DNA from: Deltaproteobacteria bacterium
Lineage (GTDB): Bacteria; Myxococcota_A; UBA9042; PHBI01
NCBI GenBank assembly: GCA_020632715.1
Contig: JACKFA010000004.1
Coordinates: forward strand, 758,190-822,189
Direction of reading: 5' to 3'
DNA: 64,000 nucleotides
Shown here one piece after another: positions 1 through 64,000 of the stretch. A program made the translations under genes and the position numbers. The notes under the pieces were generated by a model. The model did no database searches. It was not told where the DNA came from and was given only the letters and a program-made list of their open reading frames with translations. How positions within the stretch are numbered: the stretch's first letter is position 1; each line of letters starts with the position of its first letter.

Positions 1-2899
1 GGGGCGCCTCCCACGCGTCCGGCGTCAGGCGCGACCCGTCGGCGAGGGGGGCCGCGCCCGGCGGCCAGGGCGTTGGCGGGTCGGCGAGCGCCGGGAGCGC
101 GCGGAACACCCAGCCCACGCCCTCGAAGAGCACGCCGACCGGGAGCCAGCCGAAGAGGTCCGCGCGGGCGGCGTCGTCGTCGGTCACGCGCGCGAGCTGG
201 CAGCCGTCGCCGACGTCGACGAGCTCCGCGGCCGCGACCTCGCGATCGCCCAGGCGCACGCGGGCGGCGCGCCAGCCGGTGGCCGCGGGGACGCAGATGG
301 ACACGGCGTGAGGCGCCCGCGTGACCGCGACGAGGCGCGCGGCGAACGCCTCGTCGAGGGCGCCCGTCGCGGGGGCGGTGACCTCGTGCAGGTGGACGGC
401 GCCGATCTTCGCCGGGCGCGGCGACATGTCGAGGCGGCTCGAGTAGCTCGCGGCGAGCGCGACGAACCGGAGCTCGGGGGCCTCCTGCGTGAGCACGAGG
501 AAGCGGTCGTCGGCGACCTGGAGCGCGCCGACGGCGATGTGCCCGGCCGGCAGGGCGAGGCGCCCGCGCAGCTCCGGGAAGACGCCCGTGTCCTCGACCC
601 GGAGCGCCGTGAGCTCGCCGGCCTGCCCCACCGCGGCGAAGCGGTACGCGCCGTCCTCGTGGGCGCGCGACACGCCGAACGCGGGGAACGCGACGCGGTC
701 GCGGACGGTGCCGTCGTCGGCGATCCAGGCGATCTCCGCGGGCTGGTCGCGCACGTAGCGGCTCAGGGACACGAGGGCGACGCCGTCCGGGAGGGTCGCG
801 GCCGCGATCATCGCGGTGTAACGGACGCCGAAGACGTCGTCCGTCGCGACCGGCACCCCGGGCACGGGCGCCGCCACGAACCCGGTCGGGAGCGACGTGT
901 CCGGCGTCTTCTCGCCGTCCCAGTCGGCGATCCACGAGCCGGCGACGGCGGTGACGAGGCTCAGGAAGCGCCCATCCCGCCACCACGAGGCGTACGCCGT
1001 GCCGCCGAGCAGCCGCTCGCCGCTCGCGCCGGGGGTCGCCTCCCGCACCTCGTTGACCCGCACCGTGTCGATGGGCGTCCAGCGCGTGCCGTCGGGGTGC
1101 ACGTAGGTGTCGAGGTGCGCGGGCGACTCGCGGCGGGTGCAGAGCTCCGGCGGGAAGGGCGTCGCGGACGGCGTCCCGTCCGGCTCGAGGTACGCGCACG
1201 CCGCGGCGAGCACGGTCTGGTTCACGGCGAGCGTCTCGCCGTTCGGCCCGAGGATCCCGTTCCGTCCGGTGCTGCGCCCGCGGACGAGGAGGTCGGTCAG
1301 CGCGTCGCCCTGGGACGACGTCACCGACCAGACGCGCTCCGGCGCGATGTCCTCGACGAGCGGGCCGTCTCCGAGCTCGGTCAGCGCGAGGTCCGGGGCC
1401 TCCTGGGGGACGGCGCCGAGGACGCCCGCGTCGGTGAGGTCGGGCGGCGCCGGGAAGCCGAGGTGCGCGAGGGTCACGGGGCGGCCGTCGGGGTCGACGA
1501 GCTCGGGGTCCTCGGCGGCGAACGGGGCGAGCTCGGGCTCCTGCGGGTCGTTGGGCGCGGGACCGTAGGAGAGCAGCGTGTCGAGGGCGTAGAGCCAGGG
1601 CTGGCCGGCGACCGGGCCGTGCCCTTCGAGGAAGTCGATGGCGCCGCGGATCCGGTAGATCTCGTCCGCCGGAGAGCGCGTCGTCGTGTGATTGCGGGGC
1701 ACCGGGACCGGCGGCCCGACCCACTCGACGCGCCACAGCACGCGCTCGCCGTAGACGGTCGCGACCGGCTGGCGCTGCGTCACCGTGAAGCGCCAGGTGT
1801 CCGCGGGATCCCAGCGCACGGCGCCGTCGGCGGCGCCGCCGTTGCCGAACGCGAAGACGCTGCCGCGCTCGAGCTGCCGGTTGGCCGTCCAGCTCATGCC
1901 GAGGCGCACCTCGCGCGGCACGAGCAGGATCGGCGGGTCGATGGGCCCGGCGTGGTCCTCGGCGAGGTAGACGTCGCCGTCGTCCGTCGCGATGACGCCC
2001 ACCCCGCCGCTGTCCGTGGCGTCGAACGAGCGGTCGAAGCGGTGGAGCACGCCGCGCGCGACGCGCCGCGCGCTGTGGGCGCTGGTGAGGTCCGGGAGGA
2101 GGCGGTTCAGGAGGTGCGCCTCGTCGAAGGCGATGGTCCGGCGGAAGGTCGGGCGGATCCCCTCGCCGAGGGGCCAGAGCGGGAGCGCGCTGGGCTCGCC
2201 GACGCCCGCGAAGAGCTGCCCCGCGACGGGCCCGGCCGCGCCTGCGTCCCCGTCGCCGCACCCGGCGAGGACGGCGGCCGCTGCGGCCGCCGCGAGCAGC
2301 GCCTCGCGGACGCGCGCCCGGCGCCGTCGCGCGCCGAGCCACCCGAGGGCGAGCAAGGCGGGGACGAGGCCCGCGCCCCCCGCGCCGCCGGACGCGCCGC
2401 AGCCGTCGTCGGCCGCGAGCGACGACGCCCTCCAGCCGCTCGGCGGGCTCGTCGAGACGCGCCCGGTCTCGCGCCAGGTCTGCTCGCCGCAGGTGATGAC
2501 GAGCGGCACGCGCTCGCCGGCGAGGTGCTCGATGACGAGCCAGGTGTGGAGCGCGCCGTACGCGAACGCGCTCGGGCCGGGGCGCCCGCGGGCGTCACGG
2601 TGGAGGCGCGGGTAGGCGTCGAAGCTCTCGTCGAGACGCGAGAGCGACACGGGGCCGGGGGTCTCGATGGTCGCGGTGACTCGCGGCGGCGGGGCGCCCG
2701 GGTCGTCGGCGACGCAGGTGGCGCGCACCTCGAGCACCCACGGGAAGCTGAGGATGGCGTCGGGATGGCCGCCCGTGTCGGGGTCGTGGTTCGGCGGCTG
2801 CGGGGTCTCGACGGTGAGCGTCTCGGCGCGGCTCGCGGGCGCAGCCCCGAGAACCAGGGCGGCCAGCGCGAGCGCGGCGAGGCCGGCAGGGCGGATCAT
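1..2899 (-). CDS. Secreted protein, 3' end beyond the window. ATG at 2899 gives the signal peptide MIRPAGLAALALAALVLGAAPASRA|ETL. At ~170-200 aa there is a MYXO-CTERM-like tail (DDGCGASGGAGGAGLVPALLALGWLGARRRR). It runs in-frame, with no stop, into a lipoprotein-type signal (ARVREALLAAAAAAAVLAGC) and a large globular region. Possibly two genes fused.
   Basis: I translated the minus strand by hand. The reading frame is open from 2899 to the window edge. The composition is protein-like (W/F/Y/H/K/N present). The plus-strand track ORF 308..4390 is the mirror frame. This ORF is absent from the track because it leaves the window. My hand reverse-complementation may contain errors. Confidence 0.5.
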   Translation of the reverse strand, partial: MIRPAGLAALALAALVLGAAPASRAETLTVETPQPPNHDPDTGGHPDAILSFPWVLEVRATCVADDPGAPPPRVTATIETPGPVSLSRLDESFDAYPRLHRDARGRPGPSAFAYGALHTWLVIEHLAGERVPLVITCGEQTWRETGRVSTSPPSGWRASSLAADDGCGASGGAGGAGLVPALLALGWLGARRRRARVREALLAAAAAAAVLAGCGDGDAGAAGPVAGQLFAGVGEPSALPLWPLGEGIRPTFRRTIAFDEAHLLNRLLPDLTSAHSARRVARGVLHRFDRSFDATDSGGVGVIATDDGDVYLAEDHAGPIDPPILLVPREVRLGMSWTANRQLERGSVFAFGNGGAADGAVRWDPADTWRFTVTQRQPVATVYGERVLWRVEWVGPPVPVPRNHTTTRSPADEIYRIRGAIDFLEGHGPVAGQPWLYALDTLLSYGPAPNDPQEPELAPFAAEDPELVDPDGRPVTLAHLGFPAPPDLTDAGVLGAVPQEAPDLALTELGDGPLVEDIAPERVWSVTSSQGDALTDLLVRGRSTGRNGILGPNGETLAVNQTVLAAACAYLEPDGTPSATPFPPELCTRRESPAHLDTYVHPDGTRWTPIDTVRVNEVREATPGASGERLLGGTAYASWWRDGRFLSLVTAVAGSWIADWDGEKTPDTSLPTGFVAAPVPGVPVATDDVFGVRYTAMIAAATLPDGVALVSLSRYVRDQPAEIAWIADDGTVRDRVAFPAFGVSRAHEDGAYRFAAVGQAGELTALRVEDTGVFPELRGRLALPAGHIAVGALQVADDRFLVLTQEAPELRFVALAASYSSRLDMSPRPAKIGAVHLHEVTAPATGALDEAFAARLVAVTRAPHAVSICVPAATGWRAARVRLGDREVAAAELVDVGDGCQLARVTDDDAARADLFGWLPVGVLFEGVGWVFRALPALADPPTPWPPGAAPLADGSRLTPDAWEAP

Positions 2900-3097
2900 C
2901 GTTCGCTCTCGGGGGTCTCGGTCACGGGATGGGCGGTGGTCACCCCGAGAGTAACGAAACAATCGCGGCATTTCGAATGGCGCGGGCACGAAACGAGAAA
3001 GCGGGCGCGCCGAGGGTTGACAGCCGGGGCGCGCTGCGGCATTCGACGAGTCCTGATATTGCGACCTATTGGTCATTGTATTTTCCGGGAGATCGTC

Positions 3098-4390
3098 ATG
3101 ACCCGTGTCCCCGTGTGCCTCGTCGCGCTGCTCACCCTCGCGCTCGCCGCGCCCGCCGCCGCGGCCGAGCCGGACGACGTCACCCTCGACGCGGCGGCGT
3201 GCGAGGGGCGGCCGCGCGTCCTCGTCCAGCACAACCGTCACTGGTCGGTCCTGTTCGGCGAGGTGAAGACGCCAGCGGAGCAGGCCGGGCTCCTCGCGTG
3301 CGCGAAGCCCGGGACGCGGGCGCGACACGACTGGGCGATCCCGGTGACGCTCGCGTTCCTCACGCGGTCGGACTACACCGGGCACGATCCCCTCGACGCG
3401 GCGCTCGGCGTCAACGCCTACCTGCGCCTGATCGCGCTGCGGCCCGACGCCGACAATCACGGGGCCAACGCCTGGTTCGCGGGGCTCGTGGCCGGCTACG
3501 AGCGCGTCGTCCCCGCCGCCGAGATGAAGGCGGCGCTCCGGGAGGCGCTCGACGCCGACGTCGCGGAGAAGCTCGCGGCGGGCGTGGACCTCGGCCTCGC
3601 GACCGCGCGGGAGGTCGCCCCCGAGGCGCCGGTGTGGCGGGAGTGGGAGGCCTACGCGGCCGAGCTCGCCGGCGTGAACCCGCTCCTCCGGGAGCTGCGG
3701 GCCGAGCTGCGCGATGGCGACGCCGCGTTGGCGCTGGCGCGGCTGGACGAGGCGCGGGCGAAGCTGCTGGCGGAGGCGAAGGACAAGGACGCGGCGGTGA
3801 AGTCGCCGGCCTTTCGCGAGCTGAGCGGCCTGGCGCGGGCCTTCGCGGCGGCGCGCGGCGTCCGACGCCCGTTCGAGCAGGCGCTCCCCGAGCCGCTCTT
3901 CCCGACCACGGCCCACGCGCGACCGCTCGAGTACCGGCTCCGCGAGCGGCCCGACTGGGCGCTCGACGGGTGGCAGCTCGGGCGCGACGCGGCGCGCGAG
4001 GGCGAGTGGAGGGCCAAGGACCCCGTGCTGGGCGGCGGCGCGAGCTACACGCTGCCGGTGAAGAAGGTCGAGGCGCGCGAGGACGGCACGACCCGGCTGA
4101 CCCTCGGCAACCGCGAGACGCTCTCCTACGCGGGGCAGTGCCGGACGGCGCTCGTCTTCATCGACGCGGCCGGGCAGGGCTGGGGAACCGACCGCTGCAC
4201 GGGCGACAGCGCCGTCCGGACCGAGGCGGGACCGGCGTCGGCGACGGTCCCGAGCGCGCAGCTCGCGGCGGCGAAGAAGGGCACCGTCGTCGAGCTGGTG
4301 GCGATCCCCGACGGCTCCGAGGCCTACCCGGTGCGGGTGTGGGACCGGCGGCTGAAGCGGGTCCTGGCGATCGGGCCGTTCGCGCTGTAG
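3098..4390 (+). CDS. Secreted hypothetical protein, 430 aa, with a Sec signal peptide (MTRVPVCLVALLTLALAAPAAAA).
   Basis: This is the 3' portion of track ORF 308..4390. The composition turns from R/G/E junk to protein-like at this ATG. Stop is TAG at 4388-4390. Confidence 0.7.
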   Translation: MTRVPVCLVALLTLALAAPAAAAEPDDVTLDAAACEGRPRVLVQHNRHWSVLFGEVKTPAEQAGLLACAKPGTRARHDWAIPVTLAFLTRSDYTGHDPLDAALGVNAYLRLIALRPDADNHGANAWFAGLVAGYERVVPAAEMKAALREALDADVAEKLAAGVDLGLATAREVAPEAPVWREWEAYAAELAGVNPLLRELRAELRDGDAALALARLDEARAKLLAEAKDKDAAVKSPAFRELSGLARAFAAARGVRRPFEQALPEPLFPTTAHARPLEYRLRERPDWALDGWQLGRDAAREGEWRAKDPVLGGGASYTLPVKKVEAREDGTTRLTLGNRETLSYAGQCRTALVFIDAAGQGWGTDRCTGDSAVRTEAGPASATVPSAQLAAAKKGTVVELVAIPDGSEAYPVRVWDRRLKRVLAIGPFAL

Positions 4391-4495
4391 CGGCCCGCTC
4401 GCGCCGCGTTCCGTGAGAAACGACGAAGGGCGACCCCTCGGGGCCGCCCTCGCGTCGTCCTTCGCCTCAGGGCCCGGGGGCCCCGACGACGCAGG

Positions 4496-6760
4496 CTACT
4501 GCGGCGCCTTCGAGATCCACGCCTTGTAGGCGTCGAGGTTCCGCGGGCGCCCGAGGAACTTCTCGACCATCGCGTCGGCGTCGACCGTGCCGCCCGGCTC
4601 GAGGATGTCGTGGCGGTACTCGAGCGCGGTCTCCTTGTTCAGGACGCCGTCCTTCTCGAAGCGCGTGAACAGGTCCTTCGAGATGGCGAGCGACCACTGG
4701 TACGTGTAGTAGAGCGCGCTGTAGCCGATGAGGTGCCCGAAGTTCGCGTAGACCTTGTCCTTCTCGTCGCGCGGGAAGGGGCTGTACTTGTTGTACATCG
4801 CGGTCGTGAACTCATCGAGGTCGAGGTCGGTCGGGTCGGCCTTGTGCAGGAAGAAGCTGTACGCCGTGTAGAAGATCTGGCGCATCAGCTGCACACCCTT
4901 CCCGAACTCGTCGGCGTCGCGCATCTTCTGCACGAGCTCGGCCGGGATGGCCTTGCCGTCCTTGTCCGTCGCGAAGCGCGCGAGCACCTCGGGGCGCCAC
5001 GCCCACTCCTCGAGGAACTGCGACGGGGCCTCGACGAAGTCCCACTCCACGTTGAAGCCCGCGAGCGAGGGGAACGTGCCCTTCCGCCCGATGAGCGCGT
5101 GCACGAGGTGCCCGAACTCGTGGAAGAACGTGACCACGTCGTCGTGCTCCATCAGCGCCTGCCCGTCGCCGTCCGCCGGGTCCGGGAAGTTGCACACCAG
5201 GCTCGCCCAGCCGAGGCGCCCGCTCTCGAGGCCCGTCTGGATGGGGAACGCCGCCGCGTGCTTGTACTTGTCGGCGCGCGGGTGCATGTCGAGGAAGAAG
5301 CGCCCCGCGGGCTGCCCGTCGACCTTGAGCTCGTAGGCGTCGACGCCCGGCGCCCACGTCGGCATGTCGAGCTTCACGAACTCGAGCCCGAAGAGCTCCG
5401 AGTAGAGGTCGAGCACGCCCTGCTTCACCTTCTCGTACGCGAAGTACGGCCGCACGCTCTGCGGGTCGAAGTCGAACTTCTCCTTGTGCACCACGGCGAT
5501 GTAGTAGAACCGGTCGTGCGCCATGATGTGCTCGGCGTCTGGCATGTCCTGCTTCTTCCGGGCGAGCAGCACCTGGAGGTCCGCGATGGTGCGCGGCTCC
5601 GTGACCTGCTTCACCTCCTTGATGAAGCTCTCCACGGTGTCCGCGGACTTCGCCATCTTGTCCTCGATGGCGTAGTCGGCCCAGCTCGCGTAGCCGAGGA
5701 GCGTCGCGAGCTCCTTCCGGAGCTTCAGCACCTCGAGCAGCACGTCGGAGTTGGCCGGGTACGCGCGCTGCGAGAACTCCTGATAGAGCGTGTGGCGCAG
5801 CTCGTCGTCCTTGACGTAGGTCTCGAACGGGAAGAAGTCCGGGTAGTCCGTCGTGACCTTGATCTTCCCGTCCACCGGCTTGTGGTTGTCGAGCCAGTCC
5901 TGCGGGAGCCCCTCGAGGCGCTTCGGGTCCTCGACCTCGATGAAGCGGACGTCGCCGTTGACGTTCTTGTCGTAGTCCTGCGAGAGCTCGACGAGGCGCG
6001 CCTGGATCTCGGCGATGCGCTTCCGCGTCGCCTCGTCCTTGTCGACGCCGGCGCGGCGGAAGTCGCGGAGCGAGTGCTCGACGAAGCGCGCGGGGATGGG
6101 CTCCATCCCGGCCGTCTGCACGCTCACGAGCGCGTCGTAGAGCTTGCGATCGAGCGACACGTCCGTCGTGAACTTGCTGAGATCCTGCTCGCACTGCTTC
6201 GCGGCGTCGCGCACGGCCTCGACCGGGTTCACGTTGAACATGAGCCCGGAGAGCCCGCTCGGCGTGTCGAGCTCGAGCTCGAGCTGGTTGAAGGCGTCGA
6301 CGAGCTCCGGCGACCCCGCCGGGAGCCCGTAGATCCGCTCGCGCACCGCCGCGGCGCGCGCGATCGACTCCTTGCAGTACGTCGCGAGCTTCTCGGCGTT
6401 CCCCCAGTCCGGGGTCTCGAGCATCTCCTTCGCGGCCGTCTCCCCGTCCTTCAGCTCCGCCGCCGCGGCGCCCGCGTCGGTCGACGGCTCCGCGGCGCCG
6501 TTCCCGGCGTCGGCCTCGGCCGGCGCGGTCGTCGGCGCGGTCGCCGCCATGCCGCCGCCACCGCCGACCACGTCCGCCACGGTCGCGGCCGGCACGTTCG
6601 GCGCCGCCGGCGCCTCGGGCTGGTGGGGCTTGCGGTCGTCGTGCGGCATGCAGCCCGAGCCGGCGAGCGCGGCGAGGGTGCCGAAGATCAGGGCCTTCTG
6701 GCCGAGGTGGCGAAGGAGCATCGAGGAGCCTCCTGACGGGGTGGCGCGATAGACCGCCAA
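4496..6760 (-). CDS. M3 family zinc metallo-oligopeptidase (thimet oligopeptidase / oligopeptidase A / Dcp-like), probable lipoprotein.
   Basis: HEFGHLVH zinc-binding motif (HExxH) in a ~750 aa protein typical of peptidase family M3. N-terminus is MLLRHLGQKALIFGTLAALAGSGC; a start at the internal Met (~6721) is possible. Confidence 0.9.
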   Translation of the reverse strand: MAVYRATPSGGSSMLLRHLGQKALIFGTLAALAGSGCMPHDDRKPHQPEAPAAPNVPAATVADVVGGGGGMAATAPTTAPAEADAGNGAAEPSTDAGAAAAELKDGETAAKEMLETPDWGNAEKLATYCKESIARAAAVRERIYGLPAGSPELVDAFNQLELELDTPSGLSGLMFNVNPVEAVRDAAKQCEQDLSKFTTDVSLDRKLYDALVSVQTAGMEPIPARFVEHSLRDFRRAGVDKDEATRKRIAEIQARLVELSQDYDKNVNGDVRFIEVEDPKRLEGLPQDWLDNHKPVDGKIKVTTDYPDFFPFETYVKDDELRHTLYQEFSQRAYPANSDVLLEVLKLRKELATLLGYASWADYAIEDKMAKSADTVESFIKEVKQVTEPRTIADLQVLLARKKQDMPDAEHIMAHDRFYYIAVVHKEKFDFDPQSVRPYFAYEKVKQGVLDLYSELFGLEFVKLDMPTWAPGVDAYELKVDGQPAGRFFLDMHPRADKYKHAAAFPIQTGLESGRLGWASLVCNFPDPADGDGQALMEHDDVVTFFHEFGHLVHALIGRKGTFPSLAGFNVEWDFVEAPSQFLEEWAWRPEVLARFATDKDGKAIPAELVQKMRDADEFGKGVQLMRQIFYTAYSFFLHKADPTDLDLDEFTTAMYNKYSPFPRDEKDKVYANFGHLIGYSALYYTYQWSLAISKDLFTRFEKDGVLNKETALEYRHDILEPGGTVDADAMVEKFLGRPRNLDAYKAWISKAPQ

Positions 6761-6814
6761 GGGCTAGCAGCCCGGCGCCCGCTCGGCAAGCCAGAACGCC
6801 ACGCCGGCGCCGTC

Positions 6815-7804
6815 TCAGCCGGCGCTGGGCGCCTCGCCGCGGTAGAGGCGCGCGATCCGCTCGCGGTGGAGGCGCAGCGGGCTGTCGAAGCGCGAGAGGC
6901 GCGTCCCGCGGAGGTCGGGGCGCGGGTCGGCGAGGCGCTCGATCATCTTGCGGTCGAGCGCCACCTCGCGCGCCGTGAGCGCCCGGAAGAGCGGCGTGAT
7001 CAGGCGGTCGAGGCCGCGCGGGGCGCGCGTCGAGTAGGGGAACACGAAGAGCTCGGTCGTGTGGGCGTCGACCGGCACGAAGAACACGGCGAGGTGCAGG
7101 CGGTCCCCCTTCGGGGCCCCCGTCGCCGCGTCCTCCCACCACTGCGCGTACACGATGTGGACGGGCGAGAAGTAGACCGTCCAGTCGTCGACGAAGGCGT
7201 CGCCGCCCGCGATGCCGAAGAGGCGCTCGACGAGCCGCGGCACGGGCTTCTGCGGGCCGCGGTTCCACACGCGGAGCCAGTCGTCGCCGCTCTCGACCTT
7301 GGTCTCGAGGTCTCCGAGGCTGTCCGGACGGTAGCCGAAGAGGGCGTGCGTCGACGGCGTGTGCTCGACCTCGCAGAAGTTGTCGACCACCGTCTCGAGC
7401 GGCGCGCGCACGCGATCCGTGAGGACGCCCGCCGCGAAGAAGCCAGCGCGGTCGAGCTCGGGGAGCGGGGCGTCGGCGCCCGCCGCCTTCACCCAGATCG
7501 CGCCGTGGCGCTCGGCGACGTCCCAGCGCCGCGCGTCGACCCTCATCCGCGGCGTGCTCGCGCTCTCGCCGACGCCGTCCGGGCCGAAGCGGTAGCCGTG
7601 GTAGGGGCAGACGAGGCGCTCGCCGTCGACCTTGCCGCAGGAGAGGCGCATGCGGCGGTGCGGGCACTCGTCGGTGAGCGCGCCGAGCGCGCCTTGTGCA
7701 GTGCGAAAGAGGACGATCTCCTCGTCCATCAAGGTCACGGAGCGCGGTCGGTACCCCAGATCTCGCGATCGCAAAACGGGGTGCCAGTGGTCGCGCTCAG
7801 CCAC
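6815..7804 (-). CDS. Rieske [2Fe-2S] non-heme iron oxygenase, PaO/Tic55/CMO-like short form.
   Basis: Rieske motif CPHRRMRLSCGKVDGERLVCPYHGYRF (CxH...CxxH) plus mononuclear-iron motif EVEHTPSTH (E/DxxHxxxxH). Start overlaps the stop of the upstream FMO gene by 8 nt. Confidence 0.85.
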   Translation of the reverse strand: MAERDHWHPVLRSRDLGYRPRSVTLMDEEIVLFRTAQGALGALTDECPHRRMRLSCGKVDGERLVCPYHGYRFGPDGVGESASTPRMRVDARRWDVAERHGAIWVKAAGADAPLPELDRAGFFAAGVLTDRVRAPLETVVDNFCEVEHTPSTHALFGYRPDSLGDLETKVESGDDWLRVWNRGPQKPVPRLVERLFGIAGGDAFVDDWTVYFSPVHIVYAQWWEDAATGAPKGDRLHLAVFFVPVDAHTTELFVFPYSTRAPRGLDRLITPLFRALTAREVALDRKMIERLADPRPDLRGTRLSRFDSPLRLHRERIARLYRGEAPSAG

Positions 7805-8990
7805 GCGCCGCCTCGCGCGTGGCGCCGACCGTCGGCTTCGTCGGCTTCTGGTCGCCGGCGATGGCGGCGGCGATGCGCTCGGCCTCGAGGGCGCTCTCGC
7901 GGAGGGCGCCGGTGGTCGGGTTCCGGAAGCCGCAGAAGTAGAGGCCGGGGATCTGCGCCTCCGCGCCGTGCACCGTGGGGTAGCCGCGGTCGTCGACCAC
8001 GCGCTCCGCGCCGTCGAGGAAGCGGTCGAGCGCCGCGCGGTAGCCGGTCGCGAGCACGATGGCGTCGAAGCGCGCGCTCTGCCCGTCGACGAAGCGCACG
8101 ACGTCGCCGTCGACGCGCTCGACCCCCTTCGTGACGCGGATCGCGCCCTTCTTGACGAGGCCGATGGTGCCGACGTCGATGAGCGGGACGCGGCCCTCGG
8201 CGGTGAGGATCTCCATGGGCCCGCGCGCCGGGCGCTCGAAGCCGAAGCGCCGGAGGTCGCCCATGACGAGCCGCACGAGCGGCGCCGACAGGCGGTCCTG
8301 CGTCTTCGGGGAGAAGCGCGAGAGCAGGATGGCCGTGCGCTGGATGGGCATGCCGAGGACGTCGCGCGGGACGACGTGCACGGGGCTCCGCACGACGATC
8401 GCCGGGCGCGCGCCGTGCTCGTGGAGGTCGACCGCGATCTCGCCGCCGGAGTTGCCGACGCCGACGACCAGCACGTCCTTGCCGGCGAAGCGGGCGCCGC
8501 TGCCGTAGGTCGCCGAGTGGACGACCTCGCCCGGGAACGCGTCGAGCCCGGGGAAGTCGGGGCGCTTCGGGACGCCGTTGTAGCCCGTCGCGACGACGAG
8601 GTGCCGCGCGAGGTAGCCGGGGCCGGGGTCGACGTCGACGCGCCAGCGCTCGCCGTCGCGGCGGGCGCGCGTGACGGTCGCGCCGAGGCGCGGCGCGATC
8701 CCGAAGCGCCGCGCGTAGCTCTCGAGGTACTCGACCACCTGCGCGCGCGAGGGATAGGTGGGCCACGCCTTCGGCATCGGGAAGCGCGGCAGCGACGACC
8801 ACGGCCGCGCCGTGTGGAGGTGGAGCCGCTCGTAGTGGGTGCGCCAGGCGGAGCCGACGGCGGTGGCGCGGTCGAGGACGACGTGGTCCACGCCGGCCTC
8901 GCCGAGGCAGGCGGCCACGGCGAGCCCGCTCGGGCCGGCGCCGATGACGAGCGTGTCGACGGTGACGGCGTCGCCCGCGGCGTCCGTCAC
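7797..8990 (-). CDS. Flavin-containing monooxygenase (FMO/YUCCA-like), 397 aa, GTG start.
   Basis: FAD motif GAGPSG, NADPH motif GVGNSG, and FMO-identifying motif FPGEVVHSATY (FxGxxxHxxxY). The real part is the C-terminal 397 aa of track ORF 7797..10799. The GTG start overlaps the TGA of the upstream methyltransferase (GTGA). Confidence 0.85.
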   Translation of the reverse strand: MTDAAGDAVTVDTLVIGAGPSGLAVAACLGEAGVDHVVLDRATAVGSAWRTHYERLHLHTARPWSSLPRFPMPKAWPTYPSRAQVVEYLESYARRFGIAPRLGATVTRARRDGERWRVDVDPGPGYLARHLVVATGYNGVPKRPDFPGLDAFPGEVVHSATYGSGARFAGKDVLVVGVGNSGGEIAVDLHEHGARPAIVVRSPVHVVPRDVLGMPIQRTAILLSRFSPKTQDRLSAPLVRLVMGDLRRFGFERPARGPMEILTAEGRVPLIDVGTIGLVKKGAIRVTKGVERVDGDVVRFVDGQSARFDAIVLATGYRAALDRFLDGAERVVDDRGYPTVHGAEAQIPGLYFCGFRNPTTGALRESALEAERIAAAIAGDQKPTKPTVGATREAARG

Positions 8991-17790: not shown

Positions 17791-19359
17791 TGGCAGGTGC
17801 TCCCGCCGTCGACCGAGTCGCCGACGTCCACCGCGCGCGCCTCGAAGCGCAAGCCCGCGCTGTAGCCGTCGCCGATGCGGTAGTCGAGGGCGCAGTCGGC
17901 GCCCGGGATGAAGCCGCTCTCCGAGCAGTCGCCGTCGTTGCAGCAGCCCACGATCGTCACGTTCGACACGAGGCAGGGGAGGGTGCCCGTGCTGAACTGG
18001 ATCCAGTCCTTCCCGCCGTTGCCCTCGGCGTCCTGGTCGATGTGGCCGATGAGGCCGAGGATCGCGTGGAGCGCGGTGGGGCAGCGCGGGAGGAGCGCGG
18101 AGGTGTCGATGCGATAGAGCACCGAGGCCGGGATCACGCCGCCGAGGCGCCCGTCGATGAGCTTCCGCAGCGCGCCGCCCGAGGTGCGGGCGATGGTCGC
18201 CTCGACGTGGGCGCGGGCGACGCGGAGGACGCCGAGCGGGCCGCCCGGGAGCGGCAGGGCGGCGGTCGTCAGGTAGAGGATGGGCGGCGTCGGCTGGGCG
18301 TTGCTCGAGGCGGCCGCGTAGATGCCGTTCGCGACGTCGTCCGTGTCGTCGATGAGCACGTCGGGGACGCACTGATCGTCGAAGGAGCCCGCGTCGCTCC
18401 AGAGCACCGGGTTCGCGTTCGAGTCCTGCCGCCAGGGGACCGGCGCGTCGCTCGGGGGGCAGGCCGGGTCGACGCCGAAGTGGAAGGAGACGCTGATGTC
18501 GGGGTCGTTCCCGAGGTCCTGCACGGCGCCGAGGGTGATGAGCTGGATGATGGTGCCGTCGTCGAGGTAGCCGTCGAGGAGGTTGTTCAGCTGCTGGTTG
18601 ATGAGCGCGTTGGAGGCGAGGCGGTTGTCGCGGCCGGTGTAGAGGTTGTGGTCGCCGTCGGCGTCGTCGAGGTCGAAGCCGACGTTGCCGTCGAGGGAGA
18701 GCTTCGTCAGGACGACCGTGGGCTCGCGCTCGCAGCTGCCGGGGCGGCAGCCGTCGAGGGCGCAGGCGTTGCCGTCGTCGCAGGCCTCGTCGGGGTCGAC
18801 GACGTGGTCGCCGCAATAGCCCGCGACGACGGTGTCCGGGCTCGTGTCCGCGGGGGTGACGGTGTCGAGGGTGTCGGCGACGACGGTGTCGGTGGGGGTG
18901 ACGGTGTCCGTGGTGTCGGCGACGACGGTGTCCGTGGGGGTGACGGTGTCGGTGGTGTCCGTGGTGTCGGCGACGACGGTGTCCGTCCGGGACGACGGTG
19001 TCGACCGGCACGACGGTGTCCTCGACGACGACGGTGTCCTCGATGACGACGGTGTCGACCGGCGGGAGCGTGTCCTCCGGCGGGGCCGTGTCCTCCGGCG
19101 GGAGCGTGTCCCCGGGCGGCAGCGTGTCGACGGTGGGCAACGTGTCGACGGTGGGCAGCGTGTCCTCCGGCGCGCCCGTGTCGACCACGGCGGTGTCGGC
19201 CTCGGCGTCGCCCTCGACGTCCTCGACGCCGCCGAGGTCCGGGCTCCCCTTCGTGTCGGTGGCCCCGATCGCGCCGTTCTCGCCGTCGTCGAGGCAGCCG
19301 GCCAGCATCGCCGCGCACGCCAAGGCCGTGACCCATCTCCAGCTCATCTCGTCCCCCAT
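17787..19359 (-). pseudogene. Lipoprotein with DTLPTV / DTVV tandem-repeat linker and a C-terminal Cys-containing globular domain. The reading frame is interrupted by a 1-nt shift inside the repeat (~18990).
   Basis: Track ORF 17212..19359 begins with a lipoprotein signal (MSWRWVTALACAAMLAGC) and D/T/V/P repeats, then becomes H/R junk. The coherent continuation (…CGDHVVDPDEACDDGNAC…) is in the frame of track ORF 17787..18524. Confidence 0.5.
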
Positions 19360-19412
19360 GGCTGTCCGTCCACGCTAGCCAACTCTCCCCCGTCACGGCA
19401 ACCTGAGCGGCG

Positions 19413-20351
19413 ATGGCGCCCCCCACGACCCCTCGAGGACAGGCCGCCGGCCTCGCTCCGCGCGCGCCCTCGCGGAGCCGCGCCGTCCCGCTCGCGCTCG
19501 GCGTCGCCGTCCTCGCCATCAGCTTCGCCGGCACCTTCTTCCGCGAGGCCGCGCCCACCCACCCCCTCGTCGCCGCCGGCCTCCGCCTCGCGCTCGTCGC
19601 GGTCCTCCTCGCCCCGGCCATCGTCCGCGCCGCGCGCGCCAGCCTCCTCGACCGCCGCTTCCTCCGCCACGCCGCCCTCGGCGGCGTCGCCTACGCCGTC
19701 CACTTCGGCGCCTGGGTCGCGAGCCTCGGCCTCACCTCGGTCGCCGCCTCCGTCACCCTCGTCACGGCCTCGCCGCTCATCCTCGCCCTCATCGCGCTCG
19801 CGACGGGGCGCGACCGCCCGACGCCGCGGATCTGGCTCGGCCTCGCCGTCGCGGTCGTCGGCCTCGCCCTGGTCGGCGGCGCCGACCTCGCCGGCAACGG
19901 CACCCTCGCCGGCGCCGCGCTCGCCCTCCTCGGCGCCGCCGCCATCGCCGTCTACCTCCTCCTCGGCCGCGCGCTCGGCAACCGCCTCGACGCCCTCGCC
20001 TTCAGCGGCCTGTCCGCCGCCGGCGGCGCCGTGCTGCTCCTCGGCGTCGCCCTCGCCCTCGGGATCCCGCTCGCCCCGCCCACGGAGCACGCCGCCACCT
20101 TCATCGTCCTGACCGCGCTCGTCCCTCACCTCGTCGGGCACTCGCTCCTCACGTGGTCGCTCCGCCACACGACCCCCACGGTCGTCGGCGTCGCCACCCT
20201 CGGCGAGCCCGTCGGCGCCGCGATCGTGGCCTGGCTCTGGCTCGGCGAGGTCGTGACGCCGCTCACCGCCGCCGGGTGCGCCGTCACCCTCGCCGGCGTC
20301 GCCGTCGCCGTCACGCGCCGCCGCCCCGCGCGCCGCCCCGCCGCGGCCTGA
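19413..20351 (+). CDS. EamA/DMT family transporter (10 TM).
   Basis: Track ORF. Two EamA-like halves of hydrophobic helices. Confidence 0.8.
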   Translation: MAPPTTPRGQAAGLAPRAPSRSRAVPLALGVAVLAISFAGTFFREAAPTHPLVAAGLRLALVAVLLAPAIVRAARASLLDRRFLRHAALGGVAYAVHFGAWVASLGLTSVAASVTLVTASPLILALIALATGRDRPTPRIWLGLAVAVVGLALVGGADLAGNGTLAGAALALLGAAAIAVYLLLGRALGNRLDALAFSGLSAAGGAVLLLGVALALGIPLAPPTEHAATFIVLTALVPHLVGHSLLTWSLRHTTPTVVGVATLGEPVGAAIVAWLWLGEVVTPLTAAGCAVTLAGVAVAVTRRRPARRPAAA

Positions 20352-20546
20352 GATTCTCAGACCCCCGGAGAGCCGCCTCTCCAGCGGCTCAATTGAACGA
20401 GCGCTCGGAAAAATCCGGATACACCCTTGCCAATCTCGGCAGCGCCGTGCAGGGTCGAAAAAGCCGAGGCGGAATCGGACATTGCGGAGTCCGTTCGCGC
20501 GCCGCGGCAACCCCCGACAACTCATCGAGACGCACGCGAGGCTCTC

Positions 20547-23500
20547 ATGCACGCGCTGAAGTCGCTCGCGTTGGCCGCCGTCACGGCGCTGGCGCTGCTC
20601 TCCTTCACCGACGTCGCGTCGGCCCAGACCGACGTGAACGTCGTGGTCCCCGACGCGCTCACGGCCAACGTCCAGTTCGGCCTCGACGTGACCTACAGCC
20701 TCGACGGCGGCGTCTACGAGGATCTGCTCCTGACCGTGCAGATCCCCTCCGGCTTCCGCTTCGTCCAGGCGACCTACCAGGACGGCACCTTCCCGAACTA
20801 CACGTGCCCCGGGAACATCACCGACGGCTACACGTGCACCTTCGGGAACGCCACGCTCGACGCCGGCGGCGGCATCGCGGGCGCCATGACCATCACCCTC
20901 GTCCCGGCGCGCTACTACCACCGCGACCAGGACACGGTGAGCGCCACGGCCTCGCTCCAGGCCACGTCCTACACGACGCCGACCGGGGCGTCGTCGACCA
21001 TCGGCATCGGCCCCGTCTCGGACGACGGCGTCGTCACCGTCCCGTTCAGCGTGCGCTGGCAGGACTACACGCGGCGCGGCGGCTACTTCACGACCAACCC
21101 GCTGACCGGCGAGGTCGGCGAGAGCTACCTCCTCGACTACCGCATCAACAACAACGGCGCCGCGAAGATCGTCGGCGGCTCCCAGATCGTCGCCACGATG
21201 GGCCCGAGCCTCGTCTTCGTCGAGGCCTACCCCGGCAACAACAACACCGACCCGACCCTGAACGCGGCCTACGTCATCGACGACGGCGGGATGACCCCGT
21301 GGCAGGACAGCGGCGGCACGGTGTCGCTGACGATGGTGAACGCGATCTGGCACTCGAACGGCGTGTCCGAGAGCTACTCCCCCCACCTCTACGTGCGCGT
21401 GTGGGTGCCGTGCAGCGCGATGCCCGTGGGCGCCACCAACGAGGACTTCTTCGGGACCGCCGTCTACCACGCGAGCTACGAGACGACCGGCCCGACCGCG
21501 GCCTCCTACACCCTCGCCTCGAACGGCAACCTGCCGCCGCCGGCCGCCTCGCTCAGCAACCAGTGCGGCAGCGGCGGCGTCTTCAGCAAGCAGGGCATCG
21601 GCGGTCAGGGCGTCGAGACCAACGTCGGCTGGCGCCTCAACGCGAGCCCCGCGTTCGGCGTGTTCCCCTACGACGAGGTCCTCTTCCAGGACCGGATCCC
21701 CGCCGGCACGAGCCTCATCTCGGCGTCGCTCTCGTTCACGCCGAGCGAGTTCACCCGCTACAGCTGCCAGCTCCCGGCGGGCGTCACCGACCCCATCTCC
21801 GTCGCCGACTTCCACGACTACGTCACCGACGGTGCCTGCGTCCCGGCGTTCGACCCGGACGCCACGCACATCATGTTCTACGCGCCGCAGTGGGGCGACG
21901 CGGCCGACGGGATCACCGCCTTCCGCGCCGACTTCTACACCTACGTCCCCGCGGGCTACGTCCCGCCCGGCGCCGTCGAGCCCTTCCCCATCCAGAACAC
22001 CGCCTACATGGACGCCGACAAGCCGGCCTCGAGCGGTGGGGCCCACGTGAGCGCGAGCTACACCGCGGCGCGCGACCTCTACACGACGAGCCGCCCCCAG
22101 TCGTGGCGCTGGGACGCGCAGACCACGAGCCCGGCCGTCGTCATCGCCGGCGAGGAGGCGTCCGTCGGGTTCGGGCTCTACCGTCACTCGCAGTTCCGCC
22201 CCGCGCGGAACCCGCGTATCAGCGTCACCGTGCCGGACGGCGTCACGATCCTATCGGCGCAGATCTCCTTCCTCACGACCGGCGGGTGCGCGGACGACCC
22301 GCCGCCGACCACGTGGACCGAGCCCGTCCTCGGCTCGAACCCGCTCGTGTGGCAGCTCGGCGACGACGACGAGCCCTACGACATGGTCGACACGGGCAAC
22401 GTCTGCACGCGCGTGAAGCTCACCTGGGTCGCGAGCGAGTCCTACGGCTTCGTCAACGGCGACACCGTGCAGTTCCGCGAGGTCGTCTCCGCCGACAACG
22501 CCGGGACCTACACCCACGCCACGTCTTACAACTTCACCATCCGGCGGCCGGCCGAGATGAAGGTCGGCGTGGAGCCGGGTTGCTACGACAACAAGGCGCC
22601 CGCCTTCGTCATCACGGCGTCGAACACCGGCGGCACCGACCTCGAGGACGTCGTCGTCGAGACGGCCATCCCGGGCACCGCCGACGGCGTGTCGACGGCC
22701 GAGTCGACCTTCGCCGGGCTCGGGCTCACGCCGCCCGACGCGACCTTCGAGTACCTCGTCGCGGGGAGCTGGGTCGCGACGTACGCGACGGCGGCCGACG
22801 TCGAGGCCGTGCGGATGCACGTCGCCGGCATCCCGACCGGCGGCGACCCCGTGCAGTTCGAGGTGCGCCTCTCGACCGACAGCCCGACGGGCACGACGCT
22901 GCACGCGCGCGCCGTCATGAGCGAGTCGAACCTGCCCGGCGCGGACAGCGCCTTCACGCAGGCGGTCGGCGTGTGCCCCGGCACGGTCGACGTCACGAAG
23001 TTCTTCGACGCCGACGGCGACGGCGCGCAGGGGGCGGGCGAGGTGAACCTCGGCGGCTGGACGTTCGACGTCTACGACGACGGCGGGGCGCGGATCCGCA
23101 GCGTCGTGACCGGGAGCGACGGCTCCGTGCGGGTGCTCCTGAACCCCGGCGACTACACGTTCACCGAGGTCGTGCCGACCGACACGCAGGGCGTGTGGGC
23201 GGCGACGACGGCGGGCGGCGAGTCGCAGACGGTCACGGTCGTGGACCTCGGCGAGCACGCGCTCCTCTTCGGCAACACCTGCGCCTGCCCGGACGACAAC
23301 GACGGCGACCCGTGCACGGAGCTCGCCTGCCAGCCGAACGGGACGTGCCTCTCGGTCGGGACCGAGGCCGGGACGACCTGCGACGACGGCTCCGAGTGCA
23401 CCGACAACGACGTCTGCGACGGCATGAAGGGCTGCTCGGGGCTCGCGGTCAGCTGCGACGACCACGACGAGTGCACGGCCGACAGCTGCGACCCCGCGAG

Positions 23501-26162
23501 CGGCTGCGCGAACGAGCCGCTGACCGGCACGGCGTGCACCTTCGACGCGTGCACGGAGAACGCCGTGTGCACCGCCGGCGAGTGCGGCGGCGGCGTGCCG
23601 ATCGACTGCGACGACGGCAACGAGTGCACCCTCGACACGTGCGACCCGGCGCTCGGCTGCCAGCACGCGCCGACGAACGAGGGCGGCGAGTGCAGCGACG
23701 GCGTCGACTGCACGGTAGGTGACGCGTGCCAGGCCGGCGCGTGCGTGCCGGGGAGCGGGCCCTACGACTGCCTCGCGGGCACCGACTACGACGCCGACTG
23801 TGTGAGCGCGGCGTGCGGCCCCGAGGGCTGCGAGATCGCCACGATCAACGAGGGCGGGGCGTGCGACGACGGCGACGCCTGCACGGTCGCGACGACGTGC
23901 GAGGCCGGCCACTGCGTGGGCGGCGCGGCGAACACCTGCGACGACGGCAACCCGTGCACGGGGACGACCTGCGACAGCGCCACGGGCTGCGCCTACGAGC
24001 CGGTCGCCGGGAGCTGCGACGACGACGATCCGTGCACCGAGGGCGACACGTGCGACGACGCCGGGCACTGCGTGAGCGGGACGCCCATGAGCTGCGACGA
24101 CGGCATCGCCTGCACGAGCGACCGGTGCGAGGGTGGCGAGTGCGTGTCGACGCCGATCGAGGACGGGGAGCCCTGTCAGGACGGGGACGCCTGCTCGGGC
24201 ACGGCGAGCGCGCCCGACACGTGCCAGGGCGGCGTGTGCGTCGCGGGCGCGGCGGTCGACTGCGACGACGGCAACGTCTGCACGACGAATACGTGCGACA
24301 GCGAGCTCGGCTGCCAGACGGCGAACAACGACGGCGCGACGTGCAGCGACATGAACGCGTGCACCGACGGTGACGCGTGCCAGGGCGGCGCGTGCGTGCC
24401 GGGGCCGGCGCGCGACTGCGACGACCACAACGCCTGCACGGACGACAGCTGCGACGCGGCGCTCGGCTGTGTCACGGTGAACAACGAGGCGCCGTGCGAG
24501 GACGGCGACGCCTGCACGGTCGACGACGCGTGCTCGAACGGGGCGTGCGCGCCGGGGGCGGCGCCCGACTGCGGCGACGACAACCCCTGCACGGACGACA
24601 GCTGCGACAGCGAGCTCGGCTGCCGGAACGTGCCGAACACGGCGCCCTGCACGGACGGGGACGTCTGCACGCTCGACGACGCGTGCGCCGACGGGGCCTG
24701 CGTCCCCGGGGCGGTCGACGACTGCGACGACGGCGACGTCTGCACGAGCGACAGCTGCGTCGCGGGCGTCGGGTGCGACCACCAGCCGCTCGGCGGGTCG
24801 CAGCTCGCGACGGCCTGGTTCTTCGTGTTGAACGACGGGAGCGGGACGATCGTGGCGGTCACGGACGACCCGGCGCCGCCGGCGACCGCGCCCGAGGGCT
24901 ACTACACGCGCTACGCGGTGTCCTACCTGCCGGCGGACGCGGGCGACCCGATGGCCGGGCTCCCGGGGGTCGGCGACCCGGCGTCGGCGCTGAGCGAGCT
25001 CGCGCCGACGAGCTGCGCGACGGTGAACGGGGAGCTCATCCTGGTCGACTACCCGGTCGAGTGCGATCCGACGGGGGTGAGCTCGCTCTCGCTCGAGCCG
25101 CTGAACGTGCACTGGAACCTGTTCTCGTGTGGCGACGTCGACGGCTTCACGGACGCGCGCGGCATCGTGGCGGCGGCGGGCGACCTCTTCGTCGAGCAGT
25201 GGGGGAACCCGGCGAGCGCGACGATCGGCGAGCACGTGGAGCCGCTCGCGCCGGGCGAGTCGGTGTACGACCTCTGGGACCTGCCGGCGCGGCAGGGGAA
25301 GAAGACGCAGGACTACCAGCAGCAGAACGCCGGGGAGCCGATCGACGTGCTCTACCTGGGCGGCGTGATGGAGGCGCTCGGCGGCGACATCTTCGGGTCG
25401 GTGGTGACGGTCGGGCCCACGGGGGCGGCGATCGCCGGGGTGACTGGGAACCTGACGCTCCGCGAGGGCGGCGAGTGGCTCGTCGGGAACCCGCTCGACT
25501 TCGCGGGGACGTGCCAGGACTTCCGCGAGCTGTCGCAGTACTTCAAGGGGATCACGGCGCCCGCTCAGCAGGACGTGATCGTGCACAGCTGGGGCGGGCT
25601 CACGTTCCCCGCGCCGCCGGCGGGCGCGATCACGTGCCCGGCGGGGGCCGGCGACCCCGATCCGCTCTGGGTCTACCGGGTGGACCTGACCGCGATGGCG
25701 CCGAACGTGGGGCCGTACGTGAACCAGGGGTCGCTGCCGCTGCCGGCGTGCCTGCGGCCGGTGACGCTGGCCGACGGGAGCACGATCCAGACGCCGTCGA
25801 CGACGCTCATCGTGAACTGGGTGGGCGCGGCGAGCGCGACGCTCCAGTACACGGACATGAACCACAAGTTCCCGTACTGGAAGACGCTCTGGAACTTCCC
25901 GGACACGTCGACGCTGCACCTGACGGGCGTCGCGGCGGAGGCGAGCATCTTCGCGCCGTTCGCGGACGTGACGCTGACGCAGATGGAGGTCTGGGGCTTC
26001 GTCGTGGCGGGGCGCGTGACGGAGGTCGGCAACGTGGGGCTCCGGCTGCCCGGCTACCACGCGCGCATCAACGTCGAGGCGACGTGCGAGTACGACGAGC
26101 CCGCGGGCGCCACGGCGCTCCCGGGGGACACCGGCGAGACGCCGGTCGAGACCTATCCCTGA
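20547..26162 (+). CDS. Giant secreted surface protein (~1870 aa). Contains DUF11-like repeat domain(s), an SdrD-B/Cna-B-like fold, ~13 tandem myxobacterial Cys-rich disulfide repeats, and an uncharacterised C-terminal domain.
   Basis: Start at internal Met with signal peptide MHALKSLALAAVTALALLSFTDVASA. Repeats of the form CxDGNxCTxDxCDxxxGC. DADGDGAQGAGEVNLGGWTF...GDYTFTE matches the SdrD B-like fold. Confidence 0.85.
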   Translation: MHALKSLALAAVTALALLSFTDVASAQTDVNVVVPDALTANVQFGLDVTYSLDGGVYEDLLLTVQIPSGFRFVQATYQDGTFPNYTCPGNITDGYTCTFGNATLDAGGGIAGAMTITLVPARYYHRDQDTVSATASLQATSYTTPTGASSTIGIGPVSDDGVVTVPFSVRWQDYTRRGGYFTTNPLTGEVGESYLLDYRINNNGAAKIVGGSQIVATMGPSLVFVEAYPGNNNTDPTLNAAYVIDDGGMTPWQDSGGTVSLTMVNAIWHSNGVSESYSPHLYVRVWVPCSAMPVGATNEDFFGTAVYHASYETTGPTAASYTLASNGNLPPPAASLSNQCGSGGVFSKQGIGGQGVETNVGWRLNASPAFGVFPYDEVLFQDRIPAGTSLISASLSFTPSEFTRYSCQLPAGVTDPISVADFHDYVTDGACVPAFDPDATHIMFYAPQWGDAADGITAFRADFYTYVPAGYVPPGAVEPFPIQNTAYMDADKPASSGGAHVSASYTAARDLYTTSRPQSWRWDAQTTSPAVVIAGEEASVGFGLYRHSQFRPARNPRISVTVPDGVTILSAQISFLTTGGCADDPPPTTWTEPVLGSNPLVWQLGDDDEPYDMVDTGNVCTRVKLTWVASESYGFVNGDTVQFREVVSADNAGTYTHATSYNFTIRRPAEMKVGVEPGCYDNKAPAFVITASNTGGTDLEDVVVETAIPGTADGVSTAESTFAGLGLTPPDATFEYLVAGSWVATYATAADVEAVRMHVAGIPTGGDPVQFEVRLSTDSPTGTTLHARAVMSESNLPGADSAFTQAVGVCPGTVDVTKFFDADGDGAQGAGEVNLGGWTFDVYDDGGARIRSVVTGSDGSVRVLLNPGDYTFTEVVPTDTQGVWAATTAGGESQTVTVVDLGEHALLFGNTCACPDDNDGDPCTELACQPNGTCLSVGTEAGTTCDDGSECTDNDVCDGMKGCSGLAVSCDDHDECTADSCDPASGCANEPLTGTACTFDACTENAVCTAGECGGGVPIDCDDGNECTLDTCDPALGCQHAPTNEGGECSDGVDCTVGDACQAGACVPGSGPYDCLAGTDYDADCVSAACGPEGCEIATINEGGACDDGDACTVATTCEAGHCVGGAANTCDDGNPCTGTTCDSATGCAYEPVAGSCDDDDPCTEGDTCDDAGHCVSGTPMSCDDGIACTSDRCEGGECVSTPIEDGEPCQDGDACSGTASAPDTCQGGVCVAGAAVDCDDGNVCTTNTCDSELGCQTANNDGATCSDMNACTDGDACQGGACVPGPARDCDDHNACTDDSCDAALGCVTVNNEAPCEDGDACTVDDACSNGACAPGAAPDCGDDNPCTDDSCDSELGCRNVPNTAPCTDGDVCTLDDACADGACVPGAVDDCDDGDVCTSDSCVAGVGCDHQPLGGSQLATAWFFVLNDGSGTIVAVTDDPAPPATAPEGYYTRYAVSYLPADAGDPMAGLPGVGDPASALSELAPTSCATVNGELILVDYPVECDPTGVSSLSLEPLNVHWNLFSCGDVDGFTDARGIVAAAGDLFVEQWGNPASATIGEHVEPLAPGESVYDLWDLPARQGKKTQDYQQQNAGEPIDVLYLGGVMEALGGDIFGSVVTVGPTGAAIAGVTGNLTLREGGEWLVGNPLDFAGTCQDFRELSQYFKGITAPAQQDVIVHSWGGLTFPAPPAGAITCPAGAGDPDPLWVYRVDLTAMAPNVGPYVNQGSLPLPACLRPVTLADGSTIQTPSTTLIVNWVGAASATLQYTDMNHKFPYWKTLWNFPDTSTLHLTGVAAEASIFAPFADVTLTQMEVWGFVVAGRVTEVGNVGLRLPGYHARINVEATCEYDEPAGATALPGDTGETPVETYP

Positions 26163-26223
26163 CCGTCGCGGCGCGCCGCCGGACGGGCGGGGGCGCCGTG
26201 CCTCGCGAGAGAGGAGACGAACC

Positions 26224-26841
26224 ATGCGCATGAGGAAGCTCGCCGTCGCGGCGGTGGTGATGGGGCTCGGGCTCGGGGCGTGCCAGGGCGGGGAGGTGCC
26301 GCCGGTCGGCTCGCAGACGCCGACGGACCCGACGACGCCGACGGAGCCGACGACGCCGACGGAGCCGACGACGCCGACGGAGCCGACGACGCCGACGGAG
26401 CCGACGACGCCGACGGACCCGACGACGCCGGTGGACCAGCGGAGCGAGGAGGCGAAGGCGCTGCACGGGCTCACGCGCTCGGTGCTCGTGGCGTGGGCGC
26501 GCGAGGATCTGCGCGAGATCCTCGCGCTGTCGTCGAAGGACGCGGAGGACCACGTGGCGGACCTGCTCGCGAGCCCGGAGGCGCGCGCGTTCTACTTCGG
26601 CGAGGACGGCTTCCGGGCGCGCGCGGTGCGCGCGTGGCAGGCGCAGGGTGAGACGCTCGGCACGGTGCGGGGCGAGGGCACGCCGGGCGGCGCTGAGCTC
26701 GCGCGGCGCTGGGTCTTCGTCACGGTGCTCGACGGGAAGCCCGTCGTGGCCGACCTCCTCTGGGAGGTGGACCGCTGGATCTTCGTGAATCTGCTCGAGG
26801 TCGACGACGCGCGTTTCGACGCGTTCGGGACCGAGATCTAG
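26224..26841 (+). CDS. Lipoprotein with (TPTEPT)n Pro/Thr linker and a C-terminal globular domain.
   Basis: MRMRKLAVAAVVMGLGLGAC lipobox. Six 18-nt tandem repeats. GGAGA RBS. Confidence 0.7.
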   Translation: MRMRKLAVAAVVMGLGLGACQGGEVPPVGSQTPTDPTTPTEPTTPTEPTTPTEPTTPTEPTTPTDPTTPVDQRSEEAKALHGLTRSVLVAWAREDLREILALSSKDAEDHVADLLASPEARAFYFGEDGFRARAVRAWQAQGETLGTVRGEGTPGGAELARRWVFVTVLDGKPVVADLLWEVDRWIFVNLLEVDDARFDAFGTEI

Positions 26842-26939
26842 TCGCAGCGACCTCGCGGGCTCGGCCCGCGTGGCCGCCCGCGTCGCAGGGTCGGCCCGTC
26901 GTGGCCGCGTCGTAGGGGCGGCCCTCGTGGCCGCCCGCG

Positions 26940-27344
26940 TCAGCCCACCACGTTCCGCGCGACCATCCACGCGAGCAGCGCGACCAGCAGCGTCGGCGCC
27001 CGCAGGCGCGGCGGGAGCGGCGTCGGCACGCGGAGGCTCGCCCAGCGGCCGGTCGCCGCGTAGCGGGCGAGCGTCACGACCGCCCACAGCATGAGCGGCG
27101 TCGCCAGCACCGTCAGCGGGTTCGCGGCCCAGGCCGCGGCGACGTCGCCGTGGAGGAGCGCGTGCAGGGCGCGCAGCGTGCCGCAGCCGGGGCACAGGAG
27201 CCCCGTCGCCGCGCGCACCGGGCACGGCGGGTAGGTGCCGGGCGTGGCCGGGTCGTGCCCCGCGAGGAAGGCGCCGAGCGCGCCGAGCGCGACGAGCGTC
27301 GCCGCCGCGAGGGCGCGCCGGGGCGCGGCGTCAGCGACCCGCAA
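26940..27344 (-). CDS. DUF2752 family small membrane protein.
   Basis: CPVRAATGLLCPGCGTLRALHALLHGD motif (CPxCGxxRA) plus TM helices. Confidence 0.7.
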   Translation of the reverse strand: MRVADAAPRRALAAATLVALGALGAFLAGHDPATPGTYPPCPVRAATGLLCPGCGTLRALHALLHGDVAAAWAANPLTVLATPLMLWAVVTLARYAATGRWASLRVPTPLPPRLRAPTLLVALLAWMVARNVVG

Positions 27345-27738
27345 GGCTCAGGCCGAGGACGACGATGCCGAGGACCACCCCGACGGCGAGGGACGCGACC
27401 GACCAGTTGTTCGCGCTCTGGGCGGCCTCGCGCGCCGCCTCGGGGTTGCCGGCGTACCAGTGGCCTGCGACCTGGCTCGCCTTCACGATGGCGACGACGC
27501 CGAACGGGAAGAAGCAGAAGAGGGTCGTGAGGATGGCCCAGGCCATGCCGGAGTCGGGCATGGGCTCGCGCGGCGTGGGCGGCGTGTCGCGGAGATAGGG
27601 CGGGACGGGCTCTGCGCGCTGTGGGGGAGCGTCGCGCTCGGCGAGGATCCGCGCCTTCTCGCGCTGGAACTCCTCCTCCGAGAGGACGCCGCTCGCGCGC
27701 AGCTTGCCGAGCTGCTCGAGGCGATCGAGGTGCGACAC
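27331..27738 (-). CDS. SHOCT-domain protein with a C-terminal CD225/dispanin (IFITM-like) two-TM domain.
   Basis: N-terminal LDRLEQLGKLRASGVLSEEEFQREKARILAE matches SHOCT. C-terminal MAWAILTTLFCFFPFGVVAIVKASQV resembles the CD225 signature. Confidence 0.65.
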   Translation of the reverse strand: MSHLDRLEQLGKLRASGVLSEEEFQREKARILAERDAPPQRAEPVPPYLRDTPPTPREPMPDSGMAWAILTTLFCFFPFGVVAIVKASQVAGHWYAGNPEAAREAAQSANNWSVASLAVGVVLGIVVLGLSLAGR

Positions 27739-27742
27739 GCGG

Positions 27743-28066
27743 TCAGAGCCCCTGGAGGATGCGGGCGCGCTGCTCGGCGTACTCGCCGTCGGTCAGCGTG
27801 CCGGAGTCGCGGAGGCGCGAGAGCTGGGCGAGGCGGTCCTCGATGGCGGCGGCGCCCTCCGCGGGTGGCATGCTCATCGCCGGGCGCTGGGACGGCGCGG
27901 CGGCCTGCCCCCCGTGGCCGGGCGCCGGCTCGAGCACGGCGATGATGATGATGCCGATGAGGCCGAGGAGGAGGCCGAGGACGGCGCCGAGGCCGCCGCG
28001 ACCCTTGCCTTCGCCGATCGCGTAGCCGATGACGCCGCAGACCACCATGACGATGAGCCAGACCAT
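27743..28066 (-). CDS. GlsB/YeaQ/YmgE-like glycine-zipper membrane protein with a C-terminal SHOCT domain.
   Basis: MVWLIVMVVCGVIGYAIGEGKGRGGLGAVLGLLLGLIGIIIIAVL and IEDRLAQLSRLRDSGTLTDGEYAEQRARILQGL. Confidence 0.6.
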   Translation of the reverse strand: MVWLIVMVVCGVIGYAIGEGKGRGGLGAVLGLLLGLIGIIIIAVLEPAPGHGGQAAAPSQRPAMSMPPAEGAAAIEDRLAQLSRLRDSGTLTDGEYAEQRARILQGL

Positions 28067-28182
28067 GAGAGCGCCCTTTGCGCCGCTCTGGGCGCGTGCC
28101 GGAGGGAGAATGTGGAGAGCGGCTCGAGGCTAGCCCACGATGGGGAAGGCCTCAAGGGCGCTCCGGGGTCACCGTCCAGAAA

Positions 28183-29508
28183 TCAGGCGGCCTGGCGTCG
28201 CCGGTCGCCGCCCTCCATCGCGCGCGCCCAGCGGGCCGCGCCGCGCTGCACGTCGTCGACCGTGACGTCGAGGGAGCCGAGGCGCTCGCGGGCGTCCTCG
28301 GCGAGCTCGGAGAGCTCCGTCAGGAGGCGCGCGAACTGCGCGCCGTGCGGGAGCTGCGCCGCGAGGGCCTTGCCGGTGACGTGGCTCAGCTGGATCGTGA
28401 GGAGGATGCGCCCGAGCGCGTCGAGGACGCCGCGGAAGACGTCGAGCGAGGCGCGCAGCTGCGCGAGGGACACGGCGCTCTCATGGCGCGCGTGGCCGCT
28501 CGCGGCGCCGAGGACGCGCGAGAGGTCGTCGAGCGTGCCGCCGTAGCGGGCGATCTGCTCGTCCCGGTCGAGGTCGTGGCCGCGTCGCCCGGCGGCGAAG
28601 GCGGCGATCTGCGCGTCGTAGAGGCGCGCCCGCGCCATGTTGACGGTGGCCTGCGTCGCGGCGGCCCGGAGGCGCCCGCTCTCCTGGCCGACCCGGCGCG
28701 ACTCGGCGCTGATGTGGGTGGCGACGCGCGACACCTCGTGGCTGATGGTCGCGAGGGCGCGCGCCTCGGGGTCGGCGCCCAGCCGCGCGGCGGCGACGGC
28801 CGCGTTGCTCGCCATGTGGCTCACGCTCGCGCCGAGCGAGCGCAGGAGCTCCTCGCGGGCGTCGAGCTGGGCGATGAGCTCGTCGAGGCGCTCGAGGCCG
28901 GCGGTGGCGGCCGCGGCGGCGCGGCGTCGCGGGGGCCCGTCGCCGTCCGCGGCGGCGCTCGCGAGGGCGGCGTCGCGGGCGGCGAGCTCGTCGCGGAGGG
29001 CGCGGTCGGCGAAGGCGTCGTAGGAGTCGAAGCCGAGGGAGGCGACGGCGGCGTGGAGGCGCTCGTAGGAGGCGCGCATGCCGGCGCGCCAGTCGTCGCC
29101 GTAGCTCTGCTCCTGCTCGAGGAGGTCGCGATAGAGCGAGACCACGGCGTGGAAGCGGGGCGACGTCGGCTTGAGGCGGACCGAGAGGAAGCCGCCGTCG
29201 TGGGGGGTGACCACGGCGAAGACCCAGTAGTGGGCGCCGTCCTTGGCGCGGTTCTTCACGTAGGCGCCGACGGCGCGGCCCGCGAGGAGGCGCTCCCAGA
29301 GGAGGAAGAAGACGCTCCGCGGCATGTGTGGGTGGCGGATGACGTTGTGCGGCGCCCCGAGGAGCTCGTCGCTCGCGTAGCCGGCGACGCGCAGGAAGAC
29401 CTCGTTGCAGCTCGTGATGACGCCCTTCTTGTCGGTGGTCGAGAAGAAGAGCTCCGAGACGTCGAAGGGCGCTTCGCGGTCGCGGACGGGTTGGGGGCGG
29501 ATCGCCAT
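28183..29508 (-). CDS. Soluble Aer-like PAS-domain protein with a degenerate methyl-accepting chemotaxis (MCP) signalling domain.
   Basis: PAS motifs ITSCNEVFLRVAGY and NVIRHPHMP. C-terminal helical region resembles the MCP signalling domain. Start at internal Met (MAIRPQPV); the 89 upstream codons are R/G/P-rich. Confidence 0.7.
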   Translation of the reverse strand: MAIRPQPVRDREAPFDVSELFFSTTDKKGVITSCNEVFLRVAGYASDELLGAPHNVIRHPHMPRSVFFLLWERLLAGRAVGAYVKNRAKDGAHYWVFAVVTPHDGGFLSVRLKPTSPRFHAVVSLYRDLLEQEQSYGDDWRAGMRASYERLHAAVASLGFDSYDAFADRALRDELAARDAALASAAADGDGPPRRRAAAAATAGLERLDELIAQLDAREELLRSLGASVSHMASNAAVAAARLGADPEARALATISHEVSRVATHISAESRRVGQESGRLRAAATQATVNMARARLYDAQIAAFAAGRRGHDLDRDEQIARYGGTLDDLSRVLGAASGHARHESAVSLAQLRASLDVFRGVLDALGRILLTIQLSHVTGKALAAQLPHGAQFARLLTELSELAEDARERLGSLDVTVDDVQRGAARWARAMEGGDRRRQAA

Positions 29509-29678
29509 GGGTTCGACACCTCGCGCGCGGTGAGCACGCGGTGGCTCGCGCGCCCAGTGATTGAGGCAACGGTCGAACCGCCGCGGACCTTGAGCCCCGC
29601 GCGCGCCCGACGCGCGCCGCGCGGTGGCCATGGCGGCCGAGGAGCGCGGCCCCATCGAGGTCCGCGCGGGGTCGTGCG

Positions 29679-31472
29679 TCAGCGCGCGCCGAGGACCAGG
29701 CGCCGCGAGGCCGCGTCGACCTCGTAGAGCGCCGCCGCGCGGGCCCCGTCCGGGCTCGCGTAGGGCGCGCGGCACGCGGCCACGGCCCCGCGCGCGAGGA
29801 GGCGCGGCGGCCCGGAGAGGTCGATCGGCGCGAGCCAGAGCGGCGCCTGCGCCCCGTCGGCGTCGTCGCGCTCGGCGAAGTAGAGGTAGCCCGCGCTCTG
29901 GAGGAGGCCGTCGCCGGGGCCGCCCGCCGAGCGGGTGACCCAGGGCTGGGCGCAGCGGTCGGCGAAGAGCGGGGCGTCGCGGCTCGGCGCGAACGCGAGG
30001 CGGTCGGTGAGCTGGGCGAGGCGGCGCGTGGCGAGGTCGAAGGCCCAGAGCCGGGACGCGTCCACGCCGAGGGTCTCGACGACGAGGGCGGTCCAGCGCT
30101 GGCGCGGCTCGCGGGCGGAGCCGCGCGACGGGGGCGCGCCGTTCGGTCCGCCGGAGAGCGTCACGACCTGCGCGATCGCGCCCTCGACGAGCGGCGTGAC
30201 GCCGCCGGGCTCGATGAGCTGCACCGCGCCGTCGGTGACCCAGAGCGCGGCCTCGTCGTCGCCGAGGACGCGGAGGCGCCCGGGGCCGCTCGCGAGGACC
30301 TCGCGCGCGCCGGTGGCCGGGTCGAGGCGCACGAGGGCGAGGGCGCCGTCGTCGCCGTGGGTCAGGAAGAGCGCGACGGCGGCGCCGCCGAGGAAGGCGA
30401 CCTCCCGGCCGGACTCCGGCGCCAGCGCGAGCTCGCGCGTCGCGACCTCCGCGAGCACGTCGAAGAGCGCGCAGGAGGCGAGGTCGCCGACGTGCCGCGA
30501 CGAGCAGGCGAGGAGCCAGCGGCCCGAGGCCGTGCGGCCCGCCCAGAGGTCGCCTTCGGGGAGCGTGAGGTCGTAGCGCGCGCCGTCGGGTGCCAGGACG
30601 CGGTCGACCTCGAGGGCCGAGCCGTAGCCGTCATAGGCGTGCACCCAGCCGCCGCCGACGCGCCAGCCGTCGACGCGATCGCCGAGGCGCACGGCGGGGA
30701 CGTCGGCGTCGCGCGGGTCCACGACGACGAGGGTCTCGCCCTCGAAGGCGATCCAGCGGCCGTCGGCGAGCTCCTGCGCGTAGGAGAGGGTCGCCGAGGC
30801 GCGGGCCATGGGCGCGTAGGGCGCCGTGGTGGCGCGCCAGCGGTCGGTGAGCGCGTCGCAGCTCCCGGGCGCGAGCCGGGCGTCGTGCAGCCAGGCGCCC
30901 TCCGGCGAGAAGGCCGAGCCGAAGAAGACCAGCGTGCGCGCGGGCTCGTCGACGAGGGCCTCGCCGCTCGCGACGGCGACGAGCTCGAGGCGGCCGTCGA
31001 GCACGACGGCGGCGCCGTCGTCGACCTGGCAGAGGGAGCGGGTCCCGGCGACGAGGGCGAGCAGTGAGCCGTCGGGGGAGACGACGCCGCCGTGCCCGAG
31101 GAAGCGGCTGTCGCGGGCGCGGACCGGGGCGCCCGCGGCGTCGAGCCAGGCGTAGTCGCAGCCGTGCTCCTCCGCGCAGCCGCCGCCGACGACGGCGCCG
31201 CCGGCGTGCACGGCGACGAGGTCCTGCGCGCCGAGGGTCGCCTCGACGGTGGCGAGCGGGGCCCCGCGGGCGTCGCGCCAGTCGAGGCGCGCGAGCGGCG
31301 GGTCGGGGGCGCGCGTGTCGTCGTCGGCGCCGGTGTCGCCGGGGGCGGTGTCCGCGACGGTGTCGTCGGCGGTGTCGCCGTCGTGGGCGTCGTCGCGGGC
31401 GGGGCCGTCGCCACCGCACGCGCTGGAGAGCAGCGCGCCGACCATCAGGACACCGAACCAGGCCTGGCTCAT
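29679..31472 (-). CDS. Hypothetical lipoprotein, ~600 aa, possible beta-propeller.
   Basis: MSQAWFGVLMVGALLSSAC signal/lipobox. Balanced composition. Confidence 0.65.
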   Translation of the reverse strand: MSQAWFGVLMVGALLSSACGGDGPARDDAHDGDTADDTVADTAPGDTGADDDTRAPDPPLARLDWRDARGAPLATVEATLGAQDLVAVHAGGAVVGGGCAEEHGCDYAWLDAAGAPVRARDSRFLGHGGVVSPDGSLLALVAGTRSLCQVDDGAAVVLDGRLELVAVASGEALVDEPARTLVFFGSAFSPEGAWLHDARLAPGSCDALTDRWRATTAPYAPMARASATLSYAQELADGRWIAFEGETLVVVDPRDADVPAVRLGDRVDGWRVGGGWVHAYDGYGSALEVDRVLAPDGARYDLTLPEGDLWAGRTASGRWLLACSSRHVGDLASCALFDVLAEVATRELALAPESGREVAFLGGAAVALFLTHGDDGALALVRLDPATGAREVLASGPGRLRVLGDDEAALWVTDGAVQLIEPGGVTPLVEGAIAQVVTLSGGPNGAPPSRGSAREPRQRWTALVVETLGVDASRLWAFDLATRRLAQLTDRLAFAPSRDAPLFADRCAQPWVTRSAGGPGDGLLQSAGYLYFAERDDADGAQAPLWLAPIDLSGPPRLLARGAVAACRAPYASPDGARAAALYEVDAASRRLVLGAR

Positions 31473-31565
31473 CGCGACCTCCGGGCACCTCTCGCTCGCG
31501 AGCGAGAGGCTCTGCCAGAGCCGCCCGGGTCGACGCAAGCGGCGGCGCGTCCGCGCCGCGCGGCG

Positions 31566-33059
31566 TCACAGCGAGTAGACGGCGACCTGCTGCTCGCGCC
31601 CCTTGACGGCCTGCGCCCCGTGGGGGGTGGCGCGGGCGCGGAGCTCGGCGGGGAGCGCGTCGTGGACGTCCTGGCTCACGAGGATGTCGGTGGCGAGGGC
31701 GGTGTTCATCGCCTCGAGCCTGGCGGCGAGGTTCACGGTGTCGCCGAGGACGGCGTACTTCAGGCGCACGCGGCTCCCGAGGCTGCCGGCGACGACGGCG
31801 CCCGTGTGGACGCCGATGCGCGCCGAGAGGCGCGGGACGCCGCGGGCCTGCCAGAGCTCGGCGGTGCCGTCGCCCTCCCAGGCGTCGTTCAGGGCGTCGA
31901 GGCGGGCGCGCATGGCGAGGGCGCAGCGGGTGGCGCGCTCGGCGTGGTCGGGGAGGGCGTCGGGGGCGCCGAAGACGACGAGGATCCCGTCGCCCAGGAA
32001 CTCGATGACGCAGCCGCCGTGGGCGTCGATGACGTCGTTCATCGCCTCGAGGTATTGGTTCATCAGCGCCAGGATCTGCGGCGGCTCGAGGTGCTCGCTG
32101 AGGCGCGTGTAGCCGCGCAGATCGGAGATCAGCACGGTGACGCGCCGCTCCTCGCCGGCGAGCCCGCCGCCGGTGCGGTTCGCGAGGAGCTTCCGGGCGA
32201 CGTCCTCCGAGACGTAGCGGCCGAACGTGGCGCGGATGAAGTCGCGCTCCTCGAGGCCGGCGGCCATGGCGTCGAAGTGGCGCCCGAGGACGCCGAGCTC
32301 GTCGTCGCGGTCGATGGCGACGCGGGCGGTGAGGTCGCCGGCGGCGATGGCCTCGGTGCCGGAGACGATGCGCGCCATGGGGCGGCGGAGGAGGCGGGCG
32401 ACGCCGAGGGAGGCGAGGACGAGGAGGGCGAGGGCGCCGGCGTAGGTCGCGGCGGCGACGCCGAGGAGGCGGGCCTTCATGCGGTCGACGCGGGCGGCGT
32501 CGACGTCGACGCCGAGGAGGGCGCGGGCGGGGCCGCCGCCGCTCGGGCGGATGGGGGCGAAGCCGCTGATGGAGACGCCCCAGGCGTCGGGGACGGGGTC
32601 GTGGTCGACGGCGGGGTGGTCGAAGCCGGCGATCATGTTGTCGTAGCGGGTGGCGTCGTAGAGGTCGCCGAAGGCGGCGGGGGCGGCGCGGACGTCGGTG
32701 TCGACGAGGAAGCGGAGGCGCCTCGGGTCGGGGGTGCGGGCGAAGACGTAGATGCTGGCGAGCTCGGGCTCGCGCTCGATGATGGCGGTGAAGCGGCGGA
32801 CGAGCTCGACGCGGTAGGGGTCGTCGGCGGCGTCGATGGCGGCGAGGCGGTCGGCGTCGACGAGGCCGGCGAGGGAGACGGCGGTCAGGCGGAGGCGGCT
32901 CCAGAGGTTCGCGAGCTCGGCGTCGACGGCGAGGTGGTAGACGAAGACGGCGGCCGGCGTCAGGACGAGGAGGAGCGCGAGGCCGTAGACGGCGGTGAGG
33001 CGCACGTGGATGCGCTGCCAGAGGCGGAGACCGGCGAGGGTCGAAGTCGTGCGGCTCAC
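31566..33059 (-). CDS. Class III adenylate/guanylate cyclase with N-terminal TM, periplasmic sensor region, second TM and HAMP-like segment.
   Basis: Cyclase motifs RVTVLISDLRGYT and FLGDGILVVFGAP. Confidence 0.85.
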   Translation of the reverse strand: MSRTTSTLAGLRLWQRIHVRLTAVYGLALLLVLTPAAVFVYHLAVDAELANLWSRLRLTAVSLAGLVDADRLAAIDAADDPYRVELVRRFTAIIEREPELASIYVFARTPDPRRLRFLVDTDVRAAPAAFGDLYDATRYDNMIAGFDHPAVDHDPVPDAWGVSISGFAPIRPSGGGPARALLGVDVDAARVDRMKARLLGVAAATYAGALALLVLASLGVARLLRRPMARIVSGTEAIAAGDLTARVAIDRDDELGVLGRHFDAMAAGLEERDFIRATFGRYVSEDVARKLLANRTGGGLAGEERRVTVLISDLRGYTRLSEHLEPPQILALMNQYLEAMNDVIDAHGGCVIEFLGDGILVVFGAPDALPDHAERATRCALAMRARLDALNDAWEGDGTAELWQARGVPRLSARIGVHTGAVVAGSLGSRVRLKYAVLGDTVNLAARLEAMNTALATDILVSQDVHDALPAELRARATPHGAQAVKGREQQVAVYSL

Positions 33060-33313
33060 GCGGCGAGGGTAGTCCTTGGCGCGTCGGAGCGCGAGGGGCG
33101 CCGCGGCGCGCGGTTACTCGGGGCGGGGGTGGGGCGAGACGTCCGGGTGATTTCGCCTCACCCGGGAGGCGGCGCGGGGCGGGGCGCCTCGTCGCCGGGC
33201 GCGGGGGCGGGTGGCGCTCACGCAGTCAGGGACGCGGTCGTCGGGGATGTGGCGGCGCTGGCATGGGTCTTGAGTCGCTCGGGGCGCGACCCATCACCGA
33301 AGGAGCGTTCGAG

Positions 33314-33604
33314 ATGCGCCTCACCACGACAGTCATCGCCGGATTCAGCCTGTTTGCCCTCGCCCTCGGCGGTTGCCCCCGGGACGACGCGAAGATCGTG
33401 ACGCCGCAGCCGCCGGTGGTCGTCACGACGCCGGCGGCGGCGCCGTCCGGCAGCGCGGCCGCCCCGGCGAAGCCCGACAACGGCGTCCACATCCGCGCCG
33501 GCAAGAACGGCGGCGAGGTGAACGTCGAGAACGGCCAGGCCACGATCGGCGTGCGCTTCGGGAAGGACGGCAACGTCGACCTCGAGGTCGACAAGGACGA
33601 GTAG
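33314..33604 (+). CDS. Small lipoprotein, 96 aa.
   Basis: MRLTTTVIAGFSLFALALGGC lipobox. AAGGAG RBS 9 nt upstream. Confidence 0.6.
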   Translation: MRLTTTVIAGFSLFALALGGCPRDDAKIVTPQPPVVVTTPAAAPSGSAAAPAKPDNGVHIRAGKNGGEVNVENGQATIGVRFGKDGNVDLEVDKDE

Positions 33605-33646
33605 CTCGGGCGGCGCGCGCTCGTCCGCGCCGACCTCGTCAGCGCC

Positions 33647-34990
33647 TCACTTCTGGAGCTCGTCCGTCGAGACGAGGTCCATCTTCGCGAGCTCTTCGGC
33701 GGTCGGGAAGCGCGCGACGAGGTAGCGCGGCGGGTAGGCGTCGGGGAGCGTCGTGATCGCGTCGCCGAGCACCTTCCGGAGCTCGACCCAGCGCGCGGCG
33801 CCGAGGACCTTCGCGTCGTCGCCGGTCCCGTCGCGGAGGAGCACGAGGTCGGCCTCCGGCAGGTAGGCCTTCTCACCGCGCGAGAGGACCGCCACGGCGC
33901 TGAAGCCGAGGTCCCCGTAGCGGGCCACGAAGCGAGGCGCGACCGGCGTCTTGTCCCCCTTCGCCGCGAGCAGCGCCGCGAGGGGCTCGCTCAGGCTGCC
34001 GTAGGCGTCGAAGCGGTCCATGAACCGCATCTGCGCGACGAGCGCGAGGGGCCCGGCCGCCGGCTCGACCTCGGTGGGGACGCCATCGGCGCCCGGCGCC
34101 ATGGCGATGAGGGAGACGCCGCGCGGCGCCTCCTTGTGGACCGTCATCGCCAGGGTCGCCGCGTGCGCGACCGCCTCGGCGTCCGTCGCGATCGCCACGA
34201 CGAGCACCTCGGGGGAGGGCGCGAACACGATGAGCTGCTCGGTCTTCGCGCCGACGAGCGCCGCGAGGGCCTTCGGGGTCCAGAGCGCGTAGGAGCTCGT
34301 GTAGGCGTGCCCCTCGAGGAGCCAGGCGCCGCCGCCGACGTCGGTCACCTGCGGCTTCGGCTGCGCCGCGAGGTTCTCGCGCGCGATGGCGAGGGCGCGG
34401 TCGAAGTCGAGCTTCCAGTCGGCGAGCTCCGACGCGTTCGCGTAGCGGATGCTCTCGGGCTGGTCGATCGCGACGAGCAGCACGAGGTCCTCGCCGATGG
34501 CGCGCACCGGGGGCAGGCTCGTCGGCTCCGTGGCGTGCGTCTCGATGGCCGCCCGCGCCGCGTGCAGGCGGAACGCCTCACGCCAGGCGCGCGCGCGGAT
34601 GACGGGCATCAGGAGCTTCCGCGCGTCGCCGCCGTCGAGGGAGCCGGCGAACTGGTTGCCGCTGAAGATGCTCGCGAACACGCGCGCGGCGCGCTCCACG
34701 GGCGCGTCGTCGTCGCTCTGGCAGCGGTCCCGGAGCGTGTTGCCGAGCCCCATCAGCTGGCCGCGATCCCCGCTGCCGAGGGTGAAGCCCTCGGCGTCGT
34801 AGGCGATGTCGCCGGTGACGCCGGCGGCGCGGAGGACCGCCTTCATGTACGCGGCGAACGCGGCGCGGTCGTCGGCGTCGCCGTCGCACCAGGCGCGATC
34901 GAAGCTCGGCGCCGCGGCGTGGGCCGGGGCGGCGCCGGCGAGGAGCGTGGCGGCGACGACGATGGAGAGAAGGCGAGCTCTCGTTCGCAT
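33647..34990 (-). CDS. Secreted hypothetical protein, 447 aa.
   Basis: Signal peptide MRTRARLLSIVVAATLLAGAAPAHA. The N-terminal 198 codons of track ORF 33647..35584 are junk-like. Confidence 0.65.
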   Translation of the reverse strand: MRTRARLLSIVVAATLLAGAAPAHAAAPSFDRAWCDGDADDRAAFAAYMKAVLRAAGVTGDIAYDAEGFTLGSGDRGQLMGLGNTLRDRCQSDDDAPVERAARVFASIFSGNQFAGSLDGGDARKLLMPVIRARAWREAFRLHAARAAIETHATEPTSLPPVRAIGEDLVLLVAIDQPESIRYANASELADWKLDFDRALAIARENLAAQPKPQVTDVGGGAWLLEGHAYTSSYALWTPKALAALVGAKTEQLIVFAPSPEVLVVAIATDAEAVAHAATLAMTVHKEAPRGVSLIAMAPGADGVPTEVEPAAGPLALVAQMRFMDRFDAYGSLSEPLAALLAAKGDKTPVAPRFVARYGDLGFSAVAVLSRGEKAYLPEADLVLLRDGTGDDAKVLGAARWVELRKVLGDAITTLPDAYPPRYLVARFPTAEELAKMDLVSTDELQK

Positions 34991-35146
34991 CCGGACCTCT
35001 GCGCGTGTCGATTGTGGAGACCACACCGTATCGCACACGAGAGTGTTGAAGTGAACGGTTCTCACATTTTCCGCCACGGTCCGCGTTTCCGCCCGCTCGC
35101 GGCCGCCCGGCTCGCCGGGGAGCGCGGCGCCTGCTATGCTCGCGGC

Positions 35147-35653
35147 ATGTTCGAGTACGACGACGAGCCCCGCTACGATGTCCTCATCACGCCGGGGCGC
35201 GACGGCTTCCGCGTCGCGGACCAGGGCGTCCGCGCGCTGCTCTCCTACTTCACGATGACGCAGCTGCTCGCCCTCCGCGAGCAGGTCGACGGCGACGGCT
35301 GGACCGAGCTCTTCCTCGATCCGGATCAGTTCGCGCACCACCTCTTCCGCGACGGCCCGGCGCCACCGGGCGGGGCGCCCCTCATCGAGGCGATCCTGCG
35401 CGTCGGCGCCGCCGCGACCGGCCAGCCCTACGGCGCCCAGCTCGGCCGCGACATCCACGTCTACCTCGAGCTCGTGGGCGCGCGCTGGCCGGACGTGGCG
35501 AAGGACTTCCTCGACAAGCTCCAGCAGATCGTCTGGATGCGCCCGCAGACGAGCGTGAAGCCGCACGCGCCGCCGCCGCCCCACGCCCCCGGCCGCGCCG
35601 CCGCCGTGCGCCGCGAGGCCCGCGCCGCCGCCCAGGTCGTCGACCGCGACTGA
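35147..35653 (+). CDS. Hypothetical cytoplasmic protein, 168 aa.
   Basis: 3' part of track ORF 34136..35653 from an internal ATG (MFEYDDEPRYDVLITPG). Balanced composition. Confidence 0.5.
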   Translation: MFEYDDEPRYDVLITPGRDGFRVADQGVRALLSYFTMTQLLALREQVDGDGWTELFLDPDQFAHHLFRDGPAPPGGAPLIEAILRVGAAATGQPYGAQLGRDIHVYLELVGARWPDVAKDFLDKLQQIVWMRPQTSVKPHAPPPPHAPGRAAAVRREARAAAQVVDRD

Positions 35654-35822
35654 CCTCTCGCGCGCGGACTCCGCCTCCCCGCGCCGCGCCGAAGCCGCCC
35701 GGCGCGAGGCTGCGCGCTCCTGGGTTCGACGACCGGTGACACCGACGCCGACGACGCCGTCACGGCGTCCGCGGCCGCGCGATATGGTCCGGATCTACGT
35801 CACCGTGCACGCCGGAGCCTCG

Positions 35823-38800
35823 ATGTCCCGCCTAGCCCTCGTCGCCGCCTGCGCCGCGCTCGTCGCCTGCGGCGACGCCGCCGCCCCCGGCGTCGGTAGC
35901 CCCGGCGTCACCGTGGCCATCGCGCCCCTCACCCTCGACGGCGTCGTCGACGCCGAGTACCGCGTGCGCGTCGCGGCCGGCGGCGAGGTCGTCTGGGAGC
36001 GCGTCCTGACCTCGGGCGCCTACGGCGACGGCGCGGGCGGCGTCAGCTATGTGGGCCCCTGCGACGCGTCCTTCGCGACGAACGACGTCACGGTCACGCT
36101 CCTGTCGCTCCGCGACGCCACGGGCCCGCTCGCGGCCGGCTCGTGGAGCCCCCCGCCGCCGGCGACCAAGGCGGCGCCGTGCTCGCCGAGCGCCGACACG
36201 CGCGTCGACTTCGACCTGACCGTCGCCCGGGCCGCCCGCCAGGGCTTCTTCGACGTCGCGGTCGAGCTCGACGACGTCTTCTGCTCGGCCAAGCTCGACT
36301 GCGGCGCGACGACCGCCGTCGCCGACGACCTGCTGCTCCTGCAGGACCCGATCACCGGCGAGCGCGCCACCACCGCCGTGCTCGGCTTCGCGTGCACGGC
36401 CGGCCCGGAGAGCGACGCCGCGACGACGCTCTACCTCGACGACGTCGTCATCCGCTGCGACGGCCGCCCGGACACGGTCGTCGCCGTCGGCGCGCCCGGC
36501 CGGGTCGACCTCGGGACCCTCCCGAGCGCGAACCCCGATGGCTACTTGTTCGACGCCGTCGTCTACGCCGGCGAGCAAGCCAGCGGCGGCGTCGTGTACT
36601 GGAACGTCGCCCTCGGGCTCGACCGCGCCGCGTTCGCGGCGAGCGGCGCCTGCTCGCTCTCGACCGTCGGCACGGCGTCGAGCGGCCCGCTCGAGGGCGG
36701 CGCGACCCCGGCTGGCGCGACGTGGCCGGTCATCGTCTGGGACGTGCCGCTCAGCGACGCGAGCGGGCGCGTGTGCACGGAGCACGAGGTCGGCGATCCC
36801 GGCGGGCGCGTGGTCATCGACTACCGCGGCCCCGACGTCCCCGAGGTCTTCGACCGCGGCCGTGACGCCGGTGGGCCGGTCGGTGGCGGCGGCGGCGGCG
36901 GCGAGAGCGGCGGGAACATCGCGTTCGTGCCCGAGGCCGGCCCGAAGACCGTCGGCGCGGGCCTCGAGGCGCCGCTGACCGTCCTCCTGCCGGCCCCGGT
37001 CGACGCGCCCGAGGGCGCGACGATCACCATCGCGAGCGGCGATCCCTCGCGCCTCCTGCTCGCGACGAGCGGCGCCACCGCCGGCGCCGCGAGCGTCGAG
37101 CTCACGTACGCGAACGGGATCCAGTCGCACACGCTCTGGATCCAGGGCGTCCCGGGGGCGGCCGGCGACGTCGTCATCACGGCGACGCGCGGCGGCGAGA
37201 CGAGCTGGCAGAGCGTGTCCGTCGTGGCGCCGATGCTCCACCTCGAGGCGCTCGCGGGCGACCGCCGCGCGACCGCCGTCGACGCCATCCCGGACGACAC
37301 GTTCGTCGTGCAGACGGGGATCCCGAACCCCGAGGCCGTCATCGGCTTCAGCGTGCAGCGCGTGAGCGCCGCCGCCGGCCCGCTCACGGTGACGATCGCG
37401 TCCTCCGACCCCGCGGTGGCCACCGTCGCGACCGCGTCCGGCGCCGCCGCGACACAGACGCGCACCATCGCGCCGAACGTCTACACGACGCCGCTCCCCC
37501 TCGCGTCGGGCGGCCTCGCGGCGCGCTTCCCGGCGCCCCCGGTGGCGGGGACCACGACCATCACGGCGTCGGCGCCCGGCTTCACCACGGCGACGCAGGC
37601 GCTGACGGTGTCCGTCGTCGCGACCTACACCTACTTCGACGACGACCTCCCGACGCTGCTCGGCGGCGGGCTCCAGGTCGGGATCCCCATCGGGCTCAGC
37701 GACCCCTCCCACGGCGGGCGCGTCGCCACCGTCACCGTGAGCGACCCGTCGATCGCCGTCGTGTCTTCGAGCCGCACGGGCGCCGGTGGCGCGTCGGTCG
37801 ACCTGACCTACGTGAACGGCGACAACCTCGAGACGGTGTGGTTCCAGGGCGTCCCGGGCGCGACCGGGACGGTCGACGTGCTCGTGACGTGCCCCGGGTT
37901 CGCCGACTCGTGGGGCACCATCGCGGTGCGGCCGGGGACGATGGACATCGAGGTGCTCGCCCCGTACCAGACGGTGGCGTCGACGCAGACGCCGGCGGAC
38001 GACCCGTTCCGCGTGCGCTTCGGCGTGCTCGACGCGGCCGGGACGACCTACACGCCGCAGGAGGTGTCGGGGGCGGTCGCGCCGCTGGCGGTGACGTTCG
38101 CGCTGAGCGGCGCCGCGGTGGGCGAGCTCTACACGGCGACGGAGCGCGGGAGCGCCGTGGTGCTCGCCATCCCCGCGGGGACGATCGCCACTGGCAACAC
38201 CACGGGGACGGGGGGCGTGGCGCTCGACTTCTTCGGGCCGCCGCCCGTGCAGGGGACGGTCACGGTGAGCGCGACGGCGCCGGGCTTCGCGGCCACGGCG
38301 CTCTCGTCGCAGACCGTGCAGGTCAGCGTCTCCGCGGCCACGATCACCTTCACGACGATCCCGGCGAAGGTCGGCGCGAGCTTCTCCGAGACGCTCATCT
38401 ACAACCTGAGCGCCGCCCCCACGGGCGGGTCGACGGTCGTCCACTTCGAGGTGAGCGACTTCTCGAAGGCGGCCGTCGCGCCGCTCGACGCGTCGATCGG
38501 CGGCGAGACGCTCGACGTGGTCGTCAACAGCGGCGGCTACCGCAACATCCGGATCCACGGGCGGCGCGGCGCGACCGGCTCGGTCACGATCACGGCGACG
38601 AGCCCGGGCTACCTGCCGGCGTCGACCACGGTCCCCATCGTGCAGGGCTACATCGCCATCACCGGCGGCTGGAACGCCTCGGTGACGACGACCGCGGGCA
38701 CCCCGATCGCGGACTACAGGTTCTCCGTCGGGGTCGGCTACTCGAACACCGGCACGGGCATCAACACGAACGCCGTCATCGCCGGCACGGACGCGCCGCT

Positions 38801-39029
38801 GCCCGTCACGGTCACGCGCTCGGGCGCGGCGGTCTTCGACGTCGCGACCTCGGGGGCCGCCGGCGTCGTCGCCACCTACACCCAGGCGGCCGGGACGACG
38901 ACGGTCAGCAACGTCGCGCGCCTCGTCTACAAGAACCCGCCCGTGGCGGGCACGGGCACGGTGACGGTGACGGCGCCCGGCTTCATCTCGACGCTCGCGA
39001 CGAAGACGCGCCAGGTCATCGTGAACTGA
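35823..39029 (+). CDS. Large lipoprotein: conserved Cys-containing ~340 aa N-terminal domain (paralog of the 55154 gene), Gly-rich linker, then ~6 Big_2-like Ig-fold repeats.
   Basis: MSRLALVAACAALVAC lipobox. N-domain motifs YVGPCDAS, QGFFDVAV, FCSAKLDC, YWNVALGL. Repeated units such as IASGDPS..LLATSG..AASVELTY. Confidence 0.8.
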   Translation: MSRLALVAACAALVACGDAAAPGVGSPGVTVAIAPLTLDGVVDAEYRVRVAAGGEVVWERVLTSGAYGDGAGGVSYVGPCDASFATNDVTVTLLSLRDATGPLAAGSWSPPPPATKAAPCSPSADTRVDFDLTVARAARQGFFDVAVELDDVFCSAKLDCGATTAVADDLLLLQDPITGERATTAVLGFACTAGPESDAATTLYLDDVVIRCDGRPDTVVAVGAPGRVDLGTLPSANPDGYLFDAVVYAGEQASGGVVYWNVALGLDRAAFAASGACSLSTVGTASSGPLEGGATPAGATWPVIVWDVPLSDASGRVCTEHEVGDPGGRVVIDYRGPDVPEVFDRGRDAGGPVGGGGGGGESGGNIAFVPEAGPKTVGAGLEAPLTVLLPAPVDAPEGATITIASGDPSRLLLATSGATAGAASVELTYANGIQSHTLWIQGVPGAAGDVVITATRGGETSWQSVSVVAPMLHLEALAGDRRATAVDAIPDDTFVVQTGIPNPEAVIGFSVQRVSAAAGPLTVTIASSDPAVATVATASGAAATQTRTIAPNVYTTPLPLASGGLAARFPAPPVAGTTTITASAPGFTTATQALTVSVVATYTYFDDDLPTLLGGGLQVGIPIGLSDPSHGGRVATVTVSDPSIAVVSSSRTGAGGASVDLTYVNGDNLETVWFQGVPGATGTVDVLVTCPGFADSWGTIAVRPGTMDIEVLAPYQTVASTQTPADDPFRVRFGVLDAAGTTYTPQEVSGAVAPLAVTFALSGAAVGELYTATERGSAVVLAIPAGTIATGNTTGTGGVALDFFGPPPVQGTVTVSATAPGFAATALSSQTVQVSVSAATITFTTIPAKVGASFSETLIYNLSAAPTGGSTVVHFEVSDFSKAAVAPLDASIGGETLDVVVNSGGYRNIRIHGRRGATGSVTITATSPGYLPASTTVPIVQGYIAITGGWNASVTTTAGTPIADYRFSVGVGYSNTGTGINTNAVIAGTDAPLPVTVTRSGAAVFDVATSGAAGVVATYTQAAGTTTVSNVARLVYKNPPVAGTGTVTVTAPGFISTLATKTRQVIVN

Positions 39030-39173
39030 CCAGGCCGCTCCCGAACAACGGCGCGCTCACGGCACTTTTTTGGCTCTCGCGAACGATCGGTTTGCCGCGG
39101 TGGACCGTACCGCATGCGGCGGCTAGGATCGCCCAAACCCCCAAAACCATCCGCAGCGAGACGCGAGGCCCCC

Positions 39174-42100
39174 ATGCGCGGTTTCCTGCTCCGGCGTGCC
39201 CTCCTGGGCGCGCTCCTCCTGTCGTTCGTCGGGTGCGGTGACGGCACGACCGGCGCCGACACCGTCGAGCCGACCGACACGGCGACCCCGGACTCGGCCG
39301 ACACCGCGGACACCGCGGACACGGCCGACACCGCGGACACAGCGGACACGGCCGACACCGCGGACACGGCGGACACGGCCGACACGGCGGACACGGCGGA
39401 CACGGCGGACACGGCGGACACCGCCGACACGGCGGACACCGCCGACACGACCGACACCGCCGACACAGCCGACACAGCCGACTCCGACTCGGCTGACACC
39501 GCCGACACCGCGGACACCGGCCCCGACGTCGTCCTCGCCGACACCACGGCCCCGACGGTCACGCTCATCGCGCCCACCGAAGGCGCCACCCTCACCGGCG
39601 GCCGCGTCGTCGTCACGGGCGTCGTCTCCGACCCGCAGGGCGCCGATGATGGCGCCCCGACCGGCGTCGTCGCCCTCACCGTCGCCGGCGTCGCCGTCAC
39701 GCCGGCCCCCGATGGCGCCTTCGGCCTCACCCTCACGAGCGTCGTCCCCGGCCCGCTCGAGCTCCTCGTCCGCGCCACGGACGGGGCCGGCAACGTCGGC
39801 GAAGCCAGCGTCTCCGTCACGGTCGCCCGCGAGCCGCTCGCCCTCTCCGCCTCGCCCGCGTCGCTCTCCCTCGACGACCTCGGCCAGAGCGCCGTCCTCG
39901 ACGTCGCCCGTCACTACGCCGGCGGCGCCGCCGACCTCCCCGACCCGACCTCGCTCACGTTCGAGAGCTCGGCCCCGGCCGTCGCGGCCGTCACCCCAGG
40001 CGGCGTCGTCACCGCGCTCGCCCCTGGCACCGCGACCGTCACCGCGAGTGACGGCGCCCTCTCCGTCGCCGTCCCGGTCACCGTGGCCGCCGACACCACG
40101 GCGCCCGCGCCGCCCCTCGTCGAGACCTGGGTCCCCGTCACGAGCCTCGACACCCAGGTCTGGATGGGCCGCGCCGAGCCCGGCGCCTCCCTCGCCGTCA
40201 GCGGCCTCGCCGCGCCGCTCACCGGGGCCGTCGGCGCCGACGGCCGCTTCCTCCTCACGCTCCCGCTCCCGCCGCGATCCGCGCTCACCCTCGGCATCAC
40301 CGCCACCGACGCCGCCGGCAACACCTCCGAGCCCGTCAGCTACCCGATCGTCCAGGACCCGGAGGCCGTCGACGCAGGCGCCCTCCACCTCGCCGACGGC
40401 GACAACCAACGCGGCGTCGCGGGCCAGGCCCTCATGCGCCCCCTCCGCGTCCGCGCCACCACTCCCGCGGGGGACGCCCTCGCCGGCGCGACCGTCACCT
40501 TCACCCTCGTCGGCGGCGACGCCGCGCTGGCCGCCTCGGCCGCCGACCACGGCGCCGACACCCTCGTCGCCACCGCCGACGCCGCCGGCTATGCGCGCGC
40601 CTGGCTCATCCCGGGCGCGCCCGGCGATCTGCGCGTCCACGCCGCGCTCACCGGCGACGCGGGGCTCCCGGTCGTCTTCCGCGCGGTGGCCGCGTCCCCC
40701 CTCGTCGACGGCCGCACGCGCGTCTCCGGCGTCGTCCTCGACGACGCCATGGGCGCCGTCCAGGCCCCCGTCTCGCTCCTCCTCGACGGCGTGACCTACT
40801 TCCCGGACGGCGGCGTCACGAGCGACGACCACGGCCGCTTCACGATCACCTGGCCCGTGGCCGACCCGTCGGCGGTCCCCGCGACAGGCTTCCTCCTCGT
40901 CGACGGCTACAACGCGCTGAACGGCACCTTCGGCCGGCTCACCTTCGAGGTCGACGTCGTCCCGGGCATCGACAACGCCGTCGTGCGCCCGTTCTTCGTG
41001 CCCGTCATCCCCGACGGCGTCGCGCCCGCCCTCGACGGCGACGGCCGCCTCAGCGCGGACCTCGTGCTCACCCACGCGCTCGGCCCCGGCCGCGAGCCCG
41101 CGCGGGCCATCCTCGCCGCTGGCACGAAGATCACCTTCCCGGACGGGATCCCCGCCGCCCGCCGCCGCCTCTCCCTCCTCACGATCCCCATGGGCCGCGC
41201 CCCGATGCCGCTCACCGACGGCCTCTACTCGCGCACGATCCTCTCGCTCCAGCCCGGCGGCGCTCTCTACGACCCGCCCGTCGTCCTCGTCGTGCCGAAC
41301 CTCGACGGCGCAGCCCCCGGCGAGCAGGTCCCGCAGCTCATCTTCGACCACGACACGCACCGCTACGTCGTGAACGGCACGGCCACCGTCTCGGCCGACG
41401 GCCGCACGCTGCGCACCGACCCCGGGAGCGGGATCCGCGTCGGCGCGTGGCACGCCATCCCGCCGAGCCGCCCCGCCGAGCGCGGCGTCGCCCAGGTCAC
41501 GGTGGACGCGGGCGACGAGGGCGCCGACGACTGCGTCTGCGTGAGCGCCAACGGCACGACGGCGCCGTGCGCGCCGTGCTCCTCGACCACCGTCGCGTCC
41601 GCCCCGGGGCTCCCGCGCGCGCCCGGCGTCCCGACCTGCGCGACGACCGACGTCTCCGTGCCCGCAGACGGCGGCCCCCAGAGCGTCACCGCGTCGTGCG
41701 AGCGCAAGCGTTGCCGGGTCGACATCGACTACGTCGCGACCGGCGGCGTCGTGGTGCGGCGGGAGACCGCGCTCACCGCGCGCGTCGGGCAGGTCATCGG
41801 CGTCGGCGCGTCCGCGACGATCCCCGGCGTCGCCGAGACCGCGACGTGGCGCGTCGTTCGCGTCGGCGGCGCGGGCGCCGAGCCGATCGCCACGAGCCCC
41901 GCCACGGGTCCGCGCACCGGCTTCATCCCGACCGTGGCGGGCACCTACGAGGTCAGCGTCTCCGCCGCGGTCTGCGTCGGAGCCAGCGCCACGATCGAGG
42001 TCCTCGGCGACTGCTGTACGGAGGGGCTCATCACGGCGTGCGGCGCGGGTCTGAGGACGCTCCCGAACGGCGACGAGGTCGTGACCGCGCCCGCCAGGAT

Positions 42101-45100
42101 CGGCGCCGGCGGGCCGCTCTACCTCGAGGCGGCTCGCGAGGTGACGTGCATGCACTCCCTGGGCCGGGTGACGGGCGCCGGGATCGTCGCGATCAGCGCC
42201 CCTGGCGCGAGACGGGTCCTCGTCCGCGCGCTCGCGGCCTACGAGATCGAGGGCAGCACGGGCGCCCTGGCGATGCCGCTCCCGCCGATCCTCGCCGGCC
42301 GGAGCCGGGAGATGACGAGCCTCGGCACGAGCGCGCCGATCGTCGGGCGCGACGAGGTGCGCTTCACCGAGCCGACCTGGCGCTTCGCGCTCCGCCTGCC
42401 CGGCGGCGAGCGCGTCGTCTACCAGCCGGCGGTCTACCACGCAGGCCCGAGCGGCTTCTTCGGCGACCGCTTCGTCCGCGAGGGGGCGCCGCTCAGCGCC
42501 GCCGCGACGGGGCCCGTCCGCGTCCTCCGGTGGGAGGTCCGCGACGACGGGATCGGAACGCTCGAGACGACGCTCCAGGTGCGCCTCGGCGCGCTCGCGG
42601 ACGGGCTGACGTTCGACCTCGACGGGCGCCTCGGCAGCGCCGGCCTCTTCCTGTCGGTCCCCGAGCAGCGCCTCCCGGACAAGGCGCCCCCGAGCCGTGG
42701 CTGGCCCGATCCGTCGCCCTCGGACCCGCCGGGCGTCGTCTACTTCGTGAAGCTCGAGGGCGACGTCGAGAACCCGACCTGGTTCTTCGACGAGGAGGTC
42801 CCGCCCGCGCGCGTCATCCGGCTCAGGTCGATGATCGACCTCGGGCCGACCTTCCCGAGCCGCTGCGGGCCGATGACCCCGTTCGCCGCGAGCTGCTCGG
42901 GCACCATGGAGCTCCTGCCGTTGAAGCTCCGCGCCGCGTGCCCCTTGACCGTGATGAGCCTGTCGGCGCCGACCTGCCCGCGCCCGAACGAGGTGGGCGA
43001 CTGGGCCGTCGGGGAGGTCGCGCTCCGCTACGAGGGCGGCCGCGCCACGCTCGACGGGCGCGCCGTGGCGAGGACCGACGATCTCGAGCTCGTCCGCCGC
43101 GAGCTCATGCTGACGGCACCGATCGGGCTCAGCGGCGTCCTCGAGCGCCGCGGCGGGGTCCTCTCGCTCGGCGCCGAGCTCCGAGGGGTCCCGGTCAAGG
43201 TCAACAACGACCTCCACCTCCAGGGCGGGATCAGCGCGTTCTCCTATCGCTCCGAGCCCGTCGCCGCCTCGCTCAGGATCTCGTCGTCCGAGGCGCCGCT
43301 CGGCGCCCAGTTCGAGCGGGACCTCGACGGCTACCAGGCGTCGCTCTGCCTCCCGAACGGCACCACGCGCCCCGTGTGCGCGAACCCGTACGCCGACGAC
43401 GCGCGCAAGGCGCCCGTCAGCGCGGCGGGGACCGTCGAGATCCAGCCCGGCGACGCCGACCCGACGCCGGGCGGCGGCGTCTCCATCACCGTCGACCCGC
43501 CCGCGGACGACGACGAGGACGACCCGATCGAGCTCGGCGACGGGGAGTGCATGGACTACCCCGACGAGTCGCGCTGCCTCGCGTACGGCCTCGCCGGGCC
43601 GCGGACGGCCATCGTCCAGGACGCCCCCGCCGGGACCTACAAGCCACCGGCGACGGGCCCGCTCTCGACCGTCACGGTCGCGCCCGCGCACCCGGCCCCC
43701 GACGCGAGCGCCGCGACCGTCGACGCCGCCGCGGACGACGTCGGCGGCTACCTCGTCACCGTGGACCCGCCTCCGGGCGCGATCGTCGTCGACCTCGGCT
43801 TCCGCGCGGGCGCGTTCGGGCCGGTCGTCACCACGGTCCCCGGCGACGCGGCCGGCTCGGTTCGTTTCACGCCGACCCTCGAGCGCCTCGCGGCGGTCCC
43901 CCAGACGTCCGACCAGAACGGCACCGCGCGCGCGAGCGTCCAGCCGTGCGCGACGTTCGTGCGCGCCGGCGGCGGCACCCCGTCCGTGACCACCTGCGGC
44001 CCGTTCCGCGAGGTGAAGGCGCCCCGCGGCGCCGCCCCGAGCCCCCGCTACCACACCGTCGAGCGCGGCCCCACCGGTCGCGTCGAGGCCGCCGCGACGG
44101 TGCCCTCGGGAGACGGCGCGCCGTTCTCGCTCACCGTGCTCGCGCCCGCGACGGGCGTCGTCACCGTCGACGTGCCCGGCGTCGGGCCCGTCGTGGTCGA
44201 CCTGCGCGTCTCGGACGGCGGCGCGAGCGGCGAGGCGACCCTCCGCTACGGCCTCGACGCCGCGGCCGGCCGCCGGATCGACGCCGCCGCGTACGCGCGC
44301 GCCACGTCGCGCCCGCTCGAGGCGCTGTCGCCGCTCTTCGCGCTCGAGACGACCGCCGCGAGCGACGGGAGCCACGGCTACGCCTACGTGCTCCCGGACG
44401 ACCTCCCGACCGGGATCTACGACGAGGGGCAGAACCCCTACGCGACCGGCGACCTCGTGGCGATCATCTCGCCGCCGCCGACGCGGGCGCGGCTCGGCGC
44501 GGCCTGGAGCTATCGCCCGGAGCTCCTCATCGGCGCCCCGACGACGGTGACGCTCCGCGTCGCGGAGGGGCCGCCCGGCGTCGCGGTCGCGGACGGGCTC
44601 GTGACGTGGACGCCGCCCGCGACGTGGCCCGTCGGGCCCGTGACCATCGCGATCGTGGCCCGAACGGCCGGCGGCGCCGAGGCGCGGCAGACGTTCGAGC
44701 TCGCCGTGAGCGCGGCCGAGACGGCGCCGGCCATCGTGCGCCCGGCGCCCGTCCTCGTCGGGGCGACCGACGGCACGGCGTTCCGCGTCGACGGCGCCAC
44801 GGCGGTCACGGCGGCCGTCGTCGGCGGGCCGACGGGCGCGCAGCGCGTCGCGGTCGGCGTCCTCGCGGCGGACCAGGCGCCGAGCCTCCCGGGGGTGATG
44901 CCGCGCTACGTGCTCGACGCGGACGCCATCCGCGTCGCGACGACCGGGCTCGAGGCCCCGCGGATCGAGATCACGGCCGAGAACGACGCAGGCGCGACCA
45001 CGCTGGTCGCCCAGGTGCTCGTCCTCGATCGCGACGGGGACGGGCTCCGCGACGAGTACGAGCGCCTCGTCGGGACCGACCCCGACGCCGCGACCGACCC

Positions 45101-48100
45101 GGACACCGACACCGACGCGGACGGCCTCACCATCGCCGAGGAGCAGGCGCTCAGGACCCGCGACGACCTCCGCGACAGCGACGGCGACGGCCTCGACGAC
45201 CCTGACGAGGCCGCGCTCGGCGCGAGCCCGCGCCTCTCCGACAGCGACGGGGACGGCCTCGACGACGGCGCGGAGGTCCTGACGCACCTCACCCTGCCGG
45301 ACGTCGCGGACAGCGACGGCGACGGCGTCTCCGACGGCGACGAGGTCATCGGCGGCACGGACCCCACGGTCGCCCTCGACGAGGACGACGACCAGGCCCC
45401 GGACGACCTCGAGCGGCTCGTCCTCCACACCGACCCGACGAACCCCGACACCGACGGGGACACGCTCACGGACGGCGCCGAGGTCGAGCTCGGCACGGAC
45501 CCGCTGGTCCCGGACACCGACGGCGACGGGATCCTCGACGCCGACGAGGCCGCGCTCGGGCGCGACGCCACCGTCGCCGAGGAGGAGCCGCCCGCGCTCG
45601 TCGAGCCGGCGCTCCTGACCGGCACCTCGGCCGCGCAGGTGCTGCTCCCCTTCGAGGCGCGCAGCTTCCCGATCACCGTCGCGGTGGATCGCGACGGCGA
45701 CGGCCTCCCCGACGCGTTCGAGGCGCTCTACGGGCTCGACCCCGACGACCCCGCCGACGCGGCGAGCGACACCGACACCGACGGCCTCACGGCGCGCGAG
45801 GAGCTCGGCCTCGGGACCGATCCGACGCTCACCGACACCGACGACGACGGGGTCGACGACGGGCAGGAGCGCGCCGACGGGACCGACCCGAACGACCCGG
45901 ACGACTTCGACGGCGGCGGCGCCGTCGTCTCGCTCGACGTCGCGCCGGCGAGCGCCGTCGCCGTCTACCACGCGTACTTCGGCCCGCGCCGGCTCCAGCT
46001 CGCCGTGGCCGGCGTCAAGGCGGCCGGCACGCGCGTGGACCTGACGTCACCCGCCGTGGGGACGGTCTACAGCGTGGCTCCGGCCGGCGTGGGGGTCTTC
46101 GACGCCGATGGCGCCTTCGTCCCCGCCGCGCCCGCGAGCGACGACCCCGTGGACGCCGTGATCACCGTGACGGCCCGCGGCGCGACGGCCGACGTGCCCG
46201 TGCGGATCGCGCGCTTCACCCCGCGCGACGTCGGCGTGGTCGCGACGCCAGGCGCGGGCGGGCCGATCGCCGCCGTCCCGGGCGCGGACGCCGTCGTGGT
46301 CGCGGTCGGTGGCCAGGTGCAGGTCGTCGACGTCGCCGATCCGGCCACCCCGCGCGCGCTCGCCCTGACGACCGTCACCGCCGCTCCGATCGCGGCGCTC
46401 GAGCCCTTCGGCGACCGCGTGCTCGCCGTCGCCGGGACCGAGCTCGTCTCGCTCGCGGTGGATCCGGCGGGCGAGGTGACCGTCGCCGCGCGCGCGACGC
46501 TGCCCGCCGCCGGTCGCGGGGTCGCGGCGACCGCGTCGGGTGGCGCGCCGGCGGCGTTCGTCGCGACCGCGAGCGGCGCCGTCGAGGTGCTGCTCGACCG
46601 CGGCGAGGTCGCCGCGACCTGGTTTTCCGGCCAGGACCTCACCGCCGTCGCCGCGGTGCGCGAGCGCGTCGTGGGTGCGACCGCCTCGGGGGCCCTCCGC
46701 GTGCTCCTCCGGGGGCCGAACACCACGGTCGGCGCGGCCACGACGGGCCGCCCGACGACGGCGTTGCTCCACCTCGGCGGCGAGCTCGTCACCAGCTCCC
46801 GCGGGCAGGGGCTCGATCGCGTGCGCCTCGACGTGGTGCCGCCCGCGGTGCTCGCCCAGAGCGACGCGGCGTTCCTCCCGACCGGCCCCGTGGCGCGCTA
46901 CCGCGACGTCGTGCTCGCCGGCGCCGAGGACTTCGGCCAGGCGATGACCTACCACGGGCTCGGCCTCCCGGGCGCGCTGCCGTTCCTCGGCGGCCACGGC
47001 TACGAGCTCGTGCCGGACGGCTCGACCCGGGGCGTCGCGGTGCTGGGGCCGCTCCACGCCGCGGTGGTCGCCGACGAGCTCGACGAGCGCTGGGTCGTCG
47101 TGGCCGAGCACGACCTCTTGACCGACCTCGCCGGCGTCCCGCCGACCGTGGCCCTCCTCGAGCCGCGCCCCGGCGACGCCTTCGACGAGGGCAAGCGCGT
47201 GCTCGTCCGCGCCCGCGCGGTCGACGACGTCGCGGTCGCGCGCGTGACCTTCCTCGTGGACGGGGCGCCCGCGGCGACGCTCACGGCGCCTCCCTGGGAG
47301 GCGCGCGTGCGGCTCCCGGAGGTCGACGCGGACGGCAGCGCGACGATCGCCATCGTCGCGGCCGACGTCGGCGGTAACAGCGCCGAGGCCAGCGTCGTCG
47401 TGGGCGTGCGCGCCGTCACCGACGACACGGACGCGCCGCTCGTCGCGTTCGGCGCCCCGCGCGACGGCCTCACCGTGCCCGCGAGCTCGGTCGTGCCCGT
47501 CCGCGTCAACGTCGTCGACGCCTCGGCCATCCGCGCGGTCGTCCTGAAGGTGGACGGCGTCGAGCGCGCGGTCCTGACGGACGGCCCGCCCTGGGTCGCG
47601 AGCGTGCCGACCCCGGTCCAGCCGGCGTCGGCGACCGGTCGCTACCCGCTCCGCGCCGAGGTGACCGACGTCGCCGGGAACGTCGGCGTCGCCGAGGTCG
47701 AGCTCGTCGACGCGGGCATCGACCTCGTCGGCCTCGGCGTCACCGACATCGCCGCGGGCGACGGGGCGTACGACGGCGCCACCATCCTCATCCGCGGCGG
47801 GACGGTCGCGATCGACGGCGCCCACTCCTTCGCGCGCGTGGTCGTCGGCGCGGGGGGCGTCCTCACGCACCCGCCGACGGGCCTCTCCGGCGCGGAGCCC
47901 GGCCTCGACCTCACCGCCACCGCCATCGTCGTCGAGGAAGGCGGCGCCATCGACGTGAGCGGCAAGGGGTACCGCGGCGGCTGCGGCTCGGGCGGCGCGG
48001 GCTGCCCCGCCGGCACCTCGGGCCGCACGGTCGGCAACGTCGACGGCGTCCCCGGCACCGCGTCCGCCTCGCACGGCGGCGTCGGGCGCTCGACGGCCAC

Positions 48101-48203
48101 CGCGGCGGCTGCGACCTATGGCGAGCTGCTCGCGCCCACGGCGCTCGGCGCGGGCGGCGGCGCCGGCCTCGGCGCGGCGGCGCCGGCGGCGGGCGCGTGC
48201 ACC
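39174..48203 (+). CDS. Giant surface lipoprotein, intact part (>3000 aa). Contains (ADT)n linker, Ig-like/Big_2-like domains, Cys-rich segments, thrombospondin-type-3-like Ca-binding repeats, and the first beta-helix-like ~1 kb repeat. The frame continues, disrupted, to ~51398.
   Basis: MRGFLLRRALLGALLLSFVGC. Frame 0 is coherent to ~48200. Beyond that the sense is recoverable only by frame switching. Confidence 0.75.
39280..39525 (+). repeat. ~27 tandem copies of a 9-bp unit gacacSgcS encoding (ADT)n.
   Basis: Visible directly in the sequence; translates to DTADTADTADT…. Confidence 0.85.
45020..45900 (+). repeat. Thrombospondin type 3-like Ca-binding repeats (DxDxDGxxDxxE) inside the giant lipoprotein.
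   Basis: DRDGDGLRDEYE, DSDGDGLDDPDE, DSDGDGVSDGDE, DTDGDGILDADE and similar. Confidence 0.7.
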
Positions 48204-51200
48204 TCGTCGCGGACACCCTCACGCTCGAGGCGCCGTGCGCGCCAACGGCGAGGACCTCGGCGCCATCGGCGTGAGCGGCCACGGCGGCGCCGGCGGGAGC
48301 GTGCTCCTCGACGTCAGGACGCTCACGGGCAGCGGCGCCATCGACGCGCGCGGCGGCGACGGCGCCAGCGCCTCAGGCGCCGAGCACGGCGGCGGCGGCG
48401 GCCGGATCGCCGTGATCGCGGACGACGCCGCCGGCTACACCGGGCTCGCGAGCGCCGCGGGCGGCGCCGGGAGCGCCACGGCGACGGCGGGGCTCCCGGG
48501 CGGCGCGGGCTCGGTCGCCCTGTCCTTCGGAGGCGCCGCTCCCCTCGTCGTCATCGACGACGGCGGGGCCAGCGACGGCGCCGAGGGCGACGTCCTCGGC
48601 GACGCGGACCTCGCCGGCGCGGACGTCGTCGTGCGCGGATCGGCGCGCGTCCGGCTCGCGCGCCCGCTGTCGGTCGGCTCGCTGCGCCTCGAGGACCAGG
48701 CGCGGCTCGCGCACGGCGCGGCGACCGCGAGCGACGACGCGGTGGGCGTGGACATCACGGTGACCGGCACGCTCACCATCGGGAGCGACGCCGCCATCGA
48801 CGTGAGCGGGCGCGGGTACCGCCAGGGTCGCACCTTCGGGAACAGCGCCCAGAGCGGCCTCATCGCCGGCGGGCGCGGTGGCGCCTCGCACGGCGGGCGC
48901 GGCGGCGGCAGCTCGGGGGTCGTCTTCGGCGACCCGATGGCGCCGGCGACGCTCGGGGCCGGCGGCGGCTCCTTCGGCGGCTCCGACTGCGCGGGCGCCG
49001 GCGGCGGCCGCGTGCGGATCGTCGCGGGGCGCTCGCGCTCGACGGCGCCATCGTCGCGTCCGGCGCGCCGGGCGACGAGACGTGCCAGACCGGCGGCGGC
49101 GCCGGGGCTCCATCGACGTCACCGTCGGGCGCGCTCCTGGGCGATGGCGCGATCGCCGCGAACGGCGGCGCGGGCACCGTCGGGGCCTCGCGTCCGGCGG
49201 CGGCGGCAGGCGCGTCGCGGTCCGCTACGAAGACGCGAGCGCCTTCGACCTCGCGGCCATCAGCGCCTTCGGCGGGGCGGGGGCCGCGAACGGCGGCCCC
49301 GGCACGGTCCTCCTCGCGGAGGCCGGCGAGGCCCCGGTGCTGCGGGTCGCGAGCGGCGGGCTCACGGCCGAGCACGCGGCGCCGCCGCGCGTCCAGCTCG
49401 GCGCCTGGAAGCTCACGACGAGCGGGCTCACGGCGACCTCGTTCAAGGTGCAGGGCTCGAACCTCTGGGTCGGCGACTTCCTCGCCGGGACGCGCGTCGG
49501 GTTCGCGGGCACCGCCGAGACGTGGCTCGTGACGGGGGTCACGGCGGCCACGACGACGGTGCTCGTCGAGGACCGGACGCCCGACCTCTCGGCGGCCGGT
49601 CTCGTCCAGAACGCCGCTGCCATCGGGATCGTCGACCTCGGGGCGGTCCTCGACGTCGACGGCGCCTCGGTCGAGCTCGACGGCGAGTGGCGCCTCCTGG
49701 GCCTTCGCCTCGCGAACGGCGCCCGCCTCGCGCACGCGCCGACCGCGACCACGGTGGGGCGCGCGCCCTCGGGGCTCGAGCTCGCGGTCGAGGGGGACGT
49801 CGACATCGACGCCACCTCGGCGATCGACGTGAGCGGCCGCGGCTTCCTCGACGCGCGCACGCTCGGCGACTCGACCGACGGCAACCTCGCCGCGGGCGAT
49901 CGGACGGGCGGCTCGCACGGCGGCGTCGGCGGCGGCGCCGATCCCGGGATCCCCTACGGCGACGTGACGTTCCCGCTCGCGCCCGGCGCCGGCGGCGGCA
50001 AGGGGCGCTTCGGCGCCGTGGCCGGCGGCTACGGCGGTGGGCGCGTGCGGCTCGCGGCGACCGGCGACATCGCCCTCGACGGGCTCATCGCCGCGAACGG
50101 CGCGGACGCGCCAGTCACGGGCCAGCGCGACGGGGCGGCGGCGCAGGCGGCGCCATCGTCGTCGAGGCGGCGACCTCGCGGGCGCAGGAACGGTCAGCGC
50201 GAGCGGCGGGGCGGGCGGCCGGGTACGGCGGGCGATCCGGGCGGCGGCGGCAGCGGCGGGCGCGTCGCGCTCGTGTACGACGACGCGGCGGGCTTCGATC
50301 TCGACGGCGTCGCGGTCCTCGGGGGCTCGGTGGCGCCGGCGCAGGTGCTGCCGGGACCGTCGCGCGCCTCCCGCGCGGCGACGTCGGCCGGATCGTGGTC
50401 GACGACGGCGGGCTCACCGCCACGCTCGAGACGACGCTGGGCGTCCAGATCGGCCGCGCGCGCGTCACCTCGACGCCGCAGGCCCAGAGCCTCGCGCTGA
50501 ACGGCGGCCAGCCGCGCTTCCACCCGGGCTCGCTCGCGGGGCTCGAGCTCCGCTGCGAGGGCGTCGCGGGCAGCTTCACGGTCGTCGGCAACACGACGAG
50601 CGCGATCCAGACGGACCCGGCCGACGGCGACCTCACCGGCCTCCTCGCGAGCGGCGCCCGGTGCTTCGCGGACCGCGCTCTCGACGCCGTGATCGAGGTC
50701 ACGGGCGGCGCGCGTCTCGCCCTCGACGATCGCTTCACGATCGCGGGGCTCGTCGTCGACGGCGGCGGCGTCGTGACCCACGCCGCGACCGGCGTCGGGA
50801 CGAGCTTCGCCGACGGGCGGCTCGACCTCGTCGTCACGGGGGACGTCGTGGTCGCGGGCGACGGCGCCATCGACGTGAGCGCGCGCGGCTACGCCGGCGG
50901 CGGCGTGGGCGTCGGCGCGAGCGGGAAGACCGTCGGCAACGTCAACGGCTCGGCAGCCGGCGCGGGCGGGTCCCACGCGGGCGTCGGCGGCGGCGCGGGC
51001 GCGGCCGCGGTCTACGGTGACGGCGCGGCCCCCGTCACGGTGGGTGGCGGCGGCGGTCAGGGCGCGGTCGCGGCGGAGTCGGGCGGCCGCGGCGGGGGTG
51101 CCGTGCGCCTGACGGTCGGCGGCGAGCTCGCGCTCGACGGCGCCATCCGCGCGGACGGCGCGGCGGCCCTGGGCGCGGGCGGCGGCGGCGCCGGCGGCTC

Positions 51201-51398
51201 GGTGTGGCTCGCCGCGGCGACGCTCACCGGGCGGGCGTCGTGGCCGCCAACGGGGGCGCGGGCGCAGGCGGCGGCGGCGGGGCTGGGTGCTCCTCGCCGC
51301 GACGACGAGCGGCGCCTGGGCGCCGGCGTCGGTGACGGCGATCGGCGGCGCCGGGTCGGGCGCCGGTGGCGCGGACGGCGTCGCTGCAGGCCCCTGAC
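47700..51398 (+). pseudogene. Four ~1 kb tandem repeats (~345 aa each), beta-helix-like and Gly-rich, with ~10 reading-frame changes across the last three copies. This is the disrupted C-terminus of the giant lipoprotein gene, or a region with sequencing errors.
   Basis: Motif AIDVSG[KR]GY recurs near 47940, 48790, 49830 and 50870. Motifs GGSHGG, GGGRVR, ALDGAI.A.GA and GGAGGSV..L...TLTG recur in each copy. Coherent segments alternate among all three frames (pieces of track ORFs 39114.., 48118.., 48878.., 50037..). Confidence 0.5.
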
Positions 51399-51544
51399 GG
51401 GGCGCTCAGAGGGAGCGACGGCGGGCGCTCTCAGACGCTCCCGGGCCAGATCCGGCGGTCTACCGCTCCGGCCGGCCGTTTGGCGTAGCGAGCGCCGGGT
51501 CGAAGTGATACGGATCCCCCCTCGCGACCGACCGGGAGGCCACG

Positions 51545-52552
51545 ATGCGCCACTTCATCAGCACCGAGGATTGGACCCAGGCCGAGCTGCAGGCCCTGAT
51601 CGACGAGGCGCGCCTCCTCAAGGCGGCCCCGTTCCAGCCGCTGCTCCAGAACAAGTCCATCGCCCTCGTCTTCTTCAACCCCTCGCTCCGCACGCGCAGC
51701 TCCTTCGAGCTCGGCATGTGGCAGCTCGGCGGCCACGCCCTCGTCCTCGAGCCCGGCAAGTCCGCCTGGCCGCTCGAGTTCAAGGAGGGCGTCGTCATGG
51801 ACGGCGAGGCCGAGGAGCACGTCGCCGAGGCCGCCCGCGTGCTCGCCCGCTACTGCGACATCATCGCCGTGCGCGCCTTCCCGAAGTTCGTCGACTGGGG
51901 CTTCGACCGCACAGACCCCGTCATCAAGACCTTCGCGAAGTACTCGACGGTGCCGGTCATCAACATGGAGACCATCACCCACCCGTGCCAGGAGCTCGCC
52001 CACATGATGGCGCTCCAGGAGCGGATGGGCGACGTCCGGAAGAAGAAGTACGTCATGACCTGGACGTACCACCCGAAGGGCCTGAACACGGCCGTCGCCA
52101 ACTCCGGGCTCCTCATCAGCACGAAGTTCGGCATGGACGTGACGCTCCTCTGCCCCGAGGAGGCCTACCACCTCGACGAGCGCTACATGAGCGCCGCCAA
52201 GGCCAACGCCGAGGCGTCGGGCGGCAGCTTCCAGGTGAGCTACGACATCGACGAGGCCTACGCCGGCGCCGACGTCGTCTACGCGAAGAGCTGGGGCGCC
52301 TTGCCGTACTTCGGCAACTGGGACGCCGAGAAGCCGATGCGCGACAAGTACAAGCACTTCATCGTCGACGAGCGGAAGATGGCGCTCACGAACAACGCCA
52401 TCTTCAGCCACTGCCTCCCGTGCCGGCGCAACATCAAGGTCACCGACGCCGTCATCGACTCGCCGCAGTCGATGGTCATCGACGAGGCCGAGAACCGCCT
52501 GCACGCGCAGAAGGCGCTGATGCACCAGCTCGCGACGACCTACCGCGGATGA
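51545..52552 (+). CDS. argF: Ornithine carbamoyltransferase family protein, possibly N-acetylornithine carbamoyltransferase (ArgF').
   Basis: Carbamoyl-phosphate motif SLRTR and HCLP motif. ~335 aa. GGGAGG RBS. Stop overlaps the next start (ATGA). Confidence 0.8.
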   Translation: MRHFISTEDWTQAELQALIDEARLLKAAPFQPLLQNKSIALVFFNPSLRTRSSFELGMWQLGGHALVLEPGKSAWPLEFKEGVVMDGEAEEHVAEAARVLARYCDIIAVRAFPKFVDWGFDRTDPVIKTFAKYSTVPVINMETITHPCQELAHMMALQERMGDVRKKKYVMTWTYHPKGLNTAVANSGLLISTKFGMDVTLLCPEEAYHLDERYMSAAKANAEASGGSFQVSYDIDEAYAGADVVYAKSWGALPYFGNWDAEKPMRDKYKHFIVDERKMALTNNAIFSHCLPCRRNIKVTDAVIDSPQSMVIDEAENRLHAQKALMHQLATTYRG

Positions 52553-53877
52553 ACGAGACGCGGGCCATCATCTCCCAGCTCCTGCGCAACATCGGGAGCT
52601 CGAAGGAGGTCGACCAGTACCTGAAGCAGTTCAGCGAGGTCGAGTCCGCGAAGTTCGCCGTCATCAAGGTCCGCGGCGACATCATCCGCGACGACCTCGA
52701 GTCGCTCTGCTCGGCGCTGACGTTCCTCTACCGCGTCGCGCTCTACCCGATCGTGGTGCACGGATCGGGCGCTCAGCTCGACGCCGCCCTCGCCGCCGAG
52801 GGGGTCCCCCTCGAGACGCGCGACGGGCGCCGCGTCGTCGACGCCGCGACCCTCCGCGTGGCGCGCCGCGTCACGACCGCGCTGAACCACGACCTCGTCG
52901 ACGCCCTCGAGCGCATGGGGACGCGCGCGCGCGCCATCCCGGCCGGCGTCTTCCGCGCCGAGCGCATCGAGGCCCTCGGCTACCACGGGCACGTCACCGG
53001 GGTCGACGCGGACCCCATCCGCGCCGCCATCAAGTCGGGGCACCTGCCGATCCTCTCGTGCGTCGCCGAGAGCGACGAGGGGCAGCTCCTGCTCGTGCAC
53101 GCGCGCACGGCGACGCTCGAGCTCGCGCGCGCCGTCGGCCCCGCGAAGATCATCTTCCTCACCCCCGAGGGCGGCCTCACCGACGACAAGGGGCGCCTCC
53201 TCCGCTCGTTCAACCTCGCCGAGGACTACGAGTGGATGATGACGCAGCCCTTCTTCTCGGACAGCCAGCGGCGGAAGTTCGCCGCGATGAAGGCCCTCCT
53301 CGACGTGCTCCCGCACAGCTCGTCCATCGCGCTCACGGCGCCGGGCCTGCTCCCGCGCGAGCTCTTCACGCACCGCGGCTCCGGCACGCTCATCCGCCGC
53401 GGTGAGAAGGTGCTCTGCCACGAGGGCGGCCTCGGCGACGTCGACGTGCCGCGCCTGAAGGAGCTGCTCGAGCGCGGCTTCGGGCGGCAGCTCGTGCCCG
53501 ACTACTTCGACAAGAAGGGCTTCTACCGGGTCTACGTGACCGAGAGCTACCGCGCGGCAGCCATCCTCACGATGGAGGGCGACCTCCCCTACCTCGACAA
53601 GTTCGTGGTCGACGAGGAGGCGCAGGGGGAGGGGCTCGCGGGGTCGCTCTGGGAGCGGCTCGTCGAGGACAACCCGCGCCTCTTCTGGCGGTCGCGCGTG
53701 GACAACACGAAGATCAACCCGTGGTACTTCTCGCGCGCCGAGGGGAGCCTGCGCGACGGGCGCTGGGTCGTCTTCTGGTATGGGCTCGAGGGGTTCGCGG
53801 CGGTGCAGGACGCCATCGCGAAGGCGCTGGCGATGCCGGCGTCCCTCGAGGCGGCGCCGGCGCCGGAGGCGAGCTGA
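52549..53877 (+). CDS. argB: Acetylglutamate kinase with a C-terminal GNAT domain (long / bifunctional NAGS-K type ArgB).
   Basis: Amino-acid-kinase fold in the N-terminal ~290 aa plus a C-terminal acetyltransferase-like domain. Sense reading lies in the frame of track ORF 48118..53877. Confidence 0.8.
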   Translation: MNETRAIISQLLRNIGSSKEVDQYLKQFSEVESAKFAVIKVRGDIIRDDLESLCSALTFLYRVALYPIVVHGSGAQLDAALAAEGVPLETRDGRRVVDAATLRVARRVTTALNHDLVDALERMGTRARAIPAGVFRAERIEALGYHGHVTGVDADPIRAAIKSGHLPILSCVAESDEGQLLLVHARTATLELARAVGPAKIIFLTPEGGLTDDKGRLLRSFNLAEDYEWMMTQPFFSDSQRRKFAAMKALLDVLPHSSSIALTAPGLLPRELFTHRGSGTLIRRGEKVLCHEGGLGDVDVPRLKELLERGFGRQLVPDYFDKKGFYRVYVTESYRAAAILTMEGDLPYLDKFVVDEEAQGEGLAGSLWERLVEDNPRLFWRSRVDNTKINPWYFSRAEGSLRDGRWVVFWYGLEGFAAVQDAIAKALAMPASLEAAPAPEAS

Positions 53878-54851
53878 TGGGCACGGAGATCGTCGACGTC
53901 GCGGTCATCGGGGCGCGCGGGCACACGGGCGCCGAGCTGCTCAGGCTCCTCGACGGGCACCCGAACTTCCGCATCGCGGCGGTGTCGTCGCGGGCGCTGG
54001 TCGGGAAGGCCGTGCGCGACGAGGTCGCGGGCGGGCTCCGGACGGACGCGGTGTTCGCGGACCTCGAGCCGGCCGACGTCGCCGCCCACGCGGGCGTCGG
54101 GGTGTGGGTGCTGGCGCTCCCGAACGGGCTCGCGGCGCCGTGGGTCGCGGCGATCGACGAGCACGCGCCGGACTCGGTGATCGTGGACCTGTCGGCCGAC
54201 TATCGCTTCGACTCGGCGTGGACCTACGGGCTCACGGAGATGAACCGGAAGTGGCTCCTCGGGGCGCGCCGCGTGGCGAACCCCGGGTGCTACGCGACGG
54301 GGGCGCAGCTCGCGCTGCTGCCGGTGATCGAGCTGCTCGACGGGGCGCCGCACGTGTTCGGCGTGTCGGGCTACAGCGGGGCCGGGACGACGCCGTCGCC
54401 GCGGAACGACCCGGAGCAGCTCCGCGACAACCTCATGCCGTACAGCCTCGTCGGGCACACGCACGAGCAGGAGATCCGCTGGCACCTCGGCCACCGCGTG
54501 TTCTTCATGCCGCACGTGGCGCCGTTCTTCCGCGGGATCACGCTCACGATCTCGATGCCGCTCGGCGAGCCCATCGCGCGCGGCGAGCTCCTCGAGCGGT
54601 ATCGCCAGCGATACCAGGCCGAGCCGCTCGTCGACGTCATCGACGAGGCGCCGCTCGTGCGCGACGCGGCGAACCGGCACGGCGTCACGCTCGGCGGGCT
54701 CACGATCGACCCGGCCGAGCGCCACGCGGTGGTCGTCTCGACGCTCGACAACCTGCTCAAGGGCGCCGCGACGCAGGCGATGCAGAACATGAACCTCGCG
54801 TGCGGCTTCGACGAGCTCGCCGGGATCCGCCAGCACCTCGTCGCGCGCTGA
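53877..54851 (+). CDS. argC: N-acetyl-gamma-glutamyl-phosphate reductase (ArgC), short type.
   Basis: N-terminus MGTEIVDVAVIGARGHTGAELLRLL (NAD-binding). C-terminal dimerisation/catalytic region. Start from the internal Met of track ORF 53721..54851, overlapping the argB stop (TGATG). Confidence 0.85.
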   Translation: MGTEIVDVAVIGARGHTGAELLRLLDGHPNFRIAAVSSRALVGKAVRDEVAGGLRTDAVFADLEPADVAAHAGVGVWVLALPNGLAAPWVAAIDEHAPDSVIVDLSADYRFDSAWTYGLTEMNRKWLLGARRVANPGCYATGAQLALLPVIELLDGAPHVFGVSGYSGAGTTPSPRNDPEQLRDNLMPYSLVGHTHEQEIRWHLGHRVFFMPHVAPFFRGITLTISMPLGEPIARGELLERYRQRYQAEPLVDVIDEAPLVRDAANRHGVTLGGLTIDPAERHAVVVSTLDNLLKGAATQAMQNMNLACGFDELAGIRQHLVAR

Positions 54852-55153
54852 GCCGCTCGGAGCGCGAGCAGCGCTAAGGGTCCGACTACCTGATCGGTGC
54901 TCTGGCCGCTTTCGGGGTGGCCGCCGATCTGTCGTCACCGCCGACGCCTGGATCCACCTACGACCGTTCGGTCGGAATTCCGGCGCGGGTTCGCGGCGGC
55001 GCAACCCCGCCTGCGGCGACGCCGAGCGCGCGATGGCGCGACCGTTCAGTCTGGTGACCCGCAGAGAAAGCGCTTCTGCGCCGATCCGCGGCGCGCGCAT
55101 GCTCGCGTCGGGCCGCGCCGCGGCCACGCTCGACCTCGTGCACCGGGCTCTGC

Positions 55154-58100
55154 ATGCGCATCACCTCCTCGCTCGCCTCCCTCACCGGCCTGGCTCTCGC
55201 GCTCCTCGGCGCGGGCTGCGCCGGCGACGCCCCGACCCCCGGCACGCCGCTCGGCGGCGCGCCGCTGACGATCAACGTGGCGCCCTTGACCCTCGAGGGC
55301 GTCGCGGCGGCCGACTACCGGCTCACCGTCAAGAACGGCGCGCAAGAGGTCGTCTGGACGAAGGACGTCGCGTCGACCCAGTACGGCGACGGGCAGGGGA
55401 GCCTCGCGTACGTCGGCACGTGCGACGCGTCGTCGCCCGCGAACACCGTGGAGCTCACGATCCTCGCGCTCCGCGACGCCGAGGGCGCGGCGATCACGGC
55501 GTGGTCGAACCCGACGGCCGACGCGCCGCTCGTGAAGCCCCAGACCTGCGAGCCGAACGCCGACAACGCCGTCACCTTCGACGTGACCGTCGCGCGCAGC
55601 GCCGTGCAGGGCTTCTTCGACGTGGCCGTCACCTTCTCGGACCTCTTCTGCTCGGCCAAGATCGACTGCCGCGACGCCTTCCTCGACGGCCCCGCCGGCC
55701 GCGGCCCGACCGCCATCCTCGCGCTCGCGTGCACGGGCGACCCGGACGGCGGCACGCCGACCACGCTCTACCTGAACGACATCGTCGTGACCTGCACGGG
55801 GGAGGGCTACGGCGCGGTCGTCGACCCGTCCGGCGGCCCCGGCAACGTCACGCCCGCGTCGAACCCGGGGCCGACGCTCTATGGCGCGGCCGTCTACCGC
55901 GGCGACGAGCAGCTCGCCGGCAAGGCCTACTGGAACGTGGCGCTCGGGCTCTCGGCGCCGGCGCTCGCGAACGCCGGCACCTGCACGCTCACGACGCGCG
56001 CGACCGCCGCGAAGGGCGCGCTCGCGAACGGCGAGATCGCCGCGGGTACGGTCTACCCGTACATCGACGTCAGCGCGCCGATCCTCGCGTCGGGCGCCCT
56101 CTGCGGGAACACGGGGCTCGACACGAGCGCCGCGATCAGCACCCGCTACACCACGCCCGCGGGCGCCGCGCTCCCCTTCGCGCACGCGTACGAGCAAGGC
56201 GCCGCCGGCGTCATCGGCGGCGAGGGCGGCGGCGGCAGCGGCAGCGGCAACGCGCCGACGGACGCGCTCCTCGCGAGCGACACGCCGCTCGCGCGGGCGG
56301 CGCTGGTCGCCGGCACGCTCGCGACGCCGGGCGCGGCGCCCGCGCTCGAGGCCGCGGGGGCGGTGACGTACGGCGCGTCGACCCCGCTCACGCCGGCGGC
56401 CGGCGGGATCACGGCCACAGCCGGGAGCGCGCCCGCGGTCGACGCGGCGGCGGTCGTCGACACGACGGCGCCCTTCACGGCGACCCTCTCGGTGTCGGCG
56501 ACGTTCGCGTCGGGCACCCCGCGGTGCGCGTTCGAGGCGCCGTACGACGGCGTCGCCTGTGTGCTCGACGGGAGCGGGCAGGGCACGGCGACCCTCGCGA
56601 GCACGGCGCTCGTCCCCGGCGAGACGCTCGTGGCCGACGTCTTCGCGCAGGAGACCCCCGCGGACGTCGCGCAGACCAACGCCCTCGCGACGAGCGTGCT
56701 CGCCTACCGGCAGGTGGCGAGCTTCAACGACGTGCCGAGCGACGAGGTGTACGCGTCGCTGGTCGCGCCGGACGGCAAGGTCTACTTCAACGCGCGCGCG
56801 TCGACGACGGAGACCCGCGAGCTCTTCGTCTACGACCCGAGCGCGCCCGGGAGCGGCGTGACGCGGGTCGCCGACGTGCTGCCCGGCGCGAACGACGGCG
56901 CGACCCCGCTCGCGGTCACGCCGGGCTACGTCTACTTCGTCGCGAGCGCGACGGCGGGGGGCACGAACCACCTGTACATCCACGACATCGCCGCCGGGAC
57001 GACGCGGGAGCTGCTCGACATCGACGACGTCGCCGCGAACGCGGTCGTGCTGCCGTGGGGCGACGAGGTGATCTTCGTGCGCGACGGCTCCGACTTCGTG
57101 TTCCACTACGATCCCGTGGGCGACACGCTGACCCCGGTGTCGCTCACCTACGTCAACGCGATCTACGGCAGCGATCAGCGCGGCATCGCGCTCGTGAACG
57201 GCGTCGCGTACTTCATCGCGTCCGGCACGGACGGGTCGTGGTCCGGGAACTACCTGTGGGCGTACGACCTCGCCTCGGGCGTGCTGACTCAGAAGCTCGA
57301 CGCCCACGCGCCGATGAACCTCGTGGTCCGCGGCGGCACGCTCTACACGTCGTACTCGACCACGCCGACGTCGCCGGACGTCTACTCGACGCGCTTCTTC
57401 TTCAGGAACGCGGGCTCCGGGTGGGTGCGCCTCTCGGACGGGTTCGTCGCGATCCAGTGCTCCGGCAACGACGCCGGCTTCGTCGAGGACGGCACGAACC
57501 TCTACGTCGCCGGCGCCCTGCCCGGGACCGCGAGCTCGTCGACCCCGTGCGGGACCCCGGCGATCGCGCGCATCGACACGACGCAGACGACCGGCAACGT
57601 CACGCTCCTCGGCGGCGCGACGGGCGTCGGCATCAACAGCCTCAAGGGGTCGCTGGTCGCCGGCGGCTGGCTCTATTACGTCAACTCCTCCTACCCGCAG
57701 GAGCTGCGCGCGGTCGACACGACCACGCTCCAGGCGGCGTCGCTCGGCGCGTCCCCGGCGAGCCAGACGGGGCCATTCGCCGTCGGTGGGCGCGTGTTCG
57801 ACGTCGCCGACTCGTCGCGCCCGCGGCTCCGCGAGCTCACCCCGTCCGGCGGGACGGTCGCGCTGAGCGACGTCGCGACGACGGTCGGCGCCGCCCCGAA
57901 CGCGGGCGCGGTCGCGTACTTCGCGGCGCTCGGGAACCTGCGCGAGTACGACTACGCGACGCTCCCGGCGACGAGCTCGGTCGCGGCGTCCGTGCAGGCG
58001 ACCGGCAGCGACGATCCGCTGTTCCTCACGGCCTTCGCGGGGGACCTCCACCTCGGCGCGCGCTACGACGGCGACGTCGTCCACACGGCGACCTACCGCG

Positions 58101-59065
58101 TCGCCTCGGCCGACGGCGTGGTCACGCCGCTCCCGACGAGCAGCGGCTACGCGCTCGGCGTCGGGCAGGAGGGGGTCTACTACCGCACGGCGAGCGGGCC
58201 CGCGCGCTGGGACGGCGTGACGATGACGCCGCTCGGCCTCGGCGCGTACGACCTCGTGAGCGTCGCGACCGACGGCGTGACCACGTGGGCGCTGACCGCG
58301 GACGCAGGCCAATACTACCTCAGCGCCTTCGACGAGCTCACGGGGGCGCTCACGCCGATCGTCGCGTTCGCCGCCACCGAGCAGCCGTCGTCGCTCCTCG
58401 TCGCGGGCGGGAAGGTGTTCGTCGTCGTCAACGACAACGACCTCTTCACCGCGAGCCTCTGGGTCTACACCCCGGCGGCGCCGACGCCGACGTTCACGCA
58501 GGTCACGACGTCGGGCGGGGCGATCTCCTGGGACCAGGTGCAGTCGCCGAGGGTCGGCCCGGACGGGGCCATCTACTTCGCGGACTACGACGACCACGGC
58601 GGCGCCTCGATCTTCGCGACGGACGGCGCCACGGTGAGGGAGGTCGTCCCGTCGACCGACTTCGAGTACCTCGGCCTCCAGTCGGTGGTGGGCGCCGGCG
58701 CGTTCACCTACGTCGGCGTCTCGAACGGCATCTACCGCTGGGATGGCGCGAGCGCGACGCTCATCGCGCCGGGCGCGAGCAGCGCGGCGCTCGAGAGCTA
58801 CGGTGGGCACCTGTATGCGCTCGTGTCCCAGATCCAGGCCTCGGCGGACCCCGGCGCGTGGACGCGGCGCGGCCTCTACCGCCTCGGCGACCAGGGCTGG
58901 GAGCTGCTCGTGGAGGCGCCGGCGTACGGCGGCGTCGCGGCGATGGCCGTCGCGGGCGACCTCCTCTACCTGCGCCTCCCCGACGCGGCCGGGAACGCGA
59001 AGCTCTACGCCCTCTGCGACGCGGCGACCGGCTGCGACCCGACGACGGTGCTCTCGGCGCCGTGA
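55154..59065 (+). CDS. Large lipoprotein paralogous in its N-terminal ~340 aa domain to the 35823 gene; C-terminal beta-propeller-like repeats.
   Basis: MRITSSLASLTGLALALLGAGC lipobox. Shared N-domain motifs YVGTCDAS, QGFFDVAV, FCSAKIDC, YWNVALGL. Confidence 0.8.
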   Translation: MRITSSLASLTGLALALLGAGCAGDAPTPGTPLGGAPLTINVAPLTLEGVAAADYRLTVKNGAQEVVWTKDVASTQYGDGQGSLAYVGTCDASSPANTVELTILALRDAEGAAITAWSNPTADAPLVKPQTCEPNADNAVTFDVTVARSAVQGFFDVAVTFSDLFCSAKIDCRDAFLDGPAGRGPTAILALACTGDPDGGTPTTLYLNDIVVTCTGEGYGAVVDPSGGPGNVTPASNPGPTLYGAAVYRGDEQLAGKAYWNVALGLSAPALANAGTCTLTTRATAAKGALANGEIAAGTVYPYIDVSAPILASGALCGNTGLDTSAAISTRYTTPAGAALPFAHAYEQGAAGVIGGEGGGGSGSGNAPTDALLASDTPLARAALVAGTLATPGAAPALEAAGAVTYGASTPLTPAAGGITATAGSAPAVDAAAVVDTTAPFTATLSVSATFASGTPRCAFEAPYDGVACVLDGSGQGTATLASTALVPGETLVADVFAQETPADVAQTNALATSVLAYRQVASFNDVPSDEVYASLVAPDGKVYFNARASTTETRELFVYDPSAPGSGVTRVADVLPGANDGATPLAVTPGYVYFVASATAGGTNHLYIHDIAAGTTRELLDIDDVAANAVVLPWGDEVIFVRDGSDFVFHYDPVGDTLTPVSLTYVNAIYGSDQRGIALVNGVAYFIASGTDGSWSGNYLWAYDLASGVLTQKLDAHAPMNLVVRGGTLYTSYSTTPTSPDVYSTRFFFRNAGSGWVRLSDGFVAIQCSGNDAGFVEDGTNLYVAGALPGTASSSTPCGTPAIARIDTTQTTGNVTLLGGATGVGINSLKGSLVAGGWLYYVNSSYPQELRAVDTTTLQAASLGASPASQTGPFAVGGRVFDVADSSRPRLRELTPSGGTVALSDVATTVGAAPNAGAVAYFAALGNLREYDYATLPATSSVAASVQATGSDDPLFLTAFAGDLHLGARYDGDVVHTATYRVASADGVVTPLPTSSGYALGVGQEGVYYRTASGPARWDGVTMTPLGLGAYDLVSVATDGVTTWALTADAGQYYLSAFDELTGALTPIVAFAATEQPSSLLVAGGKVFVVVNDNDLFTASLWVYTPAAPTPTFTQVTTSGGAISWDQVQSPRVGPDGAIYFADYDDHGGASIFATDGATVREVVPSTDFEYLGLQSVVGAGAFTYVGVSNGIYRWDGASATLIAPGASSAALESYGGHLYALVSQIQASADPGAWTRRGLYRLGDQGWELLVEAPAYGGVAAMAVAGDLLYLRLPDAAGNAKLYALCDAATGCDPTTVLSAP

Positions 59066-59075
59066 TCGGGTCGGA

Positions 59076-59090
59076 GTGAACGGCGTTCAC
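59076..59090. promoter_or_regulatory. Perfect palindrome GTGAACGGCGTTCAC, between the convergent 3' ends of the 55154 lipoprotein gene and the kinase gene.
   Basis: Read directly from the sequence. It is intergenic and recurs at 60436. Confidence 0.4.
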
Positions 59091-59129
59091 GACGGGGTGC
59101 GCGGTCGGCCGCGCCCCCGCCGCCATCGC

Positions 59130-60362
59130 TCAGAAGAGCCCGTCGAGGATGATGTAGAGGCCGATGGCGGCGGCGAGCCCCGCGAGCACCCAGCGCGCCA
59201 CGCGCGCCGGCGGCGGGCCCGTCGCCCCCTCGGCCTTCGCGGGATCCGACGCCGTCTGGAGGCGCGTCTCCGTGATCCGCCGGTGCACCGCGTCCGCCGA
59301 CACCCCCGGCAGCGACGCCGGGTCGCCCCCCGGCTCCACCGCCTGCATCCCGACCCGCGACAGCCGCCGGTTCGCCACCGGCCGCGGCGGCCGCGGCGCC
59401 GGCGCCGCCGTGTCCGTCGGGAGCGCCTCGAGCGCGCGCCTGAGCGCGTCCACGTCCTGGAAGCGCTCCGCCGGGCGCTTCTTCAGGCAGCGCTGGAGGA
59501 TCGCGTCGAACGCGCTCACGAGCGGCCGCTCGCCGAGCGTCTCCGCGAGCCGCGGCGGCGTCGCCGACATGTGCTGCGCCATGAGCCCGAGCGCCGTCGG
59601 CGACATGAACACCGGGCGCCCGGTCGCGAGGTGGAACATGGTCGCGCCGAGGCCATAGATGTCCGACGCCACGGAGACGCCGCGCCCGTCGATCTGCTCG
59701 GGGCTCATGGTCAAGAGGCTCCCGACCGCGGCGCCCTCGCGCGTGAGCTGGGCCGCGCCCGCGTCGACCGGCTTCACGATGCCGAAGTCGAGCACCGTCA
59801 GCCACTCGTCGCCGTCCGCGCGCGTCGTGAGCGCGAGGTTCTGCGGCTTGATGTCGCGGTGCACGAGGCCGAGCGCGTGCGCCTCCGCGAGCGAGTCGCA
59901 CGCGTGCACCGCGAGCTTCCTGACGCGCGGCAGGTCGAGCTTCCCGTCGGTCCCGAGCACGTCCGCGAGCGTCCGTCCGCCGAGGAACTCCATCACCATG
60001 TAGAGCGTGCCGTCGGGCAGCTCCCCCGAGTCGTGCACGGTCACCGTGTGCGGGCTCTTCAGCTGCGCCGTGACCTCCGCCTCGCGCACGAAGCGCTCCC
60101 GCAGGAGCTTCGCCCCGTCGCCGCGGATCCGCATCGTCTTGATGGCGACCTCGCGGTTCACCCGCCGCTGCCACGCCTTGTAGACCGTGCCCATGCCGCC
60201 CTCGCCGACGACGTCGAGCACGATGTAGCGCTCGTCGACGAGGACCCCGATGAGCGGGTCCTTCTCGGCGTCCCCGAGGCGCAGGAGCGCGCGATCCCCG
60301 TGGTCCGGACAGCGCGTCGCGTCCGCGGGGAACCGCCGCCCGCACTGAGGGCAGATCCACAT
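59130..60362 (-). CDS. Ser/Thr protein kinase with N-terminal zinc ribbon and a C-terminal TM anchor.
   Basis: CPQCGRRFPADATRCPDHG zinc ribbon. Kinase motifs GEGGMGTVYKA, HRDIKPQN, DFG, SPE. Confidence 0.85.
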   Translation of the reverse strand: MWICPQCGRRFPADATRCPDHGDRALLRLGDAEKDPLIGVLVDERYIVLDVVGEGGMGTVYKAWQRRVNREVAIKTMRIRGDGAKLLRERFVREAEVTAQLKSPHTVTVHDSGELPDGTLYMVMEFLGGRTLADVLGTDGKLDLPRVRKLAVHACDSLAEAHALGLVHRDIKPQNLALTTRADGDEWLTVLDFGIVKPVDAGAAQLTREGAAVGSLLTMSPEQIDGRGVSVASDIYGLGATMFHLATGRPVFMSPTALGLMAQHMSATPPRLAETLGERPLVSAFDAILQRCLKKRPAERFQDVDALRRALEALPTDTAAPAPRPPRPVANRRLSRVGMQAVEPGGDPASLPGVSADAVHRRITETRLQTASDPAKAEGATGPPPARVARWVLAGLAAAIGLYIILDGLF

Positions 60363-60435
60363 GGCGCCTACCTTAGCGCGACGCGTGCAGCCCAGAAACA
60401 GCGAAGCGCCCGCGGTCTCCCGGGGGCGCTTCGGC

Positions 60436-60450
60436 GTGAACGACGTTCAC
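60436..60450. promoter_or_regulatory. Perfect palindrome GTGAACGACGTTCAC, upstream of the kinase gene and downstream of the small secreted protein gene.
   Basis: Read directly from the sequence. Second copy of the 7-N-7 palindrome. Confidence 0.4.
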
Positions 60451-60452
60451 TC

Positions 60453-60470
60453 GGCCTCGCAGGCGAGGCC
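60453..60470 (-). terminator. GC-rich hairpin GGCCTCGC-ag-GCGAGGCC immediately after the stop of the 60478 gene on the minus strand.
   Basis: 8-bp inverted repeat, visible in the sequence. No U-tract. Confidence 0.3.
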
Positions 60471-60477
60471 GGAGGGC

Positions 60478-60921
60478 TCAGATCTTCGTGAACTTCCAGG
60501 TCTTGCCGTCCTTCTTCAGGTAGAAGGGGCGCGGCATGCCCTTCGGGTCGCACTCGATGAAGATCTTCAGCGAGTCGTCCTTGTCGACGTCGCCGTCGAC
60601 CTTCGTCACGAGGAGCTTCCCGCCGTCCTTCAGGCACTTCGGCGCGAGCCGCTGGAGCGCCGGCAGGTTGTACTTCTCGACGCTGCGCCAGGCGTTGTCG
60701 TTGTAGCAGAGGTCGCCCGTGTGGCAGTACGCCTTCTTCCAGGCGTCGAACTTGCCGTCCTTGATGAGCTTCAGCCCCTCGGCGATCGAGTAGTAGACCG
60801 TGCCCTCCTTGGGTGTGACGGTCTCGCCGTCCGCGGCCATCGCCGTCGCGGCGAAGCCGAGGACGCCGAAGGCGAGGAGGGCTGCGAGGAACGGGCGGAA
60901 GCGGCGGGTGAGGTGACGCAT
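60478..60921 (-). CDS. Small secreted Lys-rich, Cys-containing protein, ~147 aa.
   Basis: Signal peptide MRHLTRRFRPFLAALLAFGVLGFAATAMA from an internal Met of track ORF 60478..60996. Four Cys. Lysines use the GC-rich AAG codon, so it looks native. Confidence 0.6.
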   Translation of the reverse strand: MRHLTRRFRPFLAALLAFGVLGFAATAMAADGETVTPKEGTVYYSIAEGLKLIKDGKFDAWKKAYCHTGDLCYNDNAWRSVEKYNLPALQRLAPKCLKDGGKLLVTKVDGDVDKDDSLKIFIECDPKGMPRPFYLKKDGKTWKFTKI

Positions 60922-61005
60922 GCGTGCTCTCCGGTGCGGCGGCAGGTCGTGGGTTCTCGGGACGGGCGAATGAAAGCACGAATCGAACCCGCCCACAAAC
61001 CCGGG

Positions 61006-62409
61006 CTATTCCTGCCCGTCGGCGGGTCGGCGCAGGACCACGACGTCCCGCCCGCGGACCCCGCCGACGACGAGCGCGCCGTCGGGATCGAAGCGCAGGA
61101 GCGTCACCGCGTCGAGCCCCTCGGCCACCGCGATCCCGTCCCGCTCGACGCGCCACGCCGCGCCCGGCGCGCGCTGCACGGCGGCCGCCCGGTGCGCGCC
61201 GTCGGCCGAGATCGCGACCGACGCGATCGCCGCGAGCGGGTCGCTCGGCTGCCCCGCGACGCGCGGCGCGAGCTCCCAGCGGTCCGTCCCGCCCGCTGAC
61301 ACCGCCGCCACCGCGCTCTCCCCGTCCGCCGCGATCGCGACGTCGCCCACCCGCGCGAACCCCGGCCCCACGCTCCCGCCGATGACGACGTGGCTCCCGC
61401 TCGCGTCGCGCGTCGTGAAGACCAGCGTGCGCCCGTCCGGCGCGACCAGCGGCGCCCCTCGCGGTCGGAAGGCGAGCGGCGTCGCGACGCCGTCCACGAC
61501 GAGCTCCCAGGCGCCGTCGCGGGCGCCCGCATAGACGAGCGCGCCGTCCGGGCGGAACACCGGCCCGACGGCCAGGTCCCAGCTGCGCTCGTCGAGGTCG
61601 CCGAGCGTCAGCGCGCCGCGCGCGTCGTCGCGGAAGTAGGCGACGCGCTTCCCGTCGGGGCTCAGCGCGGGCGCCTTCACGACACGGTGGATGGGGCCCG
61701 GCTCGCCGGCGACCACGATCTGGAGCCCGTCCTCGACCCGCGCGAGGTACGCGAGCGCCGACCCGTCGGCGGCGTAGACGAGGTCGCGGGCCTCGCGCAC
61801 AGGCGCGCCGATGACGCCGTCTGCCACGACGTGATCGGCGTCCCCGAGGCGCGCGACCCAGGCGACGTGTGGGCCCGCGACGACCGGCGCGAAGGAGGCG
61901 CGGTCCGCGAAGGGCCCGCGGCGGCCGTCCGCGACGACGGTCGCCTTGCCGGTGCCGTTCTCGGCGCGGTAGGCGACGTGGGCGAGGTCGTCCGAGAAGC
62001 GCACGCTGAACGGCGCGAGCACGAGGTCGTCCGGCACGGTGTCGACCACGCGTTCCCCGGCCGCCGCCACGGCCTCCGCCTCCGCCGCTGCCGCCGCCCC
62101 GGCCTCCGCCTCCGCCGCCGCCCCGGCCCCGGCCGCCGCCGCTGTCGCCGCCCGGCCTCCGCCGTCGCCGCCGCTGTCGCCGACGCCGCCCCGGCCGCCG
62201 CCGCCCCAGCCTCCGCCTCCGCCGTCGCCGCCACCACTGTCGCCGACGCCGCCCCGGCCCTCCGCCTCCGACGCTGTCGCCTCCGCGGTCGCCGCCGCGC
62301 CCTCCGGACCCCGTAGGGGCGGCCCTTGTGGCCGCCCGGCGTCGCTCCCGCGCCCGCACCCGCCGACGACGGCGAACGCCACCACGATCGCGGCGCGCCG
62401 CCCGATCAC
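61006..62409 (-). CDS. Beta-propeller lipoprotein with a Gly/Ala/Glu low-complexity linker.
   Basis: GTG start giving VIGRRAAIVVAFAVVGGC (lipobox). Repeats of DG..LAY / DGK.VAY. It is the coherent 3' part of track ORF 61006..63066. Start overlaps the stop of the upstream gene (GTGA). Confidence 0.6.
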   Translation of the reverse strand: MIGRRAAIVVAFAVVGGCGRGSDAGRPQGPPLRGPEGAAATAEATASEAEGRGGVGDSGGGDGGGGGWGGGGRGGVGDSGGDGGGRAATAAAAGAGAAAEAEAGAAAAAEAEAVAAAGERVVDTVPDDLVLAPFSVRFSDDLAHVAYRAENGTGKATVVADGRRGPFADRASFAPVVAGPHVAWVARLGDADHVVADGVIGAPVREARDLVYAADGSALAYLARVEDGLQIVVAGEPGPIHRVVKAPALSPDGKRVAYFRDDARGALTLGDLDERSWDLAVGPVFRPDGALVYAGARDGAWELVVDGVATPLAFRPRGAPLVAPDGRTLVFTTRDASGSHVVIGGSVGPGFARVGDVAIAADGESAVAAVSAGGTDRWELAPRVAGQPSDPLAAIASVAISADGAHRAAAVQRAPGAAWRVERDGIAVAEGLDAVTLLRFDPDGALVVGGVRGRDVVVLRRPADGQE

Positions 62410-63182
62410 TTCGGCGCGGACGCCCCGAGCGCCGCGTCCCGGTGCCGCGCGTAGGTCGCGACGCCCTCCTCGCACCCGGCCGCGTCTCCCGCCCCGAACG
62501 CCGCGCACCCCGCGAGCGCCTTCTTCCGCAGCGCCTCCGGGTCGCCGGTGACGTCCGTCCCGGCGAACGCCTGCGCCGCGATGGCCCGCGCCGCCTCGAG
62601 CTCGTCGCCCGTCGGCTGCGACCCGTCCGCCCGCGGCGCCGACAGGTCCCTCACGATCCCGAGCAAGAACCCGCGGTCCGCCGCGGTCAGCGTCGCGCCC
62701 GAGAAGGCCATCGCCTTGTCGACGCGCTCGCCCGCCCACTGCTGCGCCTGCGCCACGCTCGGCCGCGCCACGGCCCCCGCGCCGCCGCCGCTCGTGAGCG
62801 CCACCGCGATGAGCACCGCCGCCGCGATCGCCACGACCGCGCCGACCCACATCGCCGGCCCGCGCCGCCGCTCCCGCGCCGCCGCGAGCGACACGACCTC
62901 TGCCGGACCGCCGGCCGCCGCGGCGCCCGTGGCCGCCGCGCGCGCCGCCCACGCCTTCGTCTCCTCCCGCAGCACCCCGAGCCGCGCGAGCGCCACGCTC
63001 TCGCTGAGCGGCGCCTCCACCGCGTGCGCGAGCGCCGCGAGCTCCTGCTCGAGCCGGTCGAGCCACGGCAGGAAGCCGGCGGTCTTCGCCCCCTCCACGA
63101 CCACGAGCCCCGGATCCTCCTCCCCGTCGCCGAAGAGGTAGGTCAGGACGGCCTCCTCGAGGCGCGCGTCGACAGCCGTCAT
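62406..63182 (-). CDS. Putative anti-sigma factor (single-pass membrane protein).
   Basis: Lies 2 nt downstream of the ECF sigma gene. Cytoplasmic N-domain, TM helix MWVGAVVAIAAAVLIAVAL, periplasmic C-domain. No zinc-binding anti-sigma motif. Confidence 0.5.
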   Translation of the reverse strand: MTAVDARLEEAVLTYLFGDGEEDPGLVVVEGAKTAGFLPWLDRLEQELAALAHAVEAPLSESVALARLGVLREETKAWAARAAATGAAAAGGPAEVVSLAAARERRRGPAMWVGAVVAIAAAVLIAVALTSGGGAGAVARPSVAQAQQWAGERVDKAMAFSGATLTAADRGFLLGIVRDLSAPRADGSQPTGDELEAARAIAAQAFAGTDVTGDPEALRKKALAGCAAFGAGDAAGCEEGVATYARHRDAALGASAPK

Positions 63183-63183
63183 C

Positions 63184-63726
63184 TCAGCCCCCCGCCGCCG
63201 AGGGCTCTTCGAACCCCTCGCGCAGCTGCGCGAGGAGCTTCTTGAGCACGTAGTACGGCGACTTCGGCGGCCACCCGCACGACTTCTGCGCGGCGGGGAC
63301 GCTGTCGGTGGTCATCACGTTCGTGAGGAAGCAGCGCTCCTCGGGCGAGAGCTTCGCGAGCTGCTCCCGGAGCCGCGTCGAGCGCTGCTCGTCCTCGAGG
63401 AGCGAGTCCGCGAGCGGCGCCTCGTCGGGCGTCGGCCGCTCGAGGTCGTCGTCGCGCGCGTCCTCGAGGTAGGCCGCCTTCTTCCGCCCCTGATCGATCA
63501 TGAGGTTCCGCATGGTCCGGTACGCGAGCGCCATCAGCTGGTTGAACGGCCGCTCCCGCAGGCTCGCTTCGTCGTAGGCGTTCAAGAGCTTCGCGAGGGC
63601 CTCCTGCACGAGGTCCTCGGGGAGCATCCGCCCCGACTTGCCGCGGTTCGCCCCCGCGAGGAGGAGCCGCGCTCTCATCGCCATCTCGGCCTGCAGGTGG
63701 TCGAAGAACGGGTCGCGTCGCGTCAT
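63184..63726 (-). CDS. ECF-type RNA polymerase sigma-70 factor.
   Basis: Region 2 (LPEDLVQEALAKL…ERPF) and region 4 (LSPEERCFLTNVM). Start may be Met1 at 63759 or Met12 at 63726. Confidence 0.8.
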   Translation of the reverse strand: MTRRDPFFDHLQAEMAMRARLLLAGANRGKSGRMLPEDLVQEALAKLLNAYDEASLRERPFNQLMALAYRTMRNLMIDQGRKKAAYLEDARDDDLERPTPDEAPLADSLLEDEQRSTRLREQLAKLSPEERCFLTNVMTTDSVPAAQKSCGWPPKSPYYVLKKLLAQLREGFEEPSAAGG

Positions 63727-64000
63727 GGGACCAGTGCCAGGGGTGCTTCGGTGCGCCACCTTGGCACGTTCTCGGCCGTCCTGTCATCTCGGTCCTCCGG
63801 AGGCCGCCGCACGGCGGGCGCGTCGCGTCCCTCGTGCTCAGGGACGGCCGCCACCACGGCGGTTGAAAACGCGCGTCCTGATTCCCGAACGTGCGCCGAC
63901 GGGGGGCTCCGGTGTATGTGTCTCGGAGTCCAAAAATCGAAGCGTCCTGGCGATCAAACGCGCCCTGCCGCACAACTCACCGCCGCCCCCGAACCACTCC

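Follow-up and report, generated by a model that had tools for sequence, protein, structure and literature searches.

The locus described here raises the question of whether a missing stop codon is an error or a design. At the start of the window (the whole 64-kb stretch of DNA that was analysed), a protein encoded on the minus strand carries a segment resembling the MYXO-CTERM sorting tag, and the frame then continues into a lipoprotein signal and a second, large module. The first-pass annotation preferred to see a recent loss of a stop codon or a sequencing error, with a tandem fusion of two exported proteins as the fallback. Because the same in-frame junction is conserved in six independent relatives, the missing stop is a real, old design and not an error; the stop-loss reading is thereby refuted, and it is the fallback that is supported. 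The features of the protein, from its N-terminus onwards, are:

2825..2899, minus strand: Sec-type N-terminal signal peptide (residues 1-25, MIRPAGLAALALAALVLGAAPASRA followed by ETL), judged by inspection
2435..2824, minus strand: N-module, an eight-strand beta-sandwich with two invariant Cys (residues 26-155)
2318..2404, minus strand: internal MYXO-CTERM-like sorting tag (residues 166-194), passing the model TIGR03382 and failing TIGR03901.2
2399-2401, minus strand: signature Cys167 of the tag, in the context DDGCGAS
2330-2374, minus strand: hydrophobic helix of the tag (residues 176-190)
2354-2356, minus strand: in-frame TTG, codon 182, inside the tag helix; not supported as an internal start
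2318-2329, minus strand: Arg cluster of the tag, RRRR (residues 191-194)
2258..2329, minus strand: internal SPII-type lipoprotein signal (residues 191-214), with lipobox LAGC and Cys214 at 2258-2260
2..2257, minus strand: C-module, a large, mostly beta lipoprotein body (residues 215-966), truncated by the window start, GC3 0.93-1.00

The frame itself is as the first-pass annotation had described it. Automated translation of window positions 1-2899 gives 966 codons with zero stops on the minus strand, from an ATG at 2899 to window position 2, where the frame leaves the window at its start. No stop lies at ~2310-2340, and both peptides that had been quoted are present (DDGCGASGGAGGAGLVPALLALGWLGARRRR, residues 164-194, and RRRRARVREALLAAAAAAAVLAGC, residues 191-214). 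Residue k of the protein corresponds to window positions 2900-3k to 2902-3k, which puts Cys167 and Cys214 at the positions listed, both within the interval 2230-2420 that had been singled out. The stop-free run is weak evidence when taken alone, since a local GC content of ~77% opens such frames easily; a spurious ORF of 1360 aa (308-4390) exists on the opposite strand. Codon-position GC is stronger coding evidence than the absence of stops. From 2899 to 1, GC3 stays at 0.93-1.00 in a single minus-strand frame with no frame switch at the junction, and the start at ATG 2899 is backed by a rise of GC3 there and by the intergenic stretch at 2900-3097, where GC content is lower. As the GC3 phase is constant across the junction, a frameshift or indel at this point is ruled out. 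It is worth noting that the window comes from a metagenome-type assembly, and that the only identical public contig, JAGQJQ010000782.1 from a MAG, matches the C-module at 100% identity over window positions 49-2159 and ends 160 nt short of the junction, leaving it uncovered. Together with the ease of stop-free frames at this GC content, these points speak for an artefact; what decides against one is the comparison with related proteins.

These relatives were found by an exhaustive HMMER search only, and word-index searches missed them. With the N-terminal half a word-index search gave no match, with the C-module half it returned the identical partial MAG protein only, and with a nine-sequence profile of the C-core it returned nothing, missing the known members as well. 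The family comprises ten sequences, every one of metagenome or MAG origin; cultured strains contribute none. The two source names are both those of myxobacterial MAGs (the identical fragment is labelled Myxococcales bacterium, P0004 Archangium sp.), and NCBI calls both members in its records "hypothetical protein". GTDB species genomes and JGI metagenomes, each scanned once with the protein and once with an alignment (A2), gave no confirmed locus. Seven proteins carry the junction: the window protein and six others from separate assemblies, P0002-P0005, P0009 and P0010, with 23-39% identity to the window protein. With identity as low as this, a common artefact in all seven assemblies is implausible. 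P0002-P0005 align to the query as one stretch across both halves, while P0009 and P0010 have the same junction behind a second type of N-module without detectable homology to the first. In all carriers the order is Cys, helix, RRR(RR), short hydrophobic stretch and lipobox Cys; a regular expression for this composite module matches all seven and none of four other family members. The mean pairwise identity is 40% for the junction, 28% for the N-module and 37% for the C-core, and the junction is thus at least as conserved as the domains that flank it. Two further relatives, P0007 and P0008, are stand-alone lipoproteins with an N-terminal signal that ends at a Cys aligned to Cys214. An ancestral gene pair that is still split was sought upstream of both, and none was found: P0007 is preceded by a small lipoprotein without similarity to the N-module (E = 0.31), and the gene before P0008 is COX3-like, unrelated and on the opposite strand. 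No gene neighbourhood is conserved across the loci of the relatives. At one locus only, the divergent neighbour encodes a protease of CPBP/Rce1-like type. It has four NCBIfam matches; three of them, the top one among these, are to CPBP proteases that act on sorting signals (MrtA at 83.6 bits, MrtS and MrtJ), all below their cut-offs.

The Cys-Gly-rich, hydrophobic segment with RRRR that had been read as MYXO-CTERM-like lies at residues 166-194, and a search with a regular expression for the tag over the six-frame translation of the 64-kb window finds this site only. It shares with MYXO-CTERM (TIGR03901/TIGR03382), the substrate type of the protease MrtX, the tripartite build of signature Cys, hydrophobic helix and Arg cluster, the myxobacterial sources, and the position behind an exported domain with an N-terminal signal peptide, which is here judged by inspection. 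The agreement with the models is partial. The window tag passes TIGR03382 (17.8-21.1 bits, cut-off 15.85) and stays below the cut-off of 20 for TIGR03901.2 (14.4-15.2 bits), so the HMM support on which the first-pass annotation had made its claim depend is there for one model and falls short for the other. The tag of P0004 passes both models (24.4 against 20 and 21.0 against 15.85), that of P0005 passes TIGR03382, and those of P0002, P0003, P0009 and P0010 are below the cut-off in both; scanned alone, three carrier tags therefore pass at least one. When complete junctions are used, a MYXO-CTERM model is the best NCBIfam match in four of seven. The Cys, the helix and a run of 3-5 consecutive Arg are common to all seven carriers, with the Cys always 3-15 residues before the helix and in a small-residue context, [SGN]-C-[SGA]. 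In contrast to the known system, the tag is not C-terminal (772 further codons follow before the window edge) and contains a single Cys in place of the frequent GCGC motif. MYXO-CTERM helices have also been described as being without Pro or charged residues (Haft 2023, bioRxiv 10.1101/2023.06.07.544157). The window helix is uncharged and hydrophobic (mean Kyte-Doolittle 1.78), but it contains a Pro, as do the helices of five of the seven carriers, this one included.

Directly after the tag follows, in frame, the classic lipoprotein signal that had been proposed. Like the signals processed by Lgt and LspA, it has a positive n-region, a short h-region (ALLAAAAAAAV) and the lipobox LAGC. Its n-region, RRRRARVRE, has six basic residues and one acidic one and belongs to the tag as well as to the lipoprotein signal. 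Between the loop and the Cys lie 14 residues (h-region plus lipobox positions -3 to -1). Across carriers the h-regions span 11-18 residues, each loop has a net positive charge, with 3-7 Arg or Lys and no more than one acidic residue, and the lipoboxes are LAGC, AVGC, LAAC, LTAC, LSSC, LSAC and IVGC, of which all but the AVGC of P0002 have the canonical form [LVI][ASTVI][GAS]C (6/7). Cys214 is invariant in one alignment (A1), nearly invariant in another (A3), and is matched in P0007 and P0008 by the +1 Cys of their N-terminal lipoprotein signals. The differences from ordinary lipoprotein signals are that this one is internal, ~190 residues from the N-terminus (up to ~390 in relatives), and that its n-region also forms the basic end of the sorting tag before it. 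The NCBIfam model NF058595 "invert_tail" (lipo-invert putative C-terminal anchoring domain) aligns weakly, over positions ~33-86 of 113, to the helix, Arg and lipobox of three of the seven junctions, with 12.9-16.2 bits for the window, 15.2 for P0002 and 10.7 for P0003 against a cut-off of 37; the other four carriers have no match. That model describes a C-terminal tail, and the junctions are not members; a literature search found no publication on "lipo-invert".

The two flanking modules are less informative as to function. At the N-terminus, residues 1-25 have a positive n-region, a hydrophobic core and an A-x-A-like SRA site (by inspection), and the domain of ~150 aa that had been announced behind this signal peptide is found with a length of roughly 140 aa. 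Its structure is a generic beta-sandwich, and structure comparison does not suggest a function. The two invariant Cys of this module fit an oxidising, exported location. The AlphaFold2 model of the C-module has a pLDDT of 61, and Foldseek gives weak matches of beta-propeller type with TM-scores of at most 0.17. Relatives extend ~300-1,500 residues past the tag (full-length relatives continue for ~750-900 aa in the C-module), and the C-modules of the full-length ones contain Cys-rich and RCC1/WD40_RLD-like repeats. No Pfam or NCBIfam domain was matched in either half of the window protein.

Taken together, the sequence features point, on balance and with modest confidence, to one real gene for a polyprotein-like precursor, in which two extracytoplasmic modules are linked by a conserved hairpin of two helices and which would undergo two cleavages to yield two products. 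The N-terminal signal peptide would take the N-module over the inner membrane via Sec, and the tag helix would then halt the transfer with the RRRR loop remaining in the cytoplasm. The Arg cluster would serve a second time as the n-region of the lipoprotein signal, whose h-region would re-insert N-in/C-out and export the C-module, so that both signals would be in their native orientation. Lgt and LspA could lipidate Cys214 and cut before it, freeing the C-module as a lipoprotein. According to the published model of the MYXO-CTERM pathway (Guo, Haft & Wall 2025, PMC11980579), Cys167 would be lipidated and the myxosortase MrtX would cut after it; the N-module would then be released for display on the surface by way of type II secretion (the T2SS). 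A hairpin peptide of ~45 residues would remain in the membrane, and the net outcome would be a pair of lipid-anchored proteins, made at the same place in a constant 1:1 proportion. The AlphaFold2 model of the junction has two helices, with pLDDT <50. This low pLDDT weighs against the reading, as do the TIGR03901.2 score of the window tag, the tags of four relatives that fall below both cut-offs, the Pro in most tag helices, the single Cys, the lack of any literature report found on Lgt/LspA processing at an internal lipobox, the small size of the family, and the absence from the 64-kb window of genes for a myxosortase, Lgt, LspA or the T2SS.

An unlikely variant of this scheme is that only LspA cuts, so that the C-module is freed and the N-module is kept in the inner membrane by the leftover hairpin; the resemblance to MYXO-CTERM would then be that of a mere stop-transfer helix with a basic cluster. 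The evidence for the lipobox, with its invariant and aligned Cys, is indeed stronger than that for the tag with its mixed HMM scores, and no gene for a myxosortase/CPBP protease lies within the 64-kb window. Against this variant stand the Cys found 3-15 residues before the helix, in a small-residue context, in all seven carriers, and the MYXO-CTERM matches of junctions and isolated tags given above. The carriers with a source name are moreover myxobacterial, and the MYXO-CTERM system occurs in all examined genera of the Myxococcota phylum (PMC11980579).

It is also improbable, though conceivable, that the hairpin is an uncleaved anchor: the protein would remain a single inner-membrane chain with its two modules periplasmic, and conservation of the two Cys would have a different cause, for example helix packing or a lipidation that no cleavage follows. 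The argument for the topology is independent of cleavage, several tags are under the MYXO-CTERM cut-offs and most have the Pro, and the literature search found no report of Lgt/LspA processing an internal lipobox and none on lipoprotein polyproteins. Against this, the second hydrophobic stretch has the length of an h-region, which is short for a stable transmembrane helix, and all seven carriers have a lipobox at its end. In the stand-alone relatives, the residue aligned with the lipobox Cys is the +1 Cys of a true lipoprotein signal at the N-terminus, and none of the seven carriers lacks the tag Cys.

An internal translation start had been considered at the in-frame TTG, from which the C-module would mainly be made as a separate lipoprotein and the fusion only as a minor by-product. 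The codon exists, is the sole in-frame ATG, GTG or TTG between codons 159 and 224, and would yield a plausible lipoprotein signal (MLALGWLGARRRRARVRE-ALLAAAAAAAVLAGC). An independent start there is nevertheless unsupported and very unlikely: no motif resembling a Shine-Dalgarno sequence occurs in the 20 nt upstream, and no Met is conserved at this position in the relatives. Such a start could not abolish the fusion in any case, because no stop codon comes before the TTG and ribosomes that translate the N-module cannot terminate ahead of it. That two adjacent genes were fused through faulty sequencing or assembly, or through a recent point mutation of a stop, is extremely improbable given the six independently assembled genes with the same stop-free junction, the unchanged GC3 frame and a junction as conserved as its neighbouring domains.

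The favoured reading, a precursor that is cut twice, can be compared with several known systems. The helical hairpin that delivers two lumenal or extracytoplasmic domains from one chain follows the same logic as viral structural polyproteins. In these (e.g. in flaviviruses), the chain has a stop-transfer helix and, behind it, an internal signal sequence, and membrane proteases separate the domains. The viral case differs in that it involves the eukaryotic ER and signal peptidase I without lipidation, and there is no evolutionary kinship. Published support for the favoured reading comes from Guo, Haft & Wall (2025, PMC11980579), who state that sorting tags are functional inside a protein. They also report that a FLAG epitope added C-terminally of the tag was lost in MrtX+ cells and retained in an mrtX mutant. 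In their Discussion, they describe Myxococcus xanthus MXAN_5598 as a probable gene fusion in which a mid-protein MYXO-CTERM motif separates a surface-type module on the N-terminal side from an envelope module on the C-terminal side, and propose that its N-terminal part is processed and surface-anchored. In MXAN_5598 the C-terminal part is an outer membrane beta-barrel with an OmpA domain (TraA+TraB-like), whereas here it is an unrelated lipoprotein body. As far as the two can be compared by description, the paper mentions no lipoprotein signal past the tag, and MXAN_5598 is a single gene while the present family is conserved and has two types of cargo. What is new is that the tag is coupled directly to a lipoprotein signal and that a family conserves this arrangement. 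The same paper cites two other cases in which a C-terminal-type tag is recognised despite downstream polypeptide, a non-C-terminal PGF-type signal in an ArtA substrate of Haloferax volcanii (Abdul Halim 2017, J Bacteriol 199:e00802-16) and an LPXTG placed mid-protein (Navarre & Schneewind 1994). These involve an archaeosortase, a sortase and other signals, and the citing text is silent on a downstream signal peptide that would re-export the chain.

A more far-reaching and tentative proposal, with somewhat less than an even chance of being right, is that the junction is a portable "double-sorting joint", with a dual-use Arg cluster, one cut by a myxosortase and one by LspA, two anchored products and an interchangeable N-terminal cargo. 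If this is true, one product would be bound to the surface via the T2SS and the other would take the lipoprotein route in a 1:1 ratio; this would be a natural bacterial envelope polyprotein, and a substrate on which the actions of MrtX and of Lgt/LspA could be compared at opposite ends of one hairpin. MYXO-CTERM sorting and the myxosortase have been linked experimentally only recently, and Lgt is the authors' leading candidate for the lipidation step (Guo, Haft & Wall 2025, PMC11980579). The junction has a MYXO-CTERM-type Cys and an Lgt/LspA lipobox Cys ~32-52 residues apart in one hairpin and in opposite membrane orientations, and the two-Cys hairpin is an internal control for which enzymes lipidate and cleave each site. 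Annotation pipelines that expect tags at the C-terminus and lipoprotein signals at the N-terminus will miss both here. If the processing is confirmed, it would mean that bacteria produce envelope proteins as stoichiometric pairs by a polyprotein strategy known best from viruses, in which a stop-transfer helix is combined with an internal signal.

The window protein is encoded on the minus strand, in a frame that starts at an ATG at 2899, remains free of stops for 966 codons (window 1-2899) and has its other end past the window start. The first-pass annotation had translated this frame by hand, and automated translation confirmed both its signal peptide and the peptides it quoted. It also confirmed that no stop separates a MYXO-CTERM-like sorting tag from a lipoprotein signal directly behind it, an arrangement that we call, together with the Arg run between the two, the junction.

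Features of the window protein, all on the minus strand (from the translation; the two Cys codons are placed by residue numbering, residue k occupying window 2900 - 3k to 2902 - 3k)
aa 1-25, minus strand, signal peptide
after the signal peptide, minus strand, N-terminal domain of ~130 aa
aa 164-194, minus strand, tag peptide DDGCGASGGAGGAGLVPALLALGWLGARRRR
2399-2401, minus strand, tag Cys167
aa 195-214, minus strand, directly behind the tag peptide, lipoprotein-signal peptide ARVREALLAAAAAAAVLAGC
2258-2260, minus strand, lipobox Cys214

Local GC is ~77%, and a stop-free run there is weak evidence of coding. GC3 is 0.93-1.00 in the single frame of the window protein from 2899 to 1, with a phase that is constant across the junction, and both halves are therefore coding, in one frame and with no indel between them. 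An antisense ORF of 1360 aa (window 308-4390, plus strand) is a high-GC by-product, meaningless over the gene region; only its last ~430 codons (from ~3098) resemble a real secreted protein.

A word-index search gave zero matches for the N-terminal half and a sole match for the downstream half, a partial protein with 100% identity, from a MAG labelled "Myxococcales bacterium". The contig behind it (JAGQJQ010000782.1, GCA_020430565.1; 2,111 nt) corresponds over its entire length to window 49-2159 at 100% identity and terminates 160 nt before the junction, so that the public record is a partial hypothetical protein in which the architecture is hidden. No relative locus was found in the GTDB species genomes and JGI metagenomes scanned. 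Ten proteins came out of an exhaustive HMMER search against 1.84 billion cluster representatives, and in four of them (P0002-P0005) one continuous match spans both halves. The same internal module is present in all four, and also in the more distant P0009 and P0010.

Junctions of the six relatives, which come from separate assemblies
P0002 (Logan run; 1712 aa): SGCSAV…CLAWLVAGLLW-RRRRR-LRPLLLAVVCGVLAVGC
P0003 (Logan run; 1850 aa; gene at L003:501-6053): ASCSTGAGLLPLAMLVFIG-RRRRR-GLVLLTYALAAC
P0004 (NCBI MAG; 1851 aa; gene at L004:1471-7026; NCBI name "hypothetical protein [Archangium sp.]"): SGCSSSGAGAVAGAALLVFA-RRRRR-AVATAVAMAGAVLTAC
P0005 (JGI metagenome; 715 aa): SSCSTSGLSLFAPLALLGL-RRRR-VTRRASSIDRGSSLSAVTSSAAVVALVLLSSC
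P0009 (NCBI MAG): ESCAVAGGAGLPLLALLWLW-RRR-AAIALGLTLSAC
P0010 (Logan run): QNCSSAGTLLAPILALLWLW-RRR-AVVALGVTIVGC

The same in-frame junction is conserved in six relatives whose identity to the window protein is 23-39%. This makes a sequencing error or a recently lost stop, as suspected in the first-pass annotation, vanishingly improbable, and we reject that reading. The open reading frame and its junction are real and conserved. A regular expression for the composite module matches all seven carriers (the window protein and these six relatives) and none of four other family sequences. The junction loop of the carriers contains 3-7 basic residues and never more than one acidic one, the second hydrophobic stretch measures 11-18 residues, and the lipoboxes are LAGC, AVGC, LAAC, LTAC, LSSC, LSAC and IVGC. 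Mean pairwise identity is 40% for the junction (a figure inflated by low complexity), 28% for the N-module and 37% for the C-core, the part of the C-module compared among relatives; the junction shows no sign of decay. The last ~125 residues of P0005, after …WRIEWVGPPIPHGL, are an Arg/Ser/Pro-rich string that can no longer be aligned with the family, probably due to a frameshift in the 3.6-kb JGI contig.

The profile scores of the tag are mixed. The first-pass annotation had likened it to MYXO-CTERM, and the window tag does pass NCBIfam TIGR03382 (17.8-21.1 bits, cut-off 15.85), but it stays below the cut-off of 20 for the revised TIGR03901.2 (14.4-15.2 bits). The P0004 tag passes both models and that of P0005 passes TIGR03382, and those of P0002, P0003, P0009 and P0010 are under the cut-offs. 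Five of the seven carriers have a Pro within the tag helix; MYXO-CTERM helices are described as being without Pro (Haft 2023, 10.1101/2023.06.07.544157). The stretch behind the Arg run has the make-up of the lipoprotein signal proposed earlier, with an n-region that is basic, an h-region of 11 residues and LAGC as the lipobox. Neither half of the window protein has a Pfam domain, and the tag regex found no second tag-like site in a six-frame translation of the 64-kb window. The AlphaFold2 model of the 966 aa is weak (pLDDT 61); it places one helix at 180-187 and another at 196-213, separated at the Arg run and modelled at pLDDT below 50. Foldseek matches of the C-module are weak and of beta-propeller type, and full-length relatives go on with Cys-rich and RCC1/WD40_RLD-like repeats.

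The C-module also occurs on its own. P0008 (MRWLAFALAVPPAGC…) and P0007 (…RRGAAVAALLLATGC…) are stand-alone C-modules with N-terminal lipoprotein signals, and their +1 Cys aligns in the column of the internal Cys214, which does not vary in family alignments A1 and A5 and hardly varies in A3. Going by these alignments, the internal lipoprotein signal apparently corresponds to a real N-terminal one. The cargo in front of the junction is of two types. P0009 and P0010 share 41% identity in their N-modules, which have no detectable similarity to the N-module of the window type (hhalign probability 0.2%, in a test limited by a shallow profile, Neff 2.3). In P0003-P0005 the N-terminus is longer by ~230 residues, which include a separate lipoprotein signal, Asp repeats that are thrombospondin-type-3-like and the motif CxxDDDCDG; the part of these proteins before the junction would thus have potential lipid anchors at both ends. 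In a neighbour-joining tree of the C-core the window-type carriers group together (98.5% bootstrap for the split; root not resolved), P0009 and P0010 are paired (100%) and the stand-alone forms lie outside, a grouping which suggests either an old fusion with later exchange of the N-module or two separate origins. No split ancestor was seen, as the genes upstream of P0008 and P0007 are both unrelated to the N-module. The one upstream of P0007 encodes a small lipoprotein (E = 0.31 against the N-module). This 184-aa predicted lipoprotein (L006:807-1361, plus strand, 100 nt upstream; …LALIWACGG…) terminates in …VDLVGGCGC and a stop, a MYXO-CTERM GCGC signature without helix or Arg tail.

In the published MYXO-CTERM model, Sec export is followed by anchoring of the tag helix in the inner membrane with the Arg cluster cytoplasmic, lipidation of the invariant Cys (Lgt being the leading candidate) and cleavage by the myxosortase MrtX, after which the T2SS carries the protein to the surface (Guo, Haft & Wall 2025, PMC11980579). 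A lipoprotein signal has the opposite orientation, in which the n-region is cytoplasmic and the lipobox lies on the outer side of the membrane. The arrangement of the junction suits both, the Arg cluster being the common cytoplasmic element. We therefore infer from sequence, as the most likely arrangement, a hairpin in the membrane that would leave the N-module and the C-module both outside; LspA would free the C-module as a lipoprotein, and a myxosortase would free the N-module.

Of the two cleavages, the one by myxosortase is made less secure than the one by LspA by the mixed HMM scores and by the occurrence of Pro in five of the seven tag helices. Cleavage at the lipobox only is an alternative that we consider rather unlikely. 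The same two observations would fit a hairpin anchor that is not cleaved at all, a distinctly unlikely outcome. An internal start was also suggested earlier, at an in-frame TTG. This codon exists (codon 182), but it is without a ribosome-binding motif and a start there could not stop synthesis of the fusion, making it a very unlikely explanation. The hairpin with both cleavages is supported by a C-terminal FLAG behind a tag, which is lost in MrtX+ cells and retained in the mutant, so residues beyond the tag do not block processing, and by sorting tags that function mid-protein, according to the LPXTG and archaeosortase examples cited (PMC11980579).

In locus L002, a 292-aa CPBP/Rce1-like intramembrane protease (PF02517; 3673-4551, minus strand) is divergent from the P0002 gene (4599-9737) and 48 bp away. 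Among its four NCBIfam matches are three sorting-signal proteases (MrtA at 83.6 bits, MrtS and MrtJ), the best match being one of them, but none of the three reaches its cut-off. The protein may be an enzyme dedicated to processing, at this one locus only; no such gene adjoins the other examined relatives or is found in the 64-kb window. About 1 kb from the P0009 gene, on the opposite strand, is a 597-aa thrombospondin-type-3 and OmpA protein of TraB-like architecture (L007:5172-6965, minus); L008 is an alternative assembly of this region, with different gene calls.

Elsewhere in the window, an M3-family peptidase (4496-6760, minus; PF01432, E = 1e-105) has a lipoprotein-like signal (…LAALAGSGC) behind an N-terminal extension, and its start codon is uncertain. 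A 332-aa secreted protein (12342-13340, plus) has a Hint / pretoxin-HINT domain (PF07591, E = 2e-14) at its extreme C-terminus. A very long ORF (39174-49532, plus) opens with a lipoprotein signal (…LLLSFVGCGDG). By GC3 phase the coding frame shifts near 48150, 49100 and 50300, with coding signal in other frames over ~48150-51545, and the ORF is therefore longer than the real gene.

An internal tag as such is not new, since MXAN_5598 has been published with one internal MYXO-CTERM and interpreted as a TraA-like adhesin fused to a TraB-like beta-barrel/OmpA protein (PMC11980579). Neither Guo et al. 2025 nor the literature searched reports a tag followed immediately by a lipoprotein signal with which it shares an Arg cluster, a joint of this kind conserved down to about 25% identity, or such a joint combined with two kinds of N-terminal module. 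A caveat on novelty is the NCBIfam model NF058595, "lipo-invert putative C-terminal anchoring domain", for which we found no description in the literature; three of the seven junctions show a weak alignment with the central part of the model (10.7-16.2 bits against a cut-off of 37) and are not members.

The nearest analogy in logic is found in viral structural polyproteins, which combine a stop-transfer helix with an internal signal. The gene described here is polyprotein-like, with a composite sorting junction that is real and conserved and at which the cleavages are predicted.

Follow-up and report, generated by a model that had tools for sequence, protein, structure and literature searches.

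The question raised by this locus is what three small membrane proteins, encoded back to back on the minus strand, do together, and whether they belong with the sensor gene next door. The window (the whole 64,000-nucleotide stretch of bacterial DNA that was analyzed) contains the three genes listed with their domains and surroundings in Table 1. The initial annotation had described gaps or overlaps of at most 14 nt between them, and this spacing was borne out: gene 1 and gene 2 were separated by a 4-nt gap (TGA ccgc GTG), and gene 2 overlapped gene 3 by 14 nt. The TTG at 27344 was the sole in-frame start option for gene 3 that retained the first transmembrane (TM) helix and Cys41. GC content at the three codon positions was 0.76/0.51/0.96 for gene 1, 0.73/0.51/0.93 for gene 2, and 0.79/0.64/0.99 for gene 3; GC1>GC2<<GC3 in all three open reading frames (ORFs) is the pattern of real genes, here in a genome of 75% GC.

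Table 1. Features of the three-gene locus and its surroundings, in window coordinates.
Feature	Coordinates	Strand	Description	Evidence
PAS gene	28183-29508	-	upstream neighbor of gene 1	
Intergenic region upstream of gene 1	28067..28182	-	116 nt; presumed promoter and 5' leader	
Gene 1	27743..28066	-	107 aa, ATG start	ORF listing
Gene 1 SHOCT (aa 77-104)	27755..27838	-		Pfam PF09851
Gene 2	27331..27738	-	135 aa, GTG start	ORF listing, Pfam
Gene 2 SHOCT (aa 5-32)	27643..27726	-		Pfam PF09851, 38.1 bits vs cut-off 27
Gene 2 CD225 (aa 60-126)	27361..27561	-		Pfam PF04505, 68.3 bits vs 27.1
Gene 3	26940..27344	-	134 aa, TTG start	ORF listing, Pfam
DUF2752 Cys motif of gene 3	27180..27224	-	C41-P-x8-C51-P-G-C54-G	104-homolog alignment, model
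Convergent intergenic region 3' of gene 3	26842..26939	-	GC-rich hairpins; likely operon end	

A sigma-70-type consensus was looked for in the region upstream of gene 1 and none was seen; the sequence of this region was identical in contig L181. At the other end, the RNA fold of 26842-26945 had an energy of -66.4 kcal/mol (z = -2.5), and the gene beyond (26224-26841) lies on the opposite strand. The three-gene order was identical in four diverged relatives (L001-L004), the flanks of which were unrelated. It was also found in two near-identical contigs, L180 and L181, which showed 0-11 differences and are essentially the same strain. The arrangement is confirmed as real and is far beyond chance. 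Gene order, proposed earlier as a check on the annotation, was conserved more widely than expected because the core pair formed by genes 2 and 3 (CD225 and DUF2752) spans many phyla. The explanation we favor, with only somewhat more confidence than doubt, is that genes 1-3 are a single operon, a lineage-specific version of a widespread two-gene CD225 and DUF2752 membrane module, the products of which would form one hetero-oligomeric inner-membrane complex.

Gene 2 combines, as had been claimed, an N-terminal SHOCT domain with a two-TM CD225 domain, and both Pfam scores exceeded their cut-offs. The CD225 match spanned positions 1-67 of the 68-position profile. Hydrophobic segments were located at aa 63-88, containing Cys75-x-x-Pro78-x-Gly80, and at aa 111-135, a TM helix; the loop between them contained G97-N98 followed by A102-x6-A109. 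Both G-D and A-x6-A are inter-helix loop motifs of dispanins (PMC3282796). In an alignment of 85 relatives, the equivalent of Cys75 was present in 83 sequences. The second position of the di-cysteine was Cys in 79 of the 85 and Phe in gene 2, whose CD225 domain has one Cys instead of the usual two; the residue following G97 was D in 73 and N, as in gene 2, in seven.

A profile built from 80 bacterial CD225 proteins of linked pairs, that of the window among them, matched PRRT1 (PDB 9zks, 9zks_M) with E=3.4e-22. The CD225 domain of PRRT1 has been described with a re-entrant helix (M1a/M1b) with a Cys at its apex, and contacts the TM helices of partner proteins (PDB 9zks). The CD225 half of an AlphaFold model of a homolog's fusion chain was organized as helix-break-helix, and its break at CC-L-P matched the PRRT1 M1a/M1b helix and Cys apex.

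CD225 proteins, or dispanins (namely IFITM1-3, PRRT1/SynDIG4, PRRT2, and TUSC5), act in antiviral immunity, synaptic function and trafficking in eukaryotes, and are thought to be bacterial in origin. Their CD225 domain is homologous to that of gene 2, which would share with them a re-entrant first segment with a Cys at the kink, along with a second TM helix, a cytosolic G-(D/N) loop and the A-x6-A motif. The eukaryotic domain works within the membrane, binding other membrane proteins there, which we count as a further likeness. Gene 2 differs from the eukaryotic proteins in being bacterial, in having one Cys rather than two, in being encoded in an operon with DUF2752, and in its N-terminus, which is a SHOCT domain rather than a Pro-rich or endocytic-signal region. 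We know of no S-palmitoylation machinery, and likewise of no antiviral or trafficking role, for gene 2.

Gene 3 was assigned to DUF2752 (PF10825) with 69 bits against a cut-off of 27. The annotated CPGCGxxRA motif was present as part of C41-P...C51-P-G-C54-G-T-L-R-A, which supports the original call. C41, C51, P52, G53, C54 and G55 were invariant in the alignment of 104 homologs; in the DUF2752 of L022, Ser replaces the first Cys. Three long TM helices were found (aa 6-29, 76-98, and 112-133), with the Cys-motif region at aa 30-75. In the AlphaFold2 model (pLDDT 88.8, pTM 0.74) the CxxC is at a helix N-terminus, since residue 52 is the first of the modeled helix. The topology predicted with the positive-inside rule directs the Cys motif toward the periplasm. 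No solved relative of DUF2752 was found among PDB sequences, and no mention of DUF2752, PF10825 or IPR021215 was found in the literature searched.

The product of gene 1 starts with a two-helix glycine-zipper hairpin (aa 1-46), whose loop contains a conserved 'GKGR'; a linker rich in Pro and Ala follows, and a SHOCT domain forms the C-terminal part. The Pfam score of this SHOCT was borderline (27.8 bits vs a cut-off of 27), and orthologs scored 26.3, 20.2, and 27.2 bits. A clade-specific custom SHOCT HMM scored 63.6 bits on gene 1, and the pattern R-L-x2-L-x2-L-R-x2-G-x5-E-Y-x3-R was invariant among five orthologs. The hairpin and SHOCT were common to the L001-L004 orthologs, with linkers of varying length, and a custom hairpin HMM applied to about 160 loci found the hairpin in the window's clade only. 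The SHOCT part of the initial annotation of this gene was upheld, and the GlsB/YeaQ-like part is rejected: Pfam returned no Transgly_assoc (PF04226) match when the full protein was scanned at E<=1, and none when the isolated hairpin and three full-length orthologs were scanned at E<=10. Comparison of the hairpin with DUF4190, CD225 and TM2 profiles (hhalign) gave probabilities <3%.

Beyond this lineage, genes 2 and 3 have counterparts that form a conserved gene pair in multiple phyla. Among loci drawn from motif-based scans dominated by Acidobacteriota, and therefore not phylogenetically independent, 77 of the 82 loci fetched through DUF2752 had a co-oriented CD225 gene immediately upstream of it, and in 58 of the 73 assessable loci collected with CD225 patterns DUF2752 came directly after CD225 (elsewhere in the locus in four more and absent in 11). 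In the DUF2752-fetched loci, a median of 8 nt separated the CD225 stop from the nearest DUF2752 start; 84% of pairs were spaced -20 to +30 nt, a range that includes the 14-nt overlap of the window. The partner proteins of DUF2752 were confirmed as CD225 by Pfam in all 80 scanned. DUF2752 was the next gene for three of three CD225 proteins chosen by CD225 similarity alone, and for more distant SHOCT and CD225 proteins as well. The pair occurred in Acidobacteriota, Chloroflexota, Actinomycetota, Planctomycetota, Cyanobacteria, and Myxococcota-like MAGs. Neighboring genes were called by frame-specific HMM hits, as greedy gene calling mis-framed many high-GC genes; single-linkage clustering of neighboring ORFs merged unrelated ORFs and was dropped. 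The pairing was absent from the literature searched.

Mycobacterial 'IFITM' homologs are, like gene 2, bacterial CD225 proteins, and their di-cysteine is set further into the first hydrophobic domain than that of IFITM3 (Melvin et al. 2015, PMC4488726). They were studied in human cells only, with the gene neighborhood left aside (PMC4488726). For one CD225 of the actinobacterial type (P0004, L083), the next gene was a miscalled DUF2752.

Two natural CD225-DUF2752 fusions were found, P0277 and P0278. These were not counted as Rosetta-stone evidence, being probably artefacts: each was a singleton, from error-prone contigs with fragmented neighbor genes or with an out-of-frame-looking linker. P0175, which its length suggested to be a fusion, was a GYF_2 and CD225 protein with an acidic tail.

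The cytoplasmic module of the CD225 protein varied between lineages. Among CD225 proteins linked to DUF2752, 62 of 80 had a Zn ribbon at the site occupied by SHOCT in gene 2, and five of 80 had a SHOCT. Zn-ribbon-CD225 and DUF2752 pairs (Acidobacteriota, Chloroflexota, Actinomycetota, and others) have the same tight CD225-then-DUF2752 core as the window. A second small hairpin gene was common beside the pairs, often a Zn-ribbon-DUF4190 gene upstream in the case of the Zn-ribbon pairs. The cytoplasmic modules of the hairpin proteins matched in the four operons inspected for this feature; the matched modules were Zn ribbon/Zn ribbon (L006, L016), GYF_2/GYF_2, DUF2510/DUF2510, and SHOCT/SHOCT (window). 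The window shares this matched-module logic, and differs in having SHOCT in place of the Zn ribbon and, as its second hairpin, a glycine-zipper and SHOCT protein unrelated to DUF4190, CD225 and TM2. The operon is best read as a rare SHOCT-adapted form of the CD225-DUF2752 module. Alternative hairpin partners of DUF2752 were DUF4190 (L029), TM2 (L090, L087), and DUF4234 (L179), all of which have an intramembrane Cys; the DUF2752 genes of L043, L091 and L178 had no obvious hairpin partner.

SHOCT is a short bihelical domain, terminal in the membrane proteins that carry it (Eberhardt 2013; Ravi et al. 2024; PMC3581485, PMC11237479), and neither paper mentions an association with CD225. Compared with known SHOCT assemblies, the window has a SHOCT domain on each of two consecutive products, C-terminal in gene 1 and N-terminal in gene 2. 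For SHOCT-like domains, an intracellular location and a role in building membrane-associated complexes have been predicted (PMC11237479); the one published experiment on SHOCT did not support self-oligomerization (PMC3581485).

In the proposed hetero-oligomeric inner-membrane complex, translational coupling may keep the subunits at a fixed ratio. As in the PRRT1 structure, CD225 would insert its re-entrant first segment from the cytoplasmic face, placing the Cys-x-x-Pro-x-Gly kink near the bilayer center. DUF2752, with a cytoplasmic N-terminus, three TM helices and its three-Cys motif toward the periplasmic leaflet, would be the intramembrane partner of CD225, probably in contact with the Cys-bearing kink, either by thiol chemistry or through a metal site common to both. 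As the Cys motif would be periplasmic and the kink would enter from the cytoplasmic side, mutual contact is not guaranteed; a single-chain AlphaFold model of a CD225-DUF2752 fusion, made with an unpaired alignment, reached a pTM of only 0.58. Genes 1 and 2 presumably have their SHOCT domains at the cytoplasmic membrane face, where these may draw the gene 1 hairpin into the assembly or anchor the two proteins to a common ligand or leaflet. The role of the complex is most likely chromosomal and constitutive, in membrane organization or the envelope, and a device for phage defense or chemotaxis is unlikely. The CD225-DUF2752 pairing offers a route to study the original function of dispanins and a testable handle, with proteins to co-purify, cysteines to mutate and an unsolved family structure. 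It would also be a first functional context for DUF2752, DUF4190, DUF4234, and bacterial TM2.

The conserved cysteines also fit a possible, if unlikely, account in which the pair is an enzyme and its substrate. DUF2752 would be a Cys-dependent enzyme, or a factor for cofactor insertion, embedded in the membrane, and would modify the intramembrane cysteine(s) found in CD225, DUF4190, TM2 or DUF4234 hairpins, with S-acylation, disulfide or thioether formation and metal loading as candidate chemistries. Eukaryotic dispanins need zDHHC-dependent palmitoylation, of which this would be the bacterial counterpart. The cysteines are near-invariant in both CD225 and DUF2752, every alternative partner family seen has an intramembrane Cys, and the modeled position of the DUF2752 CxxC at a helix N-terminus resembles that in thiol-disulfide oxidoreductases and zinc knuckles. 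The bacterial CC motif has been remarked upon as unexplained (PMC3282796) and is palmitoylated in eukaryotic cells (PMC4488726). DsbB, VKOR and zDHHC palmitoyltransferases, which are polytopic with essential cysteines acting on partner cysteines, may serve as analogies only, and the CxxC at a helix N-terminus is a putative likeness of DUF2752 to membrane CxxC proteins. DUF2752 differs in having three TM helices, not four or more, three conserved Cys and no DHHC motif, and neither sequence nor fold similarity to DsbB, VKOR or zDHHC proteins was detected.

It is rather doubtful that DUF2752 is an unrecognized family of membrane-embedded Cys-directed enzymes or cofactor partners for the Cys motifs of dispanin, DUF4190, TM2 and DUF4234 proteins, with S-acylation, thiol-disulfide exchange and a metal site common to both partners as examples of how it might act. 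If true, DUF2752 would be a bacterial antecedent of the cysteine modification on which eukaryotic IFITM/PRRT proteins rely, and would account for conservation of CC in bacteria without known S-palmitoylation.

The proteins might instead be general stress membrane proteins, small and hydrophobic, induced by envelope or osmotic stress and working without a specific complex, like GlsB/YeaQ/YmgE or the SHOCT proteins associated with PSP. SHOCT-like domains are recurrent in PSP-type envelope-stress neighborhoods (PMC11237479) and gene 1 is a glycine-zipper hairpin. However, the missing Transgly_assoc similarity of gene 1, the lack of PSP components in any of the neighborhoods examined and the tight conserved gene pairing, which argues for a specific partnership, make this improbable.

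The initial annotation had also suggested an immunity-like module, which in its IFITM-like form would block phage entry or membrane fusion, for defense or superinfection exclusion. The homology of gene 2 to the eukaryotic antiviral IFITM/CD225 family is in keeping with this suggestion, as is the restriction of influenza virus by mycobacterial homologs in human cells (PMC4488726). It is nevertheless highly improbable given the database results. None of the three proteins (nor the PAS protein) matched a PADLOC-DB family at E<=1, and a scan of 2.9 million viral contigs turned up no relative. Searches with tblastn gave only three weak unannotated matches in a phage collection and six in a plasmid collection, all on large non-mobilizable replicons, and a PHROGs search gave only weak SHOCT or TM matches. 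The flanks of the CD225-DUF2752 pairs, unlike defense islands, were housekeeping genes that varied between lineages and were stable within Acidobacteriaceae. These results temper the idea of an immunity module.

An accessory or output module of the neighboring Aer-type PAS protein (redox or aerotaxis signaling) has next to no probability and is already contradicted by the missing conserved linkage: the PAS gene, co-oriented and 116 nt upstream, is kept in the near-identical contig L181, but it is separated from the operon by an intergenic gap, does not adjoin the module in L001, L002, L174, L175 or the 80 genome loci, and encodes a protein without a detectable MCP domain. The operon of the window is in this way detached from the PAS sensor next door, the relevance of which had been suggested at first. 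The same neighbor had been annotated as an Aer-like PAS/MCP protein. Its MCP domain is rejected, with no MCPsignal (PF00015) match in the C-terminal 272 aa (Pfam, E<=10) and the match to full-length Aer (31cj) confined to the PAS domain; the Aer-type PAS domain itself was well matched, to 8dik_A (PDB 8dik) with E=1.4e-24 and to PAS_3 with 35.8 bits.

The three genes were found on the minus strand (see table), genes 1 and 2 being 4 nt apart and genes 2 and 3 overlapping by 14 nt, as the initial annotation had described in reporting gaps or overlaps of ≤14 nt. In this stretch of ~75% G+C, the codon-position GC pattern of all three was that of real genes. The TTG at 27344 was the sole in-frame start of gene 3 that kept both the first transmembrane (TM) helix and the first conserved cysteine. 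A 116-nt intergenic region 5' of gene 1 was followed by a same-strand PAS gene, and 3' of gene 3 a 98-nt convergent spacer folded into strong GC-rich hairpins (z = -2.5). The same arrangement occurred in two near-identical contigs of other samples (L180 and L181) and is therefore not an assembly artefact.

Features of the operon and its surroundings (window positions)
Feature	Position	Strand	Length	Description
Gene 1	27743-28066	-	107 aa	Two-TM hairpin with SHOCT
Gene 2	27331-27738	-	135 aa	SHOCT with CD225 (dispanin)
Gene 3	26940-27344	-	134 aa	DUF2752
PAS gene	28183-29508	-	441 aa	Soluble; Aer-type PAS domain (8dik, E=1.4e-24)
Putative lipoprotein ORF	26224-26841	+	205 aa	Convergent to the operon, beyond the spacer; lipobox L-G-A-C
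Secreted protein	20427-26162	+	1911 aa	Long runs of Cys-rich C..DGN.CT.D.CD repeats
Antisense ORF	22251-26474			Antisense to the 1911-aa gene
HAMP-like protein	31566-32636	-	356 aa	HAMP-like similarity (BaeS/MCP linker region)

Pfam supported SHOCT (aa 5-32, 38.1 bits) and CD225 (aa 60-126, 68.3 bits) in gene 2 and DUF2752 (69 bits) in gene 3, all as first assigned. The SHOCT of gene 1 (aa 77-104) was borderline by Pfam (27.8 bits; cut-off 27), and was backed by orthologues, a clade-specific HMM and the invariant pattern R-L..L..L-R..G.....E-Y...R. Gene 1 comprised a glycine-zipper hairpin (a small two-helix membrane unit) whose loop reads GKGR, then a variable linker and the SHOCT domain. Its description as GlsB/YeaQ-like was not borne out: Transgly_assoc was absent at E<=10 from the hairpin and from three full-length orthologues, and hhalign found no similarity to DUF4190, CD225 or TM2 hairpins. 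Proteins of the gene 1 type were found in the window's clade only.

Conservation of gene order, which the initial annotation had put forward as its own check, was seen in four diverged relatives (L001-L004) with DUF2752 proteins 52-68% identical to gene 3; all kept the three genes in order, spaced 1-6 nt apart. The genes flanking them were unrelated, namely alcohol dehydrogenase, methylmalonyl-CoA mutase and MeaB (L001), an Hsp70-like gene and a caspase-like peptidase (L002), and a thioesterase (L004). More distant SHOCT+CD225 proteins (38-43% identity) had DUF2752 downstream and no gene 1 homologue upstream.

A DUF2752-alignment scan of one genome per species gave 557 confirmed loci. The best 80 of these 557 came mostly from Acidobacteriota, with others from Chloroflexota/Dehalococcoidia, Actinomycetota, Planctomycetota, Verrucomicrobiota, a cyanobacterium, Desulfobacteraceae, Binatus and a "Deltaproteobacteria" MAG. 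Frame-specific HMM searches placed a same-strand CD225 gene directly 5' of DUF2752 in 77 of 82 loci, which are phylogenetically non-independent, and Pfam confirmed CD225 in 80/80 partner proteins scanned. The nearest DUF2752 start lay a median of 8 nt from the CD225 stop; 84% of pairs fell within -20 to +30 nt, and ATGA-type overlaps were the commonest single class of junction.

The reverse search used CD225 peptide patterns derived from DUF2752-linked sequences, both scans depending on conserved peptide patterns. It fetched 80 metagenome loci, again phylogenetically non-independent, 73 of them assessable: DUF2752 was directly downstream in 58 (79%), elsewhere in the locus in 4 and absent from 11. 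Two proteins picked by CD225 similarity alone (P0006 and P0008) each had DUF2752 next downstream, as did a seeming exception (P0004) in which the gene caller had missed the DUF2752 start. Several long-read metagenome contigs also carried frameshifted or fused CD225-DUF2752 frames and miscalled DUF2752 starts (L083 4347-4782; L072 3479-4344; P0277 on L173; P0278 on L172); the "solo" CD225 gene and "fusion" proteins there probably arose from errors of sequencing or annotation.

A second hairpin gene was common among the 82 DUF2752 loci. The layout CD225-DUF2752 accounted for 33 (L001-L004 among them, as these HMMs do not pick up their gene 1-type gene), DUF4190-CD225-DUF2752 for 26, that layout plus an additional downstream DUF4190 for nine, and CD225-CD225-DUF2752 for four; the few remaining loci had other layouts. 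In loci without CD225, DUF2752 adjoined small hairpin proteins of other families. It was flanked on each side by GYF_2+DUF4190 in a Verrucomicrobiota MAG (L029) and by TM2 in Streptomyces cadmiisoli (L090), and it neighboured DUF4234 in Paenibacillus (L179). In a Pirellulales MAG (L043 2571-3110, minus strand), the strand of the DUF2752 gene encoded no hairpin partner, and a divergent gene for a DUF4870 membrane protein (123.7 bits) lay upstream.

In the four operons examined for matching modules, both hairpin proteins bore the same cytoplasmic module: zinc ribbon in Acidobacteriota (L006, L016), GYF_2 in L029, DUF2510 in L087 and SHOCT in the window. N-terminal modules of DUF2752-linked CD225 proteins were zinc ribbons in 62/80 and SHOCT in 5/80. 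An exhaustive search with gene 2 returned ~3,200 CD225-like cluster representatives, and ~19 of the top 150 matches aligned from end to end, SHOCT included, which makes the window's version a rare adaptor variant of a module that is itself common. The DUF4190 proteins adjoining the pair in Acidobacteriota and Binatus (L006 2795-3556, L016 2497-3555, L009 4140-4985) had an N-terminal zinc ribbon and, past the hairpin, a ~130-aa C-terminal region opening IPN(L/V)LRARMAANE, which may be akin to the N-terminal helical part of type IV pilins or pseudopilins.

Across 104 DUF2752 homologues, C41, C51-P-G-C54-G (the CPGCG motif noted initially), N75 and R130-N131 were invariant and H61 was ~90% conserved. 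A cyanobacterial DUF2752 (L022 3863-4384) had Ser for the first cysteine (YPPSPF) and kept CPGCG; the first cysteine may therefore be dispensable in some lineages. In the first hydrophobic segment of CD225 partners, a first Cys was present in 83/85 and a second in 79/85; gene 2 has Cys-Phe at this site. Pro78, Gly80, Gly97, Ala102 and Ala109 were also near-invariant in CD225. Alternative partners carried intramembrane cysteines as well (TCGG in TM2, VCC in DUF4190, TCGI in DUF4234), and Cys10 of gene 1 was not conserved. The near-invariant cysteines of both core partners hint at thiol chemistry or at a metal site that the two share.

The AlphaFold2 model of DUF2752, a confident one (pLDDT 88.8, pTM 0.74), had three long helices (aa 6-29, 76-98 and 112-133), with short helices surrounding the Cys motif, one beginning at residue 52 and capped by the CxxC. 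By the positive-inside rule, applied family-wide, the N-terminus and the 99-111 loop would lie in the cytoplasm and the Cys region on the outer face. The bacterial CD225 profile matched PRRT1 in PDB 9zks (E=3.4e-22), where a re-entrant M1a/M1b helix points its Cys-bearing apex toward the bilayer centre. A CD225 homologue model agreed, its first hydrophobic segment forming helix-break-helix with the break at CC-L-P. In the PRRT1 structure the CD225 domain binds TM helices of partner proteins. A single-chain model of a CD225-DUF2752 fusion, itself probably artefactual, reached pTM 0.58.

On the best-supported reading, the operon products form a hetero-oligomeric inner-membrane complex, in which the CD225 hairpin protein and DUF2752 would be the translationally coupled core and the gene 1 hairpin would join this core via matched cytoplasmic SHOCT domains. 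Such recruitment fits the predicted role of SHOCT-like domains as intracellular assemblers of membrane complexes (PMC11237479); SHOCT self-association was not shown in the single published assay (PMC3581485). DUF2752 may be either a structural partner or an enzyme that acts on the cysteine of the hairpin.

Roles in PAS output, stress or immunity are weaker explanations. The PAS gene adjoins the operon in the window and was not among the flanks of L001-L004. It had been called Aer-like PAS/MCP; the Aer-type PAS assignment held and the MCP part did not. Past the PAS domain lay ~310 aa of helical sequence with no MCP signalling domain, the C-terminal 272 aa lacked any Pfam match, and the alignment to full-length Aer ended after the PAS domain. 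The 441-aa product called in L181 favours the start at 29508 over a 530-aa ORF from 29775. The suggestion of an immunity-like module found no support: no PADLOC model matched, 2.9 million viral contigs held no DUF2752 relatives, and flanks in other phyla were ordinary (FUR, penicillin amidase, phosphorylase, SLH protein, PLP enzyme, a MobA-like gene and MTHFR). A phage collection gave three weak matches, to unannotated faecal "phage" contigs, and a plasmid collection six, all to large non-mobilisable replicons. The CD225-DUF2752 context resembles neither a defence island nor a mobile element.

All domain families here are already in Pfam, and bacterial dispanins were described in 2012 (PMC3282796), in a paper that explicitly left the bacterial CC motif unexplained. 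Neighbourhood analysis is absent from that paper and from the mycobacterial IFITM paper, and no mention of DUF2752, PF10825 or IPR021215 was found in the literature searched; the CD225-DUF2752 adjacency may be implicit in genome-context databases. The window operon is a SHOCT-adapted form of the module, with a unique third protein. It belongs to a conserved and seemingly undescribed partnership, one that opens ancestral dispanin function to experiment.

Other ORFs surrounded the operon. The putative lipoprotein had a tandem (PTEPTT)n-like Pro/Thr repeat past its signal peptide and no significant Pfam or NCBIfam family. The 1911-aa protein ended in a choice-of-anchor A domain (TIGR04215, 58.7 bits), and the long ORF antisense to its gene looks spurious, as antisense frames in high-GC DNA often are. 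The 356-aa protein was also similar to the nucleotide cyclase part of TOMM kinase/cyclase and LipJ, and is probably a membrane HAMP-cyclase signalling protein.

Follow-up and report, generated by a model that had tools for sequence, protein, structure and literature searches.

Is the 3' end of a giant lipoprotein gene in this Myxococcota-like bacterium, whose DNA has a GC content of ~75%, a decaying repeat array, or has an intact gene been broken up by errors in its assembled sequence? The question arises from a 64,000-nt stretch of contig JACKFA010000004.1 (the window; all positions below are counted from its first letter). A sequence-only reading had traced a gene from 39174 in one frame to about 48200. 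It described, over 47700–51398, four near-periodic repeats whose sense reading hops among all three frames, and it offered pseudogene decay and indel errors as alternative explanations.

Given that the window also averages ~75% GC, long open reading frames (ORFs) occur in all frames, and a list of them is by itself uninformative. We traced the true frame in three ways: with a plot of GC by codon position (GC3), with a codon-position Viterbi segmentation using plus-strand, minus-strand and non-coding states, and with tblastn using intact external homologues as queries. All three methods returned the same course for the gene. A single frame (position modulo 3 of 0) is kept from 39174 until a change after 48179, and thereafter all three frames are visited until ~51282, so that both the coherent first part and the frame hopping described earlier are borne out. 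The gene closes with a TGA at 51395–51397; four units followed by a short stub fill the repeat region as previously outlined, except that it ends one base earlier than had been proposed. As sequenced, the ORF extends over 39174..49532, the last ~450 aa being an out-of-frame, Arg-rich tail, and an exact database look-up of this ORF matched no record. Another frameshift, suspected at ~35780, is explained by an ordinary boundary between genes: one stops at 35651, and the next starts at 35823.

Comparing all three reading frames with the sister repeats and with homologues, we placed 12 single-base events over 48179–51282 (about ten had been counted before), comprising 11 missing bases and one extra G (Table 1). 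Within each run, the base to edit was chosen by parsimony, although the intervals are tight. With these 12 edits the gene becomes a single ORF of 12,234 nt with one terminal stop and no in-frame stop. The events lie 20–950 nt apart and fall in four clusters, one at the Gly-rich end of each unit, separated by 800–950 nt of clean sequence. Deletions make up 11 of the 12 (two-sided p = 0.006), each of them a G or C missing from a run, and half of all events (6/12) have a G/C run of at least 4 nt no more than 6 nt away, against a background of 9.3% (p = 3.6e-4); the earlier observation that frame changes sit at or next to G/C runs thus holds. Twelve events are concentrated in 3.2 kb, vs. one in all other parts of the window. 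Homopolymers are only modestly denser in the region than elsewhere, which excludes a uniform error process and means that a region-specific cause must be assumed. The sole event elsewhere, near 18988, is situated in the repeat linker of another lipoprotein gene.

Table 1. Features of the giant lipoprotein gene and its frame-disrupted 3' end, in window coordinates (aa numbering follows the corrected protein).
Feature	Position	Strand	Remarks
Conceptual giant surface-lipoprotein gene	39174..51397	+	4,077 aa once 12 single bases are corrected
Signal peptide with lipobox, MRGFLLRRALLGALLLSFVG-C	39174..39236	+	By inspection of the translation only
9-nt tandem array, ACCGCGGAC x26	39274..39519	+	(T/A/D)n linker after the lipobox
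Beta-helix unit 1	47700..48402	+	aa 2843-3077, 235 aa; N-terminal part of a full unit missing; breaks after 48179, 48229
Beta-helix unit 2	48403..49207	+	aa 3078-3346, 269 aa; short form without insert; breaks after 49029, 49107, 49185, extra G at 49125-49127
Beta-helix unit 3	49208..50260	+	aa 3347-3698, 352 aa; long form with ~85-aa insert; breaks after 50135, 50175, 50220
Beta-helix unit 4	50261..51286	+	aa 3699-4041, 343 aa; long form; breaks after 50325, 51231, 51282
C-terminal stub	51287..51397	+	36 aa; ends ...GVAAGP, then TGA
Missing G (GGG read as GG)	after 48179, 48229	+	
Missing G (G5 read as G4)	after 49029, 49107, 49185, 50135, 51282	+	
Missing G (G6 read as G5)	after 50325	+	
Missing G (G4 read as G3)	after 51231	+	
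Missing C (CCC read as CC)	after 50175, 50220	+	
Extra G	49125-49127	+	
Stretch missing from MAG GCA_020430565.1	48096..51451	.	3.36 kb; mean GC 0.801; edge GC 0.83-0.88

Several separate short genes in different frames might give a similar picture, in that GC3 segments of ~800–950 nt alternate between frames. Stop codons, however, do not delimit the segments (the frame-0 ORF continues to 49532, and a frame-1 ORF occupies 48118..53877), which places the breaks inside one gene. External homologues also align straight over the junctions, and these fall midway in conserved motifs. We regard separate genes as hardly credible.

The position of the events at G/C runs in a gene for a surface protein, a class that is often phase-variable, would also suit regulated recoding or phase variation, in which slippage on G tracts in DNA, in RNA or on the ribosome would turn the C-terminal array on or off. 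A phase-variable contingency locus should have one long tract of variable length, and such tracts usually measure at least 7 nt. The tracts here are only 2–6 nt and there are twelve sites rather than one, all of which would need correction at once for the array to be translated. To our knowledge, no recoding system makes twelve simultaneous corrections, and the intact homologues need no recoding. Programmed switching of this kind is thus very improbable.

The repeats themselves withstand frame correction. The four corrected units align with one another and have in common the motifs AIDVSGRGY, GGSHGG, YGD..P, GGGRVRL, GGGAGGS and GGGGG, which answers the concern that the similarity might vanish on proper alignment. 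At the DNA level, self-BLAST of the region shows four copies at 65–68% identity (E down to 3e-36), with offsets of ~810, 1030–1050, 2080 and 2900 nt, and AIDVS motifs recur in the corrected protein at intervals of 283, 343, and 350 aa, in line with the tandem, near-periodic arrangement and the spacing reported from the letters alone. The 36-aa stub is the counterpart of the first ~35 positions of a unit, and intact homologues end likewise, 26–42 aa past their last GGGGGR, often with Pro as the final residue. An AF2 model of unit 3 (pLDDT 81, pTM 0.84) agrees with the earlier description of a Gly-rich, beta-helix-like unit, and predicts a right-handed parallel beta-helix, i.e., a beta-solenoid of stacked rungs.

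Comparison with a related locus had been proposed as a check, and we made it with the short-read MAG GCA_020430565.1, from the same population. A partial protein labeled “Myxococcales bacterium” (P0125) matches the upstream part of the window protein at 100% identity and takes up the entire contig JAGQJQ010000173.1 of this MAG. This protein was retrieved only when the upstream part served as query and was missed by the search with the corrected tail, likely because Gly-rich proteins filled the candidate list. Searches of species-representative genomes with a protein from 46002–48173 and with an exact 40-mer of the OTCase gene had no hits, which places the organism outside that set of representatives. 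The contig maps to 39569–48095 of the window with 99.77% identity, 20 mismatches and 0 gaps; 14 of the mismatches are synonymous and six non-synonymous, a ratio between the two populations that indicates purifying selection on the upstream part. Its first base, at 39569, lies just past the 9-nt tandem array. On the far side of the repeats, a second contig of the same MAG, JAGQJQ010000958.1, begins at 51452 and covers 51452–55117, and three contigs from other short-read assemblies begin at 51452 or 51468, with 99.7–100% identity and no gaps. All 12 breaks (48179–51282) fall inside the hole that is left between the two MAG contigs, the outermost 84 and 170 nt from its edges, and the 12 kb of flanks common to the window and the MAG contain zero indel differences.

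The hole itself has a plausible cause in base composition. Local GC reaches 0.88 at 48100–48199 and 0.83–0.87 at 51000–51399. Exact repeats in the region are at most 22 nt long; with none of 25 nt or more, we discarded assembly tangles induced by repeats as an explanation of the hole. With edges this rich in GC and repeats too short for tangles, the hole points to GC-driven loss of short-read coverage. A stem-loop after the stop codon was considered as a terminator or as a cause of the contig break and was also rejected, since it is no better than shuffled sequence (z = 0.12). The closest homologues are likewise found at contig ends in two other Myxococcota MAGs, whose contigs end in or at such arrays, so that these arrays appear to be hard to assemble in general.

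We consider it highly probable that the gene is intact and that the 12 breaks are uncorrected G/C homopolymer errors located where short reads lack coverage. The 3.36-kb stretch at ~80% GC would come from noisier data, e.g., a long-read bridge or a gap fill, and the frame changes would be residual consensus errors, namely single-base under-calls of G or C plus one over-call. Homopolymer under-calls within this stretch would have stayed uncorrected. We infer this sequencing and assembly history of the window from the pattern of breaks together with the comparison with the short-read MAG. An artifact of this type should consist of single-base homopolymer indels with a strong deletion bias, and 11 deletions vs. 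one insertion is what the region contains. Single-base G/C deletions in homopolymers have been reported as an error type in long-read assemblies of high-GC genomes, in runs of 4–6 nt in T. thermophilus and M. hassiacum (PMC8574707). The window resembles the cases of that study (ARAMIS) in its short-homopolymer G/C deletions, which there give false frameshifts in otherwise intact genes, and the errors of that study persist where short-read correction is missing, as we propose for the window. Unlike those cases, the putative errors in the window are confined to one 3.36-kb stretch and are assigned by their pattern and by comparison with the short-read MAG.

The regional pattern could equally have arisen by genuine pseudogenization of the 3' end. 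A real frameshift near 48179 would truncate the protein after ~3,000 aa and leave everything downstream free to decay, and the unselected array would then gather slippage deletions in its G runs. The breaks do start at one point and run to the gene end, whereas the 9 kb upstream are clean and under purifying selection, and decay explains this distribution as well as sequencing errors do. G/C runs are, moreover, natural sites of slippage, and GC3 of the disrupted part is marginally, although not significantly, lower than that upstream (0.965 vs. 0.975; Fisher p = 0.105). The coincidence of hole and breaks is also not fully independent evidence for errors, since contig ends and real slippage are both expected in the same G-rich sub-regions.

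What separates the two explanations is the nature of the lesions. Decay would have had to produce 12 indels without a nonsense codon, a multi-base indel or a significant loss of codon bias, and with a direction bias of 11:1, while the motifs, the C-terminal stub and the stop were all preserved; relaxed selection should also show in nonsense codons, in indels of larger size, in a loss of codon bias and in degraded motifs, and we found none of these signs in the corrected gene. Furthermore, every event lies in a stretch that an independent short-read assembly failed to build and none in the 12 kb of common flanks. The retention of motifs, C-terminus and stop, together with the absence of further lesions, thus favors indel errors over pseudogene decay, and decay fits the direction bias, the absence of lesions and the coincidence with the hole less well. 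Of the two explanations offered by the sequence-only reading, errors are therefore preferred, on the strength of deletions in G/C runs, the absence of other lesions and the short-read hole; decay is less favored and in our judgment unlikely. We similarly doubt that the frameshifts are genuine in the sense that slippage in G runs truncated the adhesin after ~3,000 aa, leaving an array that would be either a very young decaying remnant or heterogeneous from cell to cell. Were this so, a family in which the C-terminal rod is otherwise always retained would have here a natural example of its loss.

The organism itself thus most probably lacks the frame disruptions. In the assembled sequence they have consequences for annotation: a gene caller would predict either a pseudogene or a protein of 3,452 aa that ends in Arg-rich nonsense, accompanied by overlapping, spurious ORFs. 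The 12 positions listed in Table 1 allow the locus to be repaired or re-checked. More broadly, very GC-rich arrays of Gly-rich beta-helix units appear to be systematic weak spots of metagenome assemblies, given that in three MAGs contigs break off within or at them.

Taken as an intact gene, the locus encodes a protein that starts with a lipoprotein signal, MRGFLLRRALLGALLLSFVGC (read from the translation). By inspection, this has the form of a bacterial signal peptide followed by a lipobox Cys, which is consistent with the earlier view of a lipoprotein gene of more than 12 kb (39174..51397). Pfam domains in residues 1–3020 comprise Big_6, a Big-like domain, four copies of TSP3_bac and two of Big_7. 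From N- to C-terminus, the predicted layout would be a lipid-anchored N-terminus, an acidic linker, Ig-like domains, calcium-binding TSP3 repeats, a propeller-like region and the four beta-helix units, and these tandem, Gly-rich, right-handed units would stack as a long rod. The architecture suggests that the whole protein is most likely a lipid-anchored surface fiber or adhesin.

No named family had been recognized for the repeat unit from the letters, and our searches agree. Neither the corrected units nor the intact homologues had a Pfam match at E ≤ 1, no Pfam or NCBIfam model for the unit was found with window segments, corrected units or intact homologues, and a profile search of PDB sequences with the unit returned nothing. 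A database search with unit 4 alone recovered only four distant fragments. The corrected tail as query, by comparison, yielded 416 homologues, at best 35–39% identical, from Myxococcota, Verrucomicrobiota, Planctomycetota, Acidobacteriota, cyanobacteria, and others, in which the unit HMM matched 2–13 stretches per protein. The larger search with a unit HMM, another of the checks suggested at the outset, used a profile built from 26 units and found 13,324 cluster representatives at E ≤ 1e-3 (4,868 at E ≤ 1e-30), many of them proteins of 2,000–7,000 aa. Hundreds of other proteins contain homologous arrays that are intact. The locus of one homologue (P0002, L005) was set aside as evidence on the biology of the family, because its genes are split throughout and its record name is of the “contig_N” style.

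Known beta-helix adhesins and passenger domains are only remotely similar to the window protein, which is 8–15% identical to pertactin, Pet, Hbp, IcsA, Ag43, UpaB, HMW1, EtpA (TPS) and the tapirins and has no Pfam match to a beta-helix, autotransporter or TPS domain. The window protein would be held by its N-terminal lipid instead of a C-terminal barrel. In Pfam searches we found neither a C-terminal beta-barrel translocator nor an N-terminal two-partner-secretion domain; the protein finishes 36 aa past its last unit and starts with the lipoprotein signal. It further differs from the known adhesins in its discrete units of ~270–350 aa, its very Gly-rich rungs and an optional small insert that resembles a beta-barrel. 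The myxobacterial proteins CglD and MtsD are also lipoproteins with calcium-binding TSP3 repeats, and their NCBIfam models give weak local matches over the TSP3 region; the scores (52.6 and 19.3 bits vs. cut-offs of 800 and 400, respectively) indicate that the window protein is not a member of either family and has only the repeat type in common with them.

The closest relatives are instead found in an uncurated family of giant proteins (e.g., P0005–P0013 and P0131–P0134). Judged by its full-length match to the unit profile, its tandem array and its C-terminal stub of ~35 aa, the window array is a further member of this large family of Gly-rich beta-helix units. With 13,324 cluster representatives, proteins of up to about 7,000 aa and no Pfam or NCBIfam model, the family of ~350-aa units constitutes a curation gap. 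Its members contain the unit motifs, GGGGGR included, and end in a similar stub, and their units stand in tandem as in the window protein, in arrays of 4–22 matched stretches. The window protein differs from them in its low identity (only 35–39%), its four units, its much longer N-terminal part and an array that is out of frame as sequenced. Some members of the family also carry Big_7, TSP3, and LVIVD domains upstream of the array, as the window protein does.

Directly after the lipobox of the giant lipoprotein gene, the (TAD)n acidic linker is encoded by a 9-nt tandem array, and contig L006 of the short-read MAG from the same population (GCA_020430565.1) starts at window position 39569, right past the array end. 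The 9-nt array, too, appears to break the short-read assembly. Likewise, the assemblies that carry the nearest Myxococcota homologues, P0009 and P0012, end at or within beta-helix arrays, both genes lying at the extreme ends of their contigs (L007 and L008; 156 kb, 140 kb). Homologue P0002 lies on L005, a contig with a record name in "contig_N" style. Both the homologous beta-helix gene, as a set of overlapping ORFs, and a molybdopterin oxidoreductase gene, in two pieces, are broken up on it; these splits look like general indel error of that assembly.

Apart from the breaks in the giant gene, the only frame change in the window is near 18988 (window 18960-19010, minus strand), in a second lipoprotein gene. 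This +1 or −2 shift falls within a tandem "DTxxP/DTVV" linker repeat; it could be real, or one more assembly error in a repeat.

Coordinates of features in the window and on homologous contigs
Feature	Location	Detail
Second lipoprotein gene (MSWRWVTALACAAMLAGC...)	~19350 down to 17787	minus strand
9-nt tandem array (ACCGCGGAC)	window 39274-39519	~26 copies; encodes (TAD)n acidic linker
Difference patch 1	window 44853-44924	5 differences vs L006
Difference patch 2	window 46332-46712	13 differences vs L006
Ornithine carbamoyltransferase	51545-52552	
AA_kinase/NAT protein	~52548-53877	
N-acetyl-gamma-glutamyl-phosphate reductase (argC)	53877-54851	
Contig-end loci of P0009 and P0012	L007:1-4049 and L008:57-5117	
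Split-gene stretches on L005	L005:62-2036 and L005:6512-8705	

Differences between the window and L006 numbered 20, with 18 of these confined to two patches; such clustering looks more like patches of strain-level recombination than an even scatter of SNPs. Immediately downstream of the giant gene is an arginine-biosynthesis cluster (window 51545-54851). Its ornithine carbamoyltransferase and AA_kinase/NAT genes share a few bases, and the first base of argC is the final base of the AA_kinase/NAT stop codon. The corresponding short-read contig of GCA_020430565.1, L001, carries a scaffold gap here, a run of N at L001:1244-1348 (window 52695-52806) that is 7 nt short of the real sequence, and because of this shortfall the AA_kinase/NAT gene is called truncated on L001.

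At the C-terminus, many of the homologues P0005-P0020 extend 26-42 aa past their last GGGGGR motif and finish on a proline, and the corrected window protein (C-terminus at window 51287-51394) ends in the same way. This common ending may represent a conserved C-terminal cap or sorting feature.

Follow-up and report, generated by a model that had tools for sequence, protein, structure and literature searches.

Two identical 15-bp palindromes bracket a Ser/Thr protein kinase gene in the window, the whole 64-kb stretch of DNA that was analyzed. On sequence comparison, the pair is a real, conserved and lineage-specific cis element of an ordinary kind in an unusual placement, and it most likely represents a pair of protein-binding sites placed at either end of the kinase gene. 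Both palindromes occupy the same two places in the one other lineage with a close kinase ortholog, where the surrounding DNA has been rearranged. The pair is a modest lead and not a new kind of system.

The palindrome pair and its surroundings

The source is an uncultured Myxococcales MAG, and both palindromes are also present in a 5.7-kb NCBI contig that is 99.9% identical to the window. A 1.04-Mb NCBI contig encodes the kinase and the small upstream protein as well. Real genes were chosen by codon-position GC, translations, Pfam and NCBI gene calls, and the features of the locus are collected in Table 1. A pattern search with GTGAACGNCGTTCAC gives exact matches at both places where the earlier note had reported identical inverted repeats, and these two are the only ones in the window. 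ORF reading and the gene calls on the 99.9%-identical contig agree that both are intergenic and lie one on each side of the kinase gene, as had been described. Palindrome 1 is placed 10 nt past the stop (59065) of the 1303-aa gene on the plus strand, inside the 64-nt gap separating the convergent gene ends; on the kinase strand it lies downstream of the kinase, 39 nt from the stop codon (59130-59132). Palindrome 2 lies 27 nt past the stop of the 147-aa gene (60478), with the kinase ATG (60362) 73 nt further on. The core of the pair has a 6-N3-6 arrangement, GTGAAC-NNN-GTTCAC, with the half-site centers 9 bp apart.

Table 1. Features of the kinase locus (positions in the window)
Feature	Position	Strand	Description
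Palindrome 1	59076-59090	.	GTGAACGGCGTTCAC; kinase strand GTGAACGCCGTTCAC; center G
Palindrome 2	60436-60450	.	GTGAACGACGTTCAC; kinase strand GTGAACGTCGTTCAC; center A
Ser/Thr protein kinase	59130..60362	-	410 aa; N-terminal Cys-rich motif, C-terminal hydrophobic tail; Pfam Pkinase E=1e-37
Small gene, conserved upstream partner of the kinase	60478..60921	-	147 aa; signal-peptide-like N terminus; no Pfam family
1303-aa secreted-type protein gene	55154..59065	+	Window-lineage insertion between argC and palindrome 1; outside the element
G+C-rich hairpin GAAGCGCCC..GGGCGCTTC (60403-60432) then GCTGTTTCTGGG	60391..60432	-	Folding and terminator-like scan match
Window-specific G+C hairpin CGGCCTCGCCTGCGAGGCCG	60452..60471	-	Between small-gene stop and palindrome 2; absent from the related contig L185
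Window-specific G+C hairpin GGGGTGCGCGG-TCGG-CCGCGCCCC	59094..59117	.	Between palindrome 1 and kinase stop; absent from L185

The 15-mer specifies eight G/C and six A/T bases, and at a composition of ~75% GC its expected count is ~1e-4 per window. No match to the pair motif is found in dinucleotide-preserving shuffles (0, n=100), and among unrelated loci totaling 1.44 Mb the looser core GTGAAC-N3-GTTCAC has 0 matches. Against its background the motif is comparatively A/T-rich, the pair being the sole one with A/T among the recurring 7-bp-arm palindromes of the window. The earlier view that such a recurrence is improbable by chance is borne out by these counts, with the genomic GC content of 70% on which it was based corrected to the ~75% measured for the window. 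The one point in favor of a functionless coincidence is that lone 7-N-7 palindromes are frequent in G+C-rich DNA (127 palindromes with 7-bp arms observed in the window versus ~91 in shuffles). Set against the expected count, the shuffles and the retention of both copies in a second lineage inside otherwise unalignable spacers, chance is effectively refuted as an explanation, its probability being vanishingly small.

A degenerate third copy had been placed by the earlier note at 35050-35064 in a divergent promoter. The coordinates are off by one base, the candidate lying at 35051-35065, where it has three mismatches to the 7-N-7 pattern and two to the 6-N3-6 core. The window contains four matches with up to two mismatches compared with 1.2 expected, and two of the four are the true sites. 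The candidate has no counterpart in the orthologous upstream region of the related lineage, and with a frequency close to chance it was dropped as a third site. The promoter context of the operator idea came from this copy, which is a chance match.

The minus strand further upstream of the small gene encodes a PD40-repeat protein, an anti-sigma-like protein and an ECF sigma factor. The sigma factor is the only regulator gene given by Pfam on ~30 ORFs of the 64-kb window. A promoter scan of 58800-61200 detected no sigma-70-like promoter, and neither palindrome overlaps a recognizable promoter. An ECF-type promoter, with TGAAC as the -35 element and CGT ~16 nt downstream, was rejected on inspection, as the four copies known from the two lineages show no consistent -10. 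The hairpin at 60403-60432 starts 3 nt downstream of palindrome 2 on the kinase strand, and together with the TGTTTCT that follows it has the appearance of an intrinsic terminator for the small gene. Both lineages have a possible -10-like hexamer (window, TAAGGT; L185, TAGAGT) 7 nt ahead of the start codon of the kinase, which hints at a possible leaderless kinase transcript starting downstream of the terminator.

Conservation in a related lineage

A close ortholog of the kinase was sought among 5.8 billion proteins. One other lineage, P0002, has such an ortholog with 76% identity, the next best reaching no more than 57%, and a search with the 147-aa small protein gives the same lineage picture. 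With two lineages in the databases searched, the conservation of the pair therefore rests on one comparison. The P0002 contigs L185-L188 have both palindromes at the same two places. In L185 the upstream copy, GTGAACACCGTTCAC (7053-7067), is 5 nt past the small-gene stop and has identical arms with a different center. The downstream copy, GTGAACGCCGTTCAC (8396-8410), is 8 nt past the kinase stop and is the same as the window 15-mer on the kinase strand. This downstream copy is lengthened in L185 to a perfect 25-bp palindrome, ACGTTGTGAACGCCGTTCACAACGT (12-1-12), which takes up the 27-nt gap between the kinase and argC as far as the stop of the convergent argC gene. All four copies share the same 12 arm bases, and in three of them positions 7 and 9 are complementary; the three central bases differ (GGC, GAC, ACC and GCC), as would be expected of a spacer lacking protein contact.

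At the protein level L185 is syntenic with the window minus several large insertions. One of these, a 4.2-kb insertion carrying gene 55154..59065, falls exactly between argC and palindrome 1 in the window, whereas in L185 the site adjoins argC. No alignment is possible between the window and L185 for the DNA flanking the downstream site, and yet the 15-mer is unchanged. Palindrome 2 and the terminator hairpin form a 62-nt block in which 55 of 62 positions are identical between the window and L185, the differences being restricted to the palindrome center, the linker, the C-run and the tail. Outside this block the spacer between the small gene and the kinase contains 22- and 24-nt indels relative to L185. 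The retention of the sites within flanks that carry indels and adjoin a different neighbor gene indicates that the core GTGAAC-NNN-GTTCAC is under selection. Conservation in a related genome, which the earlier note had put forward as a check, is found in the 76% lineage with both sites at orthologous places despite the rearranged flanks. Within the species of the window, three more contigs, which come from other samples, carry an identical upstream spacer with palindrome 2 in it.

The GTGAAC palindrome was not found beside kinase orthologs at 53-57% identity, where different G+C hairpins are present. The order of the small gene followed by the kinase is kept in all orthologous loci, including these relatives without palindromes, and a 63% homolog of the small protein (L271) has a different gene directly after it. 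The downstream palindrome was also considered as a feature of argC and rejected, since the motif and an adjacent kinase are both missing from argC loci at 68-70% identity, and the window site remains on the kinase side of the 4.2-kb insertion. From these comparisons, the pair is of recent origin and specific to its lineage, is maintained by selection and is tied to both borders of the kinase gene.

Protein site on DNA or hairpin in RNA

The palindromes are interpreted as recognition sites for one DNA-binding protein with 2-fold symmetry, a reading with a close to even chance of being correct, and the protein would probably be of the helix-turn-helix type. Four features count for a protein site on DNA: the arms shared at both sites and in both species, the complementarity of positions 7 and 9, the 12-1-12 copy in L185 and the A/T-richness. 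Pairing across a one-base loop is impossible in an RNA hairpin, and the symmetry up to the center thus suits a DNA dyad. Alignment of the four copies indicates that the conservation is of sequence and not merely of structure. Each site is laid out like an ordinary operator for a dimeric helix-turn-helix protein, and the tetO operator has the same 15-bp odd-centered 7-1-7 layout. Against a site on DNA, the downstream copy occupies a 3'-3' gap, an unexpected position for a classical operator, and the upstream copy is part of a 62-nt block whose conservation takes in the whole block and which resembles an RNA 3' end. The operator of a dimeric regulator proposed by the earlier note is thereby retained in part: the sites are non-random, symmetric and conserved as sequence, but they come with no promoter and with no regulator gene in the window.

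As both sites follow stop codons and the upstream block is like an RNA 3' end, an element acting in RNA is a serious rival and the main one, although unlikely. The same hairpin, GUGAAC-NNN-GUUCAC, would be present in the 3' UTRs of the small gene and the kinase and would be read by an RNA-binding protein or nuclease, with a role in 3'-end formation, in processing between the two cistrons or in stability; alternatively, the two copies could pair together in a read-through transcript. In the kinase orientation the distances from the preceding stop codon are 5 and 8 nt in L185 and 27 and 39 nt in the window, and palindrome 2 directly precedes, by the 3 nt given above, a conserved terminator-type hairpin with a T-rich tail. 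The pattern of change in the 62-nt block also suits an RNA, as it affects the palindrome center, linker and tail and includes one C-run indel in the 5' arm of the terminator. The resemblance to bidirectional and intrinsic terminators extends to the position just past stop codons and in a convergent gap, and the 25-nt palindrome of L185 (-14 to -15 kcal/mol) could serve both strands, being the sole structure available there for ending both convergent transcripts. The window 15-mers differ from terminators in being weak (a 6-bp stem with a 3-nt loop, -5.8 kcal/mol) and in having no U-tract after either palindrome. They stand beside stronger G+C hairpins, the whole spacers around them folding at -65 and -38 kcal/mol, and they are conserved in sequence and identical at two sites. 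The stable G+C stem and U-tract of an intrinsic terminator are found instead in the hairpin 60403-60432 with its TGTTTCT. A mere hairpin does not need identical arms at two sites in two species, and the complementary positions 7 and 9 are of no use to it. Long-range pairing of the two copies is thermodynamically possible but needs only complementarity and not sites that are themselves self-complementary. The search of Rfam gave no match (best E=0.52, far below the gathering score), and in a comparison of two sequences none of the 23 predicted pairs shows a compensatory change, which leaves RNA structure unsupported by these two sequences.

Identical inverted repeats on either side of a 1.36-kb segment could also be non-regulatory DNA left behind or targeted by recombination or mobile elements, for example a REP/MITE-like palindrome, the ends of a cassette or sites of a site-specific recombinase that inverts or excises the kinase segment. 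Consistent with this, synteny breaks at the downstream site, where the kinase is followed by sodA in distant relatives, by argC in L185 and by the inserted 1303-aa gene in the window. Site-specific inversion and excision use core sites of ~26-30 bp, and arms of 6-7 bp with a 1-3-bp center are, to our knowledge, too short for the core sites of known recombinases. Pfam gave no recombinase or transposase domain in the window. The kinase segment has one and the same orientation in every contig of both lineages, and the orientation of the kinase and its upstream partner are the same in all orthologous loci, including those without palindromes. REP and MITE families have many dispersed copies, the positions of REP elements not being conserved between species, whereas here the window has two copies in 64 kb and the relative two in 14.7 kb, and their positions are orthologous. 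A mobile or recombining origin is accordingly very improbable.

Returning to a protein bound to DNA, the lack of promoter overlap and the location of one site in a 3'-3' gap make simple promoter occlusion unlikely, and the presence of sites at both borders of the kinase transcription unit suggests a polymerase block and/or bridging by dimers. The symmetric protein would be encoded outside the window and would occupy both borders of the unit. Once bound, it may be a barrier to RNA polymerase that enters from the sigma-factor operon upstream and from the convergent gene, and/or two bound dimers may bridge to form a ~1.35-kb loop, so that border occupancy would set the level of kinase transcription. 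We infer all three components of this model, namely a protein as the ligand, binding to DNA and not to RNA, and action as a roadblock or loop. The strongest form, a dedicated gene-bracketing device in which a symmetric protein, by way of roadblock terminators and/or a 1.35-kb loop, insulates a single signaling gene from read-through out of the upstream ECF-sigma operon and the convergent gene, is doubtful. Were it true, gene bracketing would differ from promoter-proximal operators as a way of controlling a gene, with a motif that has no known-regulon match. A precedent for the geometry is phage lambda, in which OL and OR flank cI-rexA-rexB and the operator pairs act by looping. The likeness is that identical protein sites stand at both ends of a segment about the size of a gene (1.3-2.4 kb); each lambda operator is a triple site overlapping promoters, whereas the pair described here consists of single sites without promoter overlap that are predicted from sequence.

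If the sites do bind a regulator, they would constitute a new operator motif in an uncultured myxobacterial lineage, tied to one Ser/Thr kinase within a conserved neighborhood of ECF sigma, anti-sigma-like, secreted-protein and kinase genes. Non-promoter sites at each end of a gene would then offer a simple natural case for studies of roadblock or loop control, with practical value limited by an organism known from metagenomes only and a motif found in two lineages only.

Comparison with known regulons and other occurrences

The parS, matS, CRP, LexA and Fur-type 7-1-7 boxes resemble the pair and, as we judge from inspection, presumably fail on half-site order or spacing. The earlier note's suggestion of comparing the motif with known transcription factor sites gives a divided result, as the core and spacing are those of a predicted BioQ box and the genomic context fits neither BioQ nor Rex. 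BioQ is a TetR-family repressor of biotin genes in Actinobacteria (Corynebacterium/Mycobacterium) with the predicted box TGAAC-N3-GTTCA (PMC3398298; review PMC5640590). The half-sites and 3-nt spacer of this box are identical to the core of the pair, and the palindrome is present at the sites described here, which could therefore belong to the regulon of a BioQ-like TetR-family repressor. BioQ boxes are in the promoters of bio genes or bioQ, upstream of genes for biotin synthesis or transport, whereas the pair is myxobacterial and flanks a kinase gene outside promoters, the genes nearby being arg genes and those for the kinase, a secreted protein and a sigma factor. Among the window ORFs, Pfam detected neither a TetR_N domain nor a biotin-pathway family.

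The other candidate is a Rex-type redox repressor with unusual spacing. The Rex operator (ROP) is an 18-bp even palindrome, TTGTGAA-N4-TTCACAA, such as ATGTGAACGCGTTCACAA in Streptomyces (PMC5355995), and has the half-sites GTGAA/TTCAC in common with the pair. The downstream copy in L185, TTGTGAACGCCGTTCACAA, contains both full Rex half-sites and reads TTGTGAA-CGCCG-TTCACAA, with a CG-rich center as in the Streptomyces sites. The L185 copy is a 19-bp odd palindrome rather than an 18-bp even one, all four copies being GTGAA-N5-TTCAC with a spacer of 5 nt in place of the 4 nt of the Rex operator, and the three other copies are without the TT/AA flanks. Rex targets are the promoters of rex, cyd, nuo, atp or fermentation genes, and the sites here flank a kinase with a secreted protein, a sigma/anti-sigma pair and arg genes as neighbors. 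Because of these mismatches in taxon, targets and spacing the sites are filed under no known regulon, and membership of either the BioQ or the Rex regulon is highly unlikely.

Wider searches were made with the kinase protein and with the palindrome. A scan of a genome collection with the kinase gave no orthologs among the matches listed, the best being 37% identical and the generic peptide HRDIKPQN dominating the result. The extended 19-mer TTGTGAACGNCGTTCACAA, scanned against metagenomes, matched 69 loci, of which nearly all were low-GC marine contigs with tandem palindrome arrays; these were set aside as an unrelated repeat family, and the few high-GC 19-mer matches (L248 and L245) had no informative gene context. 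The viral collection has ~100 matches to the palindrome, estimated to be no more than chance for a collection of that size. The exact 15-mer occurs in one family of phage contigs as repeats with a 22-bp period, similar in look to replication-origin iterons, inside a replication-protein-like ORF. As a related locus this array was rejected, being unrelated to the kinase locus; its iteron-like form suggests, by analogy, that proteins can read the sequence.

Gene neighbourhood of the kinase and insertions in the window

The arrangement of genes encoding an ECF sigma factor, an anti-sigma-like protein, a small secreted protein and the Ser/Thr kinase is found again in most of the orthologous loci examined (L185, L189, L192, L194 and L196), and this recurrence suggests that the kinase may take part in a sigma-factor signalling module. 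For the PT-HINT protein and the HAMP-adenylate/guanylate cyclase encoded in the window, no connection to the palindromes was found.

Compared with L185, the contig of the related lineage with a 76% identical kinase, several large insertions are present in the window, where about 45 kb corresponds to 14.7 kb of L185. The insertion products are a PD40-repeat protein and very large secreted or repeat proteins; the latter comprise a 1922-aa protein that has an adhesin domain as well as Dicty_CTDC repeats, the products of ORFs of 1157 and 3501 aa, and a 1303-aa protein.

Coordinates of features in the window and in the contigs compared
Feature	Location	Strand	Remark
ECF sigma/kinase neighbourhood	window 62409-63726; 60478-60921; 59130-60362	minus (62409-63726)	
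Insertions relative to L185	window 20397-26162, 33647-34990, 35559-49532, 55154-59065, 61006-62400		
PT-HINT (pretoxin Hint) domain protein	window 12339-13340	+	
HAMP-adenylate/guanylate cyclase	window 31566-33113	-	
Region with -10-like hexamer	window 60363-60385; L185 7140-7163		
ORF of ~345 aa	L004 10732..11769	minus	contains the 22-bp-period GTGAACGTCGTTCAC repeats
19-bp palindrome arrays (example)	L205 150-230 and 560-640		

Possible kinase promoter

A -10-like hexamer lies 7 nt 5' of the kinase ATG in both lineages (TAAGGT in the window and TAGAGT in L185), a position from which the kinase mRNA is suggested to be leaderless. The ECF sigma gene likewise has a conserved, similar hexamer upstream of it, CAAGGT, at about 63760-63790 in the window.

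Repeats in other sequences

The exact 15-mer GTGAACGTCGTTCAC is repeated at a 22-bp period in the IMG/VR contig L004 (11199-11305), and likewise in IMG/VR contigs L019, L041, L044, L051, L057 and L072. The repeats lie inside an ORF of ~345 aa whose N terminus looks like a helix-turn-helix replication protein, an arrangement resembling the lambda-O-type origin with iterons within the initiator gene.

In JGI marine metagenome contigs (Ga0115008, Ga0233438 and Ga0209092; L199-L267) 2-5 copies of the 19-bp palindrome TTGTGAACG[C/G]CGTTCACAA stand in tandem, at a spacing of 21-31 bp. The contigs with these arrays, about 60, are low-GC (35-45%) with scarce long ORFs, and the arrays occur on both sides of ~350-bp segments and have gggcggagccgttcacaa as their terminal sequence; they resemble a family of repeats or transposon ends from a marine genome, possibly eukaryotic.

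Immediately 3' of argC in L270 (GCA_006226565.1, about 8975-9110), a ~45-nt imperfect palindrome of layout AAAATGTGA-N6-GGGGTCAGACCCC-N6-TCACACTTT is present twice and looks REP- or MITE-like.
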